From Candidatus Uhrbacteria bacterium (lineage in GTDB: Bacteria; Patescibacteriota; Patescibacteriia; UBA9934; GWF2-40-263), in the NCBI GenBank assembly GCA_016188425.1, contig JACPHX010000016.1, positions 22,161 through 86,160 of the forward strand: a DNA stretch of 64,000 bases, written 5' to 3'. Positions 1 to 64,000 of the stretch are shown here, one piece after another. The first letter of the stretch is position 1. Each line of letters begins with the position of its first letter. The notes beneath the pieces are model-generated. The model did not search any database. It was not told the origin of the DNA and saw nothing but the letters and a program-made list of their open reading frames with translations. A program made the position numbers and the translations under genes.

Positions 1-344
1 AGAAAAACTGAAATCGTCTAATTTGAGGGAAAAATCATAGATGATGTTGAACGACATTCCTGTTCATCTACAAGATATCCACAGATATAAAATCCGCTCG
101 CATGCTGCGAAATACTGACATGGTTTAAACGCAGAGCATCGAATGACTATAGATGAGCGCGAGGAGAGAGATTTTTCTTGCCTTGTGGGCAAGAGACGCT
201 CGTTACAATCACCCGATACGAACCATGCGGCATCCCGCAGCGTGCCAACGGATATTACAGACAAAGTTTACGGGGATATTTTGAATCGAACAAGAGGGGA
301 AAAAAGGTGCCGGATATGCCCCCCCGCATACCCGGCTACGACGA

Positions 345-1478
345 TTACATAGTTACGGTCGCCTGCAAACGGCGTTCCGTATCCGGTTCCGGCCGTGGAG
401 ATTTCTCGGCTGCCAAGGCGGCCAAGTGGACTCGCGAGGGCGACGGTTTGTATCCGCTGGGAGGCCGCCACGTGAGGATGCTTTGGCGTTCCCCCTCTTG
501 CTGCTCGGGCCACACTTTTTCGTCGCGGTCGCTTTCCAGGACATGGATCCTGGAAAAAATCCTCTCCTGGAAACAGCGGGCCGAAAATCCCACCTGCCCC
601 TCACGAGCCTCTGCCATCTCGAGATTGAAACGGCTTGCCTCCAAGAGGGACTGCTCCGACCATCGCTTTTGCTCTGGCCAAAACTCGATCCACACCGATC
701 GACGAAACGCCCGATCCAAAGAAAGGATCGCTGCCGTTTCATCCCACATCGAGACACCCGCCCACACTTTCCATAACCCGATCGCACGAACGGGCTTCCG
801 AGGCGAGGGGACGAGACCATCCCTTCGTTGGCATGCCACCCGCACGACGGCCGGCCCTTGAGGCCAACGGGTCGTGTCGGGAAACGAAACCACGGGGGAA
901 GATACCATGCCAGCGGGAAGCATCGTGCCGTCTTGCACGCGCATTTCCCGCGCCGAAGAAATCAATGGCTCCCGCTTCGCGGGCAAGTACTCGAACTGGT
1001 CCCTCCACTCGGGCGGGGAGAGGAGCGACCACGGGTTGAGATCCGCTGGCAGCTTCCCCAAACGCTGAAGGAATGCTGGCAGGGATTGGAACTTCCCCGG
1101 GCCTCCCGGACGCCCCTTCACGCACCAAAAGCACCGAACGTATGGCTCCCAAGAACCAACGTGGTTCTCTCCCGTGAGGTACAAGCTGGCAAAACCAACG
1201 TGCTCGGATCGCCGGAGCGGCCACCCGATCGGCCACTCCAAAGAGCAGCCACCACATCGAACCATCTCGCTTTTCTTCATTTGGTTGGTGTCTCCTACTT
1301 CCACCACCCTGCTACCGTCTACGCCTACGGATGAACAGGGACCATGAGCAACGCGCTCTTCTCTACTTCCGCCTACGCCTGCGGAAGGGGCGAAGATACC
1401 ATGTTCAAACCTATTCGTCAAGCCAAAATCTTGGTAAAATGGAGACATATGGCTCGACGAAAAAAGCAAAAAGAACAA
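345..1478 (-). CDS. hypothetical protein (uncertain; longest ORF in a region with many overlapping high-GC ORFs)
   Basis: 377-aa ORF divergent from ftsK. No recognisable motif. The plus-strand ORF 178..861 is an alternative reading. The low-GC first ~340 bp may be non-coding. Confidence 0.25.
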   Translation of the reverse strand: MFFLLFSSSHMSPFYQDFGLTNRFEHGIFAPSAGVGGSREERVAHGPCSSVGVDGSRVVEVGDTNQMKKSEMVRCGGCSLEWPIGWPLRRSEHVGFASLYLTGENHVGSWEPYVRCFWCVKGRPGGPGKFQSLPAFLQRLGKLPADLNPWSLLSPPEWRDQFEYLPAKREPLISSAREMRVQDGTMLPAGMVSSPVVSFPDTTRWPQGPAVVRVACQRRDGLVPSPRKPVRAIGLWKVWAGVSMWDETAAILSLDRAFRRSVWIEFWPEQKRWSEQSLLEASRFNLEMAEAREGQVGFSARCFQERIFSRIHVLESDRDEKVWPEQQEGERQSILTWRPPSGYKPSPSRVHLAALAAEKSPRPEPDTERRLQATVTM

Positions 1479-3671
1479 GAAGATCTTGAACTATCCTTCT
1501 CCTCCACTGGTTTACACCCTGATACAAGGCGTGGCTTGCTCGCCCTGTGCGCCTTTGCCTTTTGTGCCCTCATCATCCTTTCATTCCTTGGACTGGCGGG
1601 GACTTTTGGCTTGTGGGTCTCCTCTTTTTTGTCTGTACTGTTTGGCATGGATCGCCTGCTGCTCATTCTCCTTTTCCTTGGGATTGGGTTCTCGCTTCTC
1701 TACCCGGAAAAATTCCGCATCTCTGTTATGGGAACCGTGGGAGTACTGCTTTTTTTCTTGAGTTTCAATGCCCTGCTGAATCTCCTCTTCCAAGACCAAA
1801 CGGCAGGCGGCCATGTCGGCTCCCTCCTTTCCACGAGTTTGCCCCACGCCCTAAGTTATTGGGGAAGCATCGTCATGTTGCTCTTCTCCACGCTGGCGGG
1901 AATCCTGCTTCTCTTCAACAAGCCGCTGCGCCATTTGTTTGTCCTCCCTTCACGCTCCCGTACGCAGGCTGCTGTATCCGACCCATTCCTTTCCACTGAT
2001 TCTGAATCCCCTTTTGATATTAAACTTACAGAGGACATAGAGGAGGAACCAACCCAATTGGATGAACCAATAGAACCAGAAGCGGAAACGGAACCGGAAG
2101 AAGAGGAACAGGAGGAGGAAAAAGTCCTAACCTCCAAACACCAACGAAAAGTGACGATTCCCCCCGATATTCTCGATTATCGCTCCAGTATTGCCAAATC
2201 CGGTGACTTGGAGCGGAACAGGCAAATCATTGGGAAAACGTTTTCCCAATTCGGTATCGATGTGGAGATGGGAGAGGAGTCGGTGGGGCCTACCGTGACC
2301 CAATTCACCCTGCGGCCTGCCCAAGGGGTAAAACTTTCTCGGATTGTCGGGCTTCAAAACGATTTGGCTCTGGCCCTCGCCGCCCACCCGATCCGCATTG
2401 AAGCCCCTATCCCGGGAAAGTCCTTGGTGGGAATTGAAATCCCCAACAAAACCGCCGCCACCGTCTCGCTGCGAGACATCATAGAGGCACGAGAATTCAC
2501 GCAACGAAAAACCGACCTCACTTTTGCCCTTGGCAAGGATGTCTCGGGTAAACCCTGGGTGGTCCCTCTGGAAAAAATGCCCCACATACTCGTCGCAGGT
2601 GCGACCGGTTCAGGAAAGAGCGTCTGCCTCAATAGCATCATCATCTCATTCCTGTACGCCAACGGACCAGACGATTTGAAATTGATCCTCGTTGACCCCA
2701 AGCGGGTGGAGTTGAACGCTTACGCCGGCATCCCCCACTTGCTTGTCCCGCCGATCATCAAGGCAGAAGACACGGTCAACGCCCTTAAATGGACGGTGCG
2801 CGAGATGGAACGCCGCCTGGACACGCTCTCAAAATTCGGGACGCGCGACATTGCTTCTTATAACAGCAAGAGCGAGGAGAAGATGCCGAAAATCGTCGTG
2901 ATCATCGATGAGCTGGCTGACCTTATGGCCGTCAGCGGACGGGAAGTGGAAGCGACGATCACCCGTATCGCCCAAATGTCGCGTGCGGTGGGTATCCACC
3001 TCGTGCTCGCGACCCAACGCCCGTCGGTAGACGTCATTACCGGCGTCATCAAAGCGAACATCCCCGCACGCATCGCCTTTGCCGTGGCCTCCCAGGTAGA
3101 TTCGAGAACCATCTTAGATTGCTCTGGTGCCGAAAAACTCCTTGGCCGCGGGGACATGCTCTTTAGCTCTGCGGAACTCTCAAAACCAAAACGTATCCAG
3201 GGTGCCTATGTTTCCGAGGAAGAGGTCGGTCGCGTGGTAGACTTTCTCAAAAAGCAAGGCGCTCCTGACTACAACTACAGCGTCACAGAAGTCGCACGTT
3301 CTTCCACCGTCATGGGCGACGACGGTGAGGCAGAGGATCCCCTCTTTGAAGAAGCTGTTGAAGCGATCCTCCAAGCCCAAAAAGCATCAACTTCTTTCCT
3401 TCAACGACGCCTGCGCATCGGCTATTCGCGTGCGGCCCGTCTTATTGATCTCCTTGAGGACCAGGGGGTCATTGGCGCGGGAGAGGGAGCAAAACCCCGC
3501 GAGGTGATCGTTGACAGTTGGCCGCCGGAAAAGGAAGCGGCACCAGCGAAGACCCAAAAGGCAACCCCACCCGGCCTCCCCTTTGCAGGGGAGGGGTTTG
3601 TGGCAGGGGAGGAGTCTACGAGTACGGGTGAGCGGAAGAAGGGAGTTGATGAGGAAGAGGAGGATGCGTAA
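1449..3671 (+). CDS. ftsK: DNA translocase FtsK/SpoIIIE
   Basis: N-terminal multi-TM region, acidic/Pro-rich linker, Walker A GATGSGKS, and a motor domain with C-terminal gamma-like winged helix (SFLQRRLRIGYSRAARLIDLLE). The ORF track start is 1344; ATG at 1449 is preferred because GGAGA lies 4-5 nt upstream. Confidence 0.9.
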   Translation: MARRKKQKEQEDLELSFSSTGLHPDTRRGLLALCAFAFCALIILSFLGLAGTFGLWVSSFLSVLFGMDRLLLILLFLGIGFSLLYPEKFRISVMGTVGVLLFFLSFNALLNLLFQDQTAGGHVGSLLSTSLPHALSYWGSIVMLLFSTLAGILLLFNKPLRHLFVLPSRSRTQAAVSDPFLSTDSESPFDIKLTEDIEEEPTQLDEPIEPEAETEPEEEEQEEEKVLTSKHQRKVTIPPDILDYRSSIAKSGDLERNRQIIGKTFSQFGIDVEMGEESVGPTVTQFTLRPAQGVKLSRIVGLQNDLALALAAHPIRIEAPIPGKSLVGIEIPNKTAATVSLRDIIEAREFTQRKTDLTFALGKDVSGKPWVVPLEKMPHILVAGATGSGKSVCLNSIIISFLYANGPDDLKLILVDPKRVELNAYAGIPHLLVPPIIKAEDTVNALKWTVREMERRLDTLSKFGTRDIASYNSKSEEKMPKIVVIIDELADLMAVSGREVEATITRIAQMSRAVGIHLVLATQRPSVDVITGVIKANIPARIAFAVASQVDSRTILDCSGAEKLLGRGDMLFSSAELSKPKRIQGAYVSEEEVGRVVDFLKKQGAPDYNYSVTEVARSSTVMGDDGEAEDPLFEEAVEAILQAQKASTSFLQRRLRIGYSRAARLIDLLEDQGVIGAGEGAKPREVIVDSWPPEKEAAPAKTQKATPPGLPFAGEGFVAGEESTSTGERKKGVDEEEEDA
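3558..3610. repeat. GC-rich hairpin element family 1 (CCTCCCCTT-GC-AGGGGAGG core), copy inside the 3' end of ftsK, in-frame
   Basis: The sequence ggcaaccccacccggcctcccctttgcaggggaggggtttgtgg is ~85% identical to 5572-5620 and shares its core with 52085-52135. It encodes ATPPGLPFAGEGFVAGEE in the FtsK C-tail. Confidence 0.6.
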
Positions 3672-3683
3672 GATGAAGGGCTT

Positions 3684-4349
3684 ATGGCCTTCCTTATACG
3701 AAAACTTGGCGACCAGGAGCCGCTGGGCTCGCGCTTGCGCACCCTGCGCAAGCTTGCCAACCGTACATTGTCCGAGCTCGAACAAGAGACAAAAATCCCA
3801 AAAAAAATCATCGCCGCCTTTGAAGAAAACGCCTACGACAAGCTCCCGGCTCCGATCTATTCCAGGCATCTGCTCCGCCTCATCGTCCGCACGCTCGGAG
3901 CGGAACCAGTCTATTTCATCGAACGCTTCGACTCGGAGCGTGGCACCAGCGATTTTCTCAAGGAAGCCCGCCTCCCTCTGCTGCGCCGCCGCGCGCGCGA
4001 TTTTTTCGTGCCAGCCAAACTTATCAAAGCCCTCCTCCTCTCTTCCTTGCTGGCCGCCTTCTTTGGCTATCTCGGCCTGGAGGTACGCGCAGCCATCTCT
4101 GCTCCTGTCCTTTCGGTCTACTCCCCAGACGACGGACTCGAGACCAAGGAGGCCCTCGTCCACATCGTCGGCGAAACCGAAACCCGCGCGCATGTGCGCG
4201 TGAACAACCGTCCTGTGCTCCTTTCCCCAGACGGCTCGTTTTCGACCGACGTTTTTCTGCGCCGCGGGGTGAATTTGATCACTATCGAGTCTGCAAAGCG
4301 GTATTCGCGGCCGACACAGGAGTATAGAAGAGTAATTTTTACGCCGTAA
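3684..4349 (+). CDS. RodZ-like cytoskeleton protein (N-terminal HTH, single TM)
   Basis: The HTH region LRTLRKLANRTLSELEQETKIPKKIIAAFEENAYDKLPAPIYSRHLLRLIVRTL resembles the RodZ XRE-type HTH. It is followed by a basic stretch and a TM helix LIKALLLSSLLAAFFGYLGL. Confidence 0.55.
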   Translation: MAFLIRKLGDQEPLGSRLRTLRKLANRTLSELEQETKIPKKIIAAFEENAYDKLPAPIYSRHLLRLIVRTLGAEPVYFIERFDSERGTSDFLKEARLPLLRRRARDFFVPAKLIKALLLSSLLAAFFGYLGLEVRAAISAPVLSVYSPDDGLETKEALVHIVGETETRAHVRVNNRPVLLSPDGSFSTDVFLRRGVNLITIESAKRYSRPTQEYRRVIFTP

Positions 4350-4390
4350 ACGAAGGGGGAGATACCAACGGGACAGGATCGGACGATGAG

Positions 4391-4449
4391 TCGCTGCTAA
4401 CTCTCGGGGTTAGCAGTGCCAACCCACAGAGTTAGCGCCGCATCTGTGG
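4391..4449. repeat. Palindromic element family 3 (GCTAAC-CTCGGGGTTAGCA-TGC), copy 1, intergenic between the rodZ-like gene and recA
   Basis: tcgctgctaactctcggggttagcagtgcc plus a second hairpin ccacagagttagcgccgcatctgtgg. Related to 35876-35922 (ctgctaacgctcggggtta, 24/26). Confidence 0.5.
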
Positions 4450-4514
4450 ACGACGCCTGTTGCGGGCTGTATGGGCTCTGCTAAGCTGGGGACACATTTC
4501 TCAAAAGCATACGT

Positions 4515-5561
4515 ATGCCAAAAATATCGGAACAGGACGGACGGTCACGGGCGGCCATGACGGCCATCAGCCAAATCAAGGAACGCTTCGGCGAAGGGTC
4601 GATTATGCGTTTGGGCGAGGCCAAGGCGATGAATATTGAGGCGCTTTCAACAGGATGTCTCTCCATCGACCAAACGCTTGGAATCGGCGGCGTCCCCCGC
4701 GGCCGTATTATTGAAATCTACGGCCCAGAATCATCTGGAAAATCCACGCTCGCCCAGCACATCGTCGCCGAGGCGCAGAAACGAGGCGGTATTGCTGCCT
4801 ATGTCGACGCGGAGCACGCGCTGGACCCGGAATACGCCGCAAAGATAGGCGTGAACATCAACGAACTCTTCATCTCCCAGCCGGATACGGGAGAACAGGC
4901 GCTTGAAATCGTCGAAACGCTCGTCCGCTCCAATGCGGTAGACGTCATCGTCATCGACTCGGTCGCCGCCCTCACGCCAAAGGCGGAAATCGAAGGAGAG
5001 ATGGGTGATTCCCACATGGGTCTCCAAGCCCGATTGATGAGCCAAGCGCTCCGCAAGCTCGCGGCCATCGTCAACAAATCCAAGACGACCGTCCTTTTTA
5101 TAAACCAGATCCGCATGAAAATCGGCGTAGTCTTCGGCAACCCCGAAACCACTCCGGGCGGCACGGCGCTCAAGTTCTACTCCTCCGTCCGTATCGAAAT
5201 CCGTCGCGCCGCCCAGATTAAGCAAGGCGACGCGATCATCGGCAACCGCGTAAAACTTAAGGTCGTTAAAAACAAGGTAGCTCCCCCTTTTCGCACTTGC
5301 GAGTTCGACATTATGTACAACGAGGGCATCTCGATCTCGGGTGACTTGCTCGATTTGGGAACCAGTACTGGTGCCCTCAACAAGAGTGGCAATTCCTATA
5401 GCTTCCAAGACACGAAACTGGGCGTCGGTCGCGAGGCGGCAAAGACGACGCTTCGAGCGGCGCCAGAACTCATGGCAGCCATCCGCAAGGCAATCGAGGG
5501 GAAGATGTTGGCGCCAGTAGTGGCGAACGACAGCGGGGAAAGTGAGGGGGATACGGAGTGA
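4515..5561 (+). CDS. recA: Recombinase RecA
   Basis: Full-length RecA signature: [18 protein letters not shown] Walker A, L1/L2 loops, and C-terminal acidic tail. Confidence 0.95.
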
Positions 5562-5571
5562 GCACAAACTT

Positions 5572-5622
5572 CGGGCAACCCCACCCTGCCCTCCCCTTGG
5601 CAGGGGGGGGTTCTGTGTCGGA
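5572..5622. repeat. GC-rich hairpin element family 1, copy immediately downstream of the recA stop
   Basis: ttcgggcaaccccaccctgccctccccttggcagggggggttctgtg. The stem is ccctgccctcccctt/ggcaggggggg. It may also serve as the recA terminator hairpin, but there is no T-tract. Confidence 0.55.
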
Positions 5623-5691
5623 TTCGACAGCCCAACCTTCTGGAGGAGGGGCTTTTTATGAAAAAACAGACAATCTCTAGGAGACTGCCTG

Positions 5692-7458
5692 TCAGAATTG
5701 TACGACGGGACCGATAGCGGGAAGGCCGGTGACGAGGGAGCCGTTCATACGGGAACCGTTGATGAACAGGGCTACGGAGGACAGATCGTTGGCATGGCCA
5801 ACGCCGCTATCGCCGCCTCCATCCATGTCGAAGGATGGACAGGAGGGACCGGAGGAAGAAACGCAATCTTCCAAGAGGGTGTCTGCTTCCCCTTCTTCCA
5901 GGAGGGTCAATCGTATGAAATCATCCATAAGCCCGCTGATCGAGCCGCTATAGGAGAACGCAAGCGTCCGACATTGCTCTGGCGCCAACTGGATAGAAGG
6001 CGTCGTCGACGATCTCTCGAAATCGAACGCAAGGATATGCACGACTTCCGATGGATCGCATGCATCGTTGGCTACCGTTCCATCCAAGACAAAATGTTCG
6101 CCGTTCACGTAGAACGACACCCCGCTCTGGAGATCCCGCACATGCCATTGGAAGGAGCGCCAGAGCTGATCACACCGATTCCAACCCGTCCCCTCTCCAT
6201 CCGCGGAGTCCAAACGGAACAGGAGGCCGTCTACTCGCACCGGATCCTCGCCCGCGCACATATCCAGCCACAGGATATCGGATCCGCTCCCTACGACCCC
6301 GATGCCCGAGACGGCAGGTGAATTTGGGTTCACGGAAACCATCAGATGCGGCTCGTACAAACCGAACCTGGGAAGAGACACGGTCGCAAATGAGGAGCCA
6401 TCCAGCTCGCGCTTCGAATACTCCGCCTTCACCCGCATCGGATGCGCCGAAGCAGTCGTGAGACGCCACTGAATACCCTGGTAGGCAGGCCCAATCGGGA
6501 TATTGGCGATATCGGCGTAGACCCGGATCACGCCTTCCGTATTGAGCGGGACATACCCGGTAAGCCCAGCGAACACCGCTCGATTCCCTGCGGGAGTCAC
6601 GAACATTCGTTTCGTGACCCCATCCCGATCCTGATACTCCAGCCGAAGCCGCGTCGTCACGGCCGGATCCCCCCACTGCTCCCCTGCATCGGCGCAATCC
6701 CCATCGACATCCTGCACCCCGCTGCCCGTGAGGCAGTTGTGGAAAGACAGGGTGTCGAAGGAAAAAGGCTCGAGCGCGGAGCTCAGGATGATTTCACCCA
6801 GGAACATGCCGCGGGATCCAGGACTAAGCGGGCTCCCCTGCGGGGTACGCGCAGAAGGCAGGAACGTAAGCGTTCCTATCGGAGGCGGTGTCGTGTCGCG
6901 CACGACCAGAACGGTTCGCGCGGCCTCGTCCCCGCCCCCAGGATTCACCGTCACGGCAAACGTATCGTCATCCCAACTTTCGTTGGGAACATCCGCCACG
7001 TTGCAGCGATACTCCGCCTGAATCGCCTTGCGTACGGAAAGCGCCGTCGAAGGAAGCGCAAATGAGGTGTGGCCAGAGGCGCGCAAACGCCCACGAACAT
7101 CCACAGGGCTTCCAAGCCGACCCAGCGGCCACCAGCGCGGCGCGCTGGGAAGCACCAAGTGGCAATCCCCAAACCTCCGTGCGACGGGAATATCCGGCCC
7201 ATCAAAAGACTCATCGTCATCGTCGCCCGAAAGGATGCTCACGGTGAGCTGATCGATGGCTCCGTCGCCCCGCGAGATGTTTTCCAGATCGAACACGAGC
7301 AGCGCGGCATCCTTTTGCCCGCGCCACACCGTCGTCCGCGTCCCAGGAACCACATGCGTCACCCGCAACTGAAAGTGCGAAACCAGAAAGGGGGAGGCGA
7401 CCGCGGCGGTCGCACAGAAAAGCGAAACACCTGCGAAAATCCACCATTTTCGTTGCAT
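5692..7458 (-). CDS. secreted hypothetical protein (signal peptide)
   Basis: 588-aa ORF with N-terminal signal MQRKWWIFAGVSLFCATAAVASP. No recognised domain. Convergent with recA. Confidence 0.5.
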   Translation of the reverse strand: MQRKWWIFAGVSLFCATAAVASPFLVSHFQLRVTHVVPGTRTTVWRGQKDAALLVFDLENISRGDGAIDQLTVSILSGDDDDESFDGPDIPVARRFGDCHLVLPSAPRWWPLGRLGSPVDVRGRLRASGHTSFALPSTALSVRKAIQAEYRCNVADVPNESWDDDTFAVTVNPGGGDEAARTVLVVRDTTPPPIGTLTFLPSARTPQGSPLSPGSRGMFLGEIILSSALEPFSFDTLSFHNCLTGSGVQDVDGDCADAGEQWGDPAVTTRLRLEYQDRDGVTKRMFVTPAGNRAVFAGLTGYVPLNTEGVIRVYADIANIPIGPAYQGIQWRLTTASAHPMRVKAEYSKRELDGSSFATVSLPRFGLYEPHLMVSVNPNSPAVSGIGVVGSGSDILWLDMCAGEDPVRVDGLLFRLDSADGEGTGWNRCDQLWRSFQWHVRDLQSGVSFYVNGEHFVLDGTVANDACDPSEVVHILAFDFERSSTTPSIQLAPEQCRTLAFSYSGSISGLMDDFIRLTLLEEGEADTLLEDCVSSSGPSCPSFDMDGGGDSGVGHANDLSSVALFINGSRMNGSLVTGLPAIGPVVQF

Positions 7459-7577
7459 GTAAAGAACTCCTCTCCGAAATAATAGCGCAAGATTGCGCTA
7501 GAAAAACTATAGCTTTTTATGGGGGAGGAGGCAACAAAAAGGCGGGGGCAGGGACCCCGCCTATTCTCTATTGGATC

Positions 7578-8144
7578 TTATTCGTTCACGCGTTCGACAT
7601 ATTCACCGTCTTCAGTGTTTACGATGATATGGTCGCCTTGGTTGATAAAAATGGGGACGCGAACGGTAAGCCCATTGTCCATTTTTGCTTCTTTCCGCAC
7701 GTTTCCCGAAGCGGTATCCCCTTTCACGGCCGGTTCGGTCTCGACTACGGCGTAGGTGATCTTCTTGGGAAGCTCGATCGTCAACGGCGTTTCCCCATGG
7801 ATGACCACCGTCACCTCCAACCCTTCTTTGAGGTAGTTCACATCATCGCCAACATCTTCCTTCGTGAGCGAAATCTGTTCATAGTTTTGGGTATCCATGA
7901 ACGTGTACAGAGAGCCGTCTGTGAAAAGATACTGCATCTTTTTGTACATGACATCCTCAAACGCCACGGATTCCGCTGACTTGAACACGTGTTCAACCAC
8001 CTTGCCGGATCGAAGATTTTTGATGCGCGTGCGCACGAACGAGCTCCCTTTGCCGGGGGAGACGCGCTGAAAAGAAATGACGACGTTGAGGTCGCCAGAA
8101 AGGTTGATGACCGTACCTTTTTTGATGTCGTTGGGGGAAGACAT
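7578..8144 (-). CDS. efp: Elongation factor P
   Basis: 188 aa from the internal Met (MSSPNDIKKGTVINL...). The KOW-like N-domain has a conserved SPGKGSSF loop (modifiable Lys), and there are OB domains II/III. The ORF track ORF is N-extended to 8255, probably spuriously. No SD. Confidence 0.9.
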   Translation of the reverse strand: MSSPNDIKKGTVINLSGDLNVVISFQRVSPGKGSSFVRTRIKNLRSGKVVEHVFKSAESVAFEDVMYKKMQYLFTDGSLYTFMDTQNYEQISLTKEDVGDDVNYLKEGLEVTVVIHGETPLTIELPKKITYAVVETEPAVKGDTASGNVRKEAKMDNGLTVRVPIFINQGDHIIVNTEDGEYVERVNE

Positions 8145-8167
8145 AGGGGGGTGGAGAATGGAGAATG

Positions 8168-8220
8168 GGGAGTGTCCGGCGGAGCCGGATCCGGCTCCGC
8201 CGGAGAGCATGACGGAGGGG
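8168..8220. repeat. Palindromic element family 2, copy A (perfect 30-bp palindrome tccggcggagccggatccggctccgccgga), intergenic epmA-efp
   Basis: A 36-bp core gtgtccggcggagccggatccggctccgccggagag is identical to 15590-15625. Flanks are also similar (ggg.gtgtccgg ... ggagag.(c/a)(a/g)tgacgg). Confidence 0.8.
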
Positions 8221-8242
8221 GGAGGGAGAGTGGAGGAAAAAA

Positions 8243-8347
8243 AGACAAAGGGCAAGGGGCGAAGGGCTAAGGTTAAGGGATGGAAAGTTTTTTATTCCGA
8301 TCGGTGGCTTCTTCCACCCTTCGACCTTCGCCCTTTGACCTTCGACC
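8243..8347. repeat. Imperfect long inverted repeat built from phased 7-mers (xAAGGGx x5 ... CGACCTT x5)
   Basis: acaaagggcaaggggcgaagggctaaggttaaggg ... cacccttcgaccttcgccctttgaccttcgacc in the 210-bp IGR between epmA and efp. Could form a ~30-bp stem. Confidence 0.55.
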
Positions 8348-8354
8348 TGTCTCC

Positions 8355-9326
8355 TCATCCTCCTAGGAACAACTTCCTCCCAGGAAACAACAGAACGTCT
8401 TCGATGTCTTTTGTGCCGATCATCATCATATGCAAGCGGTCCAGGCCCATGGCATTGCCAAAGGTCGGTGTTGCCACGGATGGTAGCAATCGCAGGAACT
8501 CTTCGTCAATCGGGAAGACTGTTTTGCCGATGCGACGGCGTTCCTCCGCTTCCTCAAGAAATCTCCGTCGTTGCTCGAGGGCATCGGTAAGCTCGGTGAA
8601 TCCGTTGGAGAGCTCCAGATGATCCATGTACAACTCGACGCGCTCTCCAAAACGTCCGGTCGCGTCCAATCGAGATAGTGACGCTTGATAACGGGGATAG
8701 TCGTAAACGAAAACGGGGTCGCGCGGAAGATTGGGTTCGACGAATTGGAGGAAGAGACGGTAGTACAGGTCGCTTTCGGTGTCGGTGGGGTCGGTATGGA
8801 CGCCAAGCTCGTGGCAGCGGACGGCGAGCTCAGTCGCGCCAGCGGACAATAGGTCTAATTGGACGAATTGGATGAATAACTGGCGGACGGAGAGGCGCTG
8901 GAACGCAGGCCATTCCTTTCCAAAGGCCTTTCCCACTTCCCGGATGAGCCCTTCGGTCTCATCCATCATCGCGTGATGATCCGCTCCCTGCGTGTACCAC
9001 TCCATCATCGTGAACTCATGGTTGTGCGTGTTCCCGAACTCTTCTTCGTTGCGAAATACTTTGGTGATGGAAAAAATCTTTTCCATCCCCTGCCCCAACA
9101 GCTTTTTCATGGAGTACTCCGGGCTGGTCGCGAGCGCTCCGGCAAACCGTTCCTTCTTCTCGTTGATGACCGTTGTCTCAAACGGCACCAAATTCGGTTC
9201 CATCCCCGGACACTTGAGCAGGATCGGCGTCTCGACCTCCGTGTATCCCCTCTCACACAAAAAGGCACGGATCGTTTGCATGATCCGTTGCCTTTCGTTC
9301 GCAATGGTGGCGGCTAAGCGCGCCAT
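8355..9326 (-). CDS. epmA: EF-P--lysine ligase EpmA (GenX/PoxA; class II LysRS catalytic-core paralog)
   Basis: Segment-by-segment match to E. coli EpmA: RIMQTIRAFLCERGYTEVETP, LVPFET, LATSPEYSMKKLL, FRNEE, EFTMMEWY, FVYDYPRYQASL, ELSNGFTELTDALEQRRRF, MGLDRL. Adjacent to efp. Start taken at the internal Met (MARLAATIANE). The ORF track extends to 9416, overlapping rpsR. Confidence 0.85.
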   Translation of the reverse strand: MARLAATIANERQRIMQTIRAFLCERGYTEVETPILLKCPGMEPNLVPFETTVINEKKERFAGALATSPEYSMKKLLGQGMEKIFSITKVFRNEEEFGNTHNHEFTMMEWYTQGADHHAMMDETEGLIREVGKAFGKEWPAFQRLSVRQLFIQFVQLDLLSAGATELAVRCHELGVHTDPTDTESDLYYRLFLQFVEPNLPRDPVFVYDYPRYQASLSRLDATGRFGERVELYMDHLELSNGFTELTDALEQRRRFLEEAEERRRIGKTVFPIDEEFLRLLPSVATPTFGNAMGLDRLHMMMIGTKDIEDVLLFPGRKLFLGG

Positions 9327-9334
9327 GCGCGTGT

Positions 9335-9559
9335 TTAACGTTGAATGAATGGAATCAACGCCATGATGCGCGAACGCTTCACGGCTACGGCGAGTTGGCG
9401 CTGATGCCCCATGCACACCTTGCTGCGCTTGCGCGCGACAATCTTTCCGAAACTCGAAAGGTAGCGGCGCAACAGGCCGACATCCTTATAATCGATTTCT
9501 TCTACTTTATGCAGACAAAAGCCGCAGACGCGCTTTTTGCCGTTGGTTTGTGATTTCAT
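9335..9559 (-). CDS. rpsR: 30S ribosomal protein S18
   Basis: 74 aa with KRVCGFC...EIDYKDVGLLRRYLS..GKIV.RK..K....QRQLAVAVKRSR. Part of the canonical rpsF-ssb-rpsR order. Confidence 0.9.
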   Translation of the reverse strand: MKSQTNGKKRVCGFCLHKVEEIDYKDVGLLRRYLSSFGKIVARKRSKVCMGHQRQLAVAVKRSRIMALIPFIQR

Positions 9560-9565
9560 ACGCAG

Positions 9566-10057
9566 TTAAAAAGGAATATCTTCCATGCGAATCTCTTCCG
9601 AGGGCTTGGCAGACGGGTCATCTTTTGGTGGGGCAGGTGGCTTGAATGCGGCCGGGGCTCCCTCCCCCCCGACCCCCCCTCGGGCAGGGGGGGACCCCGC
9701 TCCGGAGACGGGAGCTCCGCCTCCTCCTGGGCGATCTAGGAGAATGACATTGTCAGCGACGATTTCGGTGCGGTAGCGGCGGACGCCATCTTGGCCTTCC
9801 CAATCACGGGTCTGGAGACGCCCTTCTATGTAAACCTTTCGTCCTTTGGTGAGATACTGGCCGCAAATTTCTGCCAGCTTGCCCCAAGCTACGACATTAT
9901 GGAACTCGGTCTGTTCCTGCTTTACCCCCTGCGGATCCGTCCATGCCCGGTTGGTGGCCACCGCAAAACTGCAGACGGATTGTCCAGAGGGGATCTGTTT
10001 GAGCTCCGGGTCGCGCGTGGTATTGCCAAGGAGCGTGGCGCGGTTGAGTGAGTACAT
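9566..10057 (-). CDS. ssb: Single-stranded DNA-binding protein
   Basis: OB fold (NRATLLGNTTRDPEL, FHNVVAWGKLAE), Gly-rich linker, and acidic C-terminal tail ending DIPF. Confidence 0.9.
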   Translation of the reverse strand: MYSLNRATLLGNTTRDPELKQIPSGQSVCSFAVATNRAWTDPQGVKQEQTEFHNVVAWGKLAEICGQYLTKGRKVYIEGRLQTRDWEGQDGVRRYRTEIVADNVILLDRPGGGGAPVSGAGSPPARGGVGGEGAPAAFKPPAPPKDDPSAKPSEEIRMEDIPF

Positions 10058-10058
10058 A

Positions 10059-10571
10059 TTAGGCCTGTTTCGTTATATCTCCGCCTTCGGCGATCGCATC
10101 CAGCTTCTGATCGAGCTCTTCCATGCTGATCGGGGTGGTAGGAGCGAGAGCGGCCGGTGTAGGCGCCATGAGCTTTGGCATGTCGCGACGAGGAGGAGTA
10201 GTAGCAACATCTCCCCCACGGGCTTCGCGTGCTTCCTCCGACAGCGGAGCGACGTAGGAAGTGATTTCGTATTTGCGCTCCTGGGCGAGTTTGCTGGGAA
10301 CCGTAATCATGTGTCGGAGAACCTCCGGAGCAAGGGCCAGGCCGCGATCCAGCTCCTGCATCGCTTCCGGGGCGGCTTCAAAGTAGACAAGGATGTAGGT
10401 TCCAAACTGTATCCCTTTAATAGGATAGGCAAGACGGATCTTTCCAAGATTCTCGTGGCGGCCAGGAGTAGCGCCGTATTTGGCCAAAAGGGCTAGCACG
10501 GTCTCCTGTACCCCCTCTACTTCCTTTTCCGTATAATCGCCTGAAACAATATAAAGCAATTCGTAGGTCAT
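10059..10571 (-). CDS. rpsF: 30S ribosomal protein S6
   Basis: YELLYIV...RLAYPI core with an extended acidic/Pro-rich C-tail. Start taken at MTYELLYIV. The ORF track extends to 10598. Confidence 0.8.
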   Translation of the reverse strand: MTYELLYIVSGDYTEKEVEGVQETVLALLAKYGATPGRHENLGKIRLAYPIKGIQFGTYILVYFEAAPEAMQELDRGLALAPEVLRHMITVPSKLAQERKYEITSYVAPLSEEAREARGGDVATTPPRRDMPKLMAPTPAALAPTTPISMEELDQKLDAIAEGGDITKQA

Positions 10572-10754
10572 AGGTTCTGGGCTGTTTTGCACAGCCAACC
10601 CTTTAGGGGTTATGGACAGAATTAAAGAGTGAATGCGGATATATAACCAGCTGGAGGGGGGATGGTCAAGATGCGGATAGAAAGATGAAAGGCTGGGAGG
10701 GCCAGAAATGGCTAGAAAGAGCGAGGAGGGCTGTGGGAAAAGGGCGGGATGATA

Positions 10755-13700
10755 CTAGCGGTTGGATATGAGAGGGACTAAGCGCATTTGGTGATCGATG
10801 GATGGAGCCGCGGCGCGGGCGGCGGTTGGGTCGAAAACATCCCGGTTTACTTGGGAGAGCGGTATCCCCTTTTCATAGGAAGAGACGAAGGAATCCGATA
10901 GGTCGTCCACGGCTTTTTGCCAGCCAGGACCGAAATAGTCGTGCGCCACTGCCTCTGTCTCAAGCGGATACAGGATTCCTCCCGCTCCCACGCCATACAC
11001 CTTGGGATCCGACACAACCTTCACCATCTTTCCCGGTCGGTACAGCACGTCCCCCGCCAAAGGAACGGCCGCGAGATCCTGTTCAGGAATGATGATGAGC
11101 GATCGGTAATCCGAAAACCAGGTAAAAAATATGCGCTCATTGGGGAAGGCGTGGCGCTCCCCATCCATGCCGAGGTAATACACCGTCCGGCAGGGATGCG
11201 TGAAATCTTCCCACCCAGGACACTCAAATTTGAGGAGAGGCCCGCCAACCGGCTGCGCAAAAATGTCGTAACCAAACGTAGAACGTATGGATGCCTCCAG
11301 TACCTGCCGTTGATTGGTAAGAGCGGCGAGCGTTAATCCACCCGGCAAATCGTAGATGATGGTTGCTCCAACCAAACCACCAAACTGACCGCTCAATGAT
11401 TGGGCGCGGGCGAAGAGTACATACACCCCTTCTGCCGCAGGAAGCGTATAGGTCGTTTGCGTCACGCCCCCTTGCATGGGCTGCCACAGCGCCCCCGCAA
11501 ACGTCGGGTCGGGAGAAATCTGGTTCTGGCTTGCTCCGTAGGATTGATAGGTAACCTGGATCACGGGAGAATCTGTCACTGACGCTCCCCCATTTAGGAG
11601 CAGACGCCCCGCCACGGGCGCCATGGTCGTGAGAGCAGAGGCGCGCGGGTTTGGGGGTGGGGGCGGGGCGACCGATTGGAGATAAATGAGATAGGACGCT
11701 CCGCGATCTGCTCCAGAGGAACTTTCAGTCGGGGTGCCTGTCAAAAAATCCGGAACGCCATTCCCATCCAAATCACTCACCATGGCGACCGACCTCCCAA
11801 ACCCGCCGGGGGATGGAATCTGCGGGGATCCGGTTCGGTTCGGAAGAATATTCATGGTACGAATGATCGTCCCGTCCGCATTGAGAAAATGGACATACGC
11901 CGCCCCCATATCCGTTCCGATCGTATCTGTCCCAGGGGCGCCTACAACCAAATCTTGAATGCCGTCCGCGTTCACGTCCCCCGCAAAGGCAACGGAAGCG
12001 CCATACTGGTCCCCTGCCATCACCGGAGCGCCAAAGAAAGTTTGTCCTGTTAATTCAATCGTCCTTTTCACGGACCCGTCCATATTCATGAGATGGATGA
12101 ACACGCTCCCCTGTTCTTCCCCCAGAACCAGCCGCTCCGGAGCGCCAACGGCGAGATCCTGGACGCCATCATGATCGACATCTCCGATCAGCGTCACGGA
12201 CTGGCCATAGCCTTCATCAATCCCAAGACCAGCCGGCCCATTGGGAGAAAGATTGTTTATGGAAACCGTCCGTTTGACCCGGCCATCCGCTTGCAAGAAA
12301 TGAATATACACATTGCCTGCGCCGCCGTTTGCAAGCGGAGTCGACACGGCCAAATCCGCGATCCCATCGCGATCTAAATCCCCTACGCCCGCAAGCGAAG
12401 TCCCGTATTCGACTCCCGCGGAATGCAACGGACCATTTGGCGTAGCAGAATTGATCTCCGCTGTGCGTTGGATGCTTCCATCCCGGCTCATGTAGTGGAT
12501 GAATACCGCACCTTGGGCCATCCCTGGGTTTTGATCATGTGTCGCAGAAACGGCGATCTCTTGAACGCCATCGCGATCCAAGTCACCAATCAGAGTCATG
12601 GCGCTTCCGTAGCGATCCTTGGGGAACAGGAGCGCGCCTCCCCGGGTAAAGGCATTCAGTTCCGTTGTTTGCTTCACCCGTCCGTCTGCTCGAAGGAAGT
12701 GGATGTAGGCAGACCCAACTTCGATGCCTCCTGTATTGTCGTCTGGAGATCCAACCAGAACATCGGCGACACCGTCACGATCCAAATCCCCGATGCTGGT
12801 CACAGAACTTCCATACTGATCCAAATCCGACAGGACAGGGCCATTCTCAACCGCCTCGCGAATGACGACCGATCGATTCGGCTCCGCGTACGAGTATGTC
12901 GCCGTCCTCCAGGAGAAGGCATTGCGGCCAACCACCGCATCAGGAAAATCTTCCTCGGCGAAAATGCCTTTAAAAAGCCAGCTGTCGTCCACATCGATAA
13001 AATCATCGGCCACCTCTGCCCCGACGACATTCAAAAACGCAGGCGTTCCAGAGACGGTCGAACGAATGCGCAGCCGATTCGTCGTGGAAACGCCGCGTGC
13101 CTCAAACCGATGCAGGATGGATTGGGTGATCATGGGCTCAAACAGAACCGTTTGCGCTCCGATCAGATCCAAATCGTAAAAGGTGTTCGACCCGAGTATG
13201 GTTTGCGTATTGGAAGGGCGATCGAAAATGAAATGTGCGGTTCCAGGATCAAACCCGCCCGTGAGATGCCGGAAGTCCCCGGAGATATGAACGGTTGCCG
13301 TCCCCGCATGAACCGTGCCTCGATACTCGTTGCGCCATCGTATGGTGCCGACGTTCAAATCGACGTCGATGGTCGCATCCGCTTGTGAAGCGTTACCGTC
13401 GAAGATGGCTCCATGGTCCACGACCGCCCCGACGCCAGGCGCCCCGCCCAAACAGTTCTGCCAGTTCGCGGGCGTGCTCCATTTTCCGTCCCCGGAGGCG
13501 TTGATCCAGATACATTCTGCCCCAGGCTCCCCTGGGCCATCCGGATCCCGGGGAGAAAAAGGAACAAAACTCACATACACCACCCCCTTCTCTACTCCAG
13601 TCGCTTGTTCATGAGAAAGACCGGACGCAAAATCCACGAGCCCATTTTTATCCATGTCCCCCAAGGCCGAGAGCGACATTCCCAAACGAGGAAATCGCTG

Positions 13701-15518
13701 GATCGAACTGACCTCTGGAGTGCTTTGCACGATAAATTCTGTTTTTAGAACGGATCCATCTGCGGCCATCTGATGCACATACAGGCCGCCGACCGGCGCC
13801 CCATCAACATCCCTCCCCGGGGCGCCGACAAGCAAATCGGGGACGCCGTCCCGATTATAATCACCCACGCCGATCACCGCGTGCCCATAGGCATCAAAAT
13901 CAGAAAGCTGCGGACCGTTCATGGTCGTCTTGTCGATGAATACCGTCCGCTTCACGCTGCCATCCGCATTCATCAAGTGAATATACAGCATGCCGCGATC
14001 TGTCCCCCCTCCGTTAGTAAACGGCGCTCCAACCGCCATGTCCGTCACCCCGTCGCCATCAAGGTCACCGATGGATCCGAGCGCAAACCCGTATCTCCCG
14101 TTTGCCTCGAGGCCCGCCGGTCCGTTGCTGGTCAGACGATCTATCGTAACGGTCCGTTTCACGGAACCGTCTGTTTTCATGAAATGAATGAACAGCCGGC
14201 CAAATTGGCCATCTGCCCCGCTGGCCCCAACCGCCAGATCCGCCACCCCATCGGCATCGATATCTCCCAGCGAGGCGAGGGAGGATCCGTAACGATCCCC
14301 CGCCACAAGGACGGCTCCGTTTGGCGTGAGGCCATCTAGGCGGATCGTCCGGCTGATGCCGCCCGCGAGCGTGAGCGAGTGAATTTGCACGGCCCCCGCC
14401 CCTCCGTTTGCCCCCGGAGAACCAACCGCCACCTCCACGGCTCCGTCATGGTTCAAATCCCCCACCGCTGCCACCGACGATCCGTACAGATCCCCGGCCG
14501 CAAGCGCGGGACCATTGGGTGTGGCGGCGGTAATTTGTGCGCTTTGCCTCACAGACCCATTTTGATTCAGGAAAGAAAGATACGCCGACCCTGCCTCCGG
14601 GGCCGATGCATCGTTGTTGGGCGAAGCCATGAACAGATCCGTCGTCCCATTGCGGTCTACATCTCCCACATTGGCCACCGCATAGCCGAACCGGTCACCG
14701 GCAACAATGCCTTGAGGCCCATTCACGACCGAACCGTCAATTTTGATAAAAGGAGCCCGACTGGGTTCGGCATCCCGCCCTGGGGCAAACCATAAACGGT
14801 TATTCCCGCGATTTTGCGAGTTCTGCGGATTGAGTGGACGCACCCCGTCCTGCACGAGCCATTGGTCTTGCACGTCTACGTGAGTCGCGCTCGCTGCTGC
14901 CCCTTTCACGTTGATGATGGACGCGAGGCCGGGGATACGCGAGACGATTTTCAATGGCTGGCCACCTGTCACTCCCGCGGCCTGAAAAGCGGCGGTGACG
15001 CGTGTCGTCACCCCTGGCTCCAAGACTATGGTTTGTCCCCCCAAAAATCGAAGCGTTGAAAAAGCAGTCGCCCCTGTGATGGTTTGAGAGGAACCGGCCG
15101 CACCGTCAAACACCACCGTAGAGGTAGCTGCGACGAATGTCCCTCCCAAATGGGAAAAATCCCCTTTGATTTGCATGGTATGGGTGCGCGCCGTGAAGAA
15201 ACCATTGTAACTTTGCAGCATCCGGAAAGAATTGATGGAAACTGAACGGTCTAAAAAAGCATTCGATTGAGAAACCGTGCCATCAAAAACCACATCCGCC
15301 CCCGTAACGATCCCTACCCCAGGCACCCCTCCCAAACAGCCGCTCCAGTTCCCCGCATTGTTCCACAACTGCGTGCCCGCCCCATTGGTCCACGTACAAG
15401 TGGCGGGAACAGCAGAGCGACCGATGCGAATGCCGTAGAAGGCAATGACAACCGCCGTCAAAAAAACACACGCAAGGACAGAGGAACGGCGACGCGAAAC
15501 AGCGCGGAAGGAGAGCAT
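10755..15518 (-). CDS. Giant membrane-anchored FG-GAP (integrin-alpha-like) repeat protein, 1587 aa
   Basis: N-terminal TM anchor. The N-terminal module is duplicated (CTWTNGAGTQLWNNAGNWSGCLGGVPGVG / CIWINASGDGKWSTPANWQNCLGGAPGVG). Roughly 20 FG-GAP-type repeats follow (YGSS..xxGDxDxDGVxDLxVGAP), then a Pro-rich linker and a ~230-aa C-terminal domain. Confidence 0.75.
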   Translation of the reverse strand: MLSFRAVSRRRSSVLACVFLTAVVIAFYGIRIGRSAVPATCTWTNGAGTQLWNNAGNWSGCLGGVPGVGIVTGADVVFDGTVSQSNAFLDRSVSINSFRMLQSYNGFFTARTHTMQIKGDFSHLGGTFVAATSTVVFDGAAGSSQTITGATAFSTLRFLGGQTIVLEPGVTTRVTAAFQAAGVTGGQPLKIVSRIPGLASIINVKGAAASATHVDVQDQWLVQDGVRPLNPQNSQNRGNNRLWFAPGRDAEPSRAPFIKIDGSVVNGPQGIVAGDRFGYAVANVGDVDRNGTTDLFMASPNNDASAPEAGSAYLSFLNQNGSVRQSAQITAATPNGPALAAGDLYGSSVAAVGDLNHDGAVEVAVGSPGANGGAGAVQIHSLTLAGGISRTIRLDGLTPNGAVLVAGDRYGSSLASLGDIDADGVADLAVGASGADGQFGRLFIHFMKTDGSVKRTVTIDRLTSNGPAGLEANGRYGFALGSIGDLDGDGVTDMAVGAPFTNGGGTDRGMLYIHLMNADGSVKRTVFIDKTTMNGPQLSDFDAYGHAVIGVGDYNRDGVPDLLVGAPGRDVDGAPVGGLYVHQMAADGSVLKTEFIVQSTPEVSSIQRFPRLGMSLSALGDMDKNGLVDFASGLSHEQATGVEKGVVYVSFVPFSPRDPDGPGEPGAECIWINASGDGKWSTPANWQNCLGGAPGVGAVVDHGAIFDGNASQADATIDVDLNVGTIRWRNEYRGTVHAGTATVHISGDFRHLTGGFDPGTAHFIFDRPSNTQTILGSNTFYDLDLIGAQTVLFEPMITQSILHRFEARGVSTTNRLRIRSTVSGTPAFLNVVGAEVADDFIDVDDSWLFKGIFAEEDFPDAVVGRNAFSWRTATYSYAEPNRSVVIREAVENGPVLSDLDQYGSSVTSIGDLDRDGVADVLVGSPDDNTGGIEVGSAYIHFLRADGRVKQTTELNAFTRGGALLFPKDRYGSAMTLIGDLDRDGVQEIAVSATHDQNPGMAQGAVFIHYMSRDGSIQRTAEINSATPNGPLHSAGVEYGTSLAGVGDLDRDGIADLAVSTPLANGGAGNVYIHFLQADGRVKRTVSINNLSPNGPAGLGIDEGYGQSVTLIGDVDHDGVQDLAVGAPERLVLGEEQGSVFIHLMNMDGSVKRTIELTGQTFFGAPVMAGDQYGASVAFAGDVNADGIQDLVVGAPGTDTIGTDMGAAYVHFLNADGTIIRTMNILPNRTGSPQIPSPGGFGRSVAMVSDLDGNGVPDFLTGTPTESSSGADRGASYLIYLQSVAPPPPPNPRASALTTMAPVAGRLLLNGGASVTDSPVIQVTYQSYGASQNQISPDPTFAGALWQPMQGGVTQTTYTLPAAEGVYVLFARAQSLSGQFGGLVGATIIYDLPGGLTLAALTNQRQVLEASIRSTFGYDIFAQPVGGPLLKFECPGWEDFTHPCRTVYYLGMDGERHAFPNERIFFTWFSDYRSLIIIPEQDLAAVPLAGDVLYRPGKMVKVVSDPKVYGVGAGGILYPLETEAVAHDYFGPGWQKAVDDLSDSFVSSYEKGIPLSQVNRDVFDPTAARAAAPSIDHQMRLVPLISNR

Positions 15519-15555
15519 AGATAGGAACAGTATACAGCAAGAGGACGGATCTCTT

Positions 15556-18500
15556 TTAGGTTTTGAGGGAGGAGGCGTGAGGTGGGAGGGTGTCCGGCGG
15601 AGCCGGATCCGGCTCCGCCGGAGAGAGTGACGGGGAAGGCTTGTGTTGTGCTGTTCCGGAGGGGAGAGGGCTCATGTCTACACGCATGCTCAACAGTTCC
15701 GGCTGTTTGATAGAACGATAATCGATAGGACGCACCTCGGTGGTTTGATACCCTTCCTTTTCGAAGGTGGCGTAATACTCGTTGGGACCAAGAAGGAAGT
15801 GGTAGCGTCCGTTGCGGTCGGTAAGACGGGAGTCGATAAGCTTGTTGTAGAGCGGCTCAAACACACGGATAACAGCATCTCGCAACGGTTTTTTCGTGGA
15901 CTTGTCATATACGATCCCCCAGCTCTTCGGTTTGCGCGGGCGAACCAGAACGAACACAAGAACGAGCAAGACGACCTGCAAAATGAAGACACCGATTGTG
16001 AACGCAGAAGGATGAAGAATAAGGACGACAAGCGCCAACACGACGCTCGCCCACGAGAGCGCCGACTCAAGGCGGCGAAGGCGACGTTTCCAACGAATAC
16101 GCAACGCTTCTTTTTCTCCCTTTTCCAAAATGGGATCTAGCGGGATATTGGCGCTAATAACGGCGTTTTTATCTGTCACGCGGATCACCTCGCCGTGATA
16201 GACATCCAAATATTCGCCATCCGTACGAACTTTCTTGAGCCATTCGCTTGGGAAGGAAAACTCCGGCTTGGTCACTTCAATTTGATACTCGCCAGGATCC
16301 GCCAGAAATTCATACATCCCATCTTTCCCAGTGACCCGCGTACGCACCACCTTCGCGTCGGGCAAACGCAGGAGACGGACGACCGCCAATTCAACCGGCA
16401 GCTTTATCCCCGAATGGTACACGACCCCGTATCCTTTTCGTTTCCGCTTAAAGAAAAGACGCAGGGGTTGGGTGAACAAGAGCTGAAGGAACGGCCACAG
16501 TTGGAATTGCAACAACAGAAAACCGATACTGATAGCAGAAAGCGGAACGAACATGAAAGAGAAGCCATCAGCAATCCCGCTCAACAAAGCCCACAGCGAA
16601 AGCTCCGGCCCGGGAATCATAATCTGGGGGTTGATGATGCGGTCTCCATCATCCTCAACCGGCGACCACCCGCTTCCAAGGAGATCCTTAACTCCCTCCA
16701 CGGAATACCGTCCGGCAGGAACATACCAGTAAAAACTGCCATCTACTGGAGTTTCTAAAGGATTCTGTTGGAAAAATGCCGCAATGTTCATGGGGCGATC
16801 TAGCCCGAACTCACGCACATACAGCCGCGCAGAGGCCCCCGAGAGCGGCTGGATAATGCCATCTTGATTCCGCCACACCAACCGGCCGCGCGGCTGCGCC
16901 TCCAGCACATAAGAAAACGACTGCTGCGTGCGATCCTGATAGGTCACCAAGAGAAGCAGGGCGTAATTGCTGACGACGGCAGGGACACGCAAGGTTCCGA
17001 CCCATCCACGATCATCCGTGACCAGCGAGGAAGAACTCGTAGAAAAGTAGGCGTCTATCTTTTCGATCGCTTTGGTTCCCTCATCTGGAATGAGACGCAC
17101 TTGAACGTCTGTATCCACCACCGCGCGGAAACGAATTTCCTGAAGCGGCAGTTCGATTGTCTCGCTTTGTACAAGGAAATGATTCTCTTCCCCAGAAAGC
17201 TCCCCCGGGCGAAGCGGAAACGCCGTGCAATCAACCGGACAGGTCAGAATACTCTCCCCTTTTCCGCAAAATCCGTTTCCACACGCGATGGTGCACCCAG
17301 GGCCGACGCAAATGGGACAGGCCGACCCTACGCAAGGGAGCGGGCAATCCCTCACGCAACTTGCCGGGTCTTCACCGATGCCGCAGACGAGATCACCGCA
17401 GACGGGCGCGCATCCTGGCCCCGTACACGCAGAACAGCCAGGACCGACGCAGGCCACACAATTTGGCCCTGTGCACGGTGCTGGACAATCGATAATGCAG
17501 TTGGCGAGATCCTCCCCGATGCCGCAGACGAAATCTCCACAGACGGGCGTACAGCCAGGGCCCGTACAGGACGCCGGGCAATCGATAATGCAGTTGGCCA
17601 AATCTTCATTCAGGCCGCAGATAAAGTCTCCGCAAAAACCGTTTGTCTGCAATAAGGTTTTGCACGCAATATCTCCCGTCTGGTCAGAGAGAGCCCCGCT
17701 TTGTGACAAGTAGCGCGCCGTATAGGTCGTATCTTGCTGCAACCCGGTCACGGGGAAGGAATGCGAAATGACATACGCGTTGTTCACGAGATGCACGTTC
17801 TTATTGTTGGGATCTGCGCCATACAGCACATCCCCGTCCGCAGGGATATTCGTCTCCCATGCCCAGGTAAGCGAATTATACGAAACGTCCTCGCACCGAG
17901 GGTTGGAAATAAGCACCGGGACGCCAGAGGGACAAACGGGGGTGGCATTGGTAAACGCCCCTGTATAAAATTGGTTCACGCTATCGTACCCGAACACCCC
18001 GTAATAATACGTCGTCCCCGAAACCGCGCTTGAATGGACAAACGTCGTGCTGGCACCATCGTACAGCACGGTTCCGTCATTCTCATCCGCGGGGTAGGTA
18101 TCCGTCCTATACACCACGCGCGCGCCCACCAAAGGCGGAGGAAGCGTCCAGGTTAAACTGTTCTGGCAAAACCCCGGCGTCACGGTAACGGTTATGGGAG
18201 TAATCGGGGGCAAGCCGAAGGGGATGCCGGAATCCAGCGCGATGGGCGCGAACGACCCATTGCTATCAGAGGCGAACGCCGCGTAAAAATATTCCTGACC
18301 GGATACGATCCCTGGGTGCATGAGCGAGCTTCCGGGGCCATCATACAAAAACGTACCATCGGCAATACTGACTGGATAACGATCCAATCGATAAACGATG
18401 ACGGTGTCGACATAAGGAAATCCGGAGGGCGAATACCACGCCAAGTTGTTTAAATACAGCCCAGGCGTGACATCGAGCACTAAACTGACAACCGCGGAAC

Positions 18501-19704
18501 AATCCGGAGTCTGAAACACCAAATCGGTCGATTCGTTGGTATTTCCATCCTGGTCCGTCACGGCAATTTTTGCGCGATACGCGGTTTGGGGGGAAAGCCC
18601 GCTCAACGTAACCGCATGCGAGAGCGCGGGTGTGGAACTCAAAACGGGGCCTAACCCGTACAAGGGAGTAAGCCCATACACCACCGAACCTGTCGTGGGC
18701 CGGTTGGTATCCCACACGACCGTTGCTTCCGTGCAGGAGAGCAAATTGACATGGGGAGCAAGAATAAGCGGATCGGTTGTGTAGGGGGTATGGAACGTGA
18801 GGGTGAGAGCGGCAAAATTGTTACAAAAATCTTCCGAAGTGATCCGCGCCTCATAATCCATTCCAGGGGTGAGCCCGGTAAGGTTGTAGGAATGAGCTAT
18901 CACCAACGATCCGCTGAAAAGCGTCCCGTCATAGGGCGGAGTCGGTGCAACCCCCCAAGAAACCTGGTCGTTGGCATTCTCGTTGGTGGACCACGAGACG
19001 ACAGCAGACGTTGGGGTGATCCCTGAAATACTCGGGTTGATAAACAAAGGCGCGACCGTATCGCTGCATCCGCCTCCTCCGCCCGGGGGAGGCGCCGCTC
19101 CTACCGAGGCCGTAATCTCCACTTCATCATCCGACACGATAGAGATGGCCGCTTGGTTGGCATCCCCAAACCCGCCCGTCACCGCGACCTCAAAATTCCC
19201 CTCGACCGCAGGATTGACGATCTGATTCACCCCTGCCCCGCCGAAACCGCTGATCGTACCAACCTCGATTTGCACGCAGCGTCCTCCCGGTATTTCTCCG
19301 GCCGCCGCGTCCGTGGGAGGGGTAAAGGCAATCTCCTGCCCCGCAATCCCCACGCCCCAAATACCAGCCGCTGCCGCAACCGCCAGCGTTTCATCCGTAA
19401 ACGGGCCATCGCAAGCCCCGTCGTCATCCACGGCAAAATCAAAATCCAATGGGCTTGAAAGCGCGGTTAAGTCCCATCCTGCCTCATACACCAACTTCAC
19501 GGTATCGGTGGAACTGTCGACCCCCGTAGGCGTCACGAAACGAACGACGTGATTGGTCACTTCTCCTGTCGATTGCGCACTCGGAGTCACGGAATAACTG
19601 GTCAAGATCGCGGCAAAGGCAACGGAGACAAATTGGAACAATAAGGCGGTGGAAACACCGAGAAAACTCACCCAAACTGCTTTTCGTAGCATCGCGATAG
19701 TCAC
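15556..19704 (-). CDS. Giant surface protein, 1382 aa: signal/anchor, FN3-like domains, three tandem Cys-rich CGDFVCGxGEDxxNCxxDCP repeats, then multi-TM region with two carboxypeptidase-regulatory-like beta-sandwich domains
   Basis: Hydrophobic N-terminus. FN3-like segments (VVSWSTNENANDQVSWGV...YEARITSED). The Cys-rich repeats lie at about nt 17200-17650. C-terminal TM helices are interleaved with GVVYHSG...EYQIEV and GIVYDKST...EYYATFEKEGY modules. The last ~20 codons are contributed by palindromic element family 2. Confidence 0.7.
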   Translation of the reverse strand: MTIAMLRKAVWVSFLGVSTALLFQFVSVAFAAILTSYSVTPSAQSTGEVTNHVVRFVTPTGVDSSTDTVKLVYEAGWDLTALSSPLDFDFAVDDDGACDGPFTDETLAVAAAAGIWGVGIAGQEIAFTPPTDAAAGEIPGGRCVQIEVGTISGFGGAGVNQIVNPAVEGNFEVAVTGGFGDANQAAISIVSDDEVEITASVGAAPPPGGGGGCSDTVAPLFINPSISGITPTSAVVSWSTNENANDQVSWGVAPTPPYDGTLFSGSLVIAHSYNLTGLTPGMDYEARITSEDFCNNFAALTLTFHTPYTTDPLILAPHVNLLSCTEATVVWDTNRPTTGSVVYGLTPLYGLGPVLSSTPALSHAVTLSGLSPQTAYRAKIAVTDQDGNTNESTDLVFQTPDCSAVVSLVLDVTPGLYLNNLAWYSPSGFPYVDTVIVYRLDRYPVSIADGTFLYDGPGSSLMHPGIVSGQEYFYAAFASDSNGSFAPIALDSGIPFGLPPITPITVTVTPGFCQNSLTWTLPPPLVGARVVYRTDTYPADENDGTVLYDGASTTFVHSSAVSGTTYYYGVFGYDSVNQFYTGAFTNATPVCPSGVPVLISNPRCEDVSYNSLTWAWETNIPADGDVLYGADPNNKNVHLVNNAYVISHSFPVTGLQQDTTYTARYLSQSGALSDQTGDIACKTLLQTNGFCGDFICGLNEDLANCIIDCPASCTGPGCTPVCGDFVCGIGEDLANCIIDCPAPCTGPNCVACVGPGCSACTGPGCAPVCGDLVCGIGEDPASCVRDCPLPCVGSACPICVGPGCTIACGNGFCGKGESILTCPVDCTAFPLRPGELSGEENHFLVQSETIELPLQEIRFRAVVDTDVQVRLIPDEGTKAIEKIDAYFSTSSSSLVTDDRGWVGTLRVPAVVSNYALLLLVTYQDRTQQSFSYVLEAQPRGRLVWRNQDGIIQPLSGASARLYVREFGLDRPMNIAAFFQQNPLETPVDGSFYWYVPAGRYSVEGVKDLLGSGWSPVEDDGDRIINPQIMIPGPELSLWALLSGIADGFSFMFVPLSAISIGFLLLQFQLWPFLQLLFTQPLRLFFKRKRKGYGVVYHSGIKLPVELAVVRLLRLPDAKVVRTRVTGKDGMYEFLADPGEYQIEVTKPEFSFPSEWLKKVRTDGEYLDVYHGEVIRVTDKNAVISANIPLDPILEKGEKEALRIRWKRRLRRLESALSWASVVLALVVLILHPSAFTIGVFILQVVLLVLVFVLVRPRKPKSWGIVYDKSTKKPLRDAVIRVFEPLYNKLIDSRLTDRNGRYHFLLGPNEYYATFEKEGYQTTEVRPIDYRSIKQPELLSMRVDMSPLPSGTAQHKPSPSLSPAEPDPAPPDTLPPHASSLKT
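15585..15635. repeat. Palindromic element family 2, copy B, embedded in the 3' end of the giant gene CDS (encodes ...SPAEPDPAPPDTLPP...)
   Basis: 36-bp core identical to 8173-8208. It lies just inside the stop codon (15556) of the 1382-aa ORF. Confidence 0.8.
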
Positions 19705-19752
19705 AAAAAGTCGATAGGAATTACGGGGCTTGGGATAGCTAGGGAAGAAATA

Positions 19753-22700
19753 CTAAGGGGTAACGGGGACAGAGGCGGGATCAATGACCGCCTCTGGTGG
19801 AACGACTGGTTCTTCGGCAACGGGAGGGTCTTCAACAAGAGGCGGTTCTTCCGTTACGGTAGGTTCCTCAACCGCGGGGGGTTCCTCGACGACAGGGGGA
19901 TCGATCGGGTCGGCGGGGGGGTCGGATGGAGGAACAATCGGATCTGTCACAGGATCGGTCGGCGGCATTACCCCTTCGATGGGAGGAGGTTCAACGGCTT
20001 CTTCGACAACATCTTCATGGTCCTTGCGGACGGCCGTGACATGCCAATCGACGACGATGCCGGAATCCATGCCATCAAGCTGGCGCACGGTGAAACCGTT
20101 GTTATCCTTCTGTGAAACATAGACGTACGCGGGGCCGTTGGCAGTCGTTACGACGGAGATAGGTGAGCTTGTCGAGGTAATGTCGTTAAAGGAAGCGTCG
20201 ACATCTTCGAAGGATACAGTCGCTTCTCCTTGTGAGAGGGTCGCGCTTCCCGAAAGGAACACCGAGTGGTCGGTCGTAAGCATGGCATGAGCGGAAACGT
20301 TTTCGTTCTGATAGGAACGAATCACGACATTGTAGGAAGCGACCGTGGCGAAAAGACCCGCCTCGTCCACGGACCAGGTGTTCCCCATGCCGACCAGCTT
20401 GCCGACATCCAACAGATGATTGCCATGGAGGTACACGGAGCCGTACATATCGAGCGAAGAGAGCTGGGCGTTTGAAGAAATGCCACTGGCGACATTGTCT
20501 ATCGGAGCTACGGCCGCTCCCCCTGTGTGCGAAAGGTTGATGAAGGTAATGATCAAATTATCAGGCGACGAGGCCGTGTATGGTTCCATCGCGTAGCCAA
20601 TAACGGGCCCATCCTCGGTTGCCTTCATAGCCACCCCCGGGACAGACGAGGTCGTCAGCGAATCGCCGATCTCAATCGCGCCGTTCTCATCGGTCACCTT
20701 TGTGGGCACGCGGCCAGCAAGGGCGATGGGGAAATCGCCCGCCCGATTGTCACCCGCCAAGAACCCGGGTTTTGTTGAAACGACACCTGCAACGAGGCCG
20801 TCGTAAGTCTTTCCGGTAGATCGCGAGACATGTTCCGTGTCGCTCACCGAGAAAATTACGACATCGCCCGCCTCAAGCTGATCTTTTGAAGGGAACATCT
20901 CTGCAAAATCGTAGGAGCCAGTCCCCCACCCAGAGGCATTGGTGCGCATAAGGTCGCCGCCAGGGCCGGCAGAACCATCGTAATAGATGTATTTATTCGT
21001 CTGCTTCGTTCCGCGGTCGGATGGGTACAAGTTGCCGCCGATCCACAAATCGCCGGCGAGGCTCATCGCGCCGTCTTGGGTAAGGTAAGCGATTTCTTGA
21101 TCAAGACTATCTTTGTAGGAAAGACGGTATTCATTTTTGTCGGTCACTTCCAAGGCAATGCTTATGGCACGATCGACGGCCACGGAGGAGCTACTATCCC
21201 AGGCACTGCCGCGGAAGGCGAGCGCGTGTGATCCTTGGGCTTGATCGACGGCGGTTGCAGCGATGACGCGGTTGATCGCCAGAGCTTGCTCCACCGTGGC
21301 GACAGAGCCATCGTTAGCGATAACGGCGCCGCTGTGCCACGAAGGCTGCACGTACACGCGAATCGTTCCGACCCCAGGCCCAGTCCATGAATCGAGCGCC
21401 ATACCGACCACCATTCCGGGAAGCGTGGATTTCATGCCCGCGCCGGCGGTTGAGGAAGAGGTGATGGGGTCGCCTGGACGAATCGCTCCGTTTTCGTCGC
21501 TGACTTTCAGAGGAACGCGGCCGGCGGTCGCAATGGCTTTCGGATACGTGGCTGCGTCGATAACGCCGCGGCCGTAGCTTTGCGCCGGCGAGGTGGAGAC
21601 GATACCGACGATGCGTGATTCGTAAGGGGTCGAGGATTTATCGAGAACCGTCAGGTCGCTGACTATTTTGCCTCCCGTGAGGATACCGGTGAGCGGCTCC
21701 ACTTCATCGGCTTCGTAGGTGATCGTCGAGTCGGTGGCAACGACCAAGTCTCCCGCGGTTTCATCACCGGTTGTTTCATACCATTCCGCGATGTCATCCG
21801 GGGCGGCGGAACAGACGACGAGTTCACGATCCGTGGCCGTGGTATCCGAATCCGCCCCGCTGTGGCAGACGCCGTTGGTGGTGGCGGCCCCGTTAAAATC
21901 AGTCTTGATGACTCCGTTCACGTCCAAGATCGTGGCGCCGATGGCGATGGTGCCGTCGGTACCGTCGTTGTCGATGGTTTCGCCTTGCTGAAGGGTGATG
22001 TCGGTGGTCATGTTGGCGCCGGCGCCGTTGGAAAAGACGAGGCCGTTGGTAATGGTTCCCGATGTACTATTCACGACAATGCCGTTTGTGATACCCATAT
22101 CCCCCGTCGAATCGATCCGTAGCCCAATGTCGACCGTAATATCAGACAAGTCATTCACATCTGCGTTATCAATATACAGCAGTTGTGAAACATTCGTATC
22201 ACTTACCCCCGCATCGCTGATGTTTTGATTGCGGATTCTAAAGACTTCTTCCGTTACGTTAACCCCACCGCCAACCGGCGCGGTCCAAAGAGTTTCAAAG
22301 GCAGATATAGTACCACCCGTCACCGAGCCAGAAAGTGTGCTTCTGACATCGATTGTGTTTGAAGTCCACGTAGAAGATTCGGAAGTTGAGTAATGTGCCG
22401 TGAGATCAAGAACTTTTCCGATAGAAAAAGAGTCGCCACTTGTGACGTTATCAAAGTTGAAAATGGATCCTGATGATATGGCGGAGGTGACAACGTCGAT
22501 GACGCTACCTGTTGTGGCATTTGACGTAAATGTGAAGGCACCATCTGCAACACCGTTGCTGATGGTTTCCCCATTTTGCAGACGAATGTCTGTGCCAATG
22601 GATAGGCTTGAAAAATTAAGACCAATTGTCTGCGCACCGCTTATATTGATACCGGTCGTGACCCCCGTCCCGATTTCAATACCATCTGAAATCGTGCCTA

Positions 22701-25700
22701 CTGTTCCGCTCACATACAGACCGTTTGTAATACCCATCCCCCCCGTCGAGTCGATCGTTATACCATTGTCAACAATAATATCTGATAAATCATCGACATC
22801 TGCGTTATCAATGTAAAGTAATTGTGAAACATTGTTATCACTCACTCCCGCATCGCTGATATTTTGATTGCGGATTCTGAAAACTTCCTCCGTGACGTTT
22901 ACCCCACCTCCAACCGGCGCGGTCCAAAGGGTTTCAAAGGCGGAAATGGTGCCACCCGTAACAGAACCAGAAAGCGCACTCCTTACATCTATCGTGTTTG
23001 ATGTCCAAGAGGATGATTCTGAAGTACTGTGTTCTGCCGTTATATCAAGAACTTTTCCTATAGACAATGCATCCGCGTTCGTTACGTTGTCATAGAGAAA
23101 GACAGAGCCGACATCAATATTGGTAGATAGGATTTCCAAGATATTTTGATCTCCGTTGGTAGAGGTAGAAGAGAATCGGAATGTCCCATTTATATCATTT
23201 GAAAGCGTTTCCCCATTCTGAAAACTGATATCGGTTCCAATGCCTGTATTTGAGAGATGAATCCCTGTGGTGGCCGCACCAGCGATTTCAATGGCGTCTG
23301 TAAGGCTGCCAGAAGAAGTGGAAATACGGATGGCGTCCGAAACAGCTGCTCCGTTTGTATCGATATGGAGTTGACCGGTTGGAGCGACGATACCAATCCC
23401 CACATTCCCTCCATCCAGCACAGTAAATACTTGCGACGTATTGTCGTAGAGGTTGAAAATATCGAAGGTATTGGTGCCATTGCTGACCGTGAGCGCTCCG
23501 TCTGGGGCAACAAATGAACCTGATTGGTTTCCAATACCAAGGCGAGATTCGTCGTCCAGGCGCATGCCGGGAGAGAAAGTGCCGTCGTCCATGACCCTGA
23601 AGTCGAGGGCTGCGTCTTCAGATCCATTAGTGGGATCAGTATTGTTTCCTTCAATGCTAGCAAAAGTTGTTTGCGTATTCGTATCGTCTTTCGTATCAAA
23701 ATTGAGAACAATATCTTCTGTGCCGGCAGCTGCGCCTCCAAAATTGTCGGAGTTATATAGGGTGAACAACGCGTTTCCATTGGATGCTTCTTCTATCTGC
23801 ATCGCGCCATTTGTTATGTTTGTGATCGTTCCGCTATTTTGGAGCCGAATGTCGGTAAGCGTCCCGATTCCAGTGGTATCAATCACCACACCATCGATCG
23901 CTGAAGCAGAATCGGCAATAACCTCAAGGCGGCCAGCAGGAGCGATCGTGCCGATCCCCACATTCCCTCCATCAAGCACGGTGAATACCTGCGAGGTGTT
24001 GTCATAAAGGTTGAAAATATCGAAGGTATTGGTGCCATTGCTGACCGTGAGCGCTCCGTCTGGGGCAACAAATGAACCTGATTGGTTTCCAATACCAAGG
24101 CGAGATTCGTCGTCCAGGCGCATGCCGGGAGAGAAAGTGCCATCATCCATGATACTGAAATCGAGGGCTGCGTCTTCGGAGGTATCGGTTGGGTCAATAG
24201 AGTTCGCCTCCATGCGCGCGATCGTTGTCTGTGTTCCAACGGTATCTCTTACGTCAAAATTGATACCAACATCTTCGGTACCTGCCGCAGCTCCACCGAA
24301 TGTATCCGCGTTATAGAAAGTAAAAAATGCATTTCCGTTTATATCTTCAATAAACTGCATGGTTCCATTCCCCAAGGACGGAGTGGAGCTAATTTGTAAA
24401 ATATTGTTTGTGGTGTCGTAAGAGATCGTTCCTTCATCTGTCGTACTAGTTCCTATATGTAATGAACCTGGCTGAACGAATAGATCAGCCCACCGATGAG
24501 TGTCGTCTCCCAGAGTCAGAGAGTTGGAGGTTGGTGGAAGAATTGAGGTATCAACGAGTCCGTTCACACTCACCAAATCCGCCGTTGAAGATCCTAAATC
24601 AATATTATTGTTAAAGAATCCGTTTCCAGAACCATCAATCGTGAAGTAATCCGTCGCTCCCCCGTTATTTTCAACCACGACGAGGTTTGATGTCTGGGTG
24701 GCGTTCGCTTGGATAAGAAGCTGAATTTCATCCGCATTTCCATCGGTTGCCAATTGGGCGGACAAGTTCGTCGCAGACCCAACCGTGACATTATCGGTAG
24801 CGGTCGTAAGGCGCACGAGTGTGCCGTCGTCGGTCCAACCGCCTCCACCGCCGCCACCTGCTGACAAATCGACCCAGGTAGTGCCGCTTCCGGCACTTGT
24901 ATTGACCCAAGTGGTGCCGGCTTGATCTAAATAAAGAGAACCCTCATTGGCGGTCACAATGGTGTTTGGATCTCCGCTTCCAGTAAAAACACCAACCGAC
25001 ACTCCCGCGGTAGTATCTGAGAAACGTAAAAATTCATCTTGATCGGCGGGATTTGAGGATTCAATATCCAACAGCGCGTCGGGCGTGGTGGATCCGATCC
25101 CCACGAAACCAGTATTGGCAAAAGTAGCAAAGGGTGTTCCTGCGTCGGCGATTTTGAAGTCTCCAGTGGTCGTCAAATCAAAGGTGAGCCCAGTTGTGTC
25201 ATCGACCTCCATTGTAAGATTCGTGTTGGTGATGGATTGCGCGTACACCTCGTCGAAATCCGGTGTTGTTCCCGCACCAGCCAGGTCTGTCCAAGTGGTT
25301 CCCGCATCTCCCGCGCTGGAGTTGACCCACGCTTTTCCCGCCTGGTCCAAGTAGAGAGATCCGGACTCGGCCGAATGGGTCGGTGTTCCTGTGCCGGTAT
25401 AGAAATCCACTTCATCGGCATTCGTTTCGTCCGTGAGGCGCATCAAGCTCGTATTCTCTGCATCGGAAATATCAATGTAGGTATCAGGAGTGATCGTGCC
25501 GATACCCAGCCGGCTCGTATCGGTGATGACGACGGGATTCGTGCCGAAATAGCGAAGGACGTCCGCACGCACGCTGGCGGCGGTCGACAAATCATCTACC
25601 GCCAACCCGTAAAAGGTTCCCACGGATCCTGCCCCTGTATCGCTCGTTTCGTTCACACTGAAGGCATAGTAGGTATCGATATTCCCTGCCGCCGTAATAA

Positions 25701-28700
25701 TAGGCGTCGTGCGAACCCCATACCCTTCCGTGATCGAGGCCGCCGATTGGGCGGCAATTTGTACATTGATCCCCAAAGCATCGGCGATATCCGCCGCCGC
25801 GCTGGTCGCTTCGCTGCTGATGACAGATTCAAGACCCGTAAGCGTCAGAACGCCATCCGTATCGCCGGCAGCGGTGATGGCTTGGAAATACCCGGCCATG
25901 GAACTGTTCAAGGCGGCGGAGGCATCATACCGGTTCGAAACGCGCAGTACTTGTGTTGCGTCGGCTGAAAGGTCTTCGGCTAAATGAAAGACGCGCGTGG
26001 AAGAGGCGACTTCTCCCAGATCCCCGCCGATGAACCGGCTCCCCATAATGCCGTGGCCTGTCACAAGAAAATCTCCGGAAAGCGTAAGATTCTCGGTGGG
26101 GGTCGTATCTCCAAACCCGGCGAATCCGCTGCTCTTATCCAGATAGAAATCGTCGACGAAGAAGGCGATGTCTGCATTCCCCGTTGCGTCTGAAGCAAAA
26201 TTGAAAATATCCTGTCCTGCATCGGTATAGGTAAGCAGCCCTTCCGCCGTCGCAGAGGTGCCGATATGGAGCGTCGCGGGGCCCAAATACAAATCCTTCC
26301 AGCGCTGGCCGGCCGAGCCGAGGTCGTAAAAATCATCGGTTTCCGGGATGAAATCGGACGCTATATCCGCGTTAAAATCGACGGTATCGGTGGCGTCCGC
26401 ACCGAAGGTGATATTCCCACTGTCATCAAAAAGCGCAAAGGTCGAACTTGCATCTTGGATCGCTATGTCACCTGTGGTTGTCAGATCAAAGAAAAGACCC
26501 GTGGCAGAATCCACGTCCATCGTCTTGTCTCCATCATTGTCATAAACAGAATCCAACGTATCCGCGCCGCCGGTTGCGGCAAGATCGGTCCAGGTGGTTC
26601 CGCTTCCGGCACTCGTGTTGACCCAGGTCGTTCCGGCCTGATCCAAGTAAAGGGATCCTTCATTGGCCGTCACAGATCCATTAGGATCCCCAGAACCTGT
26701 ATATAAGCTGGCGGAGGTGGCACCAAATGTCAGACGGATGTATTCCGCGTCTGCAACCCCTTGTTCCACATCCAGTCGCGCGTCGGGGGTGGCGGTATTG
26801 ATCCCGACGAAGCCCGCTTGTCCACTCACGACGGATCCGTTCACGGTAAAGGCATCAATGCTTCCCCCAATCGCTGTGATGAAAAAATTATCTGATGCTG
26901 AAGCCAATTCCCATGTCAAATCCCCGGAATCGACCTCGATTAATTCTGTTCCGCCCCCATAGTTGTCGTAGGCGTCATCGAGCGTTGGGCTGCTCCCGCC
27001 GCTAAGGTCTATCCATGTATCAGCCCCATCGGTATTGACCCAAGCCGTCCCTCCCGCCCCATCTTGGTCGAGATAGATCGAACCAATGCCGCCAAACGTG
27101 TTAATCACCAGATTCGGATCCCCAGTTCCTGTATAGATACCGGGAATGAGGCCGGAAGTTTGGTCGTTCAGTGAAATAAACTTGTTGTCCTCTGGTCGAG
27201 AAATGGTGGCAAGCGAGTCGGTATCTGGTGTTGATGTCCCAATCCCGAGCCTTCCGCCTTCATCAACGACAAAGCCGGCGCCCCCGAGGTAGCGTATCGG
27301 GAACGTCTCCGTGGCGCCCGCCCCCGTGAGGTCTTCGATGAGCAGGCCGTTAAACGAGTTCACGACGCCGCTGCTGGCCAAATCCGGCCCGTTCACGACA
27401 AACGCGCCGTACGAATCGATGTCGCCAGAATCGAGGATGATCGGCCTCCCGTGGAAGCTGTATCCGGTGGGAAGACTCGCCGTTCCGTCATTGACGACCT
27501 GCCCGTTCACGCCAACCAGCACCGTTGCCAGATCATATCCAAAGGTATCGATGTTCCCGATCGCATTCCCTTCCGTACCGATAAGAGTTCCCAGTTTCAC
27601 TGCGGCTCCAGACGTATTCTGCGCGGTGGCCTGAAAAACGCCGGCGGTATTCCCGGAAAAACCCACCGAAGTCGCGGTAAAACGGGAGGAAGCGCGAAGA
27701 ACCTCATCGCCATCGGCCGTCATGTCTTCCGCCAGATGCAAGACGCGATCCGTGAAAGAGACCTCCCCCAAATCGCCTCCGTTGAACCGATTTCCCATGA
27801 TGCCGTGGCCTGTCACGAGATAATTTCCAGATACGGTGAGGTTCTCGGTGGGGGTAGTATCCCCCAAGCCGACGAACCCGGCGCTTTTATCAAGATATAT
27901 GTCGTCTGTAAAGAATGCGATGTCTGCATTCCCTGTGGCGTCAGAAGCAAAATTAAAAATATCCTGACCTGCGTCGGTATAAGTGAGCAGCCCTTCCGCG
28001 GTCGCAGACGTGCCTATATGGAGCGAGGCAGGCCCTAAGTATAAATCGCGCCATCGCTGGCCGGCAGAACCAAGATCAAAGGCAATGTCGGTTTCCGGAA
28101 TAAAATCCGAGGAGATATCCGCGTTGAAATCGACCGTATCGGTTGCGTCCGCACCGAAGGTGATATTCCCATTATTGGCAAATCTGGCAAATGTGCTCCC
28201 TGCATCCTGAATGACAAAATCTCCGGTCGCAGCCGTGATATTGAAGGTAAGGCCTGCTCCTCCTGCGTCATCGATCTCCATGATGAGGTTCCCATCCGCA
28301 ATCGACTCGGCGTAGACCTCATCGAAGTTATCGACTGTGCTTGCACCAGCCAGGTTAGACCACACGCTCCCCGTCGCGCCGACGGACGTGTTTACCCAAG
28401 TGACGCCAGTCTGATCCAGATAGATGGACCCGCGCGCCGCCGTCACTCCGCCATTGGGATCCCCGCTTCCCGTAAGAATTCCCGTGGAAGCGCCATTTCC
28501 TGTATCGGTAAGGTTGATATAAACGTCGTCTTCGCCCGCATTGGCAGATTCGATGTCGATGGCGCCATCAGGCGTGGTCGTATTGATGCCCAAAGAACTG
28601 CGCAGGTAGGTTTGCCCGCCGGAGGTCAGAAAAAATTGAACCGTTTCGTCTCCAGAGACATCCGATGTTACTTCAAACAGCCGATCCGCATCCGCGGTCG

Positions 28701-29388
28701 ATTCTGAATCGATATCAACCAACGCATCCGTATCCACGCGGTTCAACGTCGTGTTGTCGATATTGAGCGCATTGGTGAGCTGCAGGTTCCCCGTGGAATC
28801 TGTGACGGTCACGATGCTGTTGCCGCCAACCTGCGAGGGGAAAAATCCATCCAGACTCTCCGCATTAAGGGCGTACGATGACGCCCCCATGCGGATGCGC
28901 GGAGTCATCTCGGGATCGGGGGAAATCGTCAGTCCAAGGTAGACGGTGGAGGTGTCGGCAAACAGGGAACTCGGGATGAAATTTTGACCCGTGTCGCCCA
29001 AAAGGAGAGAGAACACGCCGTCTGTGACGGTCACGGAAACCGTGCCGTCTGGCGTATCGCCGGCACAGTCTATCGTCGCGGTATTGGCATCGGTATTGCC
29101 GGCGCTCCAAAGACAGACGCCTGCGGCGGCGGCATCATAAAACGCAAAAAACATTGAGTAGACGCCGTCATCGACGGTAACGCGCTGGTCATCGGTAAGC
29201 TTCGCTTGAAAAGGGATCAGCCGAGGTGGTGTGACCGCCAAAGCAGTGGCGGCTTGCGTCATGTTTATGATGGCCACCGATACGCAAACAACAGCGCGAA
29301 TCAACCGATTCGTGCGTTTGGAAAACGGATGAATGTGTCCCACCAAACGATGGGAGAAATGGCCTCCGTACATAATCGGGGCAAGCAC
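19753..29388 (-). CDS. Giant repetitive surface protein, 3211 aa (signal peptide; Thr/Asp/Gly/Ser-rich beta-repeat modules; duplicated C-terminal ~150-aa domains; Pro/Glu-rich C-tail)
   Basis: Longest ORF in the window. Signal-like region RLIRAVVCVSVAIINMTQAATALA. Paralogous over the N-terminal ~140 aa and several internal modules to ORF 39697..46914. Contains multiple internal tandem duplications. Antisense ORFs in the ORF track are GC artefacts. Confidence 0.8.
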   Translation of the reverse strand: MLAPIMYGGHFSHRLVGHIHPFSKRTNRLIRAVVCVSVAIINMTQAATALAVTPPRLIPFQAKLTDDQRVTVDDGVYSMFFAFYDAAAAGVCLWSAGNTDANTATIDCAGDTPDGTVSVTVTDGVFSLLLGDTGQNFIPSSLFADTSTVYLGLTISPDPEMTPRIRMGASSYALNAESLDGFFPSQVGGNSIVTVTDSTGNLQLTNALNIDNTTLNRVDTDALVDIDSESTADADRLFEVTSDVSGDETVQFFLTSGGQTYLRSSLGINTTTPDGAIDIESANAGEDDVYINLTDTGNGASTGILTGSGDPNGGVTAARGSIYLDQTGVTWVNTSVGATGSVWSNLAGASTVDNFDEVYAESIADGNLIMEIDDAGGAGLTFNITAATGDFVIQDAGSTFARFANNGNITFGADATDTVDFNADISSDFIPETDIAFDLGSAGQRWRDLYLGPASLHIGTSATAEGLLTYTDAGQDIFNFASDATGNADIAFFTDDIYLDKSAGFVGLGDTTPTENLTVSGNYLVTGHGIMGNRFNGGDLGEVSFTDRVLHLAEDMTADGDEVLRASSRFTATSVGFSGNTAGVFQATAQNTSGAAVKLGTLIGTEGNAIGNIDTFGYDLATVLVGVNGQVVNDGTASLPTGYSFHGRPIILDSGDIDSYGAFVVNGPDLASSGVVNSFNGLLIEDLTGAGATETFPIRYLGGAGFVVDEGGRLGIGTSTPDTDSLATISRPEDNKFISLNDQTSGLIPGIYTGTGDPNLVINTFGGIGSIYLDQDGAGGTAWVNTDGADTWIDLSGGSSPTLDDAYDNYGGGTELIEVDSGDLTWELASASDNFFITAIGGSIDAFTVNGSVVSGQAGFVGINTATPDARLDVEQGVADAEYIRLTFGATSASLYTGSGDPNGSVTANEGSLYLDQAGTTWVNTSAGSGTTWTDLAATGGADTLDSVYDNDGDKTMDVDSATGLFFDLTTTGDIAIQDASSTFALFDDSGNITFGADATDTVDFNADIASDFIPETDDFYDLGSAGQRWKDLYLGPATLHIGTSATAEGLLTYTDAGQDIFNFASDATGNADIAFFVDDFYLDKSSGFAGFGDTTPTENLTLSGDFLVTGHGIMGSRFIGGDLGEVASSTRVFHLAEDLSADATQVLRVSNRYDASAALNSSMAGYFQAITAAGDTDGVLTLTGLESVISSEATSAAADIADALGINVQIAAQSAASITEGYGVRTTPIITAAGNIDTYYAFSVNETSDTGAGSVGTFYGLAVDDLSTAASVRADVLRYFGTNPVVITDTSRLGIGTITPDTYIDISDAENTSLMRLTDETNADEVDFYTGTGTPTHSAESGSLYLDQAGKAWVNSSAGDAGTTWTDLAGAGTTPDFDEVYAQSITNTNLTMEVDDTTGLTFDLTTTGDFKIADAGTPFATFANTGFVGIGSTTPDALLDIESSNPADQDEFLRFSDTTAGVSVGVFTGSGDPNTIVTANEGSLYLDQAGTTWVNTSAGSGTTWVDLSAGGGGGGGWTDDGTLVRLTTATDNVTVGSATNLSAQLATDGNADEIQLLIQANATQTSNLVVVENNGGATDYFTIDGSGNGFFNNNIDLGSSTADLVSVNGLVDTSILPPTSNSLTLGDDTHRWADLFVQPGSLHIGTSTTDEGTISYDTTNNILQISSTPSLGNGTMQFIEDINGNAFFTFYNADTFGGAAAGTEDVGINFDVRDTVGTQTTIARMEANSIDPTDTSEDAALDFSIMDDGTFSPGMRLDDESRLGIGNQSGSFVAPDGALTVSNGTNTFDIFNLYDNTSQVFTVLDGGNVGIGTIAPAGRLEVIADSASAIDGVVIDTTGIGTLTDIRLQNSGTITNITNGAMQIEEASNGNALFTLYNSDNFGGAAAGTEDIVLNFDTKDDTNTQTTFASIEGNNTDPTNGSEDAALDFRVMDDGTFSPGMRLDDESRLGIGNQSGSFVAPDGALTVSNGTNTFDIFNLYDNTSQVFTVLDGGNVGIGIVAPTGQLHIDTNGAAVSDAIRISTSSGSLTDAIEIAGAATTGIHLSNTGIGTDISFQNGETLSNDINGTFRFSSTSTNGDQNILEILSTNIDVGSVFLYDNVTNADALSIGKVLDITAEHSTSESSSWTSNTIDVRSALSGSVTGGTISAFETLWTAPVGGGVNVTEEVFRIRNQNISDAGVSDNNVSQLLYIDNADVDDLSDIIVDNGITIDSTGGMGITNGLYVSGTVGTISDGIEIGTGVTTGINISGAQTIGLNFSSLSIGTDIRLQNGETISNGVADGAFTFTSNATTGSVIDVVTSAISSGSIFNFDNVTSGDSFSIGKVLDLTAHYSTSESSTWTSNTIDVRSTLSGSVTGGTISAFETLWTAPVGGGVNVTEEVFRIRNQNISDAGVSDTNVSQLLYIDNADVNDLSDITVDIGLRIDSTGDMGITNGIVVNSTSGTITNGLVFSNGAGANMTTDITLQQGETIDNDGTDGTIAIGATILDVNGVIKTDFNGAATTNGVCHSGADSDTTATDRELVVCSAAPDDIAEWYETTGDETAGDLVVATDSTITYEADEVEPLTGILTGGKIVSDLTVLDKSSTPYESRIVGIVSTSPAQSYGRGVIDAATYPKAIATAGRVPLKVSDENGAIRPGDPITSSSTAGAGMKSTLPGMVVGMALDSWTGPGVGTIRVYVQPSWHSGAVIANDGSVATVEQALAINRVIAATAVDQAQGSHALAFRGSAWDSSSSVAVDRAISIALEVTDKNEYRLSYKDSLDQEIAYLTQDGAMSLAGDLWIGGNLYPSDRGTKQTNKYIYYDGSAGPGGDLMRTNASGWGTGSYDFAEMFPSKDQLEAGDVVIFSVSDTEHVSRSTGKTYDGLVAGVVSTKPGFLAGDNRAGDFPIALAGRVPTKVTDENGAIEIGDSLTTSSVPGVAMKATEDGPVIGYAMEPYTASSPDNLIITFINLSHTGGAAVAPIDNVASGISSNAQLSSLDMYGSVYLHGNHLLDVGKLVGMGNTWSVDEAGLFATVASYNVVIRSYQNENVSAHAMLTTDHSVFLSGSATLSQGEATVSFEDVDASFNDITSTSSPISVVTTANGPAYVYVSQKDNNGFTVRQLDGMDSGIVVDWHVTAVRKDHEDVVEEAVEPPPIEGVMPPTDPVTDPIVPPSDPPADPIDPPVVEEPPAVEEPTVTEEPPLVEDPPVAEEPVVPPEAVIDPASVPVTP
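21328..22011. repeat. 684-bp tract near-identical (by eye roughly 93-96%, no indels) to 41248-41931 in the paralogous giant gene
   Basis: Encodes MTTDITLQQGETIDNDGTDGT...IRVYVQPSWHSG in both proteins. Identity drops abruptly at both ends (ggtggtcat | divergent). Confidence 0.85.
22100..23250. repeat. In-gene tandem duplication A (~636-bp period, two units) within the 3211-aa ORF
   Basis: Protein units SIGKVLDITAEHSTSESSSWTSNTIDVRSALSGSVTGGTISAFETLWTAPVGGGVNVTEEVFRIRNQNISDAGVSD... repeated at ~95% identity. The nucleotide motif atctgcgttatcaat...attgtgaaacatt recurs at 22165 and 22800. Confidence 0.8.
23400..24520. repeat. In-gene tandem duplication B (558-bp period, two units) within the 3211-aa ORF
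   Basis: Antisense ORFs 23453.. and 24011.. begin with identical 47-aa strings. The sense strand encodes ...DAALDF..MDDGTFSPGMRLDDESRLGIGNQSGSFVAPDGALTVSNGTNTFDIFNLYDNTSQVFTVLDGGNVGIG twice. Confidence 0.85.
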
Positions 29389-29483
29389 CCGAATGCGTGT
29401 TCGATGATTATATCATCAAACGCACATCCCGGCTCGCCCGCCGTATCCCTTTTAAGAAACGGCGGACGAGTGGAGTCCGTACG

Positions 29484-30452
29484 CTATGGACGCTTGGACT
29501 TGCTCATCATGGCTTTCGCCACGATCCAGCGGTTGTATTGCTTGAGGAGCAATGCGGCCGCCACGAGCAGGATCAGGAACAGCACGATCAAGAGCCATGG
29601 AATCACCCAGAACGTGGTCTGGGCAGACACGGTCTCTTGGCCTCCTGCTCCGAAATGAAGCACGAGAGACGCGGTATACGGCCCGAAGCCGAAATTGCGC
29701 CACTCCTTCATAAATTCGGAGGCATCGTCTTTGAGGGCGCTTTTCTGCCACGCGGCAGAAAACACGCGCTCGGAATTTGGCAGGACATTTCGTCCGTCGC
29801 CGTTCACGGGGAGAGCGGCAGATTCCCCCCCCAGGAAGTTCGTGACCCGAATAGCCCCGCTGGGTTTCAGATGCACGGTTCCCGAGTTTTGGAATTTGAT
29901 GTCAAAATCCACGGGCAAGCTGCTGTAGGTCCCTTTGGGAATCGAGAACGCGGTAATCCGTCCCGTCTCCTGCACGGCTCCGTCTACGCGAAGGAGCAAC
30001 AAGGTAGCAATCTCGGCGACCGTCCCGATCTGCTGTTTTGCCACCGGGCTGCTGGTCGAGAAGATCAGTCCCCCGAAATATCCCCCAGGGGAGGCATTGC
30101 GGGGAACGGAGATGTTATAGGTGACGAATTTTGTTTCTCCTGGAGCCAACGTGACTGTTTTCTCTGTAAAGGATACCCAATCTACCAAGGAGCGGGTCGT
30201 GGACTTTCCAATGAAATTGGGGGCGCCTTGCACGCCCGTGGCCTCAAAATCTTGGATTTCCGTGAAGAACGTAGATGATTCCTTCCCCTCGTTGCGCAAG
30301 CGGATCGAGCCGACAAAGGCATCGCCGGGGCCCACTTCGTATTCGACAAGAACGGGGCTGATGGTAAGGGCCTCTGCATCGTTTTGGACGACCGACAAGA
30401 GCGGGAACGCCAAAACGAGGGCGGCCAATACACAGGTAAGATTCCTCCTCAT
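29484..30452 (-). CDS. DUF916/DUF3324-like cell-surface protein with signal peptide and C-terminal TM anchor plus basic tail
   Basis: Signal MRRNLTCVLAALVLAFPLLSVVQNDAEA. Two beta-rich modules (ISPVLVEYEVGPGDAFVGSIRLRNEGKES; TLAPGETKFVTYNISVPRNASPGGYFGGLIF). C-terminal helix WLLIVLFLILLVAAALLL followed by KQYNRWIVAK. This architecture matches CscA-type DUF916 proteins of Firmicutes WxL clusters. The family call is from memory and not verified. Confidence 0.5.
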   Translation of the reverse strand: MRRNLTCVLAALVLAFPLLSVVQNDAEALTISPVLVEYEVGPGDAFVGSIRLRNEGKESSTFFTEIQDFEATGVQGAPNFIGKSTTRSLVDWVSFTEKTVTLAPGETKFVTYNISVPRNASPGGYFGGLIFSTSSPVAKQQIGTVAEIATLLLLRVDGAVQETGRITAFSIPKGTYSSLPVDFDIKFQNSGTVHLKPSGAIRVTNFLGGESAALPVNGDGRNVLPNSERVFSAAWQKSALKDDASEFMKEWRNFGFGPYTASLVLHFGAGGQETVSAQTTFWVIPWLLIVLFLILLVAAALLLKQYNRWIVAKAMMSKSKRP

Positions 30453-30462
30453 AATGGGTTTG

Positions 30463-31674
30463 TTAGAAGGTCGCCGTCGCGATGAATCGCATGGCGTCCG
30501 TATAATCAGTGTGGGCTTCTGTGGCACCGGAAATCGCCGCTTTCACGGCAACGCGCGCTTCTCCGCCCGCCACAGGACCGGCCGCGGTGAATATAGGCTC
30601 CGCCGCGGAGCTGGAAGAAGGAGTGACGCCGACGGTATGGTCGCCGGCACCGGCCGTACAGCCGTCCGCGCTCACGTCCCCGTCATAATCGCCATCCATC
30701 AAGATCGTTCCTGTAGTCGCCGAGGTAGAAACAATGCAAATTCCATATCCTTCCGTCCCGGCGACAAGGGCGGTCGCGGCCGAGGTAATCGTGTCCCCTG
30801 GCACCGAGGCCGAGGCCAAATCGATCACGGTATCCGTATTGATGACGGTCACGACGAATCCATCGGTGGCATTGGTGGCAATGTCGAACCAAATGGAATT
30901 GATGGAGCCGCCCGAAGAGGAAACCGCGCTTGAGGTAAGCGTTCCCAAGGCAACCGGAACGGTCGCCGGGTTCGTCTCCGTGTGCGTGATCCCCACATCG
31001 ATATCGAAGGTGAGGGACGCATCCACAGATGCAGTAATCGTAACCGTATCTTCTTCCACGATAGCGACGCTATCCGTTGCCGCATGGGCCGCTGACGTTC
31101 CTTCGTCATCCATCGAGAAATTGAGCGTGTAGCTTCCTGCGGTCGCTGGGTTGATCAGTTCTCCATCTGCCGAGGTTCCATCGATCGTGAATGTCACGAT
31201 CGCGGCGGCGCCAGACGCGGTATACGATGCTCCGCAAGGAATGACGCGGAAAGCGATCGCGGTCGTGTCGATGGCGACACCGACGTTATTTGCTCCATCG
31301 GCACAGGCCACCGTTGTCGTACCGGCGCCGGCGGAAACGGCATTGACTGTGCGCGCCGTCCCATCATTGAAGGTAAAATCAGCGGTTGCCCACGTTCCGG
31401 ACTGCGTAAAAGCAGCCGTTTGAGGGAAATCGTAGATAAGGACATCGGTGGAGCCCGAAACATCGAACGTCGTAGCCGCGGGAAGCGTGAGCAAGATCGT
31501 ATGATCTGCGTTCGTGCTTATTTTGAGCCTGGTCATGGTGTCTTTCACCGCCGTAAACTGCGCGGCGCTGGCCGGGCTTGCGTAGGCGACGAGGGAAACC
31601 AGCATCGCGGCGACAAGCACCCGCGCGATGTTGGTTTTCCAAGAACTCGTTTCAATAACATTCAACATAGTCAT
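30463..31674 (-). CDS. Secreted Thr/Ala/Ser-rich beta-protein, 403 aa (signal peptide)
   Basis: Signal VLVAAMLVSLVAYASPASAAQ. Low-complexity beta-strand-like composition. Ends in aromatic F. Same strand and tightly spaced (10-nt gap) with the DUF916-like gene. Confidence 0.5.
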   Translation of the reverse strand: MTMLNVIETSSWKTNIARVLVAAMLVSLVAYASPASAAQFTAVKDTMTRLKISTNADHTILLTLPAATTFDVSGSTDVLIYDFPQTAAFTQSGTWATADFTFNDGTARTVNAVSAGAGTTTVACADGANNVGVAIDTTAIAFRVIPCGASYTASGAAAIVTFTIDGTSADGELINPATAGSYTLNFSMDDEGTSAAHAATDSVAIVEEDTVTITASVDASLTFDIDVGITHTETNPATVPVALGTLTSSAVSSSGGSINSIWFDIATNATDGFVVTVINTDTVIDLASASVPGDTITSAATALVAGTEGYGICIVSTSATTGTILMDGDYDGDVSADGCTAGAGDHTVGVTPSSSSAAEPIFTAAGPVAGGEARVAVKAAISGATEAHTDYTDAMRFIATATF

Positions 31675-31849
31675 AATAATCAGTCTCGGAGCGTTTCATG
31701 AAAAGTCGCCCCGAAACAAAAGACATATGTACATTCGACCTTTATTCTGCCTGTGGAAGGTAGCCCTTGCTTCACAGCAGACGTCCCTTGATCTTGGGAC
31801 GTCTGTGGTGAAGAGAGGGTGAAAAATTTTATATGCTAGGCATGCTCTC

Positions 31850-32515
31850 CTAAAAATTAGACGTCGCAATTATCCTGTAAAGCCCCGTGTAGCTCCCTGC
31901 CACCGTAAGGGTGTCAATGGCGGCTTTGAAGGTAATGGTGGTATCGCGCCCCGTCCCCCAAATCGTCCGCGAGGCAAGAATGAGCGGCGTGGCGCTGACC
32001 GCTTGGTCTGTGGCAAAAGCCGCGTCAGCACCGGAAACCGCCACTCCAAACTCTTCGCTTCCGGCAGTGACTGATCCGTCTCCCACATCGTCGATGGTAT
32101 CGAAGGTCGCATTTTGGATCTCCTGGATTTCGGTCATGGCGAGCGTGTAGCCAAAATCCGCATTCGTGGTGACCGAAGCGGTCATGGAGGCGGTACTGAC
32201 CGTTCCGGTAGTAAGGGCGCTTGGGGAAAGAGGCATGCTCACGTCGTCTAGAGACAAAATAAGGATCGGTTCCTCATACACTTCCTCAAACCCATTGAAT
32301 GTTTTGTAGCTCGTGCTTTCCCCTTGGTTCCCCGATCGATCCCCTGTGGCCTCTTGGACGATGTAGTTGGTGGACGTCGCCCGGTTCCCTCCGCTGGTCG
32401 TCGCATCGGCCCACATGATGTAGCTTGGAGAGGAAGATTCAGCCGACGCAAAGAACGGCACCGATGCCGAGAGCATGATCACCCCCACGATCCAGCTGCG
32501 AACAGACACGCACAT
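31850..32515 (-). CDS. Small secreted protein, 221 aa (signal peptide), first gene of the surface-protein operon
   Basis: Signal MCVSVRSWIVGVIMLSASVPFFASA. Ends ...RIIATSNF. Followed by a 10-bp-stem hairpin (31773-31810) before the next gene. Confidence 0.5.
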   Translation of the reverse strand: MCVSVRSWIVGVIMLSASVPFFASAESSSPSYIMWADATTSGGNRATSTNYIVQEATGDRSGNQGESTSYKTFNGFEEVYEEPILILSLDDVSMPLSPSALTTGTVSTASMTASVTTNADFGYTLAMTEIQEIQNATFDTIDDVGDGSVTAGSEEFGVAVSGADAAFATDQAVSATPLILASRTIWGTGRDTTITFKAAIDTLTVAGSYTGLYRIIATSNF

Positions 32516-32634
32516 AATATTGTCCCTATTTTATAGGATCCGGGCGATTGCCACAATAAGAAATATAAAGCATACTTGCACTTCGGCGGCCTCCGTCCAC
32601 ATTTATTCAACCCCCAACACACGCTTTCGCCTTT

Positions 32635-33831
32635 ATGTCATCTTTTTTTGTCCTGGGTTCGCACCCAAGCATCTCCCTGGCCGAACTCATCCAAACCAAC
32701 CCCGCGCTTTCCCCGATCACCGTGCGGTCGAAGGAAATTGCCGTCTCTGAATCTGCATTGGAAACAGCCGACGCCCGCCGATTAGGCGGTTTGATAAAGA
32801 CAGGGACCATCATCGCCTCCACCGACGGATCCAATCCTGCCCTACTGGAAGCACTCCACATCCATCTCAAAAAACATGGATCCGAGACACGGGCCAAATT
32901 TGGCATAAGCGACTACCGCCCCGGTGCCTCATCCACGGAAAAGATGGGGCTGGCTATCAAATCCCTCCTCAAAGAGGCAGGGACACCGGCCCGGTTCGTC
33001 TCGGCCAAGGAAACAACGCTCTCCTCGGTCATCGTGTCGACGAACAAATTGCTTCCACCCACAGGATACGACTTCTGCCTTTTCCCCAACCCTGACGGTG
33101 GATGCGATATTGGGGTGACCACCTACGTCCAATCCTTCCAATCTTGGTCGCGACGTGATTTCGGTCGGCCGCGCCGCGATGCGAAAGCGGGGATGCTGCC
33201 TCCGAAGCTCGCTCGCATGTTGGTGAACCTCGCCAACGGAAACCCAACCAAAGACGTCCTCATCGACCCGTTCTGTGGCTCTGGCACCGTGCTTATGGAA
33301 GCCGCCCTGCTTGGATATGCACACTTGATTGGCTCGGACATCACTGCATCTGCTGTGGCAAACTCAAAAGCCAACCTCCTTTGGCTCCGCAAAGACGGCT
33401 ATGCCGTGCCTCCGATCCTTCTCATGAAAACTCCCGCCCAAGAACTCCCGGGGCTCATGGCAAAAAAAGCAGACCGTATCGTTGCCGAAGTACATTTGGG
33501 CGCACCAAAACAAGGAGTAGAAACAGAAAAATATCTCCGAGAAGAAATCAAAAGTCTCGCGGTCATGTACACGCAAGTTCTACGCCAGCTTGGACAAATC
33601 GCGAACAAGAAAGCCGTTGCCGTCCTCGCCTTCCCTATATATAGGTTCGGCGGCACCTGGCTTGCGCTCCCCATTAAGGACATCGTCGAGGGAAGCGGTT
33701 GGGCCATCCGGCCTGCGACGGCAAAATGGCCTGATCGCTTTAACCCATCACTTTCTCCCAACGGTGGACTACTCTACGCCCGCAAAGAACAGCATGTAGG
33801 CCGCGATATCATCGTTCTTGAGAAGGTATGA
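32635..33831 (+). CDS. THUMP-type RNA (guanine-N2) methyltransferase, RlmL/Trm11-like class I SAM MTase
   Basis: RlmL-like N-terminus (MSSFFVLGSHPSISLAELIQ), SAM motif I DPFCGSGTVLMEAALLG, and motif IV-like region. Confidence 0.55.
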   Translation: MSSFFVLGSHPSISLAELIQTNPALSPITVRSKEIAVSESALETADARRLGGLIKTGTIIASTDGSNPALLEALHIHLKKHGSETRAKFGISDYRPGASSTEKMGLAIKSLLKEAGTPARFVSAKETTLSSVIVSTNKLLPPTGYDFCLFPNPDGGCDIGVTTYVQSFQSWSRRDFGRPRRDAKAGMLPPKLARMLVNLANGNPTKDVLIDPFCGSGTVLMEAALLGYAHLIGSDITASAVANSKANLLWLRKDGYAVPPILLMKTPAQELPGLMAKKADRIVAEVHLGAPKQGVETEKYLREEIKSLAVMYTQVLRQLGQIANKKAVAVLAFPIYRFGGTWLALPIKDIVEGSGWAIRPATAKWPDRFNPSLSPNGGLLYARKEQHVGRDIIVLEKV

Positions 33832-34628
33832 TTGGATTCTTCGACTCGGGAGTGGGTGGGCTCACCATCATCGAGGAAGTCCATCGACGGTTGCCCTCCT
33901 ACGGGACTGTCTATCTCGGAGACTCCGCTCGCATGCCTTACGGAGAGAAAAGGCACGACGAATTAGTCCAATTCCTTTGGGAAGGAGCGCAGTGGCTGTT
34001 TGCACGAGGATGCTCCCTTATCATCGTCGCCTGCAATTCCGCCTCCGCGAGCGCGCTGCGGGAGGTACAACAGACAAAACTCTCCTCGTTTCCGGGGCGT
34101 CGCATTCTTGGGGTCATCCGACCGACCGTTGAGGAACTCTCTCATCAAGGATATAAGCGAATCCTTGTGCTTTCGACGACGGCGACCAAAAAGAGCGAGG
34201 CATATGTGCATGAATTTGCTAAAATCAATCCTTCCATCCAGGTCATCTCGCACGCCTGCCCCAACTGGGGGCCGATGGTTGAGGAAGGAAAGGCGGTGTC
34301 TATTGAAATGAAAATCGAGGTGAATCGGGAGCTGTCTCTGGTTGACGATCCGTCAGCAATCGACGCTGTCCTGCTCGCCTGCACACATTATCCGTATGTC
34401 CGTGAGGATGTGGAGGCATTCTTCCTATACAAAATCCCCGTGTTTAACCAAGGAAACCTCGTCGCGAGCTCGTTGGAGGATTACCTCCTCCGACACCCAG
34501 AGATGGAACGGACGCTCACAAAAGACGGGGCGCGCGAGTATTTCACCACCGGAGACGTCGCAAATGCGGATTTCCTGGCATCAAAACGGTTTGGATACGA
34601 TGTCCGGTTCCAAAATACGTTTGTATAA
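33828..34628 (+). CDS. murI: Glutamate racemase
   Basis: IGFFDSGVGGLTI, catalytic Cys motifs ACNSAS and LACTHYP. 266 aa. Confidence 0.9.
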   Translation: MIGFFDSGVGGLTIIEEVHRRLPSYGTVYLGDSARMPYGEKRHDELVQFLWEGAQWLFARGCSLIIVACNSASASALREVQQTKLSSFPGRRILGVIRPTVEELSHQGYKRILVLSTTATKKSEAYVHEFAKINPSIQVISHACPNWGPMVEEGKAVSIEMKIEVNRELSLVDDPSAIDAVLLACTHYPYVREDVEAFFLYKIPVFNQGNLVASSLEDYLLRHPEMERTLTKDGAREYFTTGDVANADFLASKRFGYDVRFQNTFV

Positions 34629-34689
34629 AATAGGCGGGGTCACTTGACCCCGCCTATTTTATGATAGTTCTTAATAATCAATCTTCCAT

Positions 34690-34755
34690 CTCCCTTGTTC
34701 ACCCCTGTTCACCCTTGTTCGCTCTTGTTCCCCCTTGTCCCCCTTGGTCACCTCC
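34690..34755. repeat. Degenerate 10-bp tandem repeat (CCCTTGTTCA)x6 in the convergent IGR between murI and ychF
   Basis: tcccttgttcacccctgttcacccttgttcgctcttgttcccccttgtcccccttggtcacc. A related CCCTTG-phased tract occurs at 48893-48938. Confidence 0.7.
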
Positions 34756-34757
34756 CC

Positions 34758-35822
34758 CTAGGCGATCCTAAAATGACACACGTCCCCATCCCTCATCACA
34801 TATTCCTTCCCCTCCACCCGCAATTTGCCCGCTTCCTTCGCTCCATGCTCTCCCAGCGCGACAAAATCTTTCCAATCAATAACCTCCGCACGAATAAAGC
34901 CCTTTTCAAAATCCGTATGGATAACGCCCGCGGCTTGCGGCGCCTTCGTTCCTCGATGAATCGTCCAGGCCCTTGTTTCCATTTCTCCTGACGTAAAATA
35001 CGTAATCAACCCAAGAAATCTATACGATTCGCGGATGAGACGATCCAGCCCGGGCTCTGTAATTCCCAATGATTCCAAGATCGGTTTCTGGTCCTCTGGC
35101 GCCATTTCTACAATCTCCGACTCAATCTTGATCGAGAGAGGGACCACTAGCTCGCGATCATTTAACAGAGTCGGAGGAGACGCCAACTGATCTTCACTGA
35201 CATTTAATACGAAAATGACTGGTTTCGCGGTCAGTAACTGAAGCGGCTTGATCATTTCCTTCTCTTTTTCCGTTTCAATGACACTCCGTGCCGATTTTCC
35301 CGTCGAAAGTGCAGCATCAACCTTCAACAAAAAAGCTTCCTCCTCTTCCAACTCCTTTGTCTTCCCAGATTTCATCACTCCATGCACCGCTGTCAGCCGC
35401 TTGCCGACGGCAACCATATCCGCCATCGCCAGCTCGATATCGATAACTTCGACATCACGAAGAATGTCTACGCCACCCTCGACATGATGCACATTTGTGT
35501 CCACAAAGGCGCGGACAACATGCGCGATCATGTCGACTTCTCGGATCGTCGCGAGAAACTTGTTTCCAAGCCCTTCTCCTTTGCTCGCCCCTTTCACAAG
35601 ACCAGCGATATCAACGAACTCGATCGCCGCCGTGATGATTTTTCCTGATTTTGAAACCGCCGCCAGCTGTTTTAGCCGATCATCCGGCACTTCCACTGTC
35701 CCAACATTGGGTTCAATCGTACAAAACGGAAAATTCTCGCAAGGAACTTGTTTTTTGGTGAGCGTTTTGAACAGCGTAGATTTACCGACGTTTGGGAGAC
35801 CGACGATACCGACTTTGAGCAT
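34758..35822 (-). CDS. ychF: Ribosome-binding ATPase YchF (Obg-like)
   Basis: [19 protein letters not shown]1 motif, TGS and coiled-coil domains. Start at the internal Met. The ORF track N-extension to 35900 would overrun an intergenic palindrome. Confidence 0.9.
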
Positions 35823-35875
35823 AAGAGAGATGTAATGGGGAGTATATCGGCGGGAAGGAGGAAAAACAAGGCGTC

Positions 35876-35922
35876 GGCCGCTAACCCCGAGCGTTAGCAC
35901 TGCTAACGCTCGGGGTTAATAG
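35876..35922. repeat. Palindromic element family 3, copy 2 (perfect 17-bp inverted repeat taaccccgagcgttagc / gctaacgctcggggtta)
   Basis: Lies between the relE-like stop and the ychF start. Related to 4391-4449. Confidence 0.6.
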
Positions 35923-35967
35923 AATTAAAAAGCTCCGCTGGCTGGAGCCGAGACGAAGCGTTCGGCA

Positions 35968-36243
35968 TTAACCCTTTTGTGTCCGGTAAATAGAGTGATC
36001 TCCGACTCGCAACAATACCACCTCGTGATCCCCTAAAAACTGGAATAACACTCGATTTCTAAAATCGACGGAGAATGACCATGTTCCTTTCAAGGGACCA
36101 GATAACTTATGCGTTTTTAAGAGCGGGTGAAACGGATTTTCCTCAAAAAGGCGACCGCGATCTTTCAAAAGAATTTGAATGTCTGACGGTAATTTTTTGT
36201 AGTCCCTCTTGAATTCAGGTGCATAGAGGATAAAGAGATGCAT
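35968..36243 (-). CDS. Type II toxin, RelE/ParE superfamily
   Basis: 91 aa. KLSGPLKGTWSFSVDFRNRVLFQF...VVLLRVGDHSIY is a typical RelE/YoeB-fold mRNA interferase signature. The stop overlaps the upstream antitoxin gene arrangement. Confidence 0.75.
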   Translation of the reverse strand: MHLFILYAPEFKRDYKKLPSDIQILLKDRGRLFEENPFHPLLKTHKLSGPLKGTWSFSVDFRNRVLFQFLGDHEVVLLRVGDHSIYRTQKG

Positions 36244-36246
36244 ATA

Positions 36247-36543
36247 TTAAGCATCCAAATCGTTCCAATCCAACAGACGCTTGGTTTTTCCTTGTTTACA
36301 GGAAGCAAGCGCCTCTTTCACGAGCTTGTCAGTGTGCTTTTCATCCCAGGCGTACCCATCCTCCACCAACGCATTGTAGGTTTCCACATCCAAGACCACC
36401 GCTTCCGGGACACTGTTATTAATAAGAAGAACGGCATCATGCGTCCGTTTCGCCATGTCGAGCACTTTTCGGTAATTCCTCTGAAGATCCCGAACGGAGT
36501 AGGAGGGGGTGATTGGTTGCATAGAAGTATAGATTGCTGACAT
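36247..36543 (-). CDS. Type II antitoxin, Phd/YefM-like
   Basis: MSAIYTSMQPITPSYSVRDLQRNYRKVLDMAKRTHDAVLLINNSVPEAVVLDVETYNAL... 4 nt upstream of the toxin. Start taken at the Met immediately after a TATAAT box (possibly leaderless). The ORF track N-extension is probably spurious. Confidence 0.55.
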   Translation of the reverse strand: MSAIYTSMQPITPSYSVRDLQRNYRKVLDMAKRTHDAVLLINNSVPEAVVLDVETYNALVEDGYAWDEKHTDKLVKEALASCKQGKTKRLLDWNDLDA

Positions 36544-36546
36544 TGT

Positions 36547-36570
36547 ATTATACGTCCAATTGCATGTCAA
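36547..36570 (-). promoter_or_regulatory. Candidate sigma70-type promoter of the TA operon (TTGACA-12-TATAAT-3-ATG; short spacer, leaderless-like)
   Basis: Minus strand reads ttgacatgcaattggacgtataatacaATG. Confidence 0.3.
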
Positions 36571-36713
36571 ACTAATCTGCCAGCGCTCGAGGTTGCACAA
36601 AACATCTATGGAATTCATCGACACCGTGAACGGTTCAAACAAAGTCGTGGGCCAAATTACCAAGGATGATCTGTCTGTTTTCGAAAGTTCTTTAATAATC
36701 TATGTACATTTTC

Positions 36714-36742
36714 TTGACCATGACCTTCCCATGCCGTATTCT
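36714..36742 (+). promoter_or_regulatory. Candidate promoter of tRNA-Ala(GGC): TTGACC-17-TATTCT
   Basis: ttgaccatgaccttcccatgccgtattct, ~20 nt upstream of the tRNA 5' end. Confidence 0.35.
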
Positions 36743-36763
36743 ACCGCCATCCCAAAGTAATAC

Positions 36764-36839
36764 GGGCTCTTAGCTCAGTTGGTAGAGCGCTTCCATGGCA
36801 TGGAAGAGGCCAAGGGTTCGAATCCCTTAGAGTCCACCA
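36764..36839 (+). tRNA. tRNA-Ala (anticodon GGC)
   Basis: Cloverleaf folds manually: acceptor GGGCTCT/AGAGTCC with G3:U70, D arm GCTCAGTTGGTAGAGC, anticodon loop ATGGCAT, T arm AAGGGTTCGAATCCCTT, encoded CCA. Confidence 0.9.
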
Positions 36840-36941
36840 CGAACCAAACCTGGTCCATGGTTGGTTAAACCGCAGAGCAACCATCTCTGTGGTTGCCCCG
36901 CCGCCAATCGTCCAGGTACGAGGTTTGATACGTGGTCCACC
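36840..36941 (+). ncRNA. Conserved structured 3' trailer of tRNA-Ala(GGC); homologous to the trailer of tRNA-Ala(CGC) at 47259-47359
   Basis: cgaaccaaacctggtccatggttggttaaaccgcagagca...ccaatcgtccaggtacgaggtttgatacgtggtccacc aligns block-by-block with the reverse complement of 47262-47359. Confidence 0.4.
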
Positions 36942-36979
36942 AAAAACCCCCTTCGATATTGAAGGGGGTTTTTGTTTTT
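36942..36979. terminator. Bidirectional rho-independent terminator (aaaaaccccc-ttcgatattg-aagggggtttttgttttt)
   Basis: Perfect 8-bp GC-rich stem with an A-tract on the 5' side and a T-tract on the 3' side. Sits between the tRNA-Ala (+) and the convergent gene 36986..39358 (-). Confidence 0.75.
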
Positions 36980-36985
36980 ACTCAT

Positions 36986-39358
36986 TTATTCCCCCACCGT
37001 TTTCTTCCCCAGTATCTCCGGGAGATTCTCATTCAATTTTCCCGCCTTCAATCGCGCAAGCCGTGCCTGCGCAAGCTGGTCCTCTGGATTGTACTCGAGG
37101 ATTTTTTCAACCTGTTCGATGGCCTTGGCCCCCTCCTTTTGTCGCTCATAAACCGTTGCCAGGAACCAACGGGCATTCGCGTACCCAGGGAGGAGGTTCA
37201 CGGCATGTTCAAGCGATTGCTGTGCGCGATTCACGTCCCCGTCAGCGTTTCGTCGTAAATACAGCAGACCGAGCTGAAAATAGACGCCGACATCGTACTC
37301 GTTATATCGCGCCACGCTCTCCATTTTACCAATGGCATCATCCATCCGGCCTTGCTGCTGGTAGACAAGCCCAAGCTGGTAGTGCGCCGGCGCATAATCG
37401 GGCTTGAGAATGATGGCCTGATCGAATAGTCCCTCGGCACGTTTGAGCGATTCATCTCGTTTGCGGGTTGCGGCAGCCGCGTCTCCGCCGGCTTTCGCTC
37501 CTTCCGCCACTTCTTTTGCGGCAATCGCCGTCTGGGCCAAACCATACTCAACCGCTACTGCGGGGCTGTTGGGTTCGCGCTCATATGCGGCCGCAAACGC
37601 AAGGAGCGCTCCCGAGGCCGCCTCTGGCAACAGGGGAATGAGCTCTCGTTCCACCTGCCCCAATATGAGCCAATTGCGGGCATTCCCAGGCGCAAGACGC
37701 GTTGCCTCCTTCGCCGCTTCGACAGAGAGCGCGGCGGTATCCTTGAGGGCCGTCTTCACCTCCTCGGGCATCGCCTCTGTGTCCGAATATTCCCCGACTT
37801 TTTCATTCAACAGAAACAGCAAACTTCTGGACAAGTTGCGGACATAGAGGTCGTTCCATCTGTTGAGATCTCTCGCGCGGTCCAGACGCTCCACGACCTC
37901 CAGGATGGACGCATGGGTTCGATCCGATCGGATAGCTTGCGCATAGACGATTTCCGACGCGTAACGCTGCCCGCTGAAAAAGACCAACCATGTTCCCGCG
38001 AACACTCCGAGAACAAAAACGACGATTCTCCATGTGCGTTTCGCTGGCTTGTTTGGGTGAGAGGCCGCCCGTCGATTCTCTTGGAGAGAAACGCCCTGAT
38101 CCCCAACCACAGACAGAGCCGAGAGACAAAAAATGAAAAACCCAAGAAGAACCAGGCTGATTGGATACACAAAGAACAAAACAAAACTCATCACGAAACC
38201 CAATACCCAAGGAAGTTGCTCTGGATCGAGGATTTTCCGTCGGACAAGCTGAAACAGGGTGATGACAGGAGCAACAAGGAAGCACAGCAACCCCAGCCAC
38301 CCGAAACTGGCGACTATATTGAAGAGAAAGGAATAGGCGTGATCGATACGCGTGTCCCAAAATCCAGTTTTTGCCATAGCAGGATCATGGTATTTCGCAA
38401 ACCCGAATTGGAATGTTCCACCTCCGGACCCGAGAAGGGATGAGGAATGGGAAAGAATCTTCGACACGACTTCTTTGGAAGCAGAAAAGGAAGGAGTTGC
38501 TTCCAAGGGAGGATGTACGCCCAAAAAACCAGGGAAGACGAAGAGGAATGCAGAGGCGATAAGGCAAGAAGTGAATGAAACCAATGCCAGTTTATAGCGG
38601 GGGTACCTTGTCGCGTCTGCTATGACCGCAATACATACTATCAAGGATCCGGCTGCGAAAAATCCTAGAGCAAGCCCGTAATCCACTGCGGCAAGGATAA
38701 AAAGCGAGGAAATGGCTGTCACCCAGGTCATGATCGCCTCCCAGAGAGCAAAACGTTCGTGGCGCGTTTGAAAAGGCAGCATCGCCAGCGCGAACACGCC
38801 ATACACCGCTGCAACCAGAGAGAGCTGGTTTGCGGTGCCCACGGAATTCACTCCTGACAGAACCCAGCTGGAAGGAACCAAGATGCCAACGACAGCGAGC
38901 GTCCCCGCACCCGCTCCACCTGTGACCATGGCGTGACGAAACGCACGGCGGAAAGGACTATCCATCCACGCGAATCGAAACGATACTATGGCGCAGAACA
39001 GGCCAATCCACGTCAGCACGCTCTCGGTCTCAATTCCTGATCCGCCAATCCATGAACGATACGGAGTGGACGAGCCCAGTGCCGCCACCGCTGTCACCGC
39101 TACAAAAGCCAATACAGAGAGAACGGAAGGAGGAAAAAGTTTCTGCGCACTGGGCTGCTTCAGTTGGGAACCTAGCACCCCGATAAACGACAAAACGGAA
39201 AGGACAACCAGCATTGTTTGTTTTGTGATTTCAAATGGCTCCAATGTAAAAGGCAAAAACGCCACAGGCATCAACACCGCCAAAGCGATGAGGGACCAAC
39301 GGTTCAATTTCAAAAAAAAGGAGGTGTCCCTCTGCATATGCAGATGATTATATCGCAC
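36986..39358 (-). CDS. O-antigen ligase (Wzy_C)-like polytopic membrane protein with C-terminal TPR repeats
   Basis: More than 10 predicted TM helices in the N-terminal 430 aa. The C-terminal ~250 aa have TPR-like repeats (AHYQLGLVYQQQGRMDDAIGKME...YFQLGLLYLRRNADGDVNRAQQSLEHAVNL...). Confidence 0.55.
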   Translation of the reverse strand: MRYNHLHMQRDTSFFLKLNRWSLIALAVLMPVAFLPFTLEPFEITKQTMLVVLSVLSFIGVLGSQLKQPSAQKLFPPSVLSVLAFVAVTAVAALGSSTPYRSWIGGSGIETESVLTWIGLFCAIVSFRFAWMDSPFRRAFRHAMVTGGAGAGTLAVVGILVPSSWVLSGVNSVGTANQLSLVAAVYGVFALAMLPFQTRHERFALWEAIMTWVTAISSLFILAAVDYGLALGFFAAGSLIVCIAVIADATRYPRYKLALVSFTSCLIASAFLFVFPGFLGVHPPLEATPSFSASKEVVSKILSHSSSLLGSGGGTFQFGFAKYHDPAMAKTGFWDTRIDHAYSFLFNIVASFGWLGLLCFLVAPVITLFQLVRRKILDPEQLPWVLGFVMSFVLFFVYPISLVLLGFFIFCLSALSVVGDQGVSLQENRRAASHPNKPAKRTWRIVVFVLGVFAGTWLVFFSGQRYASEIVYAQAIRSDRTHASILEVVERLDRARDLNRWNDLYVRNLSRSLLFLLNEKVGEYSDTEAMPEEVKTALKDTAALSVEAAKEATRLAPGNARNWLILGQVERELIPLLPEAASGALLAFAAAYEREPNSPAVAVEYGLAQTAIAAKEVAEGAKAGGDAAAATRKRDESLKRAEGLFDQAIILKPDYAPAHYQLGLVYQQQGRMDDAIGKMESVARYNEYDVGVYFQLGLLYLRRNADGDVNRAQQSLEHAVNLLPGYANARWFLATVYERQKEGAKAIEQVEKILEYNPEDQLAQARLARLKAGKLNENLPEILGKKTVGE

Positions 39359-39696
39359 ACCGCATCACGGGAACAGCACAAAACAAAAAACAATACGCAA
39401 AAAAGGCGGGCGTGGGGTCCCGCCTTTTCGCTAGGCAGAACTTGTCCACCTTTGGGCCGAGGCTCGCACTCCGCCCAACCGCTGGACAAGTTCTGCAATG
39501 GAAAGAACGTACGGTCTTTGAGAGACCGGCCCTGCGTGCTTGCAACGCAAGACTGGTCTCTCAAAGGCGTTGATGACGGGATCGCCGGCATCGGGTGGAA
39601 AAATGAGGAACGACCAATGGTCGAACCGCCAGGGCGAGGATCCGCCGCTGGTGTGAAGGCAGGGAAGCCCTCGCATCAGCGGTGGATGTCTCACGA

Positions 39697-42600
39697 TTAT
39701 TCGCTGACTGGGCCAAAGACGATCTCGTCTGGAACAGGGTCAGAGGCAGGGACATCAACCTCCGTCGGGGGAGGATCGGCTGGCTGATCGCCTGTTCCTA
39801 CATCCGTAGACGGATCAGTACCCGCGTCTCCAGATGTGTCTGTGCCGTCGACTGGATCTGGTGCTGTGTTAGTCGTTGTGTCTGTGGTTGTCCCTGCCCC
39901 CTCATCTGCAATCTCATCTATGACCTCCGGCTCATGGTCTTTACGATACGCATACACAACCCAATCGAAGCTGACGCCGTTTTCTGTGCCACCGATTTGT
40001 TGAACGGTGAATCCATTGTTATCGCGCTGCGACACATACAAGGAAACGGGTCCATTTGGAGTGGCGATGACGCGGATAGGAGCAAAAGTCGAGATGATGT
40101 CATTGAAAGCGGGGTTTACCTCTTCAAAGACGATGGTGGCGCTGCCATTTTCCAGCAATCCTTCGCCGACCAAGGTCGCGAACGGTTCCATAGAAACAGT
40201 CGCAACGGTTTCAACATCTTCACCTTGGTAGGATTCGATGACGTTCTTCACGAGACCTTTGGTGACAAAATTTCCTTCTTCATCGATGGCCCACACGCCA
40301 GCAAGGCCGTTGATGCGGCCGACATCGAGGATTTCATTGCCGTGCGCATAGAAACTGCCGTAGAGGTCGAGCTGTGACAAACCGCTTACTCCCGAGGTGG
40401 TGCCAGTGATGGTCTCCGTCCCAGGAATCGATTCTGATTCCCCAGTAAACAACGATGTTTGGACAAAGACGACGATCAAATCATCGGCGGCACCGCTTGT
40501 ATATGGTTCCAACGCGTATCCGACGATCATGCCCGATTCCGTCGCTTTCATGGCGACACCTGGGGTGGAAGAGGCGGTGAGGGGATCGCCGATCGCGATA
40601 TCGCCATTTTCGTTTGATACTCTCGTTGGCACGCGCCCCATAAGGGCAACGGGGTAGTGACCGGGGAGATTTTCACCTGCGAGAAACCCTGGCTTGGTGG
40701 AGATAATGCCGGCGAGAATTTCATCAGCGGAACCGGTGCTCTTCATGATAGTTTCGTTTCCCGCCACGGAGAAAGCGACGACGTCCCCAGGGACAAGGGA
40801 GGCGGCAGATGGGAACATTTCCGCGAAATCATAGGAACCAGTGCTCCAACCGGAGGCATTGGTGCGCATCATGTCGCCGCCCGGACCTTCTGAATTATCG
40901 TAGAAAATATATTTATCCATTTGCTTCGTGCCGCTGGCGGATGGATAGAGCTTGCCGCCGATCACGATATCGCCATTGAGTTCAGCTGTGCCGAGATTGT
41001 TGATGAGGGCGACTTCTTGATCTGAAGCGTCCTTGACGGATAAGCGATAGTCCGTCGTGGAGGTGGTCGCCAAGGAGAGGCTCATGGAGACACCATCCGC
41101 ACTCGTCGTGTCTGTATTCCATGCGCTTCCACGGAAGACGAACGCCCGCGAATCAACCGCCGTGGCGATTTCCGTCGCCGTTCCTTCCGCCGACAGCACG
41201 GCAGCCGTGGCCAGCGAAATCATCGAGCCGTCGTTGCCGATCGCCATGCCGCTGTGCCACGAAGGCTGCACATACACGCGAATCGTGCCGACTCCAGGCC
41301 CATTCCATGCATCAAGGGCGATGCCGACCACCATGCCGGGAAGAGTGGATTTCATGCCCGCGCCAGCGGTCGAGGAAGAGGTGATGGGGTCGCCTGGGCG
41401 AATTACTCCGTTCTCATCGCTCACTTTCAGAGGAACGCGGCCGGCGGTCGCGATGGCTTTCGGATACGTGGCTGCATCTATCACGCCGCGGCCATAGCTC
41501 TGTGCCGGCGAGGTGGAGACGATACCGACGATGCGTGATTCGTAAGGGGTCGAGGATTTATCGAGAACGGTCAGATCACTGACGATCTTGCCTCCCGTGA
41601 GGACGCCGGTGAGCGGTTCCACTTCATCCGCCTCGTAGGTGATGGTGGCATCCGTGGCAACGACCAAGTCTCCCGCGGTTTCATCACCGGTTGTTTCATA
41701 CCATTCCGCGATGTCATCCGGAGCCCCGGAACAGACGACGAGTTCGCGATCCGTGGCCGTGGTATCCGAATCCGCCCCGCTGTGACAGACGCCGTTGGTG
41801 GTGGCGGCCCCGTTGAAATCAGTCTTGATGACTCCGTTCACGTCCAAGATCGTGGCGCCGATGGCGATAGTGCCGTCGGTACCGTCGTTGTCGATGGTTT
41901 CGCCTTGCTGGAGGGTGATGTCGGTGGTCATCCGATTGCCGGCACCGTCTCCTAAAACAAGACCATTGGTAATGGTGCCGCTCGTTCCGTTTATTTTGAT
42001 TCCATTGGTCATTCCAGAGGTCCCGGTACTATCAATAAACAGGCCGTTTGTCACCACAACATTTGCTCCATCACCCGTAGGATCTGCGTTGTTGATATAC
42101 ACAAGGGTATCGACCAATAGATCCGAAGAACTGGAAGTGGATTGATTTTCCACACGCAGGACGCGCTCTGTTGCGCCTGCAGTTGACGTGCTTTGAGTCC
42201 AAGGAATATCGATGCCGATATCTGTTCCTCCGCTCGCGCCATGTACATTCGTGATATTGAATTTGTAGGCCGAGAATCCTGAAGCACCGTTATTATGTCT
42301 TGACGTGAGATCAAGAACAGAACCTGTTGAAAAATTATTGGCTCCGCTCGTGAAATTCACGATATCGCCTGCTCCAAACGAGCTTCGGGAAAGCGAGAAC
42401 ATGTTTGCGGCGGCGGTATTGCTCGTGAATCGGAACGTCCCATCGTCCTCATTGTCGATGGTCTGACCGCTCTGCAGTTTGAAATCTGTGATCATATCAA
42501 CCTCCCCAGAACTGAAATCGATCCCCGTAAGCACCCCATCAGTCACCTTGTATCCAACTGTTGCTGTGTTTGTACCGGCCAAATCGATATTAATACCATT

Positions 42601-45600
42601 CGTAATCCCATCGGCGATCCCTCCTGAATTCAATATGTTGATGGCATTGGTTGCTTTCACGCTTTGCGTGGCGGTCGTGTCGTCATTATCCAATACGAGC
42701 AAAGTGTTAATGGCGAGATCGTCATTAGTCGCCGTATCTTCTACCACATGGATCTCAAACACCTTTTCCTGACTTCCATTAAATTCTGAGTCTTGCTGCC
42801 AGGCAAAATCGTATCCCCAGATATTATTGGAACCTCCTCCGCTTGTTGCATTTACAGTCTTAAATTTATTAGCAGTAAACCCGAAACTTGTCCCATCGTG
42901 CCGTGAAGTGACATTGAAGGCGCTCCCCACTGAATCGAAGTATCCTGTAGAGGAGGCATAATTGATCAGGCTTCCGGACATGCTTGCCAAATCATGATCA
43001 AAGGTCAATACATTCGCGCTATCGGTCGTGTTTGAGGTGAGCTTCAGGGTTTGCGTGGAAAGATTTATGACTCCCAGCGTTGCGTTATCAATACGCGAAA
43101 CACTTGCCGAGCTTGCATCGTAATCTCCCCGCAACCGAATTTCGGCCGTTCCAGTAAAATCTGTCGCAGTTACTGACGTATTATCAGAAAAATTAATTCC
43201 ATAGCCGACTCCGTCCAATATGGTAATGCCATTGGCAAATCCGTTGCCCGTCATCGCCTCCCCGATCTTGATACCGTGCGAAAAGACATCTGTATTATCT
43301 CCGGTATTGGAAATCTCCAGGGCTTGCGATATGGTCATGTCTTGCGTAAGAGTCGTATCTGAATTATTCAATCGTAATAGCGACTGGATGTTTGTATCAG
43401 AGTTTCCGCCGGAATCGTCTTCGATATTCCGGATATCCACGACAATCTCGTTTCCCCCATTGAATGAGGCGCTGTTTTGCCAGATAAAGTCATACCCTTT
43501 CGAACCGGCGGCACCGCTCCCTGACTGATTATTGATGATATTAAATTCTCCAGCGGTGAAACCGGGTCCGTTATGCGATGATGTCACATTAAAAACACGC
43601 CCCGTCCCATTGAGGGACGATGTTGTCGATACATCAAAAATATCGCCGGATGTTGCCCCGGATGTAATCTGAATTGCCTGCCCGCCGGATGTCTGCGTCC
43701 CGGTAGTGATCGCAAGAGCGGTGCCGGTGGTCAGTGCGCTTGTGTTGATATTGATGCCGGTCCCTGAAGACATGGAGGTTGCATCCAATACAATACCCGA
43801 CCCCGTAGTGGCTCCCGAAGCAATGTGGATTGCCTCTCCTCCGGCTATTTGCGTTCCAGTTGTCATTTCGATACCTGATCCGGTAGTCAATGATGATGCG
43901 GTGATCCCAAGCGCGAATGCGGTTGTTGCAAAACTATCGATATCAAACGTGCCATCTGGTGTTGTGTCGTTTATACCGACTCTTCCTGCAGATTTATCAA
44001 GATACAAATCGTCCGTAAAAAAGGCGATGTCGCCGTCTGACGTTGCGTCCGTACCGAAGTTAAAAATACTGGAGACGCTATTGTACGACAACGTCCCTTC
44101 ATTTGTTGCCGTATCGCCGACGTGAAGCGTGGCTCCGTCCAAATACAAATCCCCCCATCGCAACGCACTCGTACCAAGATCGAGCGTGCCGTCGGCAGAA
44201 GGGACGATCGCCGAACTCACACGGCTCACAAACGAAACCGTATCGGTCGTCGCGTCACCAAGCGTCACATTGCCGTTGAATGTGCCGACGCCGGCATTCG
44301 TCATGGTGAACAAATCGGTCCCGGCGCTATTTTCAAATACAACGAGGTTTGTGGTTTGTGCCGCATTCGCCTGCACGAGGAATTGGATTTCATCCGCGTT
44401 TCCGTCCACGGCCAAATTGGCAGAGAGGTTTGTCGCCGTACCGACCGTGACGTTATCCGTGGCGGTCGTGAGGCGCACAAGCGTGCCATCGTCGGTCCAG
44501 CCGCCGCCACCACCCGCGCCGATTTGCACGAACGAGGCGCCGTTGTACATGTACAAACCATCCCCCGTGGCATCCCAAACAATATCCCCCTCGGCTGTCC
44601 CCGTGACGGAGGATGGCGCGCCCGCATTCGTGGGAATGTTCAACCCGACGTTCGCCGCATGCGCGGCCGTGTCGACTCGTTTCGTCGTAACGACATTGCC
44701 GGAGGAATCAACCGTAAACAGGTCACCGGACCCGACCGTAAACAAGGCAGCGGGGGTTGCATCGCCGATACCGACAAATCCGCTGTCAGCGAACGTCACA
44801 AATGGGGTTCCCGCATCCGCGATGGTAAAGTCGCCCGTCGTCGTCAGGTTGTAGGTGAGACCCGTTGCATCGTCGATTTCCATGGTCAAATTCGTATTGG
44901 TGATGGATTGCGCGTACACCTCGTCGAAATCGGGAGTCGAGACGCTGCCCGCCAAATCCGTCCACGTCGTTCCCGCGTCTCCCGCGCTGGAATTCACCCA
45001 CAATTTTCCCGTCTGATCCAGATAAATAGAGCCGGACTCTGCCGAGTGGGAGGGGGTTCCCGTTCCGGTTTGGATATCGACTTCGTCTGCATTCGTACTG
45101 TCTGTCAATCGGATGAAATTCGTATTCTCAGCGTCAACGATGTCGATATGCGTATCCGGAGCCGTGGTTCCCATGCCAATCCACCCATTTACATCAACGA
45201 CGAAATCGTCCGGGCCGAAATAGCGGATCGGAAAGGCGGCCACAGAGGCAGATGCCGATAAGTCATCAATGGCCAGCCCATAAAAATTCCCAACGACTCC
45301 GGTACTGGAGGCAAATGTGTCATTGATGGTCACTGCATAATAATCCGTAATATCTCCCGCCCCCGTGAGCAATGGTCGGGTGATGACTCCGTAGGCAGAA
45401 GTTATATCTCCAGAAGATTCGTTGACTACTTGCGCGCTCACGGCCATGGCACTCGTAATAGGATCCGGTCCTCCTCCGACCGCTTGGTTGCTCACGACAG
45501 ATTGCACGCCAGTCAAAGTATCTACGGCATTTATCAGCCCTGTCTTTGCAATAGATTGAAAGTATCCTGCCGTGGACGCATATCCTGCCGCCCCTGGGCT

Positions 45601-46914
45601 GAATTGATTCGAGACGCTCAGCACGCGCGTCGCGTCGGCCGTAAGATTTTCTGATACATGCAGCACCCTGTCCGCCCCCGCGACTTCTCCCAAATCTCCT
45701 CCTGTGAACCGATTTCCCATGATGCCGTGGCCTGTCACGAGATAATCGCCGGCGACAGTAAGATTTTCCGTTGGCGTCGTATCGCCAACTCCAACGAATC
45801 CAGTTGATTTGTCCATGTATAAATCATCCGTAAAAACGGCGATGTCTCCATTGGTTGTGGAATCGGTTGCAAGATTCAGGACATTCGTCCCCGTATCATA
45901 GGAGAGCGTTCCTTCATCCGTTGCGGATGTCCCAATATGGAGGGTGGCCGGGCCCAGATACAAATCCGACCATCGTTCCCCGGTTGTCCCTAAGGAAAAA
46001 GTATCGTTGGCAAGAGGAATGATGTTGCCATCTGCTGCCAGTGTCCCCCCAGCGGTGATATAAAACTCAACCTGGTCATTTGTCCCCGCATCGGAAAGAA
46101 TTTCAATCATCCTATCATTTGTATCCGCCGATTCGCTGTCAATGTCTACAATAGCGTCGACATCCGTTCTATTCGTCGACGTATTGACGATATTCACAGC
46201 TCCCGTAAGCGCAAGGTCTGCATCCGACTCGGTTACGAGTACGGAAGAAGCTGCCCCAGTCTGCGTCGCATCGAATCCATCGAGATTATCCGCATTCATT
46301 GTCCACGGTGTTGCAGACAATCGAATGCGCGGAGTCATCTCTGCCGTGTCGGGCGAGATGGCTATCCCAATATACCGATCCGATACGGAATTGAACAAAT
46401 TGTTTGGAAGCACGTTCTGCCCGGAGTCTCCTAATAATAAGGAAAAGACACCGTCGACGACCGGAACGGAAATGGCCGCGTCCGGCGTATCGCCTCCACA
46501 ATCAATGGTGGCTGTGTTTGCGTCTGTGTTTCCAGCGCTCCATAAACAAGTACCGCCCGTGGAGGCGGTATAAATGGCGAACATCATGGAATACGAACCA
46601 TCATCCACCGTTACGCGCAATTCATTCGTGATTTTAGCTTGAAAAGAGACTACGTTAGGGACACCGACGGCCGCTTGTGCCGAAAAAGGGAGGAGTGTTG
46701 GCGCGACAAGCATGGACGCCAGCACAAAGACACACTGCATCCAACCGGACGCAATCCTCCACGAACAATCCCTAGGATGACGGTGTGTCATACCTCCCAC
46801 GTCGGCAAAATAAAATCGTGGAAATGCCATTACCTGGCAAACCCCACGATTCAGGCCTATTGGCCACTTACCGTCCTGCAAATGCATCATACCATGAAAA
46901 CAAATAGTAGTCAA
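39697..46914 (-). CDS. Giant repetitive surface protein, 2405 aa; paralog of ORF 19753..29388
   Basis: Signal-like MQCVFVLASMLVAPTLLPFSAQAA. N-terminal 140 aa, the GGGGWTDDGTLVRLTTATDNVTVG module, the DLGxxxxRWxDLYLGPATLHIGTSAT module and both C-terminal ~150-aa domains are shared with the 3211-aa protein. Divergent, acidic Pro/Thr-rich C-tail. A later start at the Met before the signal region (~46791) is possible. Confidence 0.8.
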   Translation of the reverse strand: MTTICFHGMMHLQDGKWPIGLNRGVCQVMAFPRFYFADVGGMTHRHPRDCSWRIASGWMQCVFVLASMLVAPTLLPFSAQAAVGVPNVVSFQAKITNELRVTVDDGSYSMMFAIYTASTGGTCLWSAGNTDANTATIDCGGDTPDAAISVPVVDGVFSLLLGDSGQNVLPNNLFNSVSDRYIGIAISPDTAEMTPRIRLSATPWTMNADNLDGFDATQTGAASSVLVTESDADLALTGAVNIVNTSTNRTDVDAIVDIDSESADTNDRMIEILSDAGTNDQVEFYITAGGTLAADGNIIPLANDTFSLGTTGERWSDLYLGPATLHIGTSATDEGTLSYDTGTNVLNLATDSTTNGDIAVFTDDLYMDKSTGFVGVGDTTPTENLTVAGDYLVTGHGIMGNRFTGGDLGEVAGADRVLHVSENLTADATRVLSVSNQFSPGAAGYASTAGYFQSIAKTGLINAVDTLTGVQSVVSNQAVGGGPDPITSAMAVSAQVVNESSGDITSAYGVITRPLLTGAGDITDYYAVTINDTFASSTGVVGNFYGLAIDDLSASASVAAFPIRYFGPDDFVVDVNGWIGMGTTAPDTHIDIVDAENTNFIRLTDSTNADEVDIQTGTGTPSHSAESGSIYLDQTGKLWVNSSAGDAGTTWTDLAGSVSTPDFDEVYAQSITNTNLTMEIDDATGLTYNLTTTGDFTIADAGTPFVTFADSGFVGIGDATPAALFTVGSGDLFTVDSSGNVVTTKRVDTAAHAANVGLNIPTNAGAPSSVTGTAEGDIVWDATGDGLYMYNGASFVQIGAGGGGGWTDDGTLVRLTTATDNVTVGTATNLSANLAVDGNADEIQFLVQANAAQTTNLVVFENSAGTDLFTMTNAGVGTFNGNVTLGDATTDTVSFVSRVSSAIVPSADGTLDLGTSALRWGDLYLDGATLHVGDTATNEGTLSYNSVSSIFNFGTDATSDGDIAFFTDDLYLDKSAGRVGINDTTPDGTFDIDSFATTAFALGITASSLTTGSGIEMTTGTQIAGGEAIHIASGATTGSGIVLDATSMSSGTGININTSALTTGTALAITTGTQTSGGQAIQITSGATSGDIFDVSTTSSLNGTGRVFNVTSSHNGPGFTAGEFNIINNQSGSGAAGSKGYDFIWQNSASFNGGNEIVVDIRNIEDDSGGNSDTNIQSLLRLNNSDTTLTQDMTISQALEISNTGDNTDVFSHGIKIGEAMTGNGFANGITILDGVGYGINFSDNTSVTATDFTGTAEIRLRGDYDASSASVSRIDNATLGVINLSTQTLKLTSNTTDSANVLTFDHDLASMSGSLINYASSTGYFDSVGSAFNVTSRHDGTSFGFTANKFKTVNATSGGGSNNIWGYDFAWQQDSEFNGSQEKVFEIHVVEDTATNDDLAINTLLVLDNDDTTATQSVKATNAINILNSGGIADGITNGINIDLAGTNTATVGYKVTDGVLTGIDFSSGEVDMITDFKLQSGQTIDNEDDGTFRFTSNTAAANMFSLSRSSFGAGDIVNFTSGANNFSTGSVLDLTSRHNNGASGFSAYKFNITNVHGASGGTDIGIDIPWTQSTSTAGATERVLRVENQSTSSSSDLLVDTLVYINNADPTGDGANVVVTNGLFIDSTGTSGMTNGIKINGTSGTITNGLVLGDGAGNRMTTDITLQQGETIDNDGTDGTIAIGATILDVNGVIKTDFNGAATTNGVCHSGADSDTTATDRELVVCSGAPDDIAEWYETTGDETAGDLVVATDATITYEADEVEPLTGVLTGGKIVSDLTVLDKSSTPYESRIVGIVSTSPAQSYGRGVIDAATYPKAIATAGRVPLKVSDENGVIRPGDPITSSSTAGAGMKSTLPGMVVGIALDAWNGPGVGTIRVYVQPSWHSGMAIGNDGSMISLATAAVLSAEGTATEIATAVDSRAFVFRGSAWNTDTTSADGVSMSLSLATTSTTDYRLSVKDASDQEVALINNLGTAELNGDIVIGGKLYPSASGTKQMDKYIFYDNSEGPGGDMMRTNASGWSTGSYDFAEMFPSAASLVPGDVVAFSVAGNETIMKSTGSADEILAGIISTKPGFLAGENLPGHYPVALMGRVPTRVSNENGDIAIGDPLTASSTPGVAMKATESGMIVGYALEPYTSGAADDLIVVFVQTSLFTGESESIPGTETITGTTSGVSGLSQLDLYGSFYAHGNEILDVGRINGLAGVWAIDEEGNFVTKGLVKNVIESYQGEDVETVATVSMEPFATLVGEGLLENGSATIVFEEVNPAFNDIISTFAPIRVIATPNGPVSLYVSQRDNNGFTVQQIGGTENGVSFDWVVYAYRKDHEPEVIDEIADEGAGTTTDTTTNTAPDPVDGTDTSGDAGTDPSTDVGTGDQPADPPPTEVDVPASDPVPDEIVFGPVSE

Positions 46915-46984
46915 GATATTAATTAGCTAATTTTAGATTAATAACTGATCTGTCGTTCTGCTCTGTCTCCAATTTGCGCACGAC

Positions 46985-47025
46985 TTATCCACAGGAAGTA
47001 TTTTTCAATAGTGCCTTGTGGATAA
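46985..47025. promoter_or_regulatory. 11-bp inverted repeat TTATCCACAGG-N18-CCTTGTGGATAA in an AT-rich region 70-110 bp upstream of the 2405-aa giant gene (candidate operator)
   Basis: Seen directly. Flanked by AT-rich promoter-like sequence. Confidence 0.3.
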
Positions 47026-47065
47026 CTTTGTGTCTACACTACTCTAGACAAATAGAAAACCGAAC

Positions 47066-47098
47066 AACTAAAAACCAGTTTCTTATGAAACTGGTGCG
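47066..47098 (-). terminator. Rho-independent terminator on the minus strand (accagtttc-ttatg-aaactggt followed by TTTTTAGTT), end of the tRNA-Arg/tRNA-Ala transcription unit
   Basis: Perfect 9-bp stem. The T-tract on the minus strand corresponds to aactaaaaa on plus. Confidence 0.55.
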
Positions 47099-47225
47099 TT
47101 GAAAGACCTATTTCATGGAAAAGAACTACCCCGCCGCAAAGCGGACGTGGTATCAAATGACAGAGAACAATCCTGAAATAGACTGACGCGGTAGAGCCGC
47201 CGAGGTATTGGACCTTGAGGGAATA

Positions 47226-47258
47226 AACAAAACCCCTTCGATGCGGAAGGGGTTTTGC
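47226..47258. terminator. GC-stem terminator hairpin aaaacccctt-cgatgcgg-aaggggtttt, sequence-related to the terminator at 36942-36979
   Basis: Minus strand gives the hairpin plus TTTTGTTT. Confidence 0.6.
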
Positions 47259-47359
47259 GGGAACCATGTACCAAACCTGGTGCCTGGAGGATTAGTGGCA
47301 GGGCGACAACAAACGTATGTGCTCCGTGGTTTAACCACTCATGCACCAGGTTTGGTACG
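47259..47359 (-). ncRNA. Conserved structured 3' trailer of tRNA-Ala(CGC): 16-bp stem (gtaccaaacctggtgc / gcaccaggtttggtac) enclosing a ~56-nt loop
   Basis: Inverted repeats at 47270-47286 and 47343-47359. The loop contains GTGGTTTAACCAC. Homologous to 36840-36941. Confidence 0.4.
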
Positions 47360-47435
47360 TGGTGGACTCGAGGGGAGTCGAACCCCTGACCTCTGCAATG
47401 CGAATGCAGCGCTCTACCAACTGAGCTACGAGCCC
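47360..47435 (-). tRNA. tRNA-Ala (anticodon CGC)
   Basis: Minus strand GGGCTCGTAGCTCAGTTGGTAGAGCGCTGCATTCGCATTGCAGAGGTCAGGGGTTCGACTCCCCTCGAGTCCACCA. G3:U70, anticodon loop TTCGCAT. Confidence 0.9.
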
Positions 47436-47462
47436 ATATGTAAAAATTCCAAATTCTAATTT

Positions 47463-47504
47463 CCAAGCGTCCAAGAATATAAAATTTCTTTCCTGGACGC
47501 TTGG
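47463..47504. promoter_or_regulatory. 12-bp inverted repeat ccaagcgtccaag-N17(AT-rich)-ctggacgcttgg between tRNA-Arg and tRNA-Ala (candidate processing hairpin or operator)
   Basis: Seen directly. Function unknown. Confidence 0.3.
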
Positions 47505-47531
47505 TGCTTGGGATTTGATGCTTTCCATTTT

Positions 47532-47607
47532 TGGTGTCCCTGGAGGGACTTGAACCCCCATCTCATCCTTAGGACGGATTTGCTCTATCCAGTTGAGCGA
47601 CAGGGAC
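47532..47607 (-). tRNA. tRNA-Arg (anticodon CCT)
   Basis: Minus strand GTCCCTGTCGCTCAACTGGATAGAGCAAATCCGTCCTAAGGATGAGATGGGGGTTCAAGTCCCTCCAGGGACACCA. Anticodon loop GTCCTAA. Confidence 0.85.
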
Positions 47608-47705
47608 ATCACATGTGTCGTAAAACGTACAGAACAAATCTTTCTGTACGCGATAGGACAGTGCCGATATAATACGCGGGCATTTTTCTTCGCGCAAACA
47701 CCTCT

Positions 47706-48845
47706 ATGGATATTGGCATTCTCCCTATCGCACTCGCCCTTGTTCTCTTGGGTCTGGTTGCGGTCATCGTCTTTCTTGTCCGAAAACAATCCTCTGGAAG
47801 CGCGACCGGATTGAATGCAGACCAACTGATGCAGCAAATCCACGAGATGCGACGCGACATGCAATCAATGACATCGCAAGGGCGGCAGGAAGTGCAATCG
47901 CGATTAGATCATATACAAAAAGAGTTGACGAGTAATCTCACCGAGTCCCAGCAGAGCATGCAGCGCCACTTCGCGCAGTCGGCAACGGTTATTCGTGACG
48001 TGACGGAAAAGATGACGACGCTCGATTCGACCAACAAGCAAATCCTCGGATTTTCCGAGCAGCTCACGAGCTTGGAGTCTATTCTCAAAAATCCTAAACA
48101 TCGAGGAATCCTTGGTGAATATTGGCTGGAAACGCTCTTGAGTCAAGTCCTGCAACCCACGCAGTACAAGATGCAATACGACCTTGGGATCGACGGCGGC
48201 GGCGCCCGCCTTGTCCCGGATGCCGTCATCTTCATCCGTGACATGATCATCCCGATCGATTCCAAATTCTCTTTGGAGAATTACAATAAAATCATGTCGA
48301 CCGACGATCCGGCACTGCGCGAATCCCTCGAGCGTGATTTCAAATCAGATGTAAAAAAACGAATAGACGAAACATCCAAATACATCAACCCCGAAAAAGG
48401 GACGACGAATTTCGCCTTCATGTTCGTCCCGGCCGAGGGTGTCTACCACAATCTGGTGAGCTCAAGCGTCGGCGCCGTAAACGTAAATACAAGGAGTCTT
48501 ATAGAGTACGCGTTTGAAAAAGGAGTCGTGATCGTGGCTCCCACTTCCTTCTTCGCCTACCTTCAGACGGTCATCATGGGACTCAAAGCCCTCAAAATTG
48601 AGGAGTCGGTAAAGGAGATCCAGCGGCGCTCCGAGGAGCTCATGCGGCATCTCAAGGCCTACGAGGATTATCATAATAAGCTAGGAAAACACATAGAGAC
48701 CACAATGCGTGTTTACTCTTCCTCCTCCAATGAACTCAAAAAGATCGATAAGGACATTTATCGTATCAGCGAAGGTCGCGCCGGCAAACTCCTCACCCCC
48801 CTCGCCATCACCCGCGAAGAAACGCTTGACGAGATTCAGAGCTAA
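47706..48845 (+). CDS. rmuC: DNA recombination protein RmuC
   Basis: N-terminal TM, long coiled coil, and C-terminal RmuC nuclease-like domain (FAFMFVPAEGVY...VVIVAPTSFFAYLQTV). Confidence 0.85.
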   Translation: MDIGILPIALALVLLGLVAVIVFLVRKQSSGSATGLNADQLMQQIHEMRRDMQSMTSQGRQEVQSRLDHIQKELTSNLTESQQSMQRHFAQSATVIRDVTEKMTTLDSTNKQILGFSEQLTSLESILKNPKHRGILGEYWLETLLSQVLQPTQYKMQYDLGIDGGGARLVPDAVIFIRDMIIPIDSKFSLENYNKIMSTDDPALRESLERDFKSDVKKRIDETSKYINPEKGTTNFAFMFVPAEGVYHNLVSSSVGAVNVNTRSLIEYAFEKGVVIVAPTSFFAYLQTVIMGLKALKIEESVKEIQRRSEELMRHLKAYEDYHNKLGKHIETTMRVYSSSSNELKKIDKDIYRISEGRAGKLLTPLAITREETLDEIQS

Positions 48846-48892
48846 GCTATACTATCGCCACATATCCTCAATAAATTAAGGTCTTCTCGCTA

Positions 48893-48938
48893 GCTCTTGT
48901 AACCCTTGTCGCCCTTGCGACCCTTGCCACCCTCCTCC
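48893..48938. repeat. CCCTTG-phased pyrimidine repeat upstream of rpsT (ctcttgtaacccttgtcgcccttgcgacccttgccaccc)
   Basis: Same motif family as 34690-34755 and the CCCTT 7-mers at 8311-8347. Confidence 0.5.
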
Positions 48939-48941
48939 TTT

Positions 48942-49205
48942 ATGCCAAACCTCGAAAACGCCAAAAAGGCCCTTCGCCAAAGCGAAAAGCGCGCGTACCG
49001 CAACAAAGTCGTGAAGGCCGAAATCCATTCCTTGCGCGCGCACTTGCGCAAAGCGCTGGAAGCAAAAAACCTTGAGGAGGCGGAAACCTTGGTCAAAACC
49101 CTTGCCCAGAAGCTGGACAAGGCGCACGCCAAAGGCGTCCTCAAGAAAAATACGGCCGCCCGATACAAATCCCGCATGGCACGAAAGCTCAAAGTCGCCG
49201 CCTAA
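48942..49205 (+). CDS. rpsT: 30S ribosomal protein S20
   Basis: MPNLENAKKALRQSEKRAYRNKVVK...; 87 aa from the internal Met. The ORF track N-extension to 48906 runs through the upstream repeat. Confidence 0.9.
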   Translation: MPNLENAKKALRQSEKRAYRNKVVKAEIHSLRAHLRKALEAKNLEEAETLVKTLAQKLDKAHAKGVLKKNTAARYKSRMARKLKVAA

Positions 49206-49207
49206 AC

Positions 49208-49262
49208 AAAACACCCCTCGATTCGCCAGGCGCCGCCAGGCATCACTCGGGGTGTTTTGTTT
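49208..49262. terminator. Bidirectional terminator-like hairpin aaaacacccc...ggggtgtttt between rpsT (+) and holA (-)
   Basis: Outer 8-bp stem with a long loop containing gccaggcgccgccaggc. T-run on plus strand. Overlaps the last codons of holA. Confidence 0.45.
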
Positions 49263-50235
49263 TCAAGAGGTCCGCGATCATGAGTTCGAGCGCTGCCTCG
49301 GCCGAAAGCGCGCGGCGTTTAATGAGTTGGTCTGCTTCGAGCGCTCGTGCACAGGCACGAACTAACGCGTCTGGAGAAAACGCACGCTGTTGGCTCATTG
49401 TTTTCTTGGCAACGAACTGATGCAGACGGAATACGGAGCCGAAGCCCCCTGCTGATGACGGGCCATGTTCTTGTTCCCATTGGGAAGCCGCGCGCAAGAG
49501 ACGGATTTGCCGTAACCAAAGACCCCAGAGAGAAAACGCATCGCTCCCCGCCTGGCGTTCTTTCATCAGCAATTGTGCCGCGCGCTGTCCGTCGCCTCCC
49601 GAAATCGTATCCATGAGACCGAAAAGGTTGCTCTCCGCCATCGGTCGCACCAATTCTTCTATGGCTTCCTTGGTAATCGATCCAGACCCGGCATACGAGA
49701 CCAGTTTGCGGAGCTCGGCATCCATGCGGAAGAGATCCGAGCCGACGCGGGATACTAATTCTTGCGCCTGCACACGGTCAATCCTTCCTTTAAGAGAGTT
49801 CGCGCGTTCGATCACCCACGAGACGAGTGATGCGCCCACAAGTGATGGGAAAGGATATTTATGTACTTCAGGAAGCGAGGAGACAAAGGTTATCAATGGA
49901 TGTTTTTCGATGTCTGGGACACTTTTGCAATCGAGACAGACGAGGATGGTCGAGGTGGGTATGCTTGAAAAGATTTCTTCCCAAATTTTGTAATCCGCTT
50001 TTTTTGTCGCGGAGGTGAGGATGCCCGTGACGATCACCATGCGCTTGGGAGCCAAAAAAGGGCTCTGGCGCAAGGCAACACGCACGGCATTGGGCTCGAG
50101 GCGTTCAGACTCCCGCGCGGGCAGGACGGTGACATTTATTTTGGTTGGGTCGTGCCTCTGGATAAAGGCCTGGCGCATCTGATTGGCCTTCTCCCGCACC
50201 CGGAACCCATCGTCTCCGTAAATGAAAATCCTCAT
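49243..50235 (-). CDS. holA: DNA polymerase III delta subunit
   Basis: MRIFIYGDDGFRVREKA..., delta N-terminal RFC-like fold and C-terminal helical domain. Conserved divergent/convergent pairing with rpsT. Start at the internal Met. Confidence 0.7.
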   Translation of the reverse strand: MRIFIYGDDGFRVREKANQMRQAFIQRHDPTKINVTVLPARESERLEPNAVRVALRQSPFLAPKRMVIVTGILTSATKKADYKIWEEIFSSIPTSTILVCLDCKSVPDIEKHPLITFVSSLPEVHKYPFPSLVGASLVSWVIERANSLKGRIDRVQAQELVSRVGSDLFRMDAELRKLVSYAGSGSITKEAIEELVRPMAESNLFGLMDTISGGDGQRAAQLLMKERQAGSDAFSLWGLWLRQIRLLRAASQWEQEHGPSSAGGFGSVFRLHQFVAKKTMSQQRAFSPDALVRACARALEADQLIKRRALSAEAALELMIADLLKTKHPE

Positions 50236-50346
50236 ACCGGCGCATCTTATCATAATCAGAAACCGCCCCGGACGGACGGTTTCATGTCTGTATTTTGTTG
50301 GTGTGGACGGGTTTACACCATACACGAACGGGTTTGGTATACGCCC

Positions 50347-53025
50347 CTACGATCGAATTGGCTTTAATCCCCCCCAATTATCCCCCTGTTCTACATCGAC
50401 GACCAATGGAACCTCCCAGTGGGTGACGCCCTCCATAATTTCACGGACGCCCATCGCGACCGACTTCACCGCGTCGTCATCCACTTCCAGTACGATTTCG
50501 TCGTGCACCTGGAGGATCATGGCGGCAGGCCACTTTGAGGCGGTGAGCCAGCCGTCCACGGCGATCATCGCCTTCTTCATAAGGTCGGCGGCCGTGCCTT
50601 GGATGGGCATATTAATGGCCATGCGTTCCGCTTGCGCGATGAGTTGCGGGACGGATCCCCGGATTTCTGGCAGATAGCGGCGACGGCCAAAAAGCGTCTC
50701 GACGTACCCCTTTTCGTGGGCGAAGGCCTTCATCGCATCGAGATACTCGCGAATGCCGGTGTGTATCGAGAAGTATGTTTCAATAAATGTCTTCGCTTCA
50801 TCCTGCTTCATTCCCGTCGAAGCGGCGAGCGAACGGGAACCCATGCCATAGAGGATGCCGAAGTTGATCGCTTTTGCGGCCCGCCTCTGTTCCTTCGTCA
50901 CTCTCCCTTCCTCCACTCCCCACACTTCCGCCGCCGTGCGCGTATGCACGTCCGCTCCATCGACGAACGCTTGGATGAACGGTTTGTCTTTGGCGATGAC
51001 GGCGGCGAGACGCAATTCGATTTGGGAGTAGTCGGCCGAAACCAACTTCTTCCCTCGTCCAGCGACGAACGCCTTACGAATCTCATTCCCCAGTTCAGTT
51101 TTGATCGGGATATTCTGCAGGTTGGGGTCTTTAGACGACAAACGCCCGGTCGCTGCCACGGCCTGCTGGTAGGTAGTATGAATGCGCCCATCCTGCTCTA
51201 TCAACGACGGTAAAGCTTCGACATACGTCGATTGGAGCTTAGACCATTCGCGGTATTGGGAGATGAACGGGATGACCGGATGCGCATCCATCATCTTTTC
51301 GAGCTCAGGCGCCGCGGTCGAGAATCCCTGTTTCGTCCGTTTTATCCCCTTGGTCGGCAACGCGAGCTTTTCGTAGAGAACTTGCCCCAGCTGGCTCGGT
51401 GAGTTGATGTTGAACGTGGAACCGGCGGCTTTGTAGATATCCTGGGCTACTTGTTCCAGGTCGTGCTTGAGACGCTTGGAGAGTTTCGTAAGCGCACTTT
51501 GATCCAGAGAGATCCCTGTTTTCTCCATCTTGTTGAGGATAGGCACCAAAGGCATTTCCATGTCTTCAAAGACGGGTTGAGCGCCCTCGTCTGCGAGCTT
51601 TTTCTTGAGGATAGCTTTGAGGCCAGGCAAAAGCGCGGTCGTTTGCGCAAGCAAACGCAGTTCTTTTTCCACCGTAAACTGCCGCGGCCATTCGGGGAGC
51701 TGGATGTGTTGATATTCGTTGACGATGGAAGGGAGATCGTGACCGCGCGTGCCCGGGTTCAGGACATACGCCGCCAGCATGATATCGAACCAGCGCGCGT
51801 CGGTCGCAAACGGGTAGAGTTTGAGCGAGGATTTAAGATCGTGCGTGGCCACATGGCTGGCATGGGCCAGACGATCATGAAGATGTCGAAGGGATTCCGC
51901 GGATGGATGAGTCAGGAGAAGCGTCGTCTTCCCATCACTGACACACAAAGCCGAGAGTCTCGATCCGAACAAGTCCGCCGGCTGCTCCCCCAGAAGAAAC
52001 GCGACTGTTTCACCGGAAAGTTTGGTGAGCGCCTCCGTGAATTGTGTTTCTGTGACGGTTTTGACCTCGTCTTTTGACGCAACTACCCCACGGACTCTCC
52101 CCCTGCCAAGGGGGAGTTGGAGGGGGTTTGGCTCGTTCTCGTGGCGACGAATAAGTGTTTTGAAACCGTACTCTCGATAAAAAGCGAGGACTTTGTCCCA
52201 GGTGGGGGAGATCGCGGTACTGGCCAAGTCTATCTTGAGCGGCAAATCGCGAACGATGGTGACAAGGGCGCGCGCCATCTCCGCTGTCTTTTCCTGGCCT
52301 TCCAATTTTTGCGCGTATTTGGAAGAAAGCGTCCCCGCTTTGAGCGCTTCAAACATTTTCTCGATCGAATGGTACTTTCCAACCAACTCTTCCGCCGACT
52401 TTTCCCCGATGCCGCGCACGCCAGGGATGTTATCGGACGTATCCCCACGTAACGCCTTGTATTCGATGAGTTCCGTGGGGGTCAGGCCGCCATAGCGTTC
52501 TTTTACCGCATCGATGTCATAGCGCTTCGTCTGCGACAGGCCTTTTACGAAAAACAGCACTTCCGTCGTCTTGTCGACGAGCTGGAGCGAGTCCAAGTCG
52601 CCGGTGACGATCATGGTCTGCCACTGCTTCTCTTTGGCCTTTTCCGCAAGCGTCCCGATGATGTCGTCGGCTTCATACCCCGGGAGCGACACGCTGGGGA
52701 TGCCGAAGGTGGCCAACAGATCCTGGATCATGGGGATCTGGTCGTAGAGTTCTTGTTCCTTGGTTTCCCGCTGGGCTTTGTACGGCTCAAACATCTCGTG
52801 GCGGAAGGTCTTGCCTGGCAAATCCCAAGCGACGGCGACATAGGCCGGTTTTTGGTCGGTAAGCAATTTTTCAAGCACCATCGCAAACCCATAGACGGCG
52901 TTTACGACCGTGCCGTCGGGTTTGGTGAGCGGAGGGATGGCATGCCAAGCGCGATGCAAAAGCGCATTGCCATCGAGCAAAACAAACAGAGGATTTTTGG
53001 TAGTCATGTATGCTGATACTAGCAA
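50347..53025 (-). CDS. polA: DNA polymerase I
   Basis: 5'-3' exonuclease (FVLLDGNALLHRAWHA), 3'-5' exo-like and polymerase domains (motif A DYSQIELR, motif B RRAAKAINFGILYG, motif C QVHDEIVLE). An alternative start Met lies at 53007. Confidence 0.95.
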   Translation of the reverse strand: MLVSAYMTTKNPLFVLLDGNALLHRAWHAIPPLTKPDGTVVNAVYGFAMVLEKLLTDQKPAYVAVAWDLPGKTFRHEMFEPYKAQRETKEQELYDQIPMIQDLLATFGIPSVSLPGYEADDIIGTLAEKAKEKQWQTMIVTGDLDSLQLVDKTTEVLFFVKGLSQTKRYDIDAVKERYGGLTPTELIEYKALRGDTSDNIPGVRGIGEKSAEELVGKYHSIEKMFEALKAGTLSSKYAQKLEGQEKTAEMARALVTIVRDLPLKIDLASTAISPTWDKVLAFYREYGFKTLIRRHENEPNPLQLPLGRGRVRGVVASKDEVKTVTETQFTEALTKLSGETVAFLLGEQPADLFGSRLSALCVSDGKTTLLLTHPSAESLRHLHDRLAHASHVATHDLKSSLKLYPFATDARWFDIMLAAYVLNPGTRGHDLPSIVNEYQHIQLPEWPRQFTVEKELRLLAQTTALLPGLKAILKKKLADEGAQPVFEDMEMPLVPILNKMEKTGISLDQSALTKLSKRLKHDLEQVAQDIYKAAGSTFNINSPSQLGQVLYEKLALPTKGIKRTKQGFSTAAPELEKMMDAHPVIPFISQYREWSKLQSTYVEALPSLIEQDGRIHTTYQQAVAATGRLSSKDPNLQNIPIKTELGNEIRKAFVAGRGKKLVSADYSQIELRLAAVIAKDKPFIQAFVDGADVHTRTAAEVWGVEEGRVTKEQRRAAKAINFGILYGMGSRSLAASTGMKQDEAKTFIETYFSIHTGIREYLDAMKAFAHEKGYVETLFGRRRYLPEIRGSVPQLIAQAERMAINMPIQGTAADLMKKAMIAVDGWLTASKWPAAMILQVHDEIVLEVDDDAVKSVAMGVREIMEGVTHWEVPLVVDVEQGDNWGGLKPIRS
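52085..52135. repeat. GC-rich hairpin element family 1-like, inserted in-frame in the polA interdomain linker (encodes NPLQLPLGRGRVRGV)
   Basis: The minus strand ccaaaccccctccaactcccccttggcagggggagagtccgtgg shares the ctcccccttggcaggggg core with 5572-5620 and 3558-3610. Confidence 0.5.
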
Positions 53026-53139
53026 AAATAGGCAAATTTTTCAATAAAAAAGTGGTGTCACTTGCAGATGGGAAACGAACCCCATAGGCAGATGACACGC
53101 ACAGAGATTGCCGTACCGCCTTTGGGCGGCATCAGGAGA

Positions 53140-54402
53140 TCACGCGGTCGGAACCGTGGCCTTGGCGGGCGTGAACGGATTGTTCCGCTGCATCGTCACC
53201 TCGACCTTGTTGCCATTATCGGAGCGTCGCACGCGCGTGAGAATCTCTCCTTCCACGCGGATGACGAAGCCGTCCTTGGTGTTCTCGTCGAGGATCGGCT
53301 GACCGTCCGGGACGAACGCGTACGTGCCGTCCGGCGAGGACTTCGCGATGACCGGCTGGAGGTAGAAGGCCTTGTTCTCGCCCTTGAGCGTGAACACCGA
53401 ACCGATCAGATTGCCGATCTGGTAGCCGATGCTCATCTCGACGATGACGCCTTCGAAGGAGGCGTGTTTCCACATCCCTTCCGGCATGATGTCGCCCGCG
53501 AGGCGCTTCTTGCCGAGGTTTCCATCGAGGTACTGGAGGCCTTTGCCGTCACTCTGCACGAGCAAGTCGCCCATGAAGGTGTGCACCCCACCCGACGCGA
53601 GCGGCACCGAGGCGATCGCCTCGCCCTTCCAGTAGATCTGGGAGCGCTCTTGCGCCGGGTTGGCGAGCACGATGGAGCGATGCTCGACCGTGGGCGACTC
53701 GCTGCGGAGGAAGCCCTTGTTGCCGAAGAGGGCGTGCTGCATCATCGAGAGGAAGTCGATCGTGGCCTGCTCCGGCGGGAACATCCCGATGGCGCTGGGG
53801 CTGCCGTCCGCAAGGATGTTCATGGCATCCAGGGTGAACCACGACGTGAAGCCCGTCTTGATCGCGACGAAGTTGTCCAGCGCGTCGTAGAGGCCTTCGG
53901 GCACCTGGCTCGCCGCGTTCTTGTTGGGGACGTACCCGCTGACGATGTAAGCGACGTAGCCGATGTCCTCCAGCGCGTAGGTCGGCTTTCCGGCCTTCAC
54001 GAGCGTCATCGGCCGCATATCCTTGCTCATGAGCTCCGCGAGGCCCTTGTTGGTCCCCACCGCGACGAGCACCACGAGCTTGCGGTTCTTGGGATCGGCG
54101 AACGTCTTGTGAAAGAAGAGCCCCTCGATCTCTTTGGGCGGGGTCGCGATGATGGGGTTGTCCTTGTTCTGCGCGGCGGCCGCAACAAGGGTCGTGTCCT
54201 TGGGGGCGATCTCGAGCGCGGGCCCGGTCTTCGCCGGGGTGTTCGCGGGCGGGGCCATCCGCTTCTCGATCTTCGTGCCCTTCGCGCGCACCTTGGTCGT
54301 CTTCTTGCCCTTGGTCGAGACGACCTTCGGGGCCTTGGGCTTGTTGGGGGCGATGTTCTTGCCCTTGGGGTTCCGCTTGGTCTTGTTGCCATTGGGATTC
54401 AT
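53140..54402 (-). CDS. Hypothetical protein with lysine-rich histone-H1-like N-terminal tail and ~330-aa C-terminal domain of unknown function; compositionally foreign
   Basis: Start at MNPNGNKTK with AGGAGA 6 nt upstream. GC3 ~80% and Lys encoded exclusively by AAG, versus ~55% GC3 and frequent AAA in the neighbouring polA. The plus-strand ORFs 53062..54426 and 53549..54499 are R/G/L-rich antisense artefacts. Confidence 0.6.
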   Translation of the reverse strand: MNPNGNKTKRNPKGKNIAPNKPKAPKVVSTKGKKTTKVRAKGTKIEKRMAPPANTPAKTGPALEIAPKDTTLVAAAAQNKDNPIIATPPKEIEGLFFHKTFADPKNRKLVVLVAVGTNKGLAELMSKDMRPMTLVKAGKPTYALEDIGYVAYIVSGYVPNKNAASQVPEGLYDALDNFVAIKTGFTSWFTLDAMNILADGSPSAIGMFPPEQATIDFLSMMQHALFGNKGFLRSESPTVEHRSIVLANPAQERSQIYWKGEAIASVPLASGGVHTFMGDLLVQSDGKGLQYLDGNLGKKRLAGDIMPEGMWKHASFEGVIVEMSIGYQIGNLIGSVFTLKGENKAFYLQPVIAKSSPDGTYAFVPDGQPILDENTKDGFVIRVEGEILTRVRRSDNGNKVEVTMQRNNPFTPAKATVPTA

Positions 54403-54645
54403 GTACCGTCTCCTGTCCTTGGGTAGAGGAACGAACCGGAACTGTTCCGGGACGTTCTGCATCCGCATACGTTCGATGTCTTCGAAAACGTACGATCACT
54501 GTAAAGCGATAGGCGCAATTCTAGTCGAAGCGGAAAATTGTGTCAAAGCGTGGGGATCGTTACAAAATCAAAAAGGTGCCGGGGATTGAGTGTTTGAGCA
54601 CTCGTTCCCCGACACCTGCACCGTCCCGGCCGTATGCCGGATCGA

Positions 54646-56910
54646 TCAACTCACCTTTCCCGTGCCCGTCCCCGTCGCCGGTGCGATTGGCGTCGCCACT
54701 GGTGTCGCCCCCGAAGGTGCAGGCGCCGCTGGCGGAACCACTCCATTGCTTTTTGGTTGCACTACAGGCACGACAACCTCAGGCACCGGACCAGTCCACC
54801 CAAGTACGCGCAGCTCATCGGTGTTCACTTGAAAGAACGCCTGCGGCCCCTTCAAAGAGGGCATCCGCGAAGGCAGAGGAGGGATCTCCTCGCCCAGCGA
54901 CTGGATCTCGTCCAGGATAGGACCCAACTCCCGAAGGGGTCGGAAAACCCTATCGAGAGCAGCAGCATACTTTTGCTGCTGAAGGGTTGCGTAGGGCATA
55001 GTCGGATTCCCAACCGCCCGACTCCTCGCCTCATCCTCGATGTGGCCGATCTCCATGCTGATCCGGGCATATTCGGCCCGGACCTTCTCTTGCAGCTGCG
55101 CCGCCCTTCGCAGCAGCGGACCAGCGTCCACCCATCCGATCTCCAGAAGAGAATCGAACATGTTGTCGATGAACCGACGAGGGTGAGGCTCGCCCGGATA
55201 GGCACTTCCCCATGTAGTCCGCGACTTCGGGAAACGAATATCCCCCTTCGCCGCTGCTCGCTCTGCCCGTCGTACCCTATCCAGCGCCGGCACCACGATC
55301 TTATCCCAGTGCTTGTGGACGACTTTCTCGATTTCCGAGCTCTTCGTCCGCTGTGGCGATGCTTCCTGGCGTATGGTCGTCTCAAACGACCGAAATGCCG
55401 TCACCAGTGCCTCGTCCGCATCGTGGATCTCCTTGTGCACTTGCTGCACCTTCTCATCCGTGAAGAACCCATCTATCGACGGCTCGTACCCTTCGACACG
55501 AAACCCTTCGAGAACATCTGGATTCCCCTTCGCGGCCTGATATTCCCGCGAATAGTAGAGGTGCAATTCCTTCGGAGCGCGACCCTTGAACAGGATCAGG
55601 AGAAGACTCGGAGCCATCATCACCAGATGCACGAGCATCACGATAAAAAAATTGCTCCAATCCGACCGAATGACCTTCCAGAGCGCCCGGTGCTGGTCGC
55701 TGATGCCGTTGCTCTCCTCGAAGTCTCCCGAATAAATCGCGGCGAGCTCCTTTGGATCCAATCTGCGGATCTTGTTTTCCTCCTCCTGTCGTTCGCGCTG
55801 AAGCGCTCGAACTTTGGAAGACCCGGTATCCGTGTCACCCCTCCGCATCGAGTCCGTTTCCTTGTCGAAGGCGACGATTGCCTCGCGTGCCGTCTTCTCG
55901 GCTTCTGTCCGCTCGGCGACCGTTTCCGCCTTGGTCTGCTTCAGATCCTGACAAATCCGGCCGCAGGTGCCTTTTTTGCTGGTGCCGTTGCCCGCTATCT
56001 CATCGGCGATCCGGCGGTCCAGTTCCTTGATACGCGCTTCGATTGGCTTCCGGTCCTCGGCAAGCGAAGCGATGAGCTCCGAGCGCGCACCTTTGCGTCC
56101 TTCCAAAGCCGCCGACTGGCCGTCGGACGAGCCCTTGCTCGCTTCCGCGATCAATTTCTCATACTCGTCCCGCTTGCTGGCGACCGCATCCTCTCGGATT
56201 TTGTCGAGTTTGGGTTTTTTGTCCCTGTCCAGCTGCCGCACGATCTCCTGTCTCATGAAGAGCAGGTCCAGTGGAAGCGCGGTGGCGAACGTGAACCCAA
56301 GGGCAAGGATGATGCGCAGGAGGAATGGATTCTTCATCCAGCCCATCCACTTGCTCCACTGCTCCCGCGCCCGTTTGAATGCGAGGACGTCGACCTTGTA
56401 CAAAGATAGGTCGACCAGGGCGATCAGCAGCGGAAACGCCATCCCCAGGACATAAACCCATGCGTTAGTTTGGAGACCAATGAACCAGTACCCCATCCAC
56501 GCGAACACGTCGATGACGAAGTTCACGCCAATGAGCGCCTTGGCATCCAAGATGGCCTTGGAAGCCGGTGGCTCGAGGTTTCGGTCCCCATAGACCTTGA
56601 GGTCGATGAGCTCTGGAATCCGTAGAAAATTGACGATCTTGTCCAGCGTCGCCCACAAGAACATGGTGACACTCATAAGGATTCGTCCCATGTACGCGAA
56701 CGCACGTTCAACGGCGTTCAACGTCTGGTACCACTTCCTTGCGATCCAATCCCCGATCCCCTCCGCCGTCCTCCATCCTCTTACGAGAATGTTTGGCCGC
56801 GGAGGCGTCGGCCTCTCAACCTGCGTTACTGGGTCTTGCCCCCCGACGTTCGTCTGGGGCTCTTGTTGTTGGTTCCCGGCTTGTCCGCCTGGATCTTGTC
56901 TTGTTGCCAT
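54646..56910 (-). CDS. Membrane protein with four TM helices flanking a ~250-aa charged coiled-coil (possibly DUF4407-like) and Pro-rich C-tail
   Basis: Start at MATRQDPGG with AAGGAGG upstream. TM helices MSVTMFLWATL..., FVIDVFAWMGYWFIGL, VYVLGMAFPLLIALV, LLRIILALGFTFATALPL and a later FFIVMLVHLVMMAPSLLLILF. Strongly KR/E-rich heptad region. Confidence 0.5.
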   Translation of the reverse strand: MATRQDPGGQAGNQQQEPQTNVGGQDPVTQVERPTPPRPNILVRGWRTAEGIGDWIARKWYQTLNAVERAFAYMGRILMSVTMFLWATLDKIVNFLRIPELIDLKVYGDRNLEPPASKAILDAKALIGVNFVIDVFAWMGYWFIGLQTNAWVYVLGMAFPLLIALVDLSLYKVDVLAFKRAREQWSKWMGWMKNPFLLRIILALGFTFATALPLDLLFMRQEIVRQLDRDKKPKLDKIREDAVASKRDEYEKLIAEASKGSSDGQSAALEGRKGARSELIASLAEDRKPIEARIKELDRRIADEIAGNGTSKKGTCGRICQDLKQTKAETVAERTEAEKTAREAIVAFDKETDSMRRGDTDTGSSKVRALQRERQEEENKIRRLDPKELAAIYSGDFEESNGISDQHRALWKVIRSDWSNFFIVMLVHLVMMAPSLLLILFKGRAPKELHLYYSREYQAAKGNPDVLEGFRVEGYEPSIDGFFTDEKVQQVHKEIHDADEALVTAFRSFETTIRQEASPQRTKSSEIEKVVHKHWDKIVVPALDRVRRAERAAAKGDIRFPKSRTTWGSAYPGEPHPRRFIDNMFDSLLEIGWVDAGPLLRRAAQLQEKVRAEYARISMEIGHIEDEARSRAVGNPTMPYATLQQQKYAAALDRVFRPLRELGPILDEIQSLGEEIPPLPSRMPSLKGPQAFFQVNTDELRVLGWTGPVPEVVVPVVQPKSNGVVPPAAPAPSGATPVATPIAPATGTGTGKVS

Positions 56911-57063
56911 GTTGTGAAAGGCCTCCTTCGCCTTTTCAGAACCGTTGTTTGGTGAGGTCTTGGAGCTCTGGCTGTAATGAAATGCAGGCAGAGACAAGAC
57001 GAGAAAATACCATATTTTGGCCAAAAAGTCAAGATCCTGGCTGTAAGCTATAATGGAACAACT

Positions 57064-57771
57064 ATGAGCTTATTTTTCTTGGCTATTTTGGCAGGATTCC
57101 TGACTATCATTGCCCCCTGTATTCTTCCTGTCCTCCCCATAGTCCTAGGAAGCGGATCCTCGCCCTCAAAGGCCAGACCCCTCTTCGTGGTCGCTGGTTT
57201 CATCCTTTCCTTCAGCATTATCGGCGCCGCTTTTGCCACGGCCGGCTCATTTATCGGCCTTTCCCAAGACACCGTCCGTCTCGTCGCCTCTCTGTTATTG
57301 ATCTTGTTTGGTTGCTCCATGCTTTTTGAAGAAACGTTTTCCCGTTTCACAAGCAAGCTCTCCTCCCCCCTTTCCAAAGCGGGACAAAGAATCAGCGCTC
57401 CCGCGGCTACCCATCAGCACCCAGCGTTTGGACTCCTGGTTGGGTTGTCTCTCGGTTTGATCTGGACGCCCTGCGCCGGCCCTATCCTTGGAACAATCCT
57501 GACTTTGTCCTTCACGGAAAAAGATTTCATCCTGACAGCTGTCCTCTTTGGCGCCTATGCTTTGGGTGCTGGCATCCCCATGCTCGCCATCGCCTATGGC
57601 TCCGGTCGCATCTTAAGCCGACTGCGCGCCTTCAGTTCCCGCGCCCATCTCATCAACCGCATCTTCGGCGCCCTCATTATCCTCGCGGGGATAGGAATCC
57701 TTACTGGGTACGACCGATACCTGCAGGCAGCCCTTATCCAGTTTTACCCTGAACGCTTTCTCCCCCTATGA
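57064..57771 (+). CDS. ccdA: Cytochrome c-type biogenesis / thiol-disulfide transporter CcdA (DsbD beta-core)
   Basis: Six TM helices with paired Cys in TM1 (IAPCILPVLP) and TM4 (WTPCAGPIL). The stop overlaps the downstream redoxin start (ATGA). Confidence 0.85.
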   Translation: MSLFFLAILAGFLTIIAPCILPVLPIVLGSGSSPSKARPLFVVAGFILSFSIIGAAFATAGSFIGLSQDTVRLVASLLLILFGCSMLFEETFSRFTSKLSSPLSKAGQRISAPAATHQHPAFGLLVGLSLGLIWTPCAGPILGTILTLSFTEKDFILTAVLFGAYALGAGIPMLAIAYGSGRILSRLRAFSSRAHLINRIFGALIILAGIGILTGYDRYLQAALIQFYPERFLPL

Positions 57772-58916
57772 AATACCGCGCGCTCATTGCCGTCATTATT
57801 ATTTTTGTTTTCGTGGTGGTGGGCGGCATCATCACTTCCACTCGGATTGGAAGCAAAGCGAATCTTCCATCACTGAACGCGCTCATCCAAACCCAACCGC
57901 TGATGCCGGATATGGATTTGCCGGTGCTGGGAACACTTCCAAAAATCGAAGGCATCGCCGCCTGGATCAATACAGGCGGCATCAACCAAGACGACCTAAA
58001 AAACAAAGTGGTCCTGGTGGATTTCATGACCTATTCCTGCATCAATTGCATCCGAACCTTCCCCACCCTGAACCGATGGTACGATAAATATCACCGCAGC
58101 GGCCTTGTGATGATTGGCATTCATACTCCCGAGTTTGATTTTGAAAAAAAACAGGATTCTGTTCAACGAGCCGTGAATGATTATGGCATCAAATTTCCGG
58201 TCGGACTGGATAACGACTATAAAACCTGGAACAATTTCCAAAACCGCTTCTGGCCCGCCACGTATCTTTTTGATCGCACCGGCGCCCTCCGATATACCCA
58301 TTTTGGCGAGGGAAATTATGAGGTCACAGAGGCCGCCATTCAGGAACTGTTGGATACCGATGAGGAAATCACAAACTCCTCGTCGCCAGATTTTAAAAAA
58401 ATCGCCTCCCCTGAAACGTACTTTGGATGGAAAAGGGCGGACCGATACGCAGGAAATATAGACATCGATGCCAATGACCGCGCCCTCTACGAATTCCCTA
58501 CATACCTCCCCAAAAACAACTGGGCCTTGCAGGGCGGCTGGACGGTCTTCAAGGAATACGCCCTGGCCGATGGCCCAAGCCGTCTCCAATTCCGTTTTGA
58601 CGCACCGAAGGTTTACTTCGTCCTGGCGCCAGAAACGGCCAAACAAACCAAAGTGAATGTCCGTCTTGATGGTCAGTGGGTGCCGAAACAATACGCAGGG
58701 GCAGACGTATCGGTAGAATCCACTACTGACAGAAGTTATGTGACCATTGAGTATCCGCAGCTATATGAGCTTCTGGCGAATATAGAAGGGGAACACACGA
58801 TAGAACTGGAATTTTTGGAACCAAACAGCAAGGTCTACTCCATCACGTTCGGGGCTGGAGAAAAGCCGACAACGAGCGAACAGCCGGCGGCTCCGACAGA
58901 GGTAAAACCACAATAA
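57768..58916 (+). CDS. Membrane-anchored thioredoxin-fold protein (TlpA/ResA-like, CxxC = SCINC) with extra C-terminal beta domain
   Basis: N-terminal TM anchor. VVLVDFMTYSCINCIRTFP redoxin motif. Translationally coupled to ccdA. Confidence 0.8.
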   Translation: MKYRALIAVIIIFVFVVVGGIITSTRIGSKANLPSLNALIQTQPLMPDMDLPVLGTLPKIEGIAAWINTGGINQDDLKNKVVLVDFMTYSCINCIRTFPTLNRWYDKYHRSGLVMIGIHTPEFDFEKKQDSVQRAVNDYGIKFPVGLDNDYKTWNNFQNRFWPATYLFDRTGALRYTHFGEGNYEVTEAAIQELLDTDEEITNSSSPDFKKIASPETYFGWKRADRYAGNIDIDANDRALYEFPTYLPKNNWALQGGWTVFKEYALADGPSRLQFRFDAPKVYFVLAPETAKQTKVNVRLDGQWVPKQYAGADVSVESTTDRSYVTIEYPQLYELLANIEGEHTIELEFLEPNSKVYSITFGAGEKPTTSEQPAAPTEVKPQ

Positions 58917-58979
58917 GCGTTCTTTGCCCGCTTTTTACCGTGAACGAAAAAACAGGCCATCCGTTCGATGTGCCTGTGC

Positions 58980-59963
58980 TTAGTCCAATATCGCGTTTGC
59001 AATAGAGGTCGCGAGGCTCAAAACCCTGAAAGGGCCTTTGCCGTCGAGATCGCGGGCGCTCGGGCAGGAATCCGTTACCCAGACCTTTTCGAATCCAGCA
59101 TCGAGGAACTTCTTCCAGGAGCCGTTTTCAAGCACTCCATGCGTGACGAACACGCTTACTTTCCGCGCGCCAGCAGCCAACAACGCATCCCGACACCTGA
59201 TGATCGTTCCACCCGAATGAATGAGATCATCAATGATCACCACGTCGCAACCGCGCGCCTCGCCTCGGCTGACATGCACATCGCGCTTGTCGCCATCCCT
59301 ATCTTTGTCACAAACGACGAAGGGGTACGGCGACCTCCCATTCTCGTCCAGGAACATTACCTTGAACCTCTTGCGAGCGCCGTCATCTGGAAAAACGATC
59401 GACACGTTGCGCCCCGCGAGCACCTCCTTGAGGAGCTTGGTTCCCGTCTTGAACCGTGGCGAAATGCTGGGGCCGAAGTAATGCCGGTTCGCGAGCGCGT
59501 GAATGTCCCACAGGTACAGCGGGATCGGCCCGGGGCCAGCTGGCGGCAACCCCGAGAACATCTGCGCCAGCGTGCTGGCCGTCGCCACTTGCCCCTCTTC
59601 GTCGACCCGCTCCATCGTTCCCGTCGGGAAATAGGGGAGAAGGATCCGCAACGATGTGGGCGCGAGCGCGGCGAGCGTGTGCAGGACGCTCCATTGCTCG
59701 AAAATCGTCCCAGGCTTATCGAAACAAGCCAGGAACGAAACATGTGAATGCCTGACCTGATCCACGTGACGAATGAACGTGTTTGGGAACCCGTCTGGGA
59801 ATTGTCCCCAGGAGATATCCCCTAAGGTAATGTTGGCTTGTCGCTTCACCACCTCCCGGGCGAGCGACTCCATTTGAGGACTGAACAGAAGCACGTATCT
59901 ATCCACGTGTATTCCCCCGCGATGATCGGTTAAGAGCCAGTAGACACCCACAGAATACCACAC
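58980..59963 (-). CDS. prs: Ribose-phosphate pyrophosphokinase family protein
   Basis: Divalent-cation site LYLWDIHA and PRPP-binding loop CDVVIIDDLIHSGGTI. The N-terminus is uncertain; a non-ATG start near VDRYVLLF is possible. Confidence 0.7.
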   Translation of the reverse strand: MWYSVGVYWLLTDHRGGIHVDRYVLLFSPQMESLAREVVKRQANITLGDISWGQFPDGFPNTFIRHVDQVRHSHVSFLACFDKPGTIFEQWSVLHTLAALAPTSLRILLPYFPTGTMERVDEEGQVATASTLAQMFSGLPPAGPGPIPLYLWDIHALANRHYFGPSISPRFKTGTKLLKEVLAGRNVSIVFPDDGARKRFKVMFLDENGRSPYPFVVCDKDRDGDKRDVHVSRGEARGCDVVIIDDLIHSGGTIIRCRDALLAAGARKVSVFVTHGVLENGSWKKFLDAGFEKVWVTDSCPSARDLDGKGPFRVLSLATSIANAILD

Positions 59964-60029
59964 TATGTTTTTTGAACGAGTAAAGAACCGTCCACAAAAA
60001 TAGGACGGCCGCGCGCGCGTCGCCGTCCG

Positions 60030-60311
60030 TCAGTTCATCTTCCGTCTTCGCTGTGCGATCAGCAAGGCCTGTTTGGCTCGCCAGGTTTCGATCTTGAGAT
60101 CTTTTCGGATCCGCTTCGTTTCTCCCTCGACTTGATCCATATACTCATTGAACCAAGTCGCGCATCTGTCACAGGATTCAAGATGCCCGTTCAAAACCTC
60201 CTCCAGCTCCTCCGTCTCCCACGTATCGACCTCCTTATCCGACAAGAACAACTTGACGTCCTCGCAGGTAGGGAACGTCAGTTCCCCGGTGGACGAATCT
60301 TTTTCATTCAT
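60030..60311 (-). CDS. Small acidic Cys/His protein with ZAS-like HxxxCxxC motif (HLESCDRC); possible zinc-finger anti-sigma-like protein
   Basis: 93 aa. Cys at PTCEDV plus H-x3-C-x2-C. Basic C-terminal tail. No sigma factor gene nearby. Confidence 0.3.
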   Translation of the reverse strand: MNEKDSSTGELTFPTCEDVKLFLSDKEVDTWETEELEEVLNGHLESCDRCATWFNEYMDQVEGETKRIRKDLKIETWRAKQALLIAQRRRKMN

Positions 60312-60406
60312 TACTGACCCGCTCTAGCGAAAATTGACGATCAAGGCAAAAGAAAACCACAAAACCCTTGCCTTCCCGCTCCTTTTTTTGTATCCTCCCC
60401 ACACAT

Positions 60407-60482
60407 GGCGGCTATGGTGAAATGGCTATCACATCGGGTTGTGGTCCCGACGGTACGGGTTCGATCCCCGTTAGCCGCCCCA
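60407..60482 (+). tRNA. tRNA-His (anticodon GTG) with encoded G-1:C73
   Basis: G-GCGGCTA...TAGCCGC-C-CCA, D arm GTGA/TCAC, anticodon stem TCGGG/CCCGA with loop TTGTGGT, T arm ACGGGTTCGATCCCCGT. Confidence 0.9.
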
Positions 60483-60483
60483 T

Positions 60484-60516
60484 AAAACACCCTCGAAAGA
60501 GGGTGTTTTGTTTTTC
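60484..60516 (+). terminator. Rho-independent terminator aaaacaccctc-gaaa-gagggtgttttgttttt
   Basis: Perfect GC stem plus T-tract directly after tRNA-His. Confidence 0.75.
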
Positions 60517-60533
60517 CATAAAAATGTCTTCGT

Positions 60534-61349
60534 CTACCAAAACCACCCCACCATCGCCCCGACGCACAGGAATGGGAAGAGCGGCACCACGTGACGGAAC
60601 CTCGCGACAACCATCGCGATCAAGAGCCCAATCATTAATCCTCCAATAAGCGGCAATGTCGGCTCCCATCCGCGATGGATGACCGAAGAGGCGACGAGCG
60701 CCGCCGGAAACAAGGCGTCACCGACTCCAATGATCGCCGCCGGCTTGGCATGCGCGATCGTTTGTAACCAATCGCTTCGCTTCTGTGGCACAGCAAAAAT
60801 CAACGGTGCGTGGATCGCGATGGCTTGCAATGCTAATTTCGGAATCATCATAGAAAAAAAGACGCCGAGAACGTCGTAAATGCTCAAAAAAACAAAGGCG
60901 ATCAGCAAGAACGGCGCTTGGTACCAGACCGAAATCCAAAGACCTGCAAAGACGGCCAATGCGGTCACAAAAATTCCATTCACCAGATACGTCCGCGCAG
61001 TGCGCTCCCAGGCCCAGAGGACGATCGCGATCAGGAGCGCGAGAACGGGATTGATAAACAAAGTTAGCCCAGAAAAAATCAGACTCGCCGCCGACACCGA
61101 AATGACATGCCCAAACCATTTATTGTGACGAAGAACGAACAAGAGGAGGAGCGCGATCACAAAGGAGAGGAAAAATGATGGGATACCTGGCTGCACCAGC
61201 TCCCCGATCGGTTCCTGCGCCCACGTGAACGAACGCAAAGGAAACGCGCCTATAAACGCCAAAAACCAAACGCCCACGAGCCATCCCACGCTCCATTCCA
61301 TCGCGTGCCATGGATGCGCTTGCGCTACAGGTTGTCGTTTCCCTCCCAT
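60534..61349 (-). CDS. Polytopic membrane protein; candidate presenilin/SPP-type intramembrane aspartyl protease (A22-like)
   Basis: Eight or more TM helices, with YD (FLSIYDVLGVF) and GxGD (IIGVGDALFP) motifs in consecutive helices and a downstream PxL-like VPLFPF. The family call is tentative. Confidence 0.45.
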   Translation of the reverse strand: MGGKRQPVAQAHPWHAMEWSVGWLVGVWFLAFIGAFPLRSFTWAQEPIGELVQPGIPSFFLSFVIALLLLFVLRHNKWFGHVISVSAASLIFSGLTLFINPVLALLIAIVLWAWERTARTYLVNGIFVTALAVFAGLWISVWYQAPFLLIAFVFLSIYDVLGVFFSMMIPKLALQAIAIHAPLIFAVPQKRSDWLQTIAHAKPAAIIGVGDALFPAALVASSVIHRGWEPTLPLIGGLMIGLLIAMVVARFRHVVPLFPFLCVGAMVGWFW

Positions 61350-61389
61350 ATTAGTAGTATTCTATCACGTTGTACGCAAACTCAATTGA

Positions 61390-61464
61390 GTCCCTGTAGC
61401 TCAACGGATAGAGCTGCGCTCTTCTAAGGCGTAGATGGGGGTTCGATTCCCTCCAGGGACGCCA
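61390..61464 (+). tRNA. tRNA-Arg (anticodon TCT)
   Basis: GTCCCTGTAGCTCAACGGATAGAGCTGCGCTCTTCTAAGGCGTAGATGGGGGTTCGATTCCCTCCAGGGACGCCA. Confidence 0.9.
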
Positions 61465-61497
61465 CAAAAAATCCTGCTTTGCGGGATTTTTTGTTTA
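61465..61497 (+). terminator. Rho-independent terminator aaaaaatcctgc-ttt-gcgggattttttgttt
   Basis: Stem atcctgc/gcgggat plus T-tract. Confidence 0.7.
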
Positions 61498-61552
61498 GGA
61501 AAAAATAATCATCTAATTGCTAACCCATCGGTCCAGTCCTTCTTAGCCATTT

Positions 61553-62479
61553 CTAGCCCTTCCCCTTCCCATGGAACTTCTCATGTATCTTCTTCAACTG
61601 CGGATCCGTCACATGCGTATATATCTGAGTCGTCGTTATCGATGCGTGCCCCAACATGGCCTGTACCGATCGAATATCTGCCCCAGACCTCAACAAATCC
61701 GTCGCAAAGGTGTGTCGGAGCGTGTGCGGCGTGATCTTTTTGGAAATCCCCGCCTCCCGCGCGTAGCGAGCCACTGTCCGTTCGATGGAGCGAGGGGTCA
61801 GAGGGCCCGCCTCCTCCCGGCCGTTCTTGGCGCGATCGTGGGAGACGAAGGCGAATGGTGATGTATCTTTCCGTTTCTTGAAATACCGGTCGATTGCCTC
61901 GGCCGCTGGCTCCGAGAGAAAAACAATACGTGGTTTGTCTCCCTTGCCGCGCACAGTGAACTCCCGTTTCTTCGTATTAATCTGATCGATGTGCAAGTTC
62001 GACAGCTCCGAGACCCGGAGCCCTGTCGCGAACAAACATTCGAGGATTGCTTGGTCGCGCAGGGCAATCATCGAATCTCCCAGCTTCATTGGAAGCACCA
62101 ACATTCTCTCCAACTCATCCGTTTCCAGGAACTCAACGGATCGCTGCGATTGCTTTGCAAGCTCCACCTTCTCTGGAGGCAAACTCGCGATGTCGCGTTT
62201 GGACAGGTACTTAAGGAATGACCGCAACGCGATCAGATGATAGTTTTGTGTAGATTTTTTGAGATTCTCCTCATCTCTTCCTTCAATAGAGCGGTTGAGC
62301 CAAAGCCGATACCGTCGTAACACCTCGGGTGTAATGTCTCTGGGACCAATTTTTCCCACCCATTTGGAAAACCGCTTCAGATAAAATTCATAATTGCGTA
62401 CCGTCCGAGGGGAACGCCCTTGTTCGATTTCCAGATACTCCAAGTAATCCTTCAGTAATTTGTCCAAGGGGCTGTTCAT
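61553..62479 (-). CDS. Tyrosine recombinase XerC/XerD family
   Basis: N-terminal SAM-like core-binding domain (LLKDYLEYLEIEQGRSPRTVRNYEFYLKRF) and catalytic R..HxxR..Y (HTLRHTFATDLL ... IYTHV). Start at the internal Met MNSPLDK. Confidence 0.8.
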   Translation of the reverse strand: MNSPLDKLLKDYLEYLEIEQGRSPRTVRNYEFYLKRFSKWVGKIGPRDITPEVLRRYRLWLNRSIEGRDEENLKKSTQNYHLIALRSFLKYLSKRDIASLPPEKVELAKQSQRSVEFLETDELERMLVLPMKLGDSMIALRDQAILECLFATGLRVSELSNLHIDQINTKKREFTVRGKGDKPRIVFLSEPAAEAIDRYFKKRKDTSPFAFVSHDRAKNGREEAGPLTPRSIERTVARYAREAGISKKITPHTLRHTFATDLLRSGADIRSVQAMLGHASITTTQIYTHVTDPQLKKIHEKFHGKGKG

Positions 62480-62550
62480 ACACAGGTATGATACTTGAGT
62501 CCCTGGTTTGCCTCTAGGGAGCATGGTAAGATCGGACATATTTAAAAACT

Positions 62551-63309
62551 ATGGATATTCAACCACCCAAACCAGTTTTCGACAGCCTGCCGCCTAAGAC
62601 AGCTTTTATCATCGGATTCGTCAGTGCGGTCCTCACATTGGGAACCATAGGGTTCGTAGCCCTGGGTTCCTGTGTCCTCAAAGACGGATGCTCTTTTGGG
62701 AGCAGTGCGGTCGCGGCAGTACCGACTCCATCTCCCACCCCCTCCGCCCCTACCCCGGCCCCAGAACCAGTCGGCAACCCGGCTGCCGTCACGGATGCCG
62801 ACCATATCCGCGGGGATAAAAAGGCAAAAATAACCCTCATTGAATACTCTGATTTCCAATGCCCATTCTGCGGTCGCTTTGCCCCAACCGCCGATCAAAT
62901 TCTTAAGGACTACGCAGGAAAGGTAAAAATGGTGTACCGCCACTTCCCCTTGAGCTTCCACCCCAACGCCGAACCGGCTGCGGAGGCGTCCGAGTGTGCT
63001 GATGAACAAGGAAAATTCTGGGAATTCCACGATAAAATGTTCCAGAACCAGGAGGGATTGACCGCCGACTACTTCAAAAAAGTCGCCGCCGACCTCGGCC
63101 TCAACGCCACCAAGTTCCAGGCCTGCCTCGACTCCGACAAAATGCTCGCCAAAGTCCGCGCCCAGCAGCAAGAAGGCGGCACCGCCGGCGTTACAGGAAC
63201 ACCTGGCTCCTTCCTTGTTGACGACAAGGGCCGCATCCAGTCCATCCGCGGCGCGCTCCCATTTGAGAGCATCAAGCCGATGATCGACCAGATGCTGCAG
63301 CAGAACTAG
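62551..63309 (+). CDS. DsbA-family thiol:disulfide oxidoreductase (membrane-anchored, CPFC active site)
   Basis: N-terminal TM anchor, Pro/Thr-rich linker, and thioredoxin fold with FQCPFCGRF. Confidence 0.8.
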   Translation: MDIQPPKPVFDSLPPKTAFIIGFVSAVLTLGTIGFVALGSCVLKDGCSFGSSAVAAVPTPSPTPSAPTPAPEPVGNPAAVTDADHIRGDKKAKITLIEYSDFQCPFCGRFAPTADQILKDYAGKVKMVYRHFPLSFHPNAEPAAEASECADEQGKFWEFHDKMFQNQEGLTADYFKKVAADLGLNATKFQACLDSDKMLAKVRAQQQEGGTAGVTGTPGSFLVDDKGRIQSIRGALPFESIKPMIDQMLQQN

Positions 63310-63383
63310 AACGATTTGAACAATACCCTCTAATAATAGAGGGTATTTTCTTTTTGTGCCTCTGTGTTATCTTGGCTCGCACT

Positions 63384-64000
63384 ATGCAAATCCAGCCCAT
63401 CCGATGTCCGCTTTTCAAGGAAAATGGATCGCTCGAAACCTACATTTCCAAAATCATCCCTGTTTTGCGCAACAGCGACATTCTCGTCATCACCTCCAAA
63501 ATCGTCGCTCTCTCCCAAGGCCGGATCGTCGAGAATGGCCCAGGACGCAAATCAAACGTCATTCGGGAGGAAAGCGAGCAGGTAATCAAAACCAAATGGT
63601 GTTACCTCACCCTCAAAGACGGCCACTGGTGCCCAAACGCCGGCGTCGATGAGTCCAACGCCCGCGGGAAACTCATCCTCTGGCCGACAGATTCATATCT
63701 AGTCGCCGCCGAGATGAGAAAAACGCTCATGAAAAAATTCAAACTCAAGAAACTAGGCATCCTCATCACCGACAGCCGCACATTCCCCCTCCGATCCGGT
63801 GTGACGGGAGTGGCACTTGGATACGCAGGGTTCAAGGGGCTCCGAGACTATCGAGGAAAACGCGATCTCTTCAAAAGAAAACTCATCATGACCCAGACCA
63901 ACGTCGCGGACTCGCTTGCGACCGCGGCGGTTCTGCTGATGGGAGAAGGAAATGAGCGGCAGCCGCTTTGTCTCATAAAGGAGGCGCCGGTGGTGTTCAC
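63384..64000 (+). CDS. CofE-like (F420-0:gamma-glutamyl ligase family) protein, 3'-truncated by the window end
   Basis: Manual translation from ATG 63384: MQIQPIRCPLFKENGSLETYISKIIPVLRNSDILVITSKIVALSQGRIV...LGILITDSRTFPLRSGVTGVALGYAGF... with a CofE-type ILVITSKIV..QGR motif. Absent from the ORF track because there is no in-window stop. Confidence 0.5.
   Translation, partial: MQIQPIRCPLFKENGSLETYISKIIPVLRNSDILVITSKIVALSQGRIVENGPGRKSNVIREESEQVIKTKWCYLTLKDGHWCPNAGVDESNARGKLILWPTDSYLVAAEMRKTLMKKFKLKKLGILITDSRTFPLRSGVTGVALGYAGFKGLRDYRGKRDLFKRKLIMTQTNVADSLATAAVLLMGEGNERQPLCLIKEAPVVF

What the first reader, a model, noticed from the sequence alone, without database searches (positions are those of the whole stretch)
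39697..46914. Second giant paralog (2405 aa) 10 kb away, sharing N-terminal and C-terminal modules with the 3211-aa giant
The two giants share several regions: the N-terminal ~140 aa (VTVDDG.YSM.FA.Y......CLWSAGNTDANTATIDC.GDTPD...GVFSLLLGD.GQN); a GGGGWTDDGTLVRLTTATDNVTVG module; DLGxxxxRWxDLYLGPATLHIGTSAT modules; and two tandem ~150-aa C-terminal domains (YDFAEMF / AEWYETTGDE ... GDVV ... STKPG ... GRVP.KV.DENG.I..GD.LT.SS.PG.AMKAT). Their middles and tails have diverged. Paralogous giant surface proteins with shared ends and variable middles suggest a variable adhesin/receptor-binding family. I do not recognise the C-terminal domain as a named family.
Basis: seen in the sequence. Interest (0 to 1): 0.65.

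Follow-up and report, generated by a model that had tools for sequence, protein, structure and literature searches.

The report
Giant tail-fibre-like surface proteins of Uhrbacteria

Summary
The 2405-aa and 3211-aa ORFs are paralogs (BLASTP E=0). They share an N-terminal domain, internal modules and a ~700-aa C-terminal cassette with a duplicated ~140-aa domain.

That domain belongs to a named family. It is a divergent Peptidase_G2 intramolecular-chaperone/autocleavage domain, as in the phage phi29 gp12 appendage:
- Profile E=5e-4 to 3GQH.
- An invariant D-x-A-E motif aligns with D692/E695 of gp12.

The window is Candidatus Uhrbacteria chromosome (NCBI MBI2551353.1 and MBI2551344.1, both 'hypothetical'). 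The family is large: about 32,000 50%-identity clusters match the domain profile. Its tandem-cassette members keep the two ends and vary the middle completely.

The gene sits in a conserved Uhrbacterial locus. A 13-TM+TPR membrane protein follows it in 68 of 80 loci, and a weak PamT (CPR pilus) homolog lies nearby.

A ~740-nt tract covering the neck and first chaperone domain is 90% identical between the two paralogs while the flanks are saturated. I read this as gene conversion.

Best reading: Sec-exported, tail-fibre-like surface fibres for target recognition, analogous to Bdellovibrio MAT fibres, folded and then trimmed by tandem G2 chaperones. Cleavage, trimerisation and binding are inferred, not shown. 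This is a new variant of a known kind.

The parts
39697..46914 (-). Giant A, maximal ORF of 2405 aa. The probable gene is 39697-46740 (2347 aa, NCBI MBI2551353.1) or starts at 46788 (M43).
46672..46740 (-). Giant A signal peptide (M59...SAQA|AV). Read from the sequence; no predictor was run.
   Evidence: All aligned family members have an N-terminal hydrophobic leader before the domain.
46267..46662 (-). Giant A conserved N-terminal beta-sandwich domain (aa ~85-216, with the C123-C139 pair). This is the presumed cell-proximal foot.
42097..46266 (-). Giant A variable middle (aa ~217-1606). It contains RWxDLY, GGGGW and other modules shared only with B. The distal part (aa ~1200-1650) has low GC3.
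41239..41976 (-). High-identity tract shared with giant B (aa ~1647-1892: neck plus the first G2 domain). It is 90.5% nt identical with dS ~0.1-0.4, against saturated flanks. I read it as a gene-conversion tract.
41239..41715 (-). Giant A first Peptidase_G2-like intramolecular chaperone domain (aa 1734-1892). The putative cleavage/catalytic motif is D1734-I-A-E1737, preceded by the C1710-C1728 pair.
40831..41238 (-). Inter-domain beta-rich spacer (aa 1893-2028), ending in the highly conserved YPSxxGxxQxxKYIxYDxSxGPGGDxMRTNASGWxTGSY.
   Evidence: median spacer 127 aa in 156 tandem proteins
40423..40830 (-). Giant A second Peptidase_G2-like domain (aa 2029-2164). The motif is D2029-F-A-E2032.
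39925..40422 (-). C-terminal beta-sandwich domain (aa ~2165-2330). The last ~80 residues have pLDDT ~95.
39697..39924 (-). Acidic, Pro/Thr-rich low-complexity tail and stop codon.
19753..29388 (-). Giant B, maximal ORF of 3211 aa (NCBI MBI2551344.1, 3206 aa from M6). It is the paralog with the same end architecture. N-domain 28843-29226; G2 domain 1 at 21319-21795 (D2532/E2535); G2 domain 2 at 20509-20910 (D2827/E2830); conversion tract 21319-22056.
36986..39358 (-). 790-aa polytopic membrane protein (~13 hydrophobic segments) with C-terminal TPR repeats, directly downstream of giant A. It is a conserved partner gene.
   Evidence: Pfam finds TPR only. Hydropathy. It follows the giant in 68 of 80 related loci.
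29484..32515 (-). Three secreted-protein genes directly upstream of giant B. p221 (31850-32515) is a weak PamT/Pam-pilin-C homolog. p403 (30463-31674) has a leader peptide, is T/A/S-rich and has no family hit. p347 (29484-30452/30527) has a leader, a weak Ig-like match and a C-terminal TM helix.
15556..19704 (-). 1382-aa fn3/CarboxypepD_reg protein downstream of giant B. In most relatives a homolog of its C-terminal part lies immediately upstream of the giant.

Best explanation
Giants A and B are chromosomal genes of a Candidatus Uhrbacteria (Patescibacteria/CPR) bacterium. I propose that they encode Sec-exported, phage-tail-fibre-like surface fibres.

Shown here:
- A leader peptide is followed by a conserved ~130-aa beta-sandwich N-domain.
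- A 1400-2300-aa middle is unrelated between family members.
- A conserved C-terminal cassette has the order G2 domain 1, ~130-aa spacer, G2 domain 2, beta-sandwich, acidic tail.
- The two G2 domains have the fold of the phi29 gp12 autochaperone and keep its D-x-x-E cleavage-site motif.

Inferred:
- After export the chains fold from the C-terminus. The G2 domains nucleate and proof-read trimer formation.
- The G2 domains then cut themselves off, before D1734 and D2029 in A and before D2532 and D2827 in B.
- This leaves a mature fibre whose foot (the N-domain) is held at the cell envelope and whose variable shaft and tip bind a target, most plausibly the host cell of this episymbiont.
- The conserved neighbours take part in anchoring or modifying the fibre. 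These are the 13-TM+TPR protein, the Pam-pilus-like proteins and the fn3 protein.

The two paralogs exchange the neck plus first-chaperone unit by gene conversion, while their shafts diverge.
For: Domain identity:
- A profile of 41 domain instances hits 3gqh_A at E=4.8e-4, 6qz9_A at 1.5e-3 and the 'chaperon domain D4' of a tailspike (28nb_A) at 2.7e-3. Profile D10/E13 align on D692/E695, and D692 is residue 1 of the crystallised fragment 3gqh_A.
- 12 of 41 members hit PF11962 on their own, best E=2.1e-10.
- D...E is kept in 415 of 426 domain instances.

Phage comparison: in viral contigs the same domain is a single copy at the extreme C-terminus of ORFs of >2000 aa.

Export and foot: leader peptides and the N-domain sit directly after them in A, B and 87 of 138 representatives.

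Variable middle.

Cellular rather than viral origin:
- Housekeeping neighbours.
- Conserved synteny holA/RmuC/.../giant/TPR790/YchF across Uhrbacteria.
- No PHROG hit.
- The NCBI records name Candidatus Uhrbacteria.

Appendage context:
- p221 hits the NCBIfam PamT model at E=3.5e-11.
- The Pam-pilus preprint reports a 'tail fibre-like protein' consistently next to pam operons.

Analogy: Bdellovibrio MAT fibres have a signal peptide, a conserved ~130-aa beta-rich N-domain, a variable fibre tip and a self-cleaving S74 chaperone, and are located on the cell surface (PMC10769870).

Gene conversion.
Against: - Cleavage, trimerisation, surface location and binding were not and could not be tested here.
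- A's own domains do not reach Pfam's PF11962 cut-off: 18.2 bits against 25 for domain 2, and no hit for domain 1.
- No known G2 or S74 chaperone is internal or tandem. Here about 240-380 residues follow the second copy.
- From my own knowledge of Xiang et al. 2009 (Mol Cell 34:375), which was not readable here, release of the phi29 domain after cleavage needs ATP. ATP is not available outside the cell.
- The shaft has no detectable relative in PDB, Pfam, PHROGs or NCBIfam, so its fibrous, trimeric nature is only assumed.
- No membrane or cell-wall anchor motif was found.
- The N-domain shows no relation to the neighbouring Pam-like proteins.
- The PamT match is far below its curated cut-off (43 bits against 240).
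Confidence: 0.6

Rival explanations
1. The G2-like domains are not chaperone/proteases here. They are permanent structural or adhesive knobs of the mature protein, exapted like the related capsid cement/decoration fold, and the whole C-terminal cassette is the conserved distal 'head' of the fibre.
- 11 of 41 members hit PF09956 and 6 hit PF23982.
- The arrangement is tandem and internal, with further folded domains after each copy. This is unlike any described intramolecular chaperone.
- The cassette is the most conserved part of the protein.
Against: - The D-x-A-E motif at the exact position of the phi29 cleavage site is kept in 97% of 426 instances, in both copies. Cement proteins have no reason to keep it.
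- The best structural and sequence matches are to the phi29 chaperone, not to cement proteins.
- In phages the same subtype is terminal, as expected for a chaperone.
Confidence: 0.2
2. The giants are tail-fibre genes of a prophage, tailocin or other phage-derived particle integrated in the chromosome. They are not cellular surface proteins.
For: - The chaperone domain family is typical of phage tailspikes and occurs in viral contigs on very large ORFs.
- Structural neighbours are all phage or pyocin fibres.
Against: - No phage structural, packaging or lysis genes lie nearby. The neighbours are RmuC, holA, polA, YchF, recA and tRNAs.
- The same gene order is kept in dozens of Uhrbacteria species.
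- There is an N-terminal leader peptide.
- There are no PHROG hits.
- The N-domain has no match in 50,697 phage genomes.
Confidence: 0.05
3. The giants are large secreted envelope or matrix proteins, for example S-layer-like or biofilm proteins, with no specific target recognition. The variable middle reflects relaxed constraint or immune/phage evasion rather than binding specificity.
For: - The middles are compositionally simple: T/S/G/N/A/D make up 58% and K+R 3.5%.
- They have no recognisable binding domains.
- The neighbouring genes also encode huge secreted repeat proteins with FG-GAP and fn3 domains.
Against: - Conserved ends with replaced middles, and a phage-type chaperone, are the hallmark of receptor-binding fibres in phages and in Bdellovibrio MAT proteins.
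- The modules are long and non-repetitive, not low-complexity.
- The neck plus chaperone unit is kept by conversion.
Confidence: 0.15

Closest known systems
Phage phi29 gp12 pre-neck appendage C-terminal autochaperone (MEROPS/Pfam Peptidase_G2, PF11962; PDB 3GQH, 3SUC)
- Detectable profile similarity.
- Same D-x-x-E motif at the start of the domain, where gp12 is cut.
- The domain follows a long fibrous protein.
   Different: - Only ~20% identical, and below Pfam's cut-off for A itself.
- Two copies per protein, neither at the very end.
- A bacterial, Sec-exported protein rather than a virion protein.
- Folding would occur outside the cell, without ATP.
Bdellovibrio bacteriovorus MAT (mosaic adhesive trimer) fibres (Caulton et al. 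2024, PMC10769870)
   Same: - A cellular, not viral, tail-fibre-like surface protein family of a bacterium that lives on other bacteria.
- Signal peptide, a conserved ~130-aa beta-rich N-domain with no PDB relative, a variable distal part, a self-cleaving C-terminal chaperone in most members, and many paralogs.
   Different: - MAT proteins use an S74 chaperone (SDxxxK); these giants use G2 (DxxE) in tandem.
- MAT proteins are ~1000 aa; these are 2300-3200 aa (up to 6800 in the family).
- Homology of the N-domains was not tested, because no MAT N-terminal sequence or AFDB library was available.
S74-type intramolecular chaperones of phage fibres (K1F endosialidase, T5 pb1; PF13884)
   Same: Same logic: a C-terminal trimerisation chaperone that cuts itself off.
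   Different: - Different fold: alpha/beta with a coiled coil, against all-beta here (PMC4690869).
- No S74 hit in A or B, although some homologs of the cassette also carry PF13884.
'Tail fibre-like protein' next to pam (CPR pilus) operons (Troman et al. 2026, bioRxiv 10.64898/2026.03.03.709456)
   Same: - A CPR-specific context.
- A PamT-like gene and a leader+Ig-like+C-terminal-TM protein lie directly upstream of giant B, and upstream of the single giant in most relatives.
   Different: - The preprint only mentions the protein in a neighbourhood network and does not describe it.
- Pam pilins were reported mainly in Saccharimonadia and Microgenomatia.
- The match here is weak (43 bits, cut-off 240), and no PamA/B homolog was detected.
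Phage capsid cement/decoration proteins (PF09956 Phage_cement_2, PF23982)
   Same: The C-terminal half of the domain (GRVPxKV...ENGxIxxGD...SSxPGxAMKA) has the same fold and weak sequence similarity.
   Different: Cement proteins are small stand-alone capsid proteins. The characteristic DxAE N-terminal half matched only the phi29-type chaperones and the large viral ORFs.

Membership tests
Peptidase_G2 (PF11962) intramolecular chaperone / autocleavage domain | Match to the Pfam model above its gathering cut-off (25 bits) | tested here: not met
   A domain 2 scores 18.2 bits, E=0.0017. A domain 1 gives no hit, and the whole proteins give no hit. However, 12 of 41 homologous domain instances match on their own, best E=2.1e-10.
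Peptidase_G2 (PF11962) intramolecular chaperone / autocleavage domain | Fold of the phi29 gp12 C-terminal autochaperone | tested here: met
Peptidase_G2 (PF11962) intramolecular chaperone / autocleavage domain | Asp and Glu of the cleavage site (D692-x-x-E695 in gp12) at the start of the domain | tested here: met
   Profile positions D10/E13 align on DFAE of 3gqh_A (residues 1-4) and on 692-695 of 6qz9_A. They are invariant in 41 sequences and kept in 415 of 426 instances. In A the residues are D1734/E1737 and D2029/E2032.
Peptidase_G2 (PF11962) intramolecular chaperone / autocleavage domain | Single copy at the extreme C-terminus of a tailspike or fibre | tested here: not met
   There are two copies, with ~510 and ~240 residues after them in A. 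Among 262 family proteins, 169 have two copies, with a median of 240 residues after the second. Viral relatives do have one terminal copy.
Peptidase_G2 (PF11962) intramolecular chaperone / autocleavage domain | Autoproteolysis after trimerisation | not testable with these tools
   This needs expression and mutagenesis, or proteomics.
Bdellovibrio MAT-type cellular fibres | Signal peptide followed at once by a conserved ~130-aa beta-rich N-domain | tested here: met
   Shown by alignment A3 and by position 1-270 in 87 of 138 representatives. The AF2 model is a beta sandwich. This shows the same layout only; homology to the MAT N-domain was not tested.
Bdellovibrio MAT-type cellular fibres | Intertwined trimeric beta-helix/beta-prism shaft | not tested
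The shaft has no sequence relative in the PDB.
Bdellovibrio MAT-type cellular fibres | S74 chaperone (SDxxxK) or a non-S74 tip domain at the C-terminus | tested here: not met
   There is no PF13884 hit in A or B. A G2-type cassette stands in its place.
Pam pilus system of CPR bacteria | Pam pilin, tip pilin and chaperone genes in the same locus | tested here: inconclusive
   p221 hits NF058579 PamT at E=3.5e-11 but only 43 bits against a cut-off of 240, and NF058581 at 25 bits against 55. p403, p347 and the fn3 protein give no NCBIfam or PDB match. p347 has only the PamC/D-like layout: leader, Ig-like region and a C-terminal TM helix.
Phage cement protein (PF09956) | Match above the gathering cut-off (24 bits); small stand-alone capsid protein | tested here: not met
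   16.9 bits. The domain is part of a 2400-aa secreted protein.

The most novel reading that the evidence does not exclude
These giants are the target-recognition fibres of a CPR-specific surface appendage. The N-domain docks onto products of the conserved Pam-pilus-like / fn3 / 13-TM-TPR locus. Two sequential, ATP-independent, self-cleaving G2 chaperones allow a 2000-6000-aa trimeric fibre to fold only after the whole chain has left the cell. The neck plus chaperone-1 unit is kept interchangeable between paralogs by gene conversion, so new shafts and tips can be swapped in. On this reading the family would be the main host-range determinant of Uhrbacteria and many other Patescibacteria.
Probability: 0.25. 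Interest if true: 0.75.

Novelty: new variant of a known kind. Interest (0 to 1): 0.55.

Why it matters
How CPR/Patescibacteria recognise and hold on to their hosts is largely unknown, and almost none of them are cultured.

- **A large candidate family.** The domain profile matches about 32,000 clusters at 50% identity. Among the GTDB genome hits to the tandem cassette, most records that carry a taxon name are Uhrbacteria or Patescibacteria. Its tandem-cassette members have a phage-fibre layout and conserved, searchable ends. This offers a concrete candidate for host-range determinants.
- **A way to mine the variable parts.** The conserved ends can be used to pull the variable binding parts from metagenomes.
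- **An undescribed chaperone arrangement.** The tandem, internal G2 chaperone cassette has not been described to my knowledge. If it is active, it shows that phage-type intramolecular chaperones can work on Sec-exported proteins without ATP.
- **A link to Pam pili.** The locus ties these fibres to the recently reported CPR Pam pilus genes.

For the scan itself, the 'unknown C-terminal domain' is explained by a known family. The finding is interesting but not categorically new.

Tried and rejected
Searches that found nothing:
- Whole-protein scans of A and B against Pfam, PHROGs and NCBIfam gave nothing significant.
- Single-sequence phmmer of the C-terminal 642 aa against the PDB gave only chance hits.
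- The shafts of A and B have no sequence relative in the PDB.
- Exact look-ups of RecA and of giant A in the assembly index found nothing on record. The source was identified through cluster membership instead.

Tools that were limited or unavailable:
- The word-indexed homolog search with the N-terminal region found only 9 hits, and its profile found 63 short fragments. This wrongly suggested a rare domain. BLAST against the full-length representatives showed it in 87 of 138.
- Foldseek against afdb50 was unavailable, so the test against Bdellovibrio MAT N-domains could not be run.
- The phi29 gp12 paper (PMC2692858) is not held.

Hypotheses tested and not supported:
- N-domain against GenBank phages gave no match.
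- N-domain profile against the neighbouring p403 and p221 showed no relation.
- p403, p347 and p221 have no meaningful hit against PDB sequences.
- Prophage origin was rejected on context.
- The 177-aa ORF at 47331-47864, which seemed conserved next to the giant, is not a gene. It overlies two tRNA genes.
- Tandem Repeats Finder found no DNA-level tandem repeats inside the giants.
Full report
**1. Observation**

The window holds two very long minus-strand ORFs: A at 39697-46914 (2405 codons) and B at 19753-29388 (3211 codons) (translations). BLASTP aligns them at 46.6% identity over 2323 columns with E=0.

- N-terminal region: A71-293 ~ B40-261, 47-55% identity.
- Internal modules: A494-742 ~ B1209-1457 at 63%. 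The GGGGWTDDG module is at A802 and B1514. RWxDLY modules are at A314 and A919 and at B445, B1029 and B1632.
- An 82% block: A1607-1920 ~ B2405-2718.
- The rest of the C-terminus: 45-54% up to A2339/B3136.

The two ~140-aa C-terminal domains are a genuine internal duplication, detected by one profile with domain E-values of 1e-41 to 1e-62. B also has internal duplications at 63-67% identity.

The TTG at 46914 lies in the -35 box of a promoter-like site, TTGACT-17-TGnTATGAT. The protein therefore probably starts at M43 or M59. The public gene call (P0143, 2347 aa) is identical to A from M59, and P0152 (3206 aa) is identical to B from M6.

**2. Source and context**

The two proteins are NCBI MBI2551353.1 and MBI2551344.1. 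Both are 'hypothetical protein [Candidatus Uhrbacteria bacterium]', with locus tags HYV73_03345 and HYV73_03295, on a 118-kb contig.

The window is ordinary chromosome. It carries FtsK, RecA, a class II aminoacyl-tRNA synthetase core domain protein (Pfam tRNA-synt_2), PolA, the pol III delta subunit, RmuC, YchF, a XerC-like recombinase and five tRNAs. There are no phage genes, and the giants have no PHROG hit.

**3. The C-terminal domain**

Whole-protein Pfam scans are empty. Domain 2 alone gives weak hits to Peptidase_G2 (PF11962: E=0.0017, 18.2 bits, cut-off 25) and to Phage_cement_2 (PF09956: E=0.0086).

A homolog search with A1725-2331 returned 146 proteins. The named ones are mostly Candidatus Uhrbacteria and other Patescibacteria, and some carry precomputed PF11962, PF13884 or PF09956. 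All 120 listed homologs contain the domain.

An alignment of 41 diverse instances, covering both copy types, has these invariant positions: D10, E13, G50, G74, G85, G90, D91, G100 and G113. Its profile hits three PDB entries:
- 3gqh_A, the phi29 gp12 C-terminal fragment, at E=4.8e-4.
- 6qz9_A, full-length gp12, at E=1.5e-3.
- 28nb_A, the 'chaperon domain D4' of a tailspike, at E=2.7e-3.

D10 and E13 align on D692 and E695 of gp12. D692 is residue 1 of the crystallised fragment 3gqh_A and, from my own knowledge of Xiang et al. 2009, the first residue of the released fragment. Twelve of the 41 members hit PF11962 on their own, best E=2.1e-10.

Across 426 domain instances in 262 family proteins, the D...E pair is kept in 415.

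The domain is therefore a divergent Peptidase_G2-type intramolecular chaperone with its cleavage-site motif intact. In A the motifs are D1734/E1737 and D2029/E2032. In B they are D2532/E2535 and D2827/E2830.

The T5 pb1 paper notes that the phi29 chaperone is beta-stranded, unlike the alpha/beta S74 type (PMC4690869). This fits the all-beta model.

**4. What is unusual about the cassette**

- In viral contigs the same subtype is a single copy ending 5-17 residues before the stop of ORFs of more than 2000 aa. That is the canonical arrangement.
- In the bacterial family, 169 of 262 proteins have two copies. The median spacer is 127 aa and a median of 240 residues follows the second copy.
- The model shows a beta-rich spacer, the second G2 domain, and a confident C-terminal beta-sandwich.
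- In a third of proteins a Cys lies within 12 residues upstream of the first DxAE. A and B have a Cys pair there: C1710/C1728 in A and C2508/C2526 in B.

**5. Family-wide architecture and census**

The domain profile hits 31,979 cluster representatives (50% identity) at E<=1e-3, 25,666 at E<=1e-10 and 4,767 at E<=1e-30, out of 1.84 billion. The top 150 are mostly 1000-6800 aa with two copies near the C-terminus. That library carries no taxonomy, so part of the total is surely viral.

In GTDB species-representative genomes, 282 loci encode the tandem cassette. Most of the best 80 with a taxon name are Uhrbacteria or other Patescibacteria. Complete ORFs range from 573 to 3278 aa, median 1937.

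I mapped which parts of A and B find matches in 138 representatives and 80 loci:
- The N-terminal ~70-250 residues: up to 82 of 138 representatives.
- The C-terminal ~700 residues: nearly all.
- The middles: essentially none.

**6. Conserved locus**

tblastn of the window's neighbouring proteins against the 80 loci shows a canonical Uhrbacterial order:

holA, RmuC (opposite strand), tRNAs, p221, p347, an fn3_1382-like gene, GIANT, TPR790, YchF, methyltransferase (opposite strand).

TPR790 (36986-39358) has ~13 hydrophobic segments plus C-terminal TPR repeats. It directly follows the giant in 68 of 80 loci.

In the window the locus is split in two:
- RmuC, tRNAs, giant A, TPR790, YchF, racemase/methyltransferase.
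- p221, p403, p347, giant B, fn3_1382, a 1587-aa FG-GAP protein.

L067, a 1.0-Mb chromosome, shows the same order on the stretch that is visible.

p221 matches NCBIfam 'CPR-type pilus protein PamT' at E=3.5e-11 (43 bits, cut-off 240) and the Pam pilin C-domain model at E=1.6e-5. The 2026 preprint describing Pam pili reports chaperones with a C-terminal TM helix and an fn3 anchor protein. It also reports 'a tail fibre-like protein' consistently next to pam operons. p347 has that chaperone layout (leader, Ig-like region, C-terminal TM helix), but no sequence or PDB match supports it.

The link to Pam pili is a lead, not a finding.

**7. Gene conversion between the paralogs**

Codon-wise comparison gives saturated synonymous divergence for most shared blocks, with pS 0.59-0.95. 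The exception is A1647-1892 / B2445-2690, which has 88-100% amino-acid identity and dS of about 0.1-0.4.

At the DNA level this 738-nt tract is 90.5% identical. Identity reaches 98% in 60-nt windows, and the longest identical run is 68 nt. Identity drops to 33-62% within 60 nt on either side.

The tract covers the last ~85 residues before the first cleavage motif plus the whole first G2 domain. The simplest reading is gene conversion of the 'neck plus chaperone' unit.

The segment just upstream of the tract has lower GC3 (0.42-0.51, against 0.70 in the tract) in both genes. This is compatible with imported shaft or tip modules.

**8. Mechanism (inferred)**

By analogy with phage fibres and with the Bdellovibrio MAT family, I propose the following sequence:
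- The chains are exported by Sec.
- Folding starts at the C-terminal cassette once the whole chain is outside the cell.
- The G2 domains template and check trimerisation, then cut before D1734 and D2029.
- This leaves a fibre anchored by its N-domain, with a variable shaft and tip for target binding.

The MAT family is the closest functional analogue. It has a signal peptide, an invariant ~130-aa N-domain presumed to bind a surface element, variable tips and a self-cleaving S74 chaperone shown by mutation, and it is located on the cell surface (PMC10769870).

Shown here: domain identities, motif conservation, architecture, distribution, synteny and the conversion tract.

Not shown: cleavage, oligomeric state, location, the ligand and the role of the neighbouring genes.

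The main counter-arguments are these:
- The tandem, internal position of the domains.
- The ATP-dependent release reported for phi29. This is from my own knowledge of Xiang et al. 2009; the paper is not held.
- The use of the same fold by non-cleaving cement proteins.

**9. Verdict**

Its claim that the C-terminal domain is unnamed is wrong.

The finding is a new variant of a known kind: cellular tail-fibre-like proteins with self-cleaving chaperones. The new elements are:
- The G2 type of chaperone in tandem.
- The CPR host.
- The conserved locus with a 13-TM+TPR partner and Pam-like genes.
- The conversion tract.

Noticed in passing
window 41239-41976 (A) and 21319-22056 (B): A sharply bounded ~740-nt tract is 90.5% identical between the two giants (dS ~0.1-0.4), inside genes whose other shared parts are saturated at synonymous sites. 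It is probably gene conversion of the neck plus first chaperone domain.
   Followed up: partly
window 36986-39358 (-): A 790-aa protein with ~13 hydrophobic segments and C-terminal TPR repeats has no family hit for the membrane part. It directly follows the giant gene in 68 of 80 related Uhrbacteria loci. It could be a glycosyltransferase/ligase-like or anchoring partner.
   Followed up: partly
window 29484-32515 (-): Three leader-bearing genes lie upstream of giant B. p221 weakly matches NCBIfam PamT / Pam pilin C domain (CPR pilus). p347 has the leader, Ig-like region and C-terminal TM helix described for the PamC/D chaperones. p403 has no hit. A 2026 preprint notes a 'tail fibre-like protein' next to pam operons.
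   Followed up: partly
window 10755-19704 (-): Two more very large secreted proteins lie directly downstream of giant B: 1382 aa (fn3, CarboxypepD_reg) and 1587 aa (10 or more FG-GAP repeats). Homologs of the C-terminal part of the 1382-aa protein lie immediately upstream of the giant in 47 of 80 relatives.
   Followed up: partly
window 47331-47864 (-): The 177-aa ORF is an artefact. It overlies tRNA-Ala(cgc) at 47360-47435 and tRNA-Arg(cct) at 47532-47607, which explains its apparent conservation in related loci.
   Followed up: yes
window 46886-46914 (-): A promoter-like site, TTGACT-17-TGnTATGAT (10 of 12 matches, extended -10), overlaps the first codon of the maximal ORF of giant A. The annotated 2405-aa length is therefore too long by 42 or 58 codons.
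   Followed up: yes
window ~41980-43300 (A aa ~1200-1650) and ~22190-24440 (B aa ~1650-2400): The distal parts of both variable middles have clearly lower GC and GC3 (0.42-0.51) than the adjoining conserved cassette (0.70) and the rest of the window (~0.55 GC). This is a compositional mosaic that could mark imported modules.
   Followed up: no
window 34692-34752: A tandem repeat of a 10-nt unit (CCCTTGTTCA, 6.2 copies) lies in the intergenic space between the racemase-like gene and YchF.
   Followed up: no
giant B aa 361-592/945-1176, 1651-1848/1837-2034, 2071-2257/2284-2470: There are three pairs of long internal duplications (63-67% identity) within giant B. The extra length of B relative to A is largely due to duplicated modules.
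   Followed up: no
loci L001, L003, L008, L015, L016 and others: Many GTDB records that carry this Uhrbacteria-type locus are titled 'uncultured Gammaproteobacteria bacterium' (binchicken/SRP co-assemblies). Their gene content and synteny match Uhrbacteria, so the titles look like placeholder or wrong taxon names.
   Followed up: no
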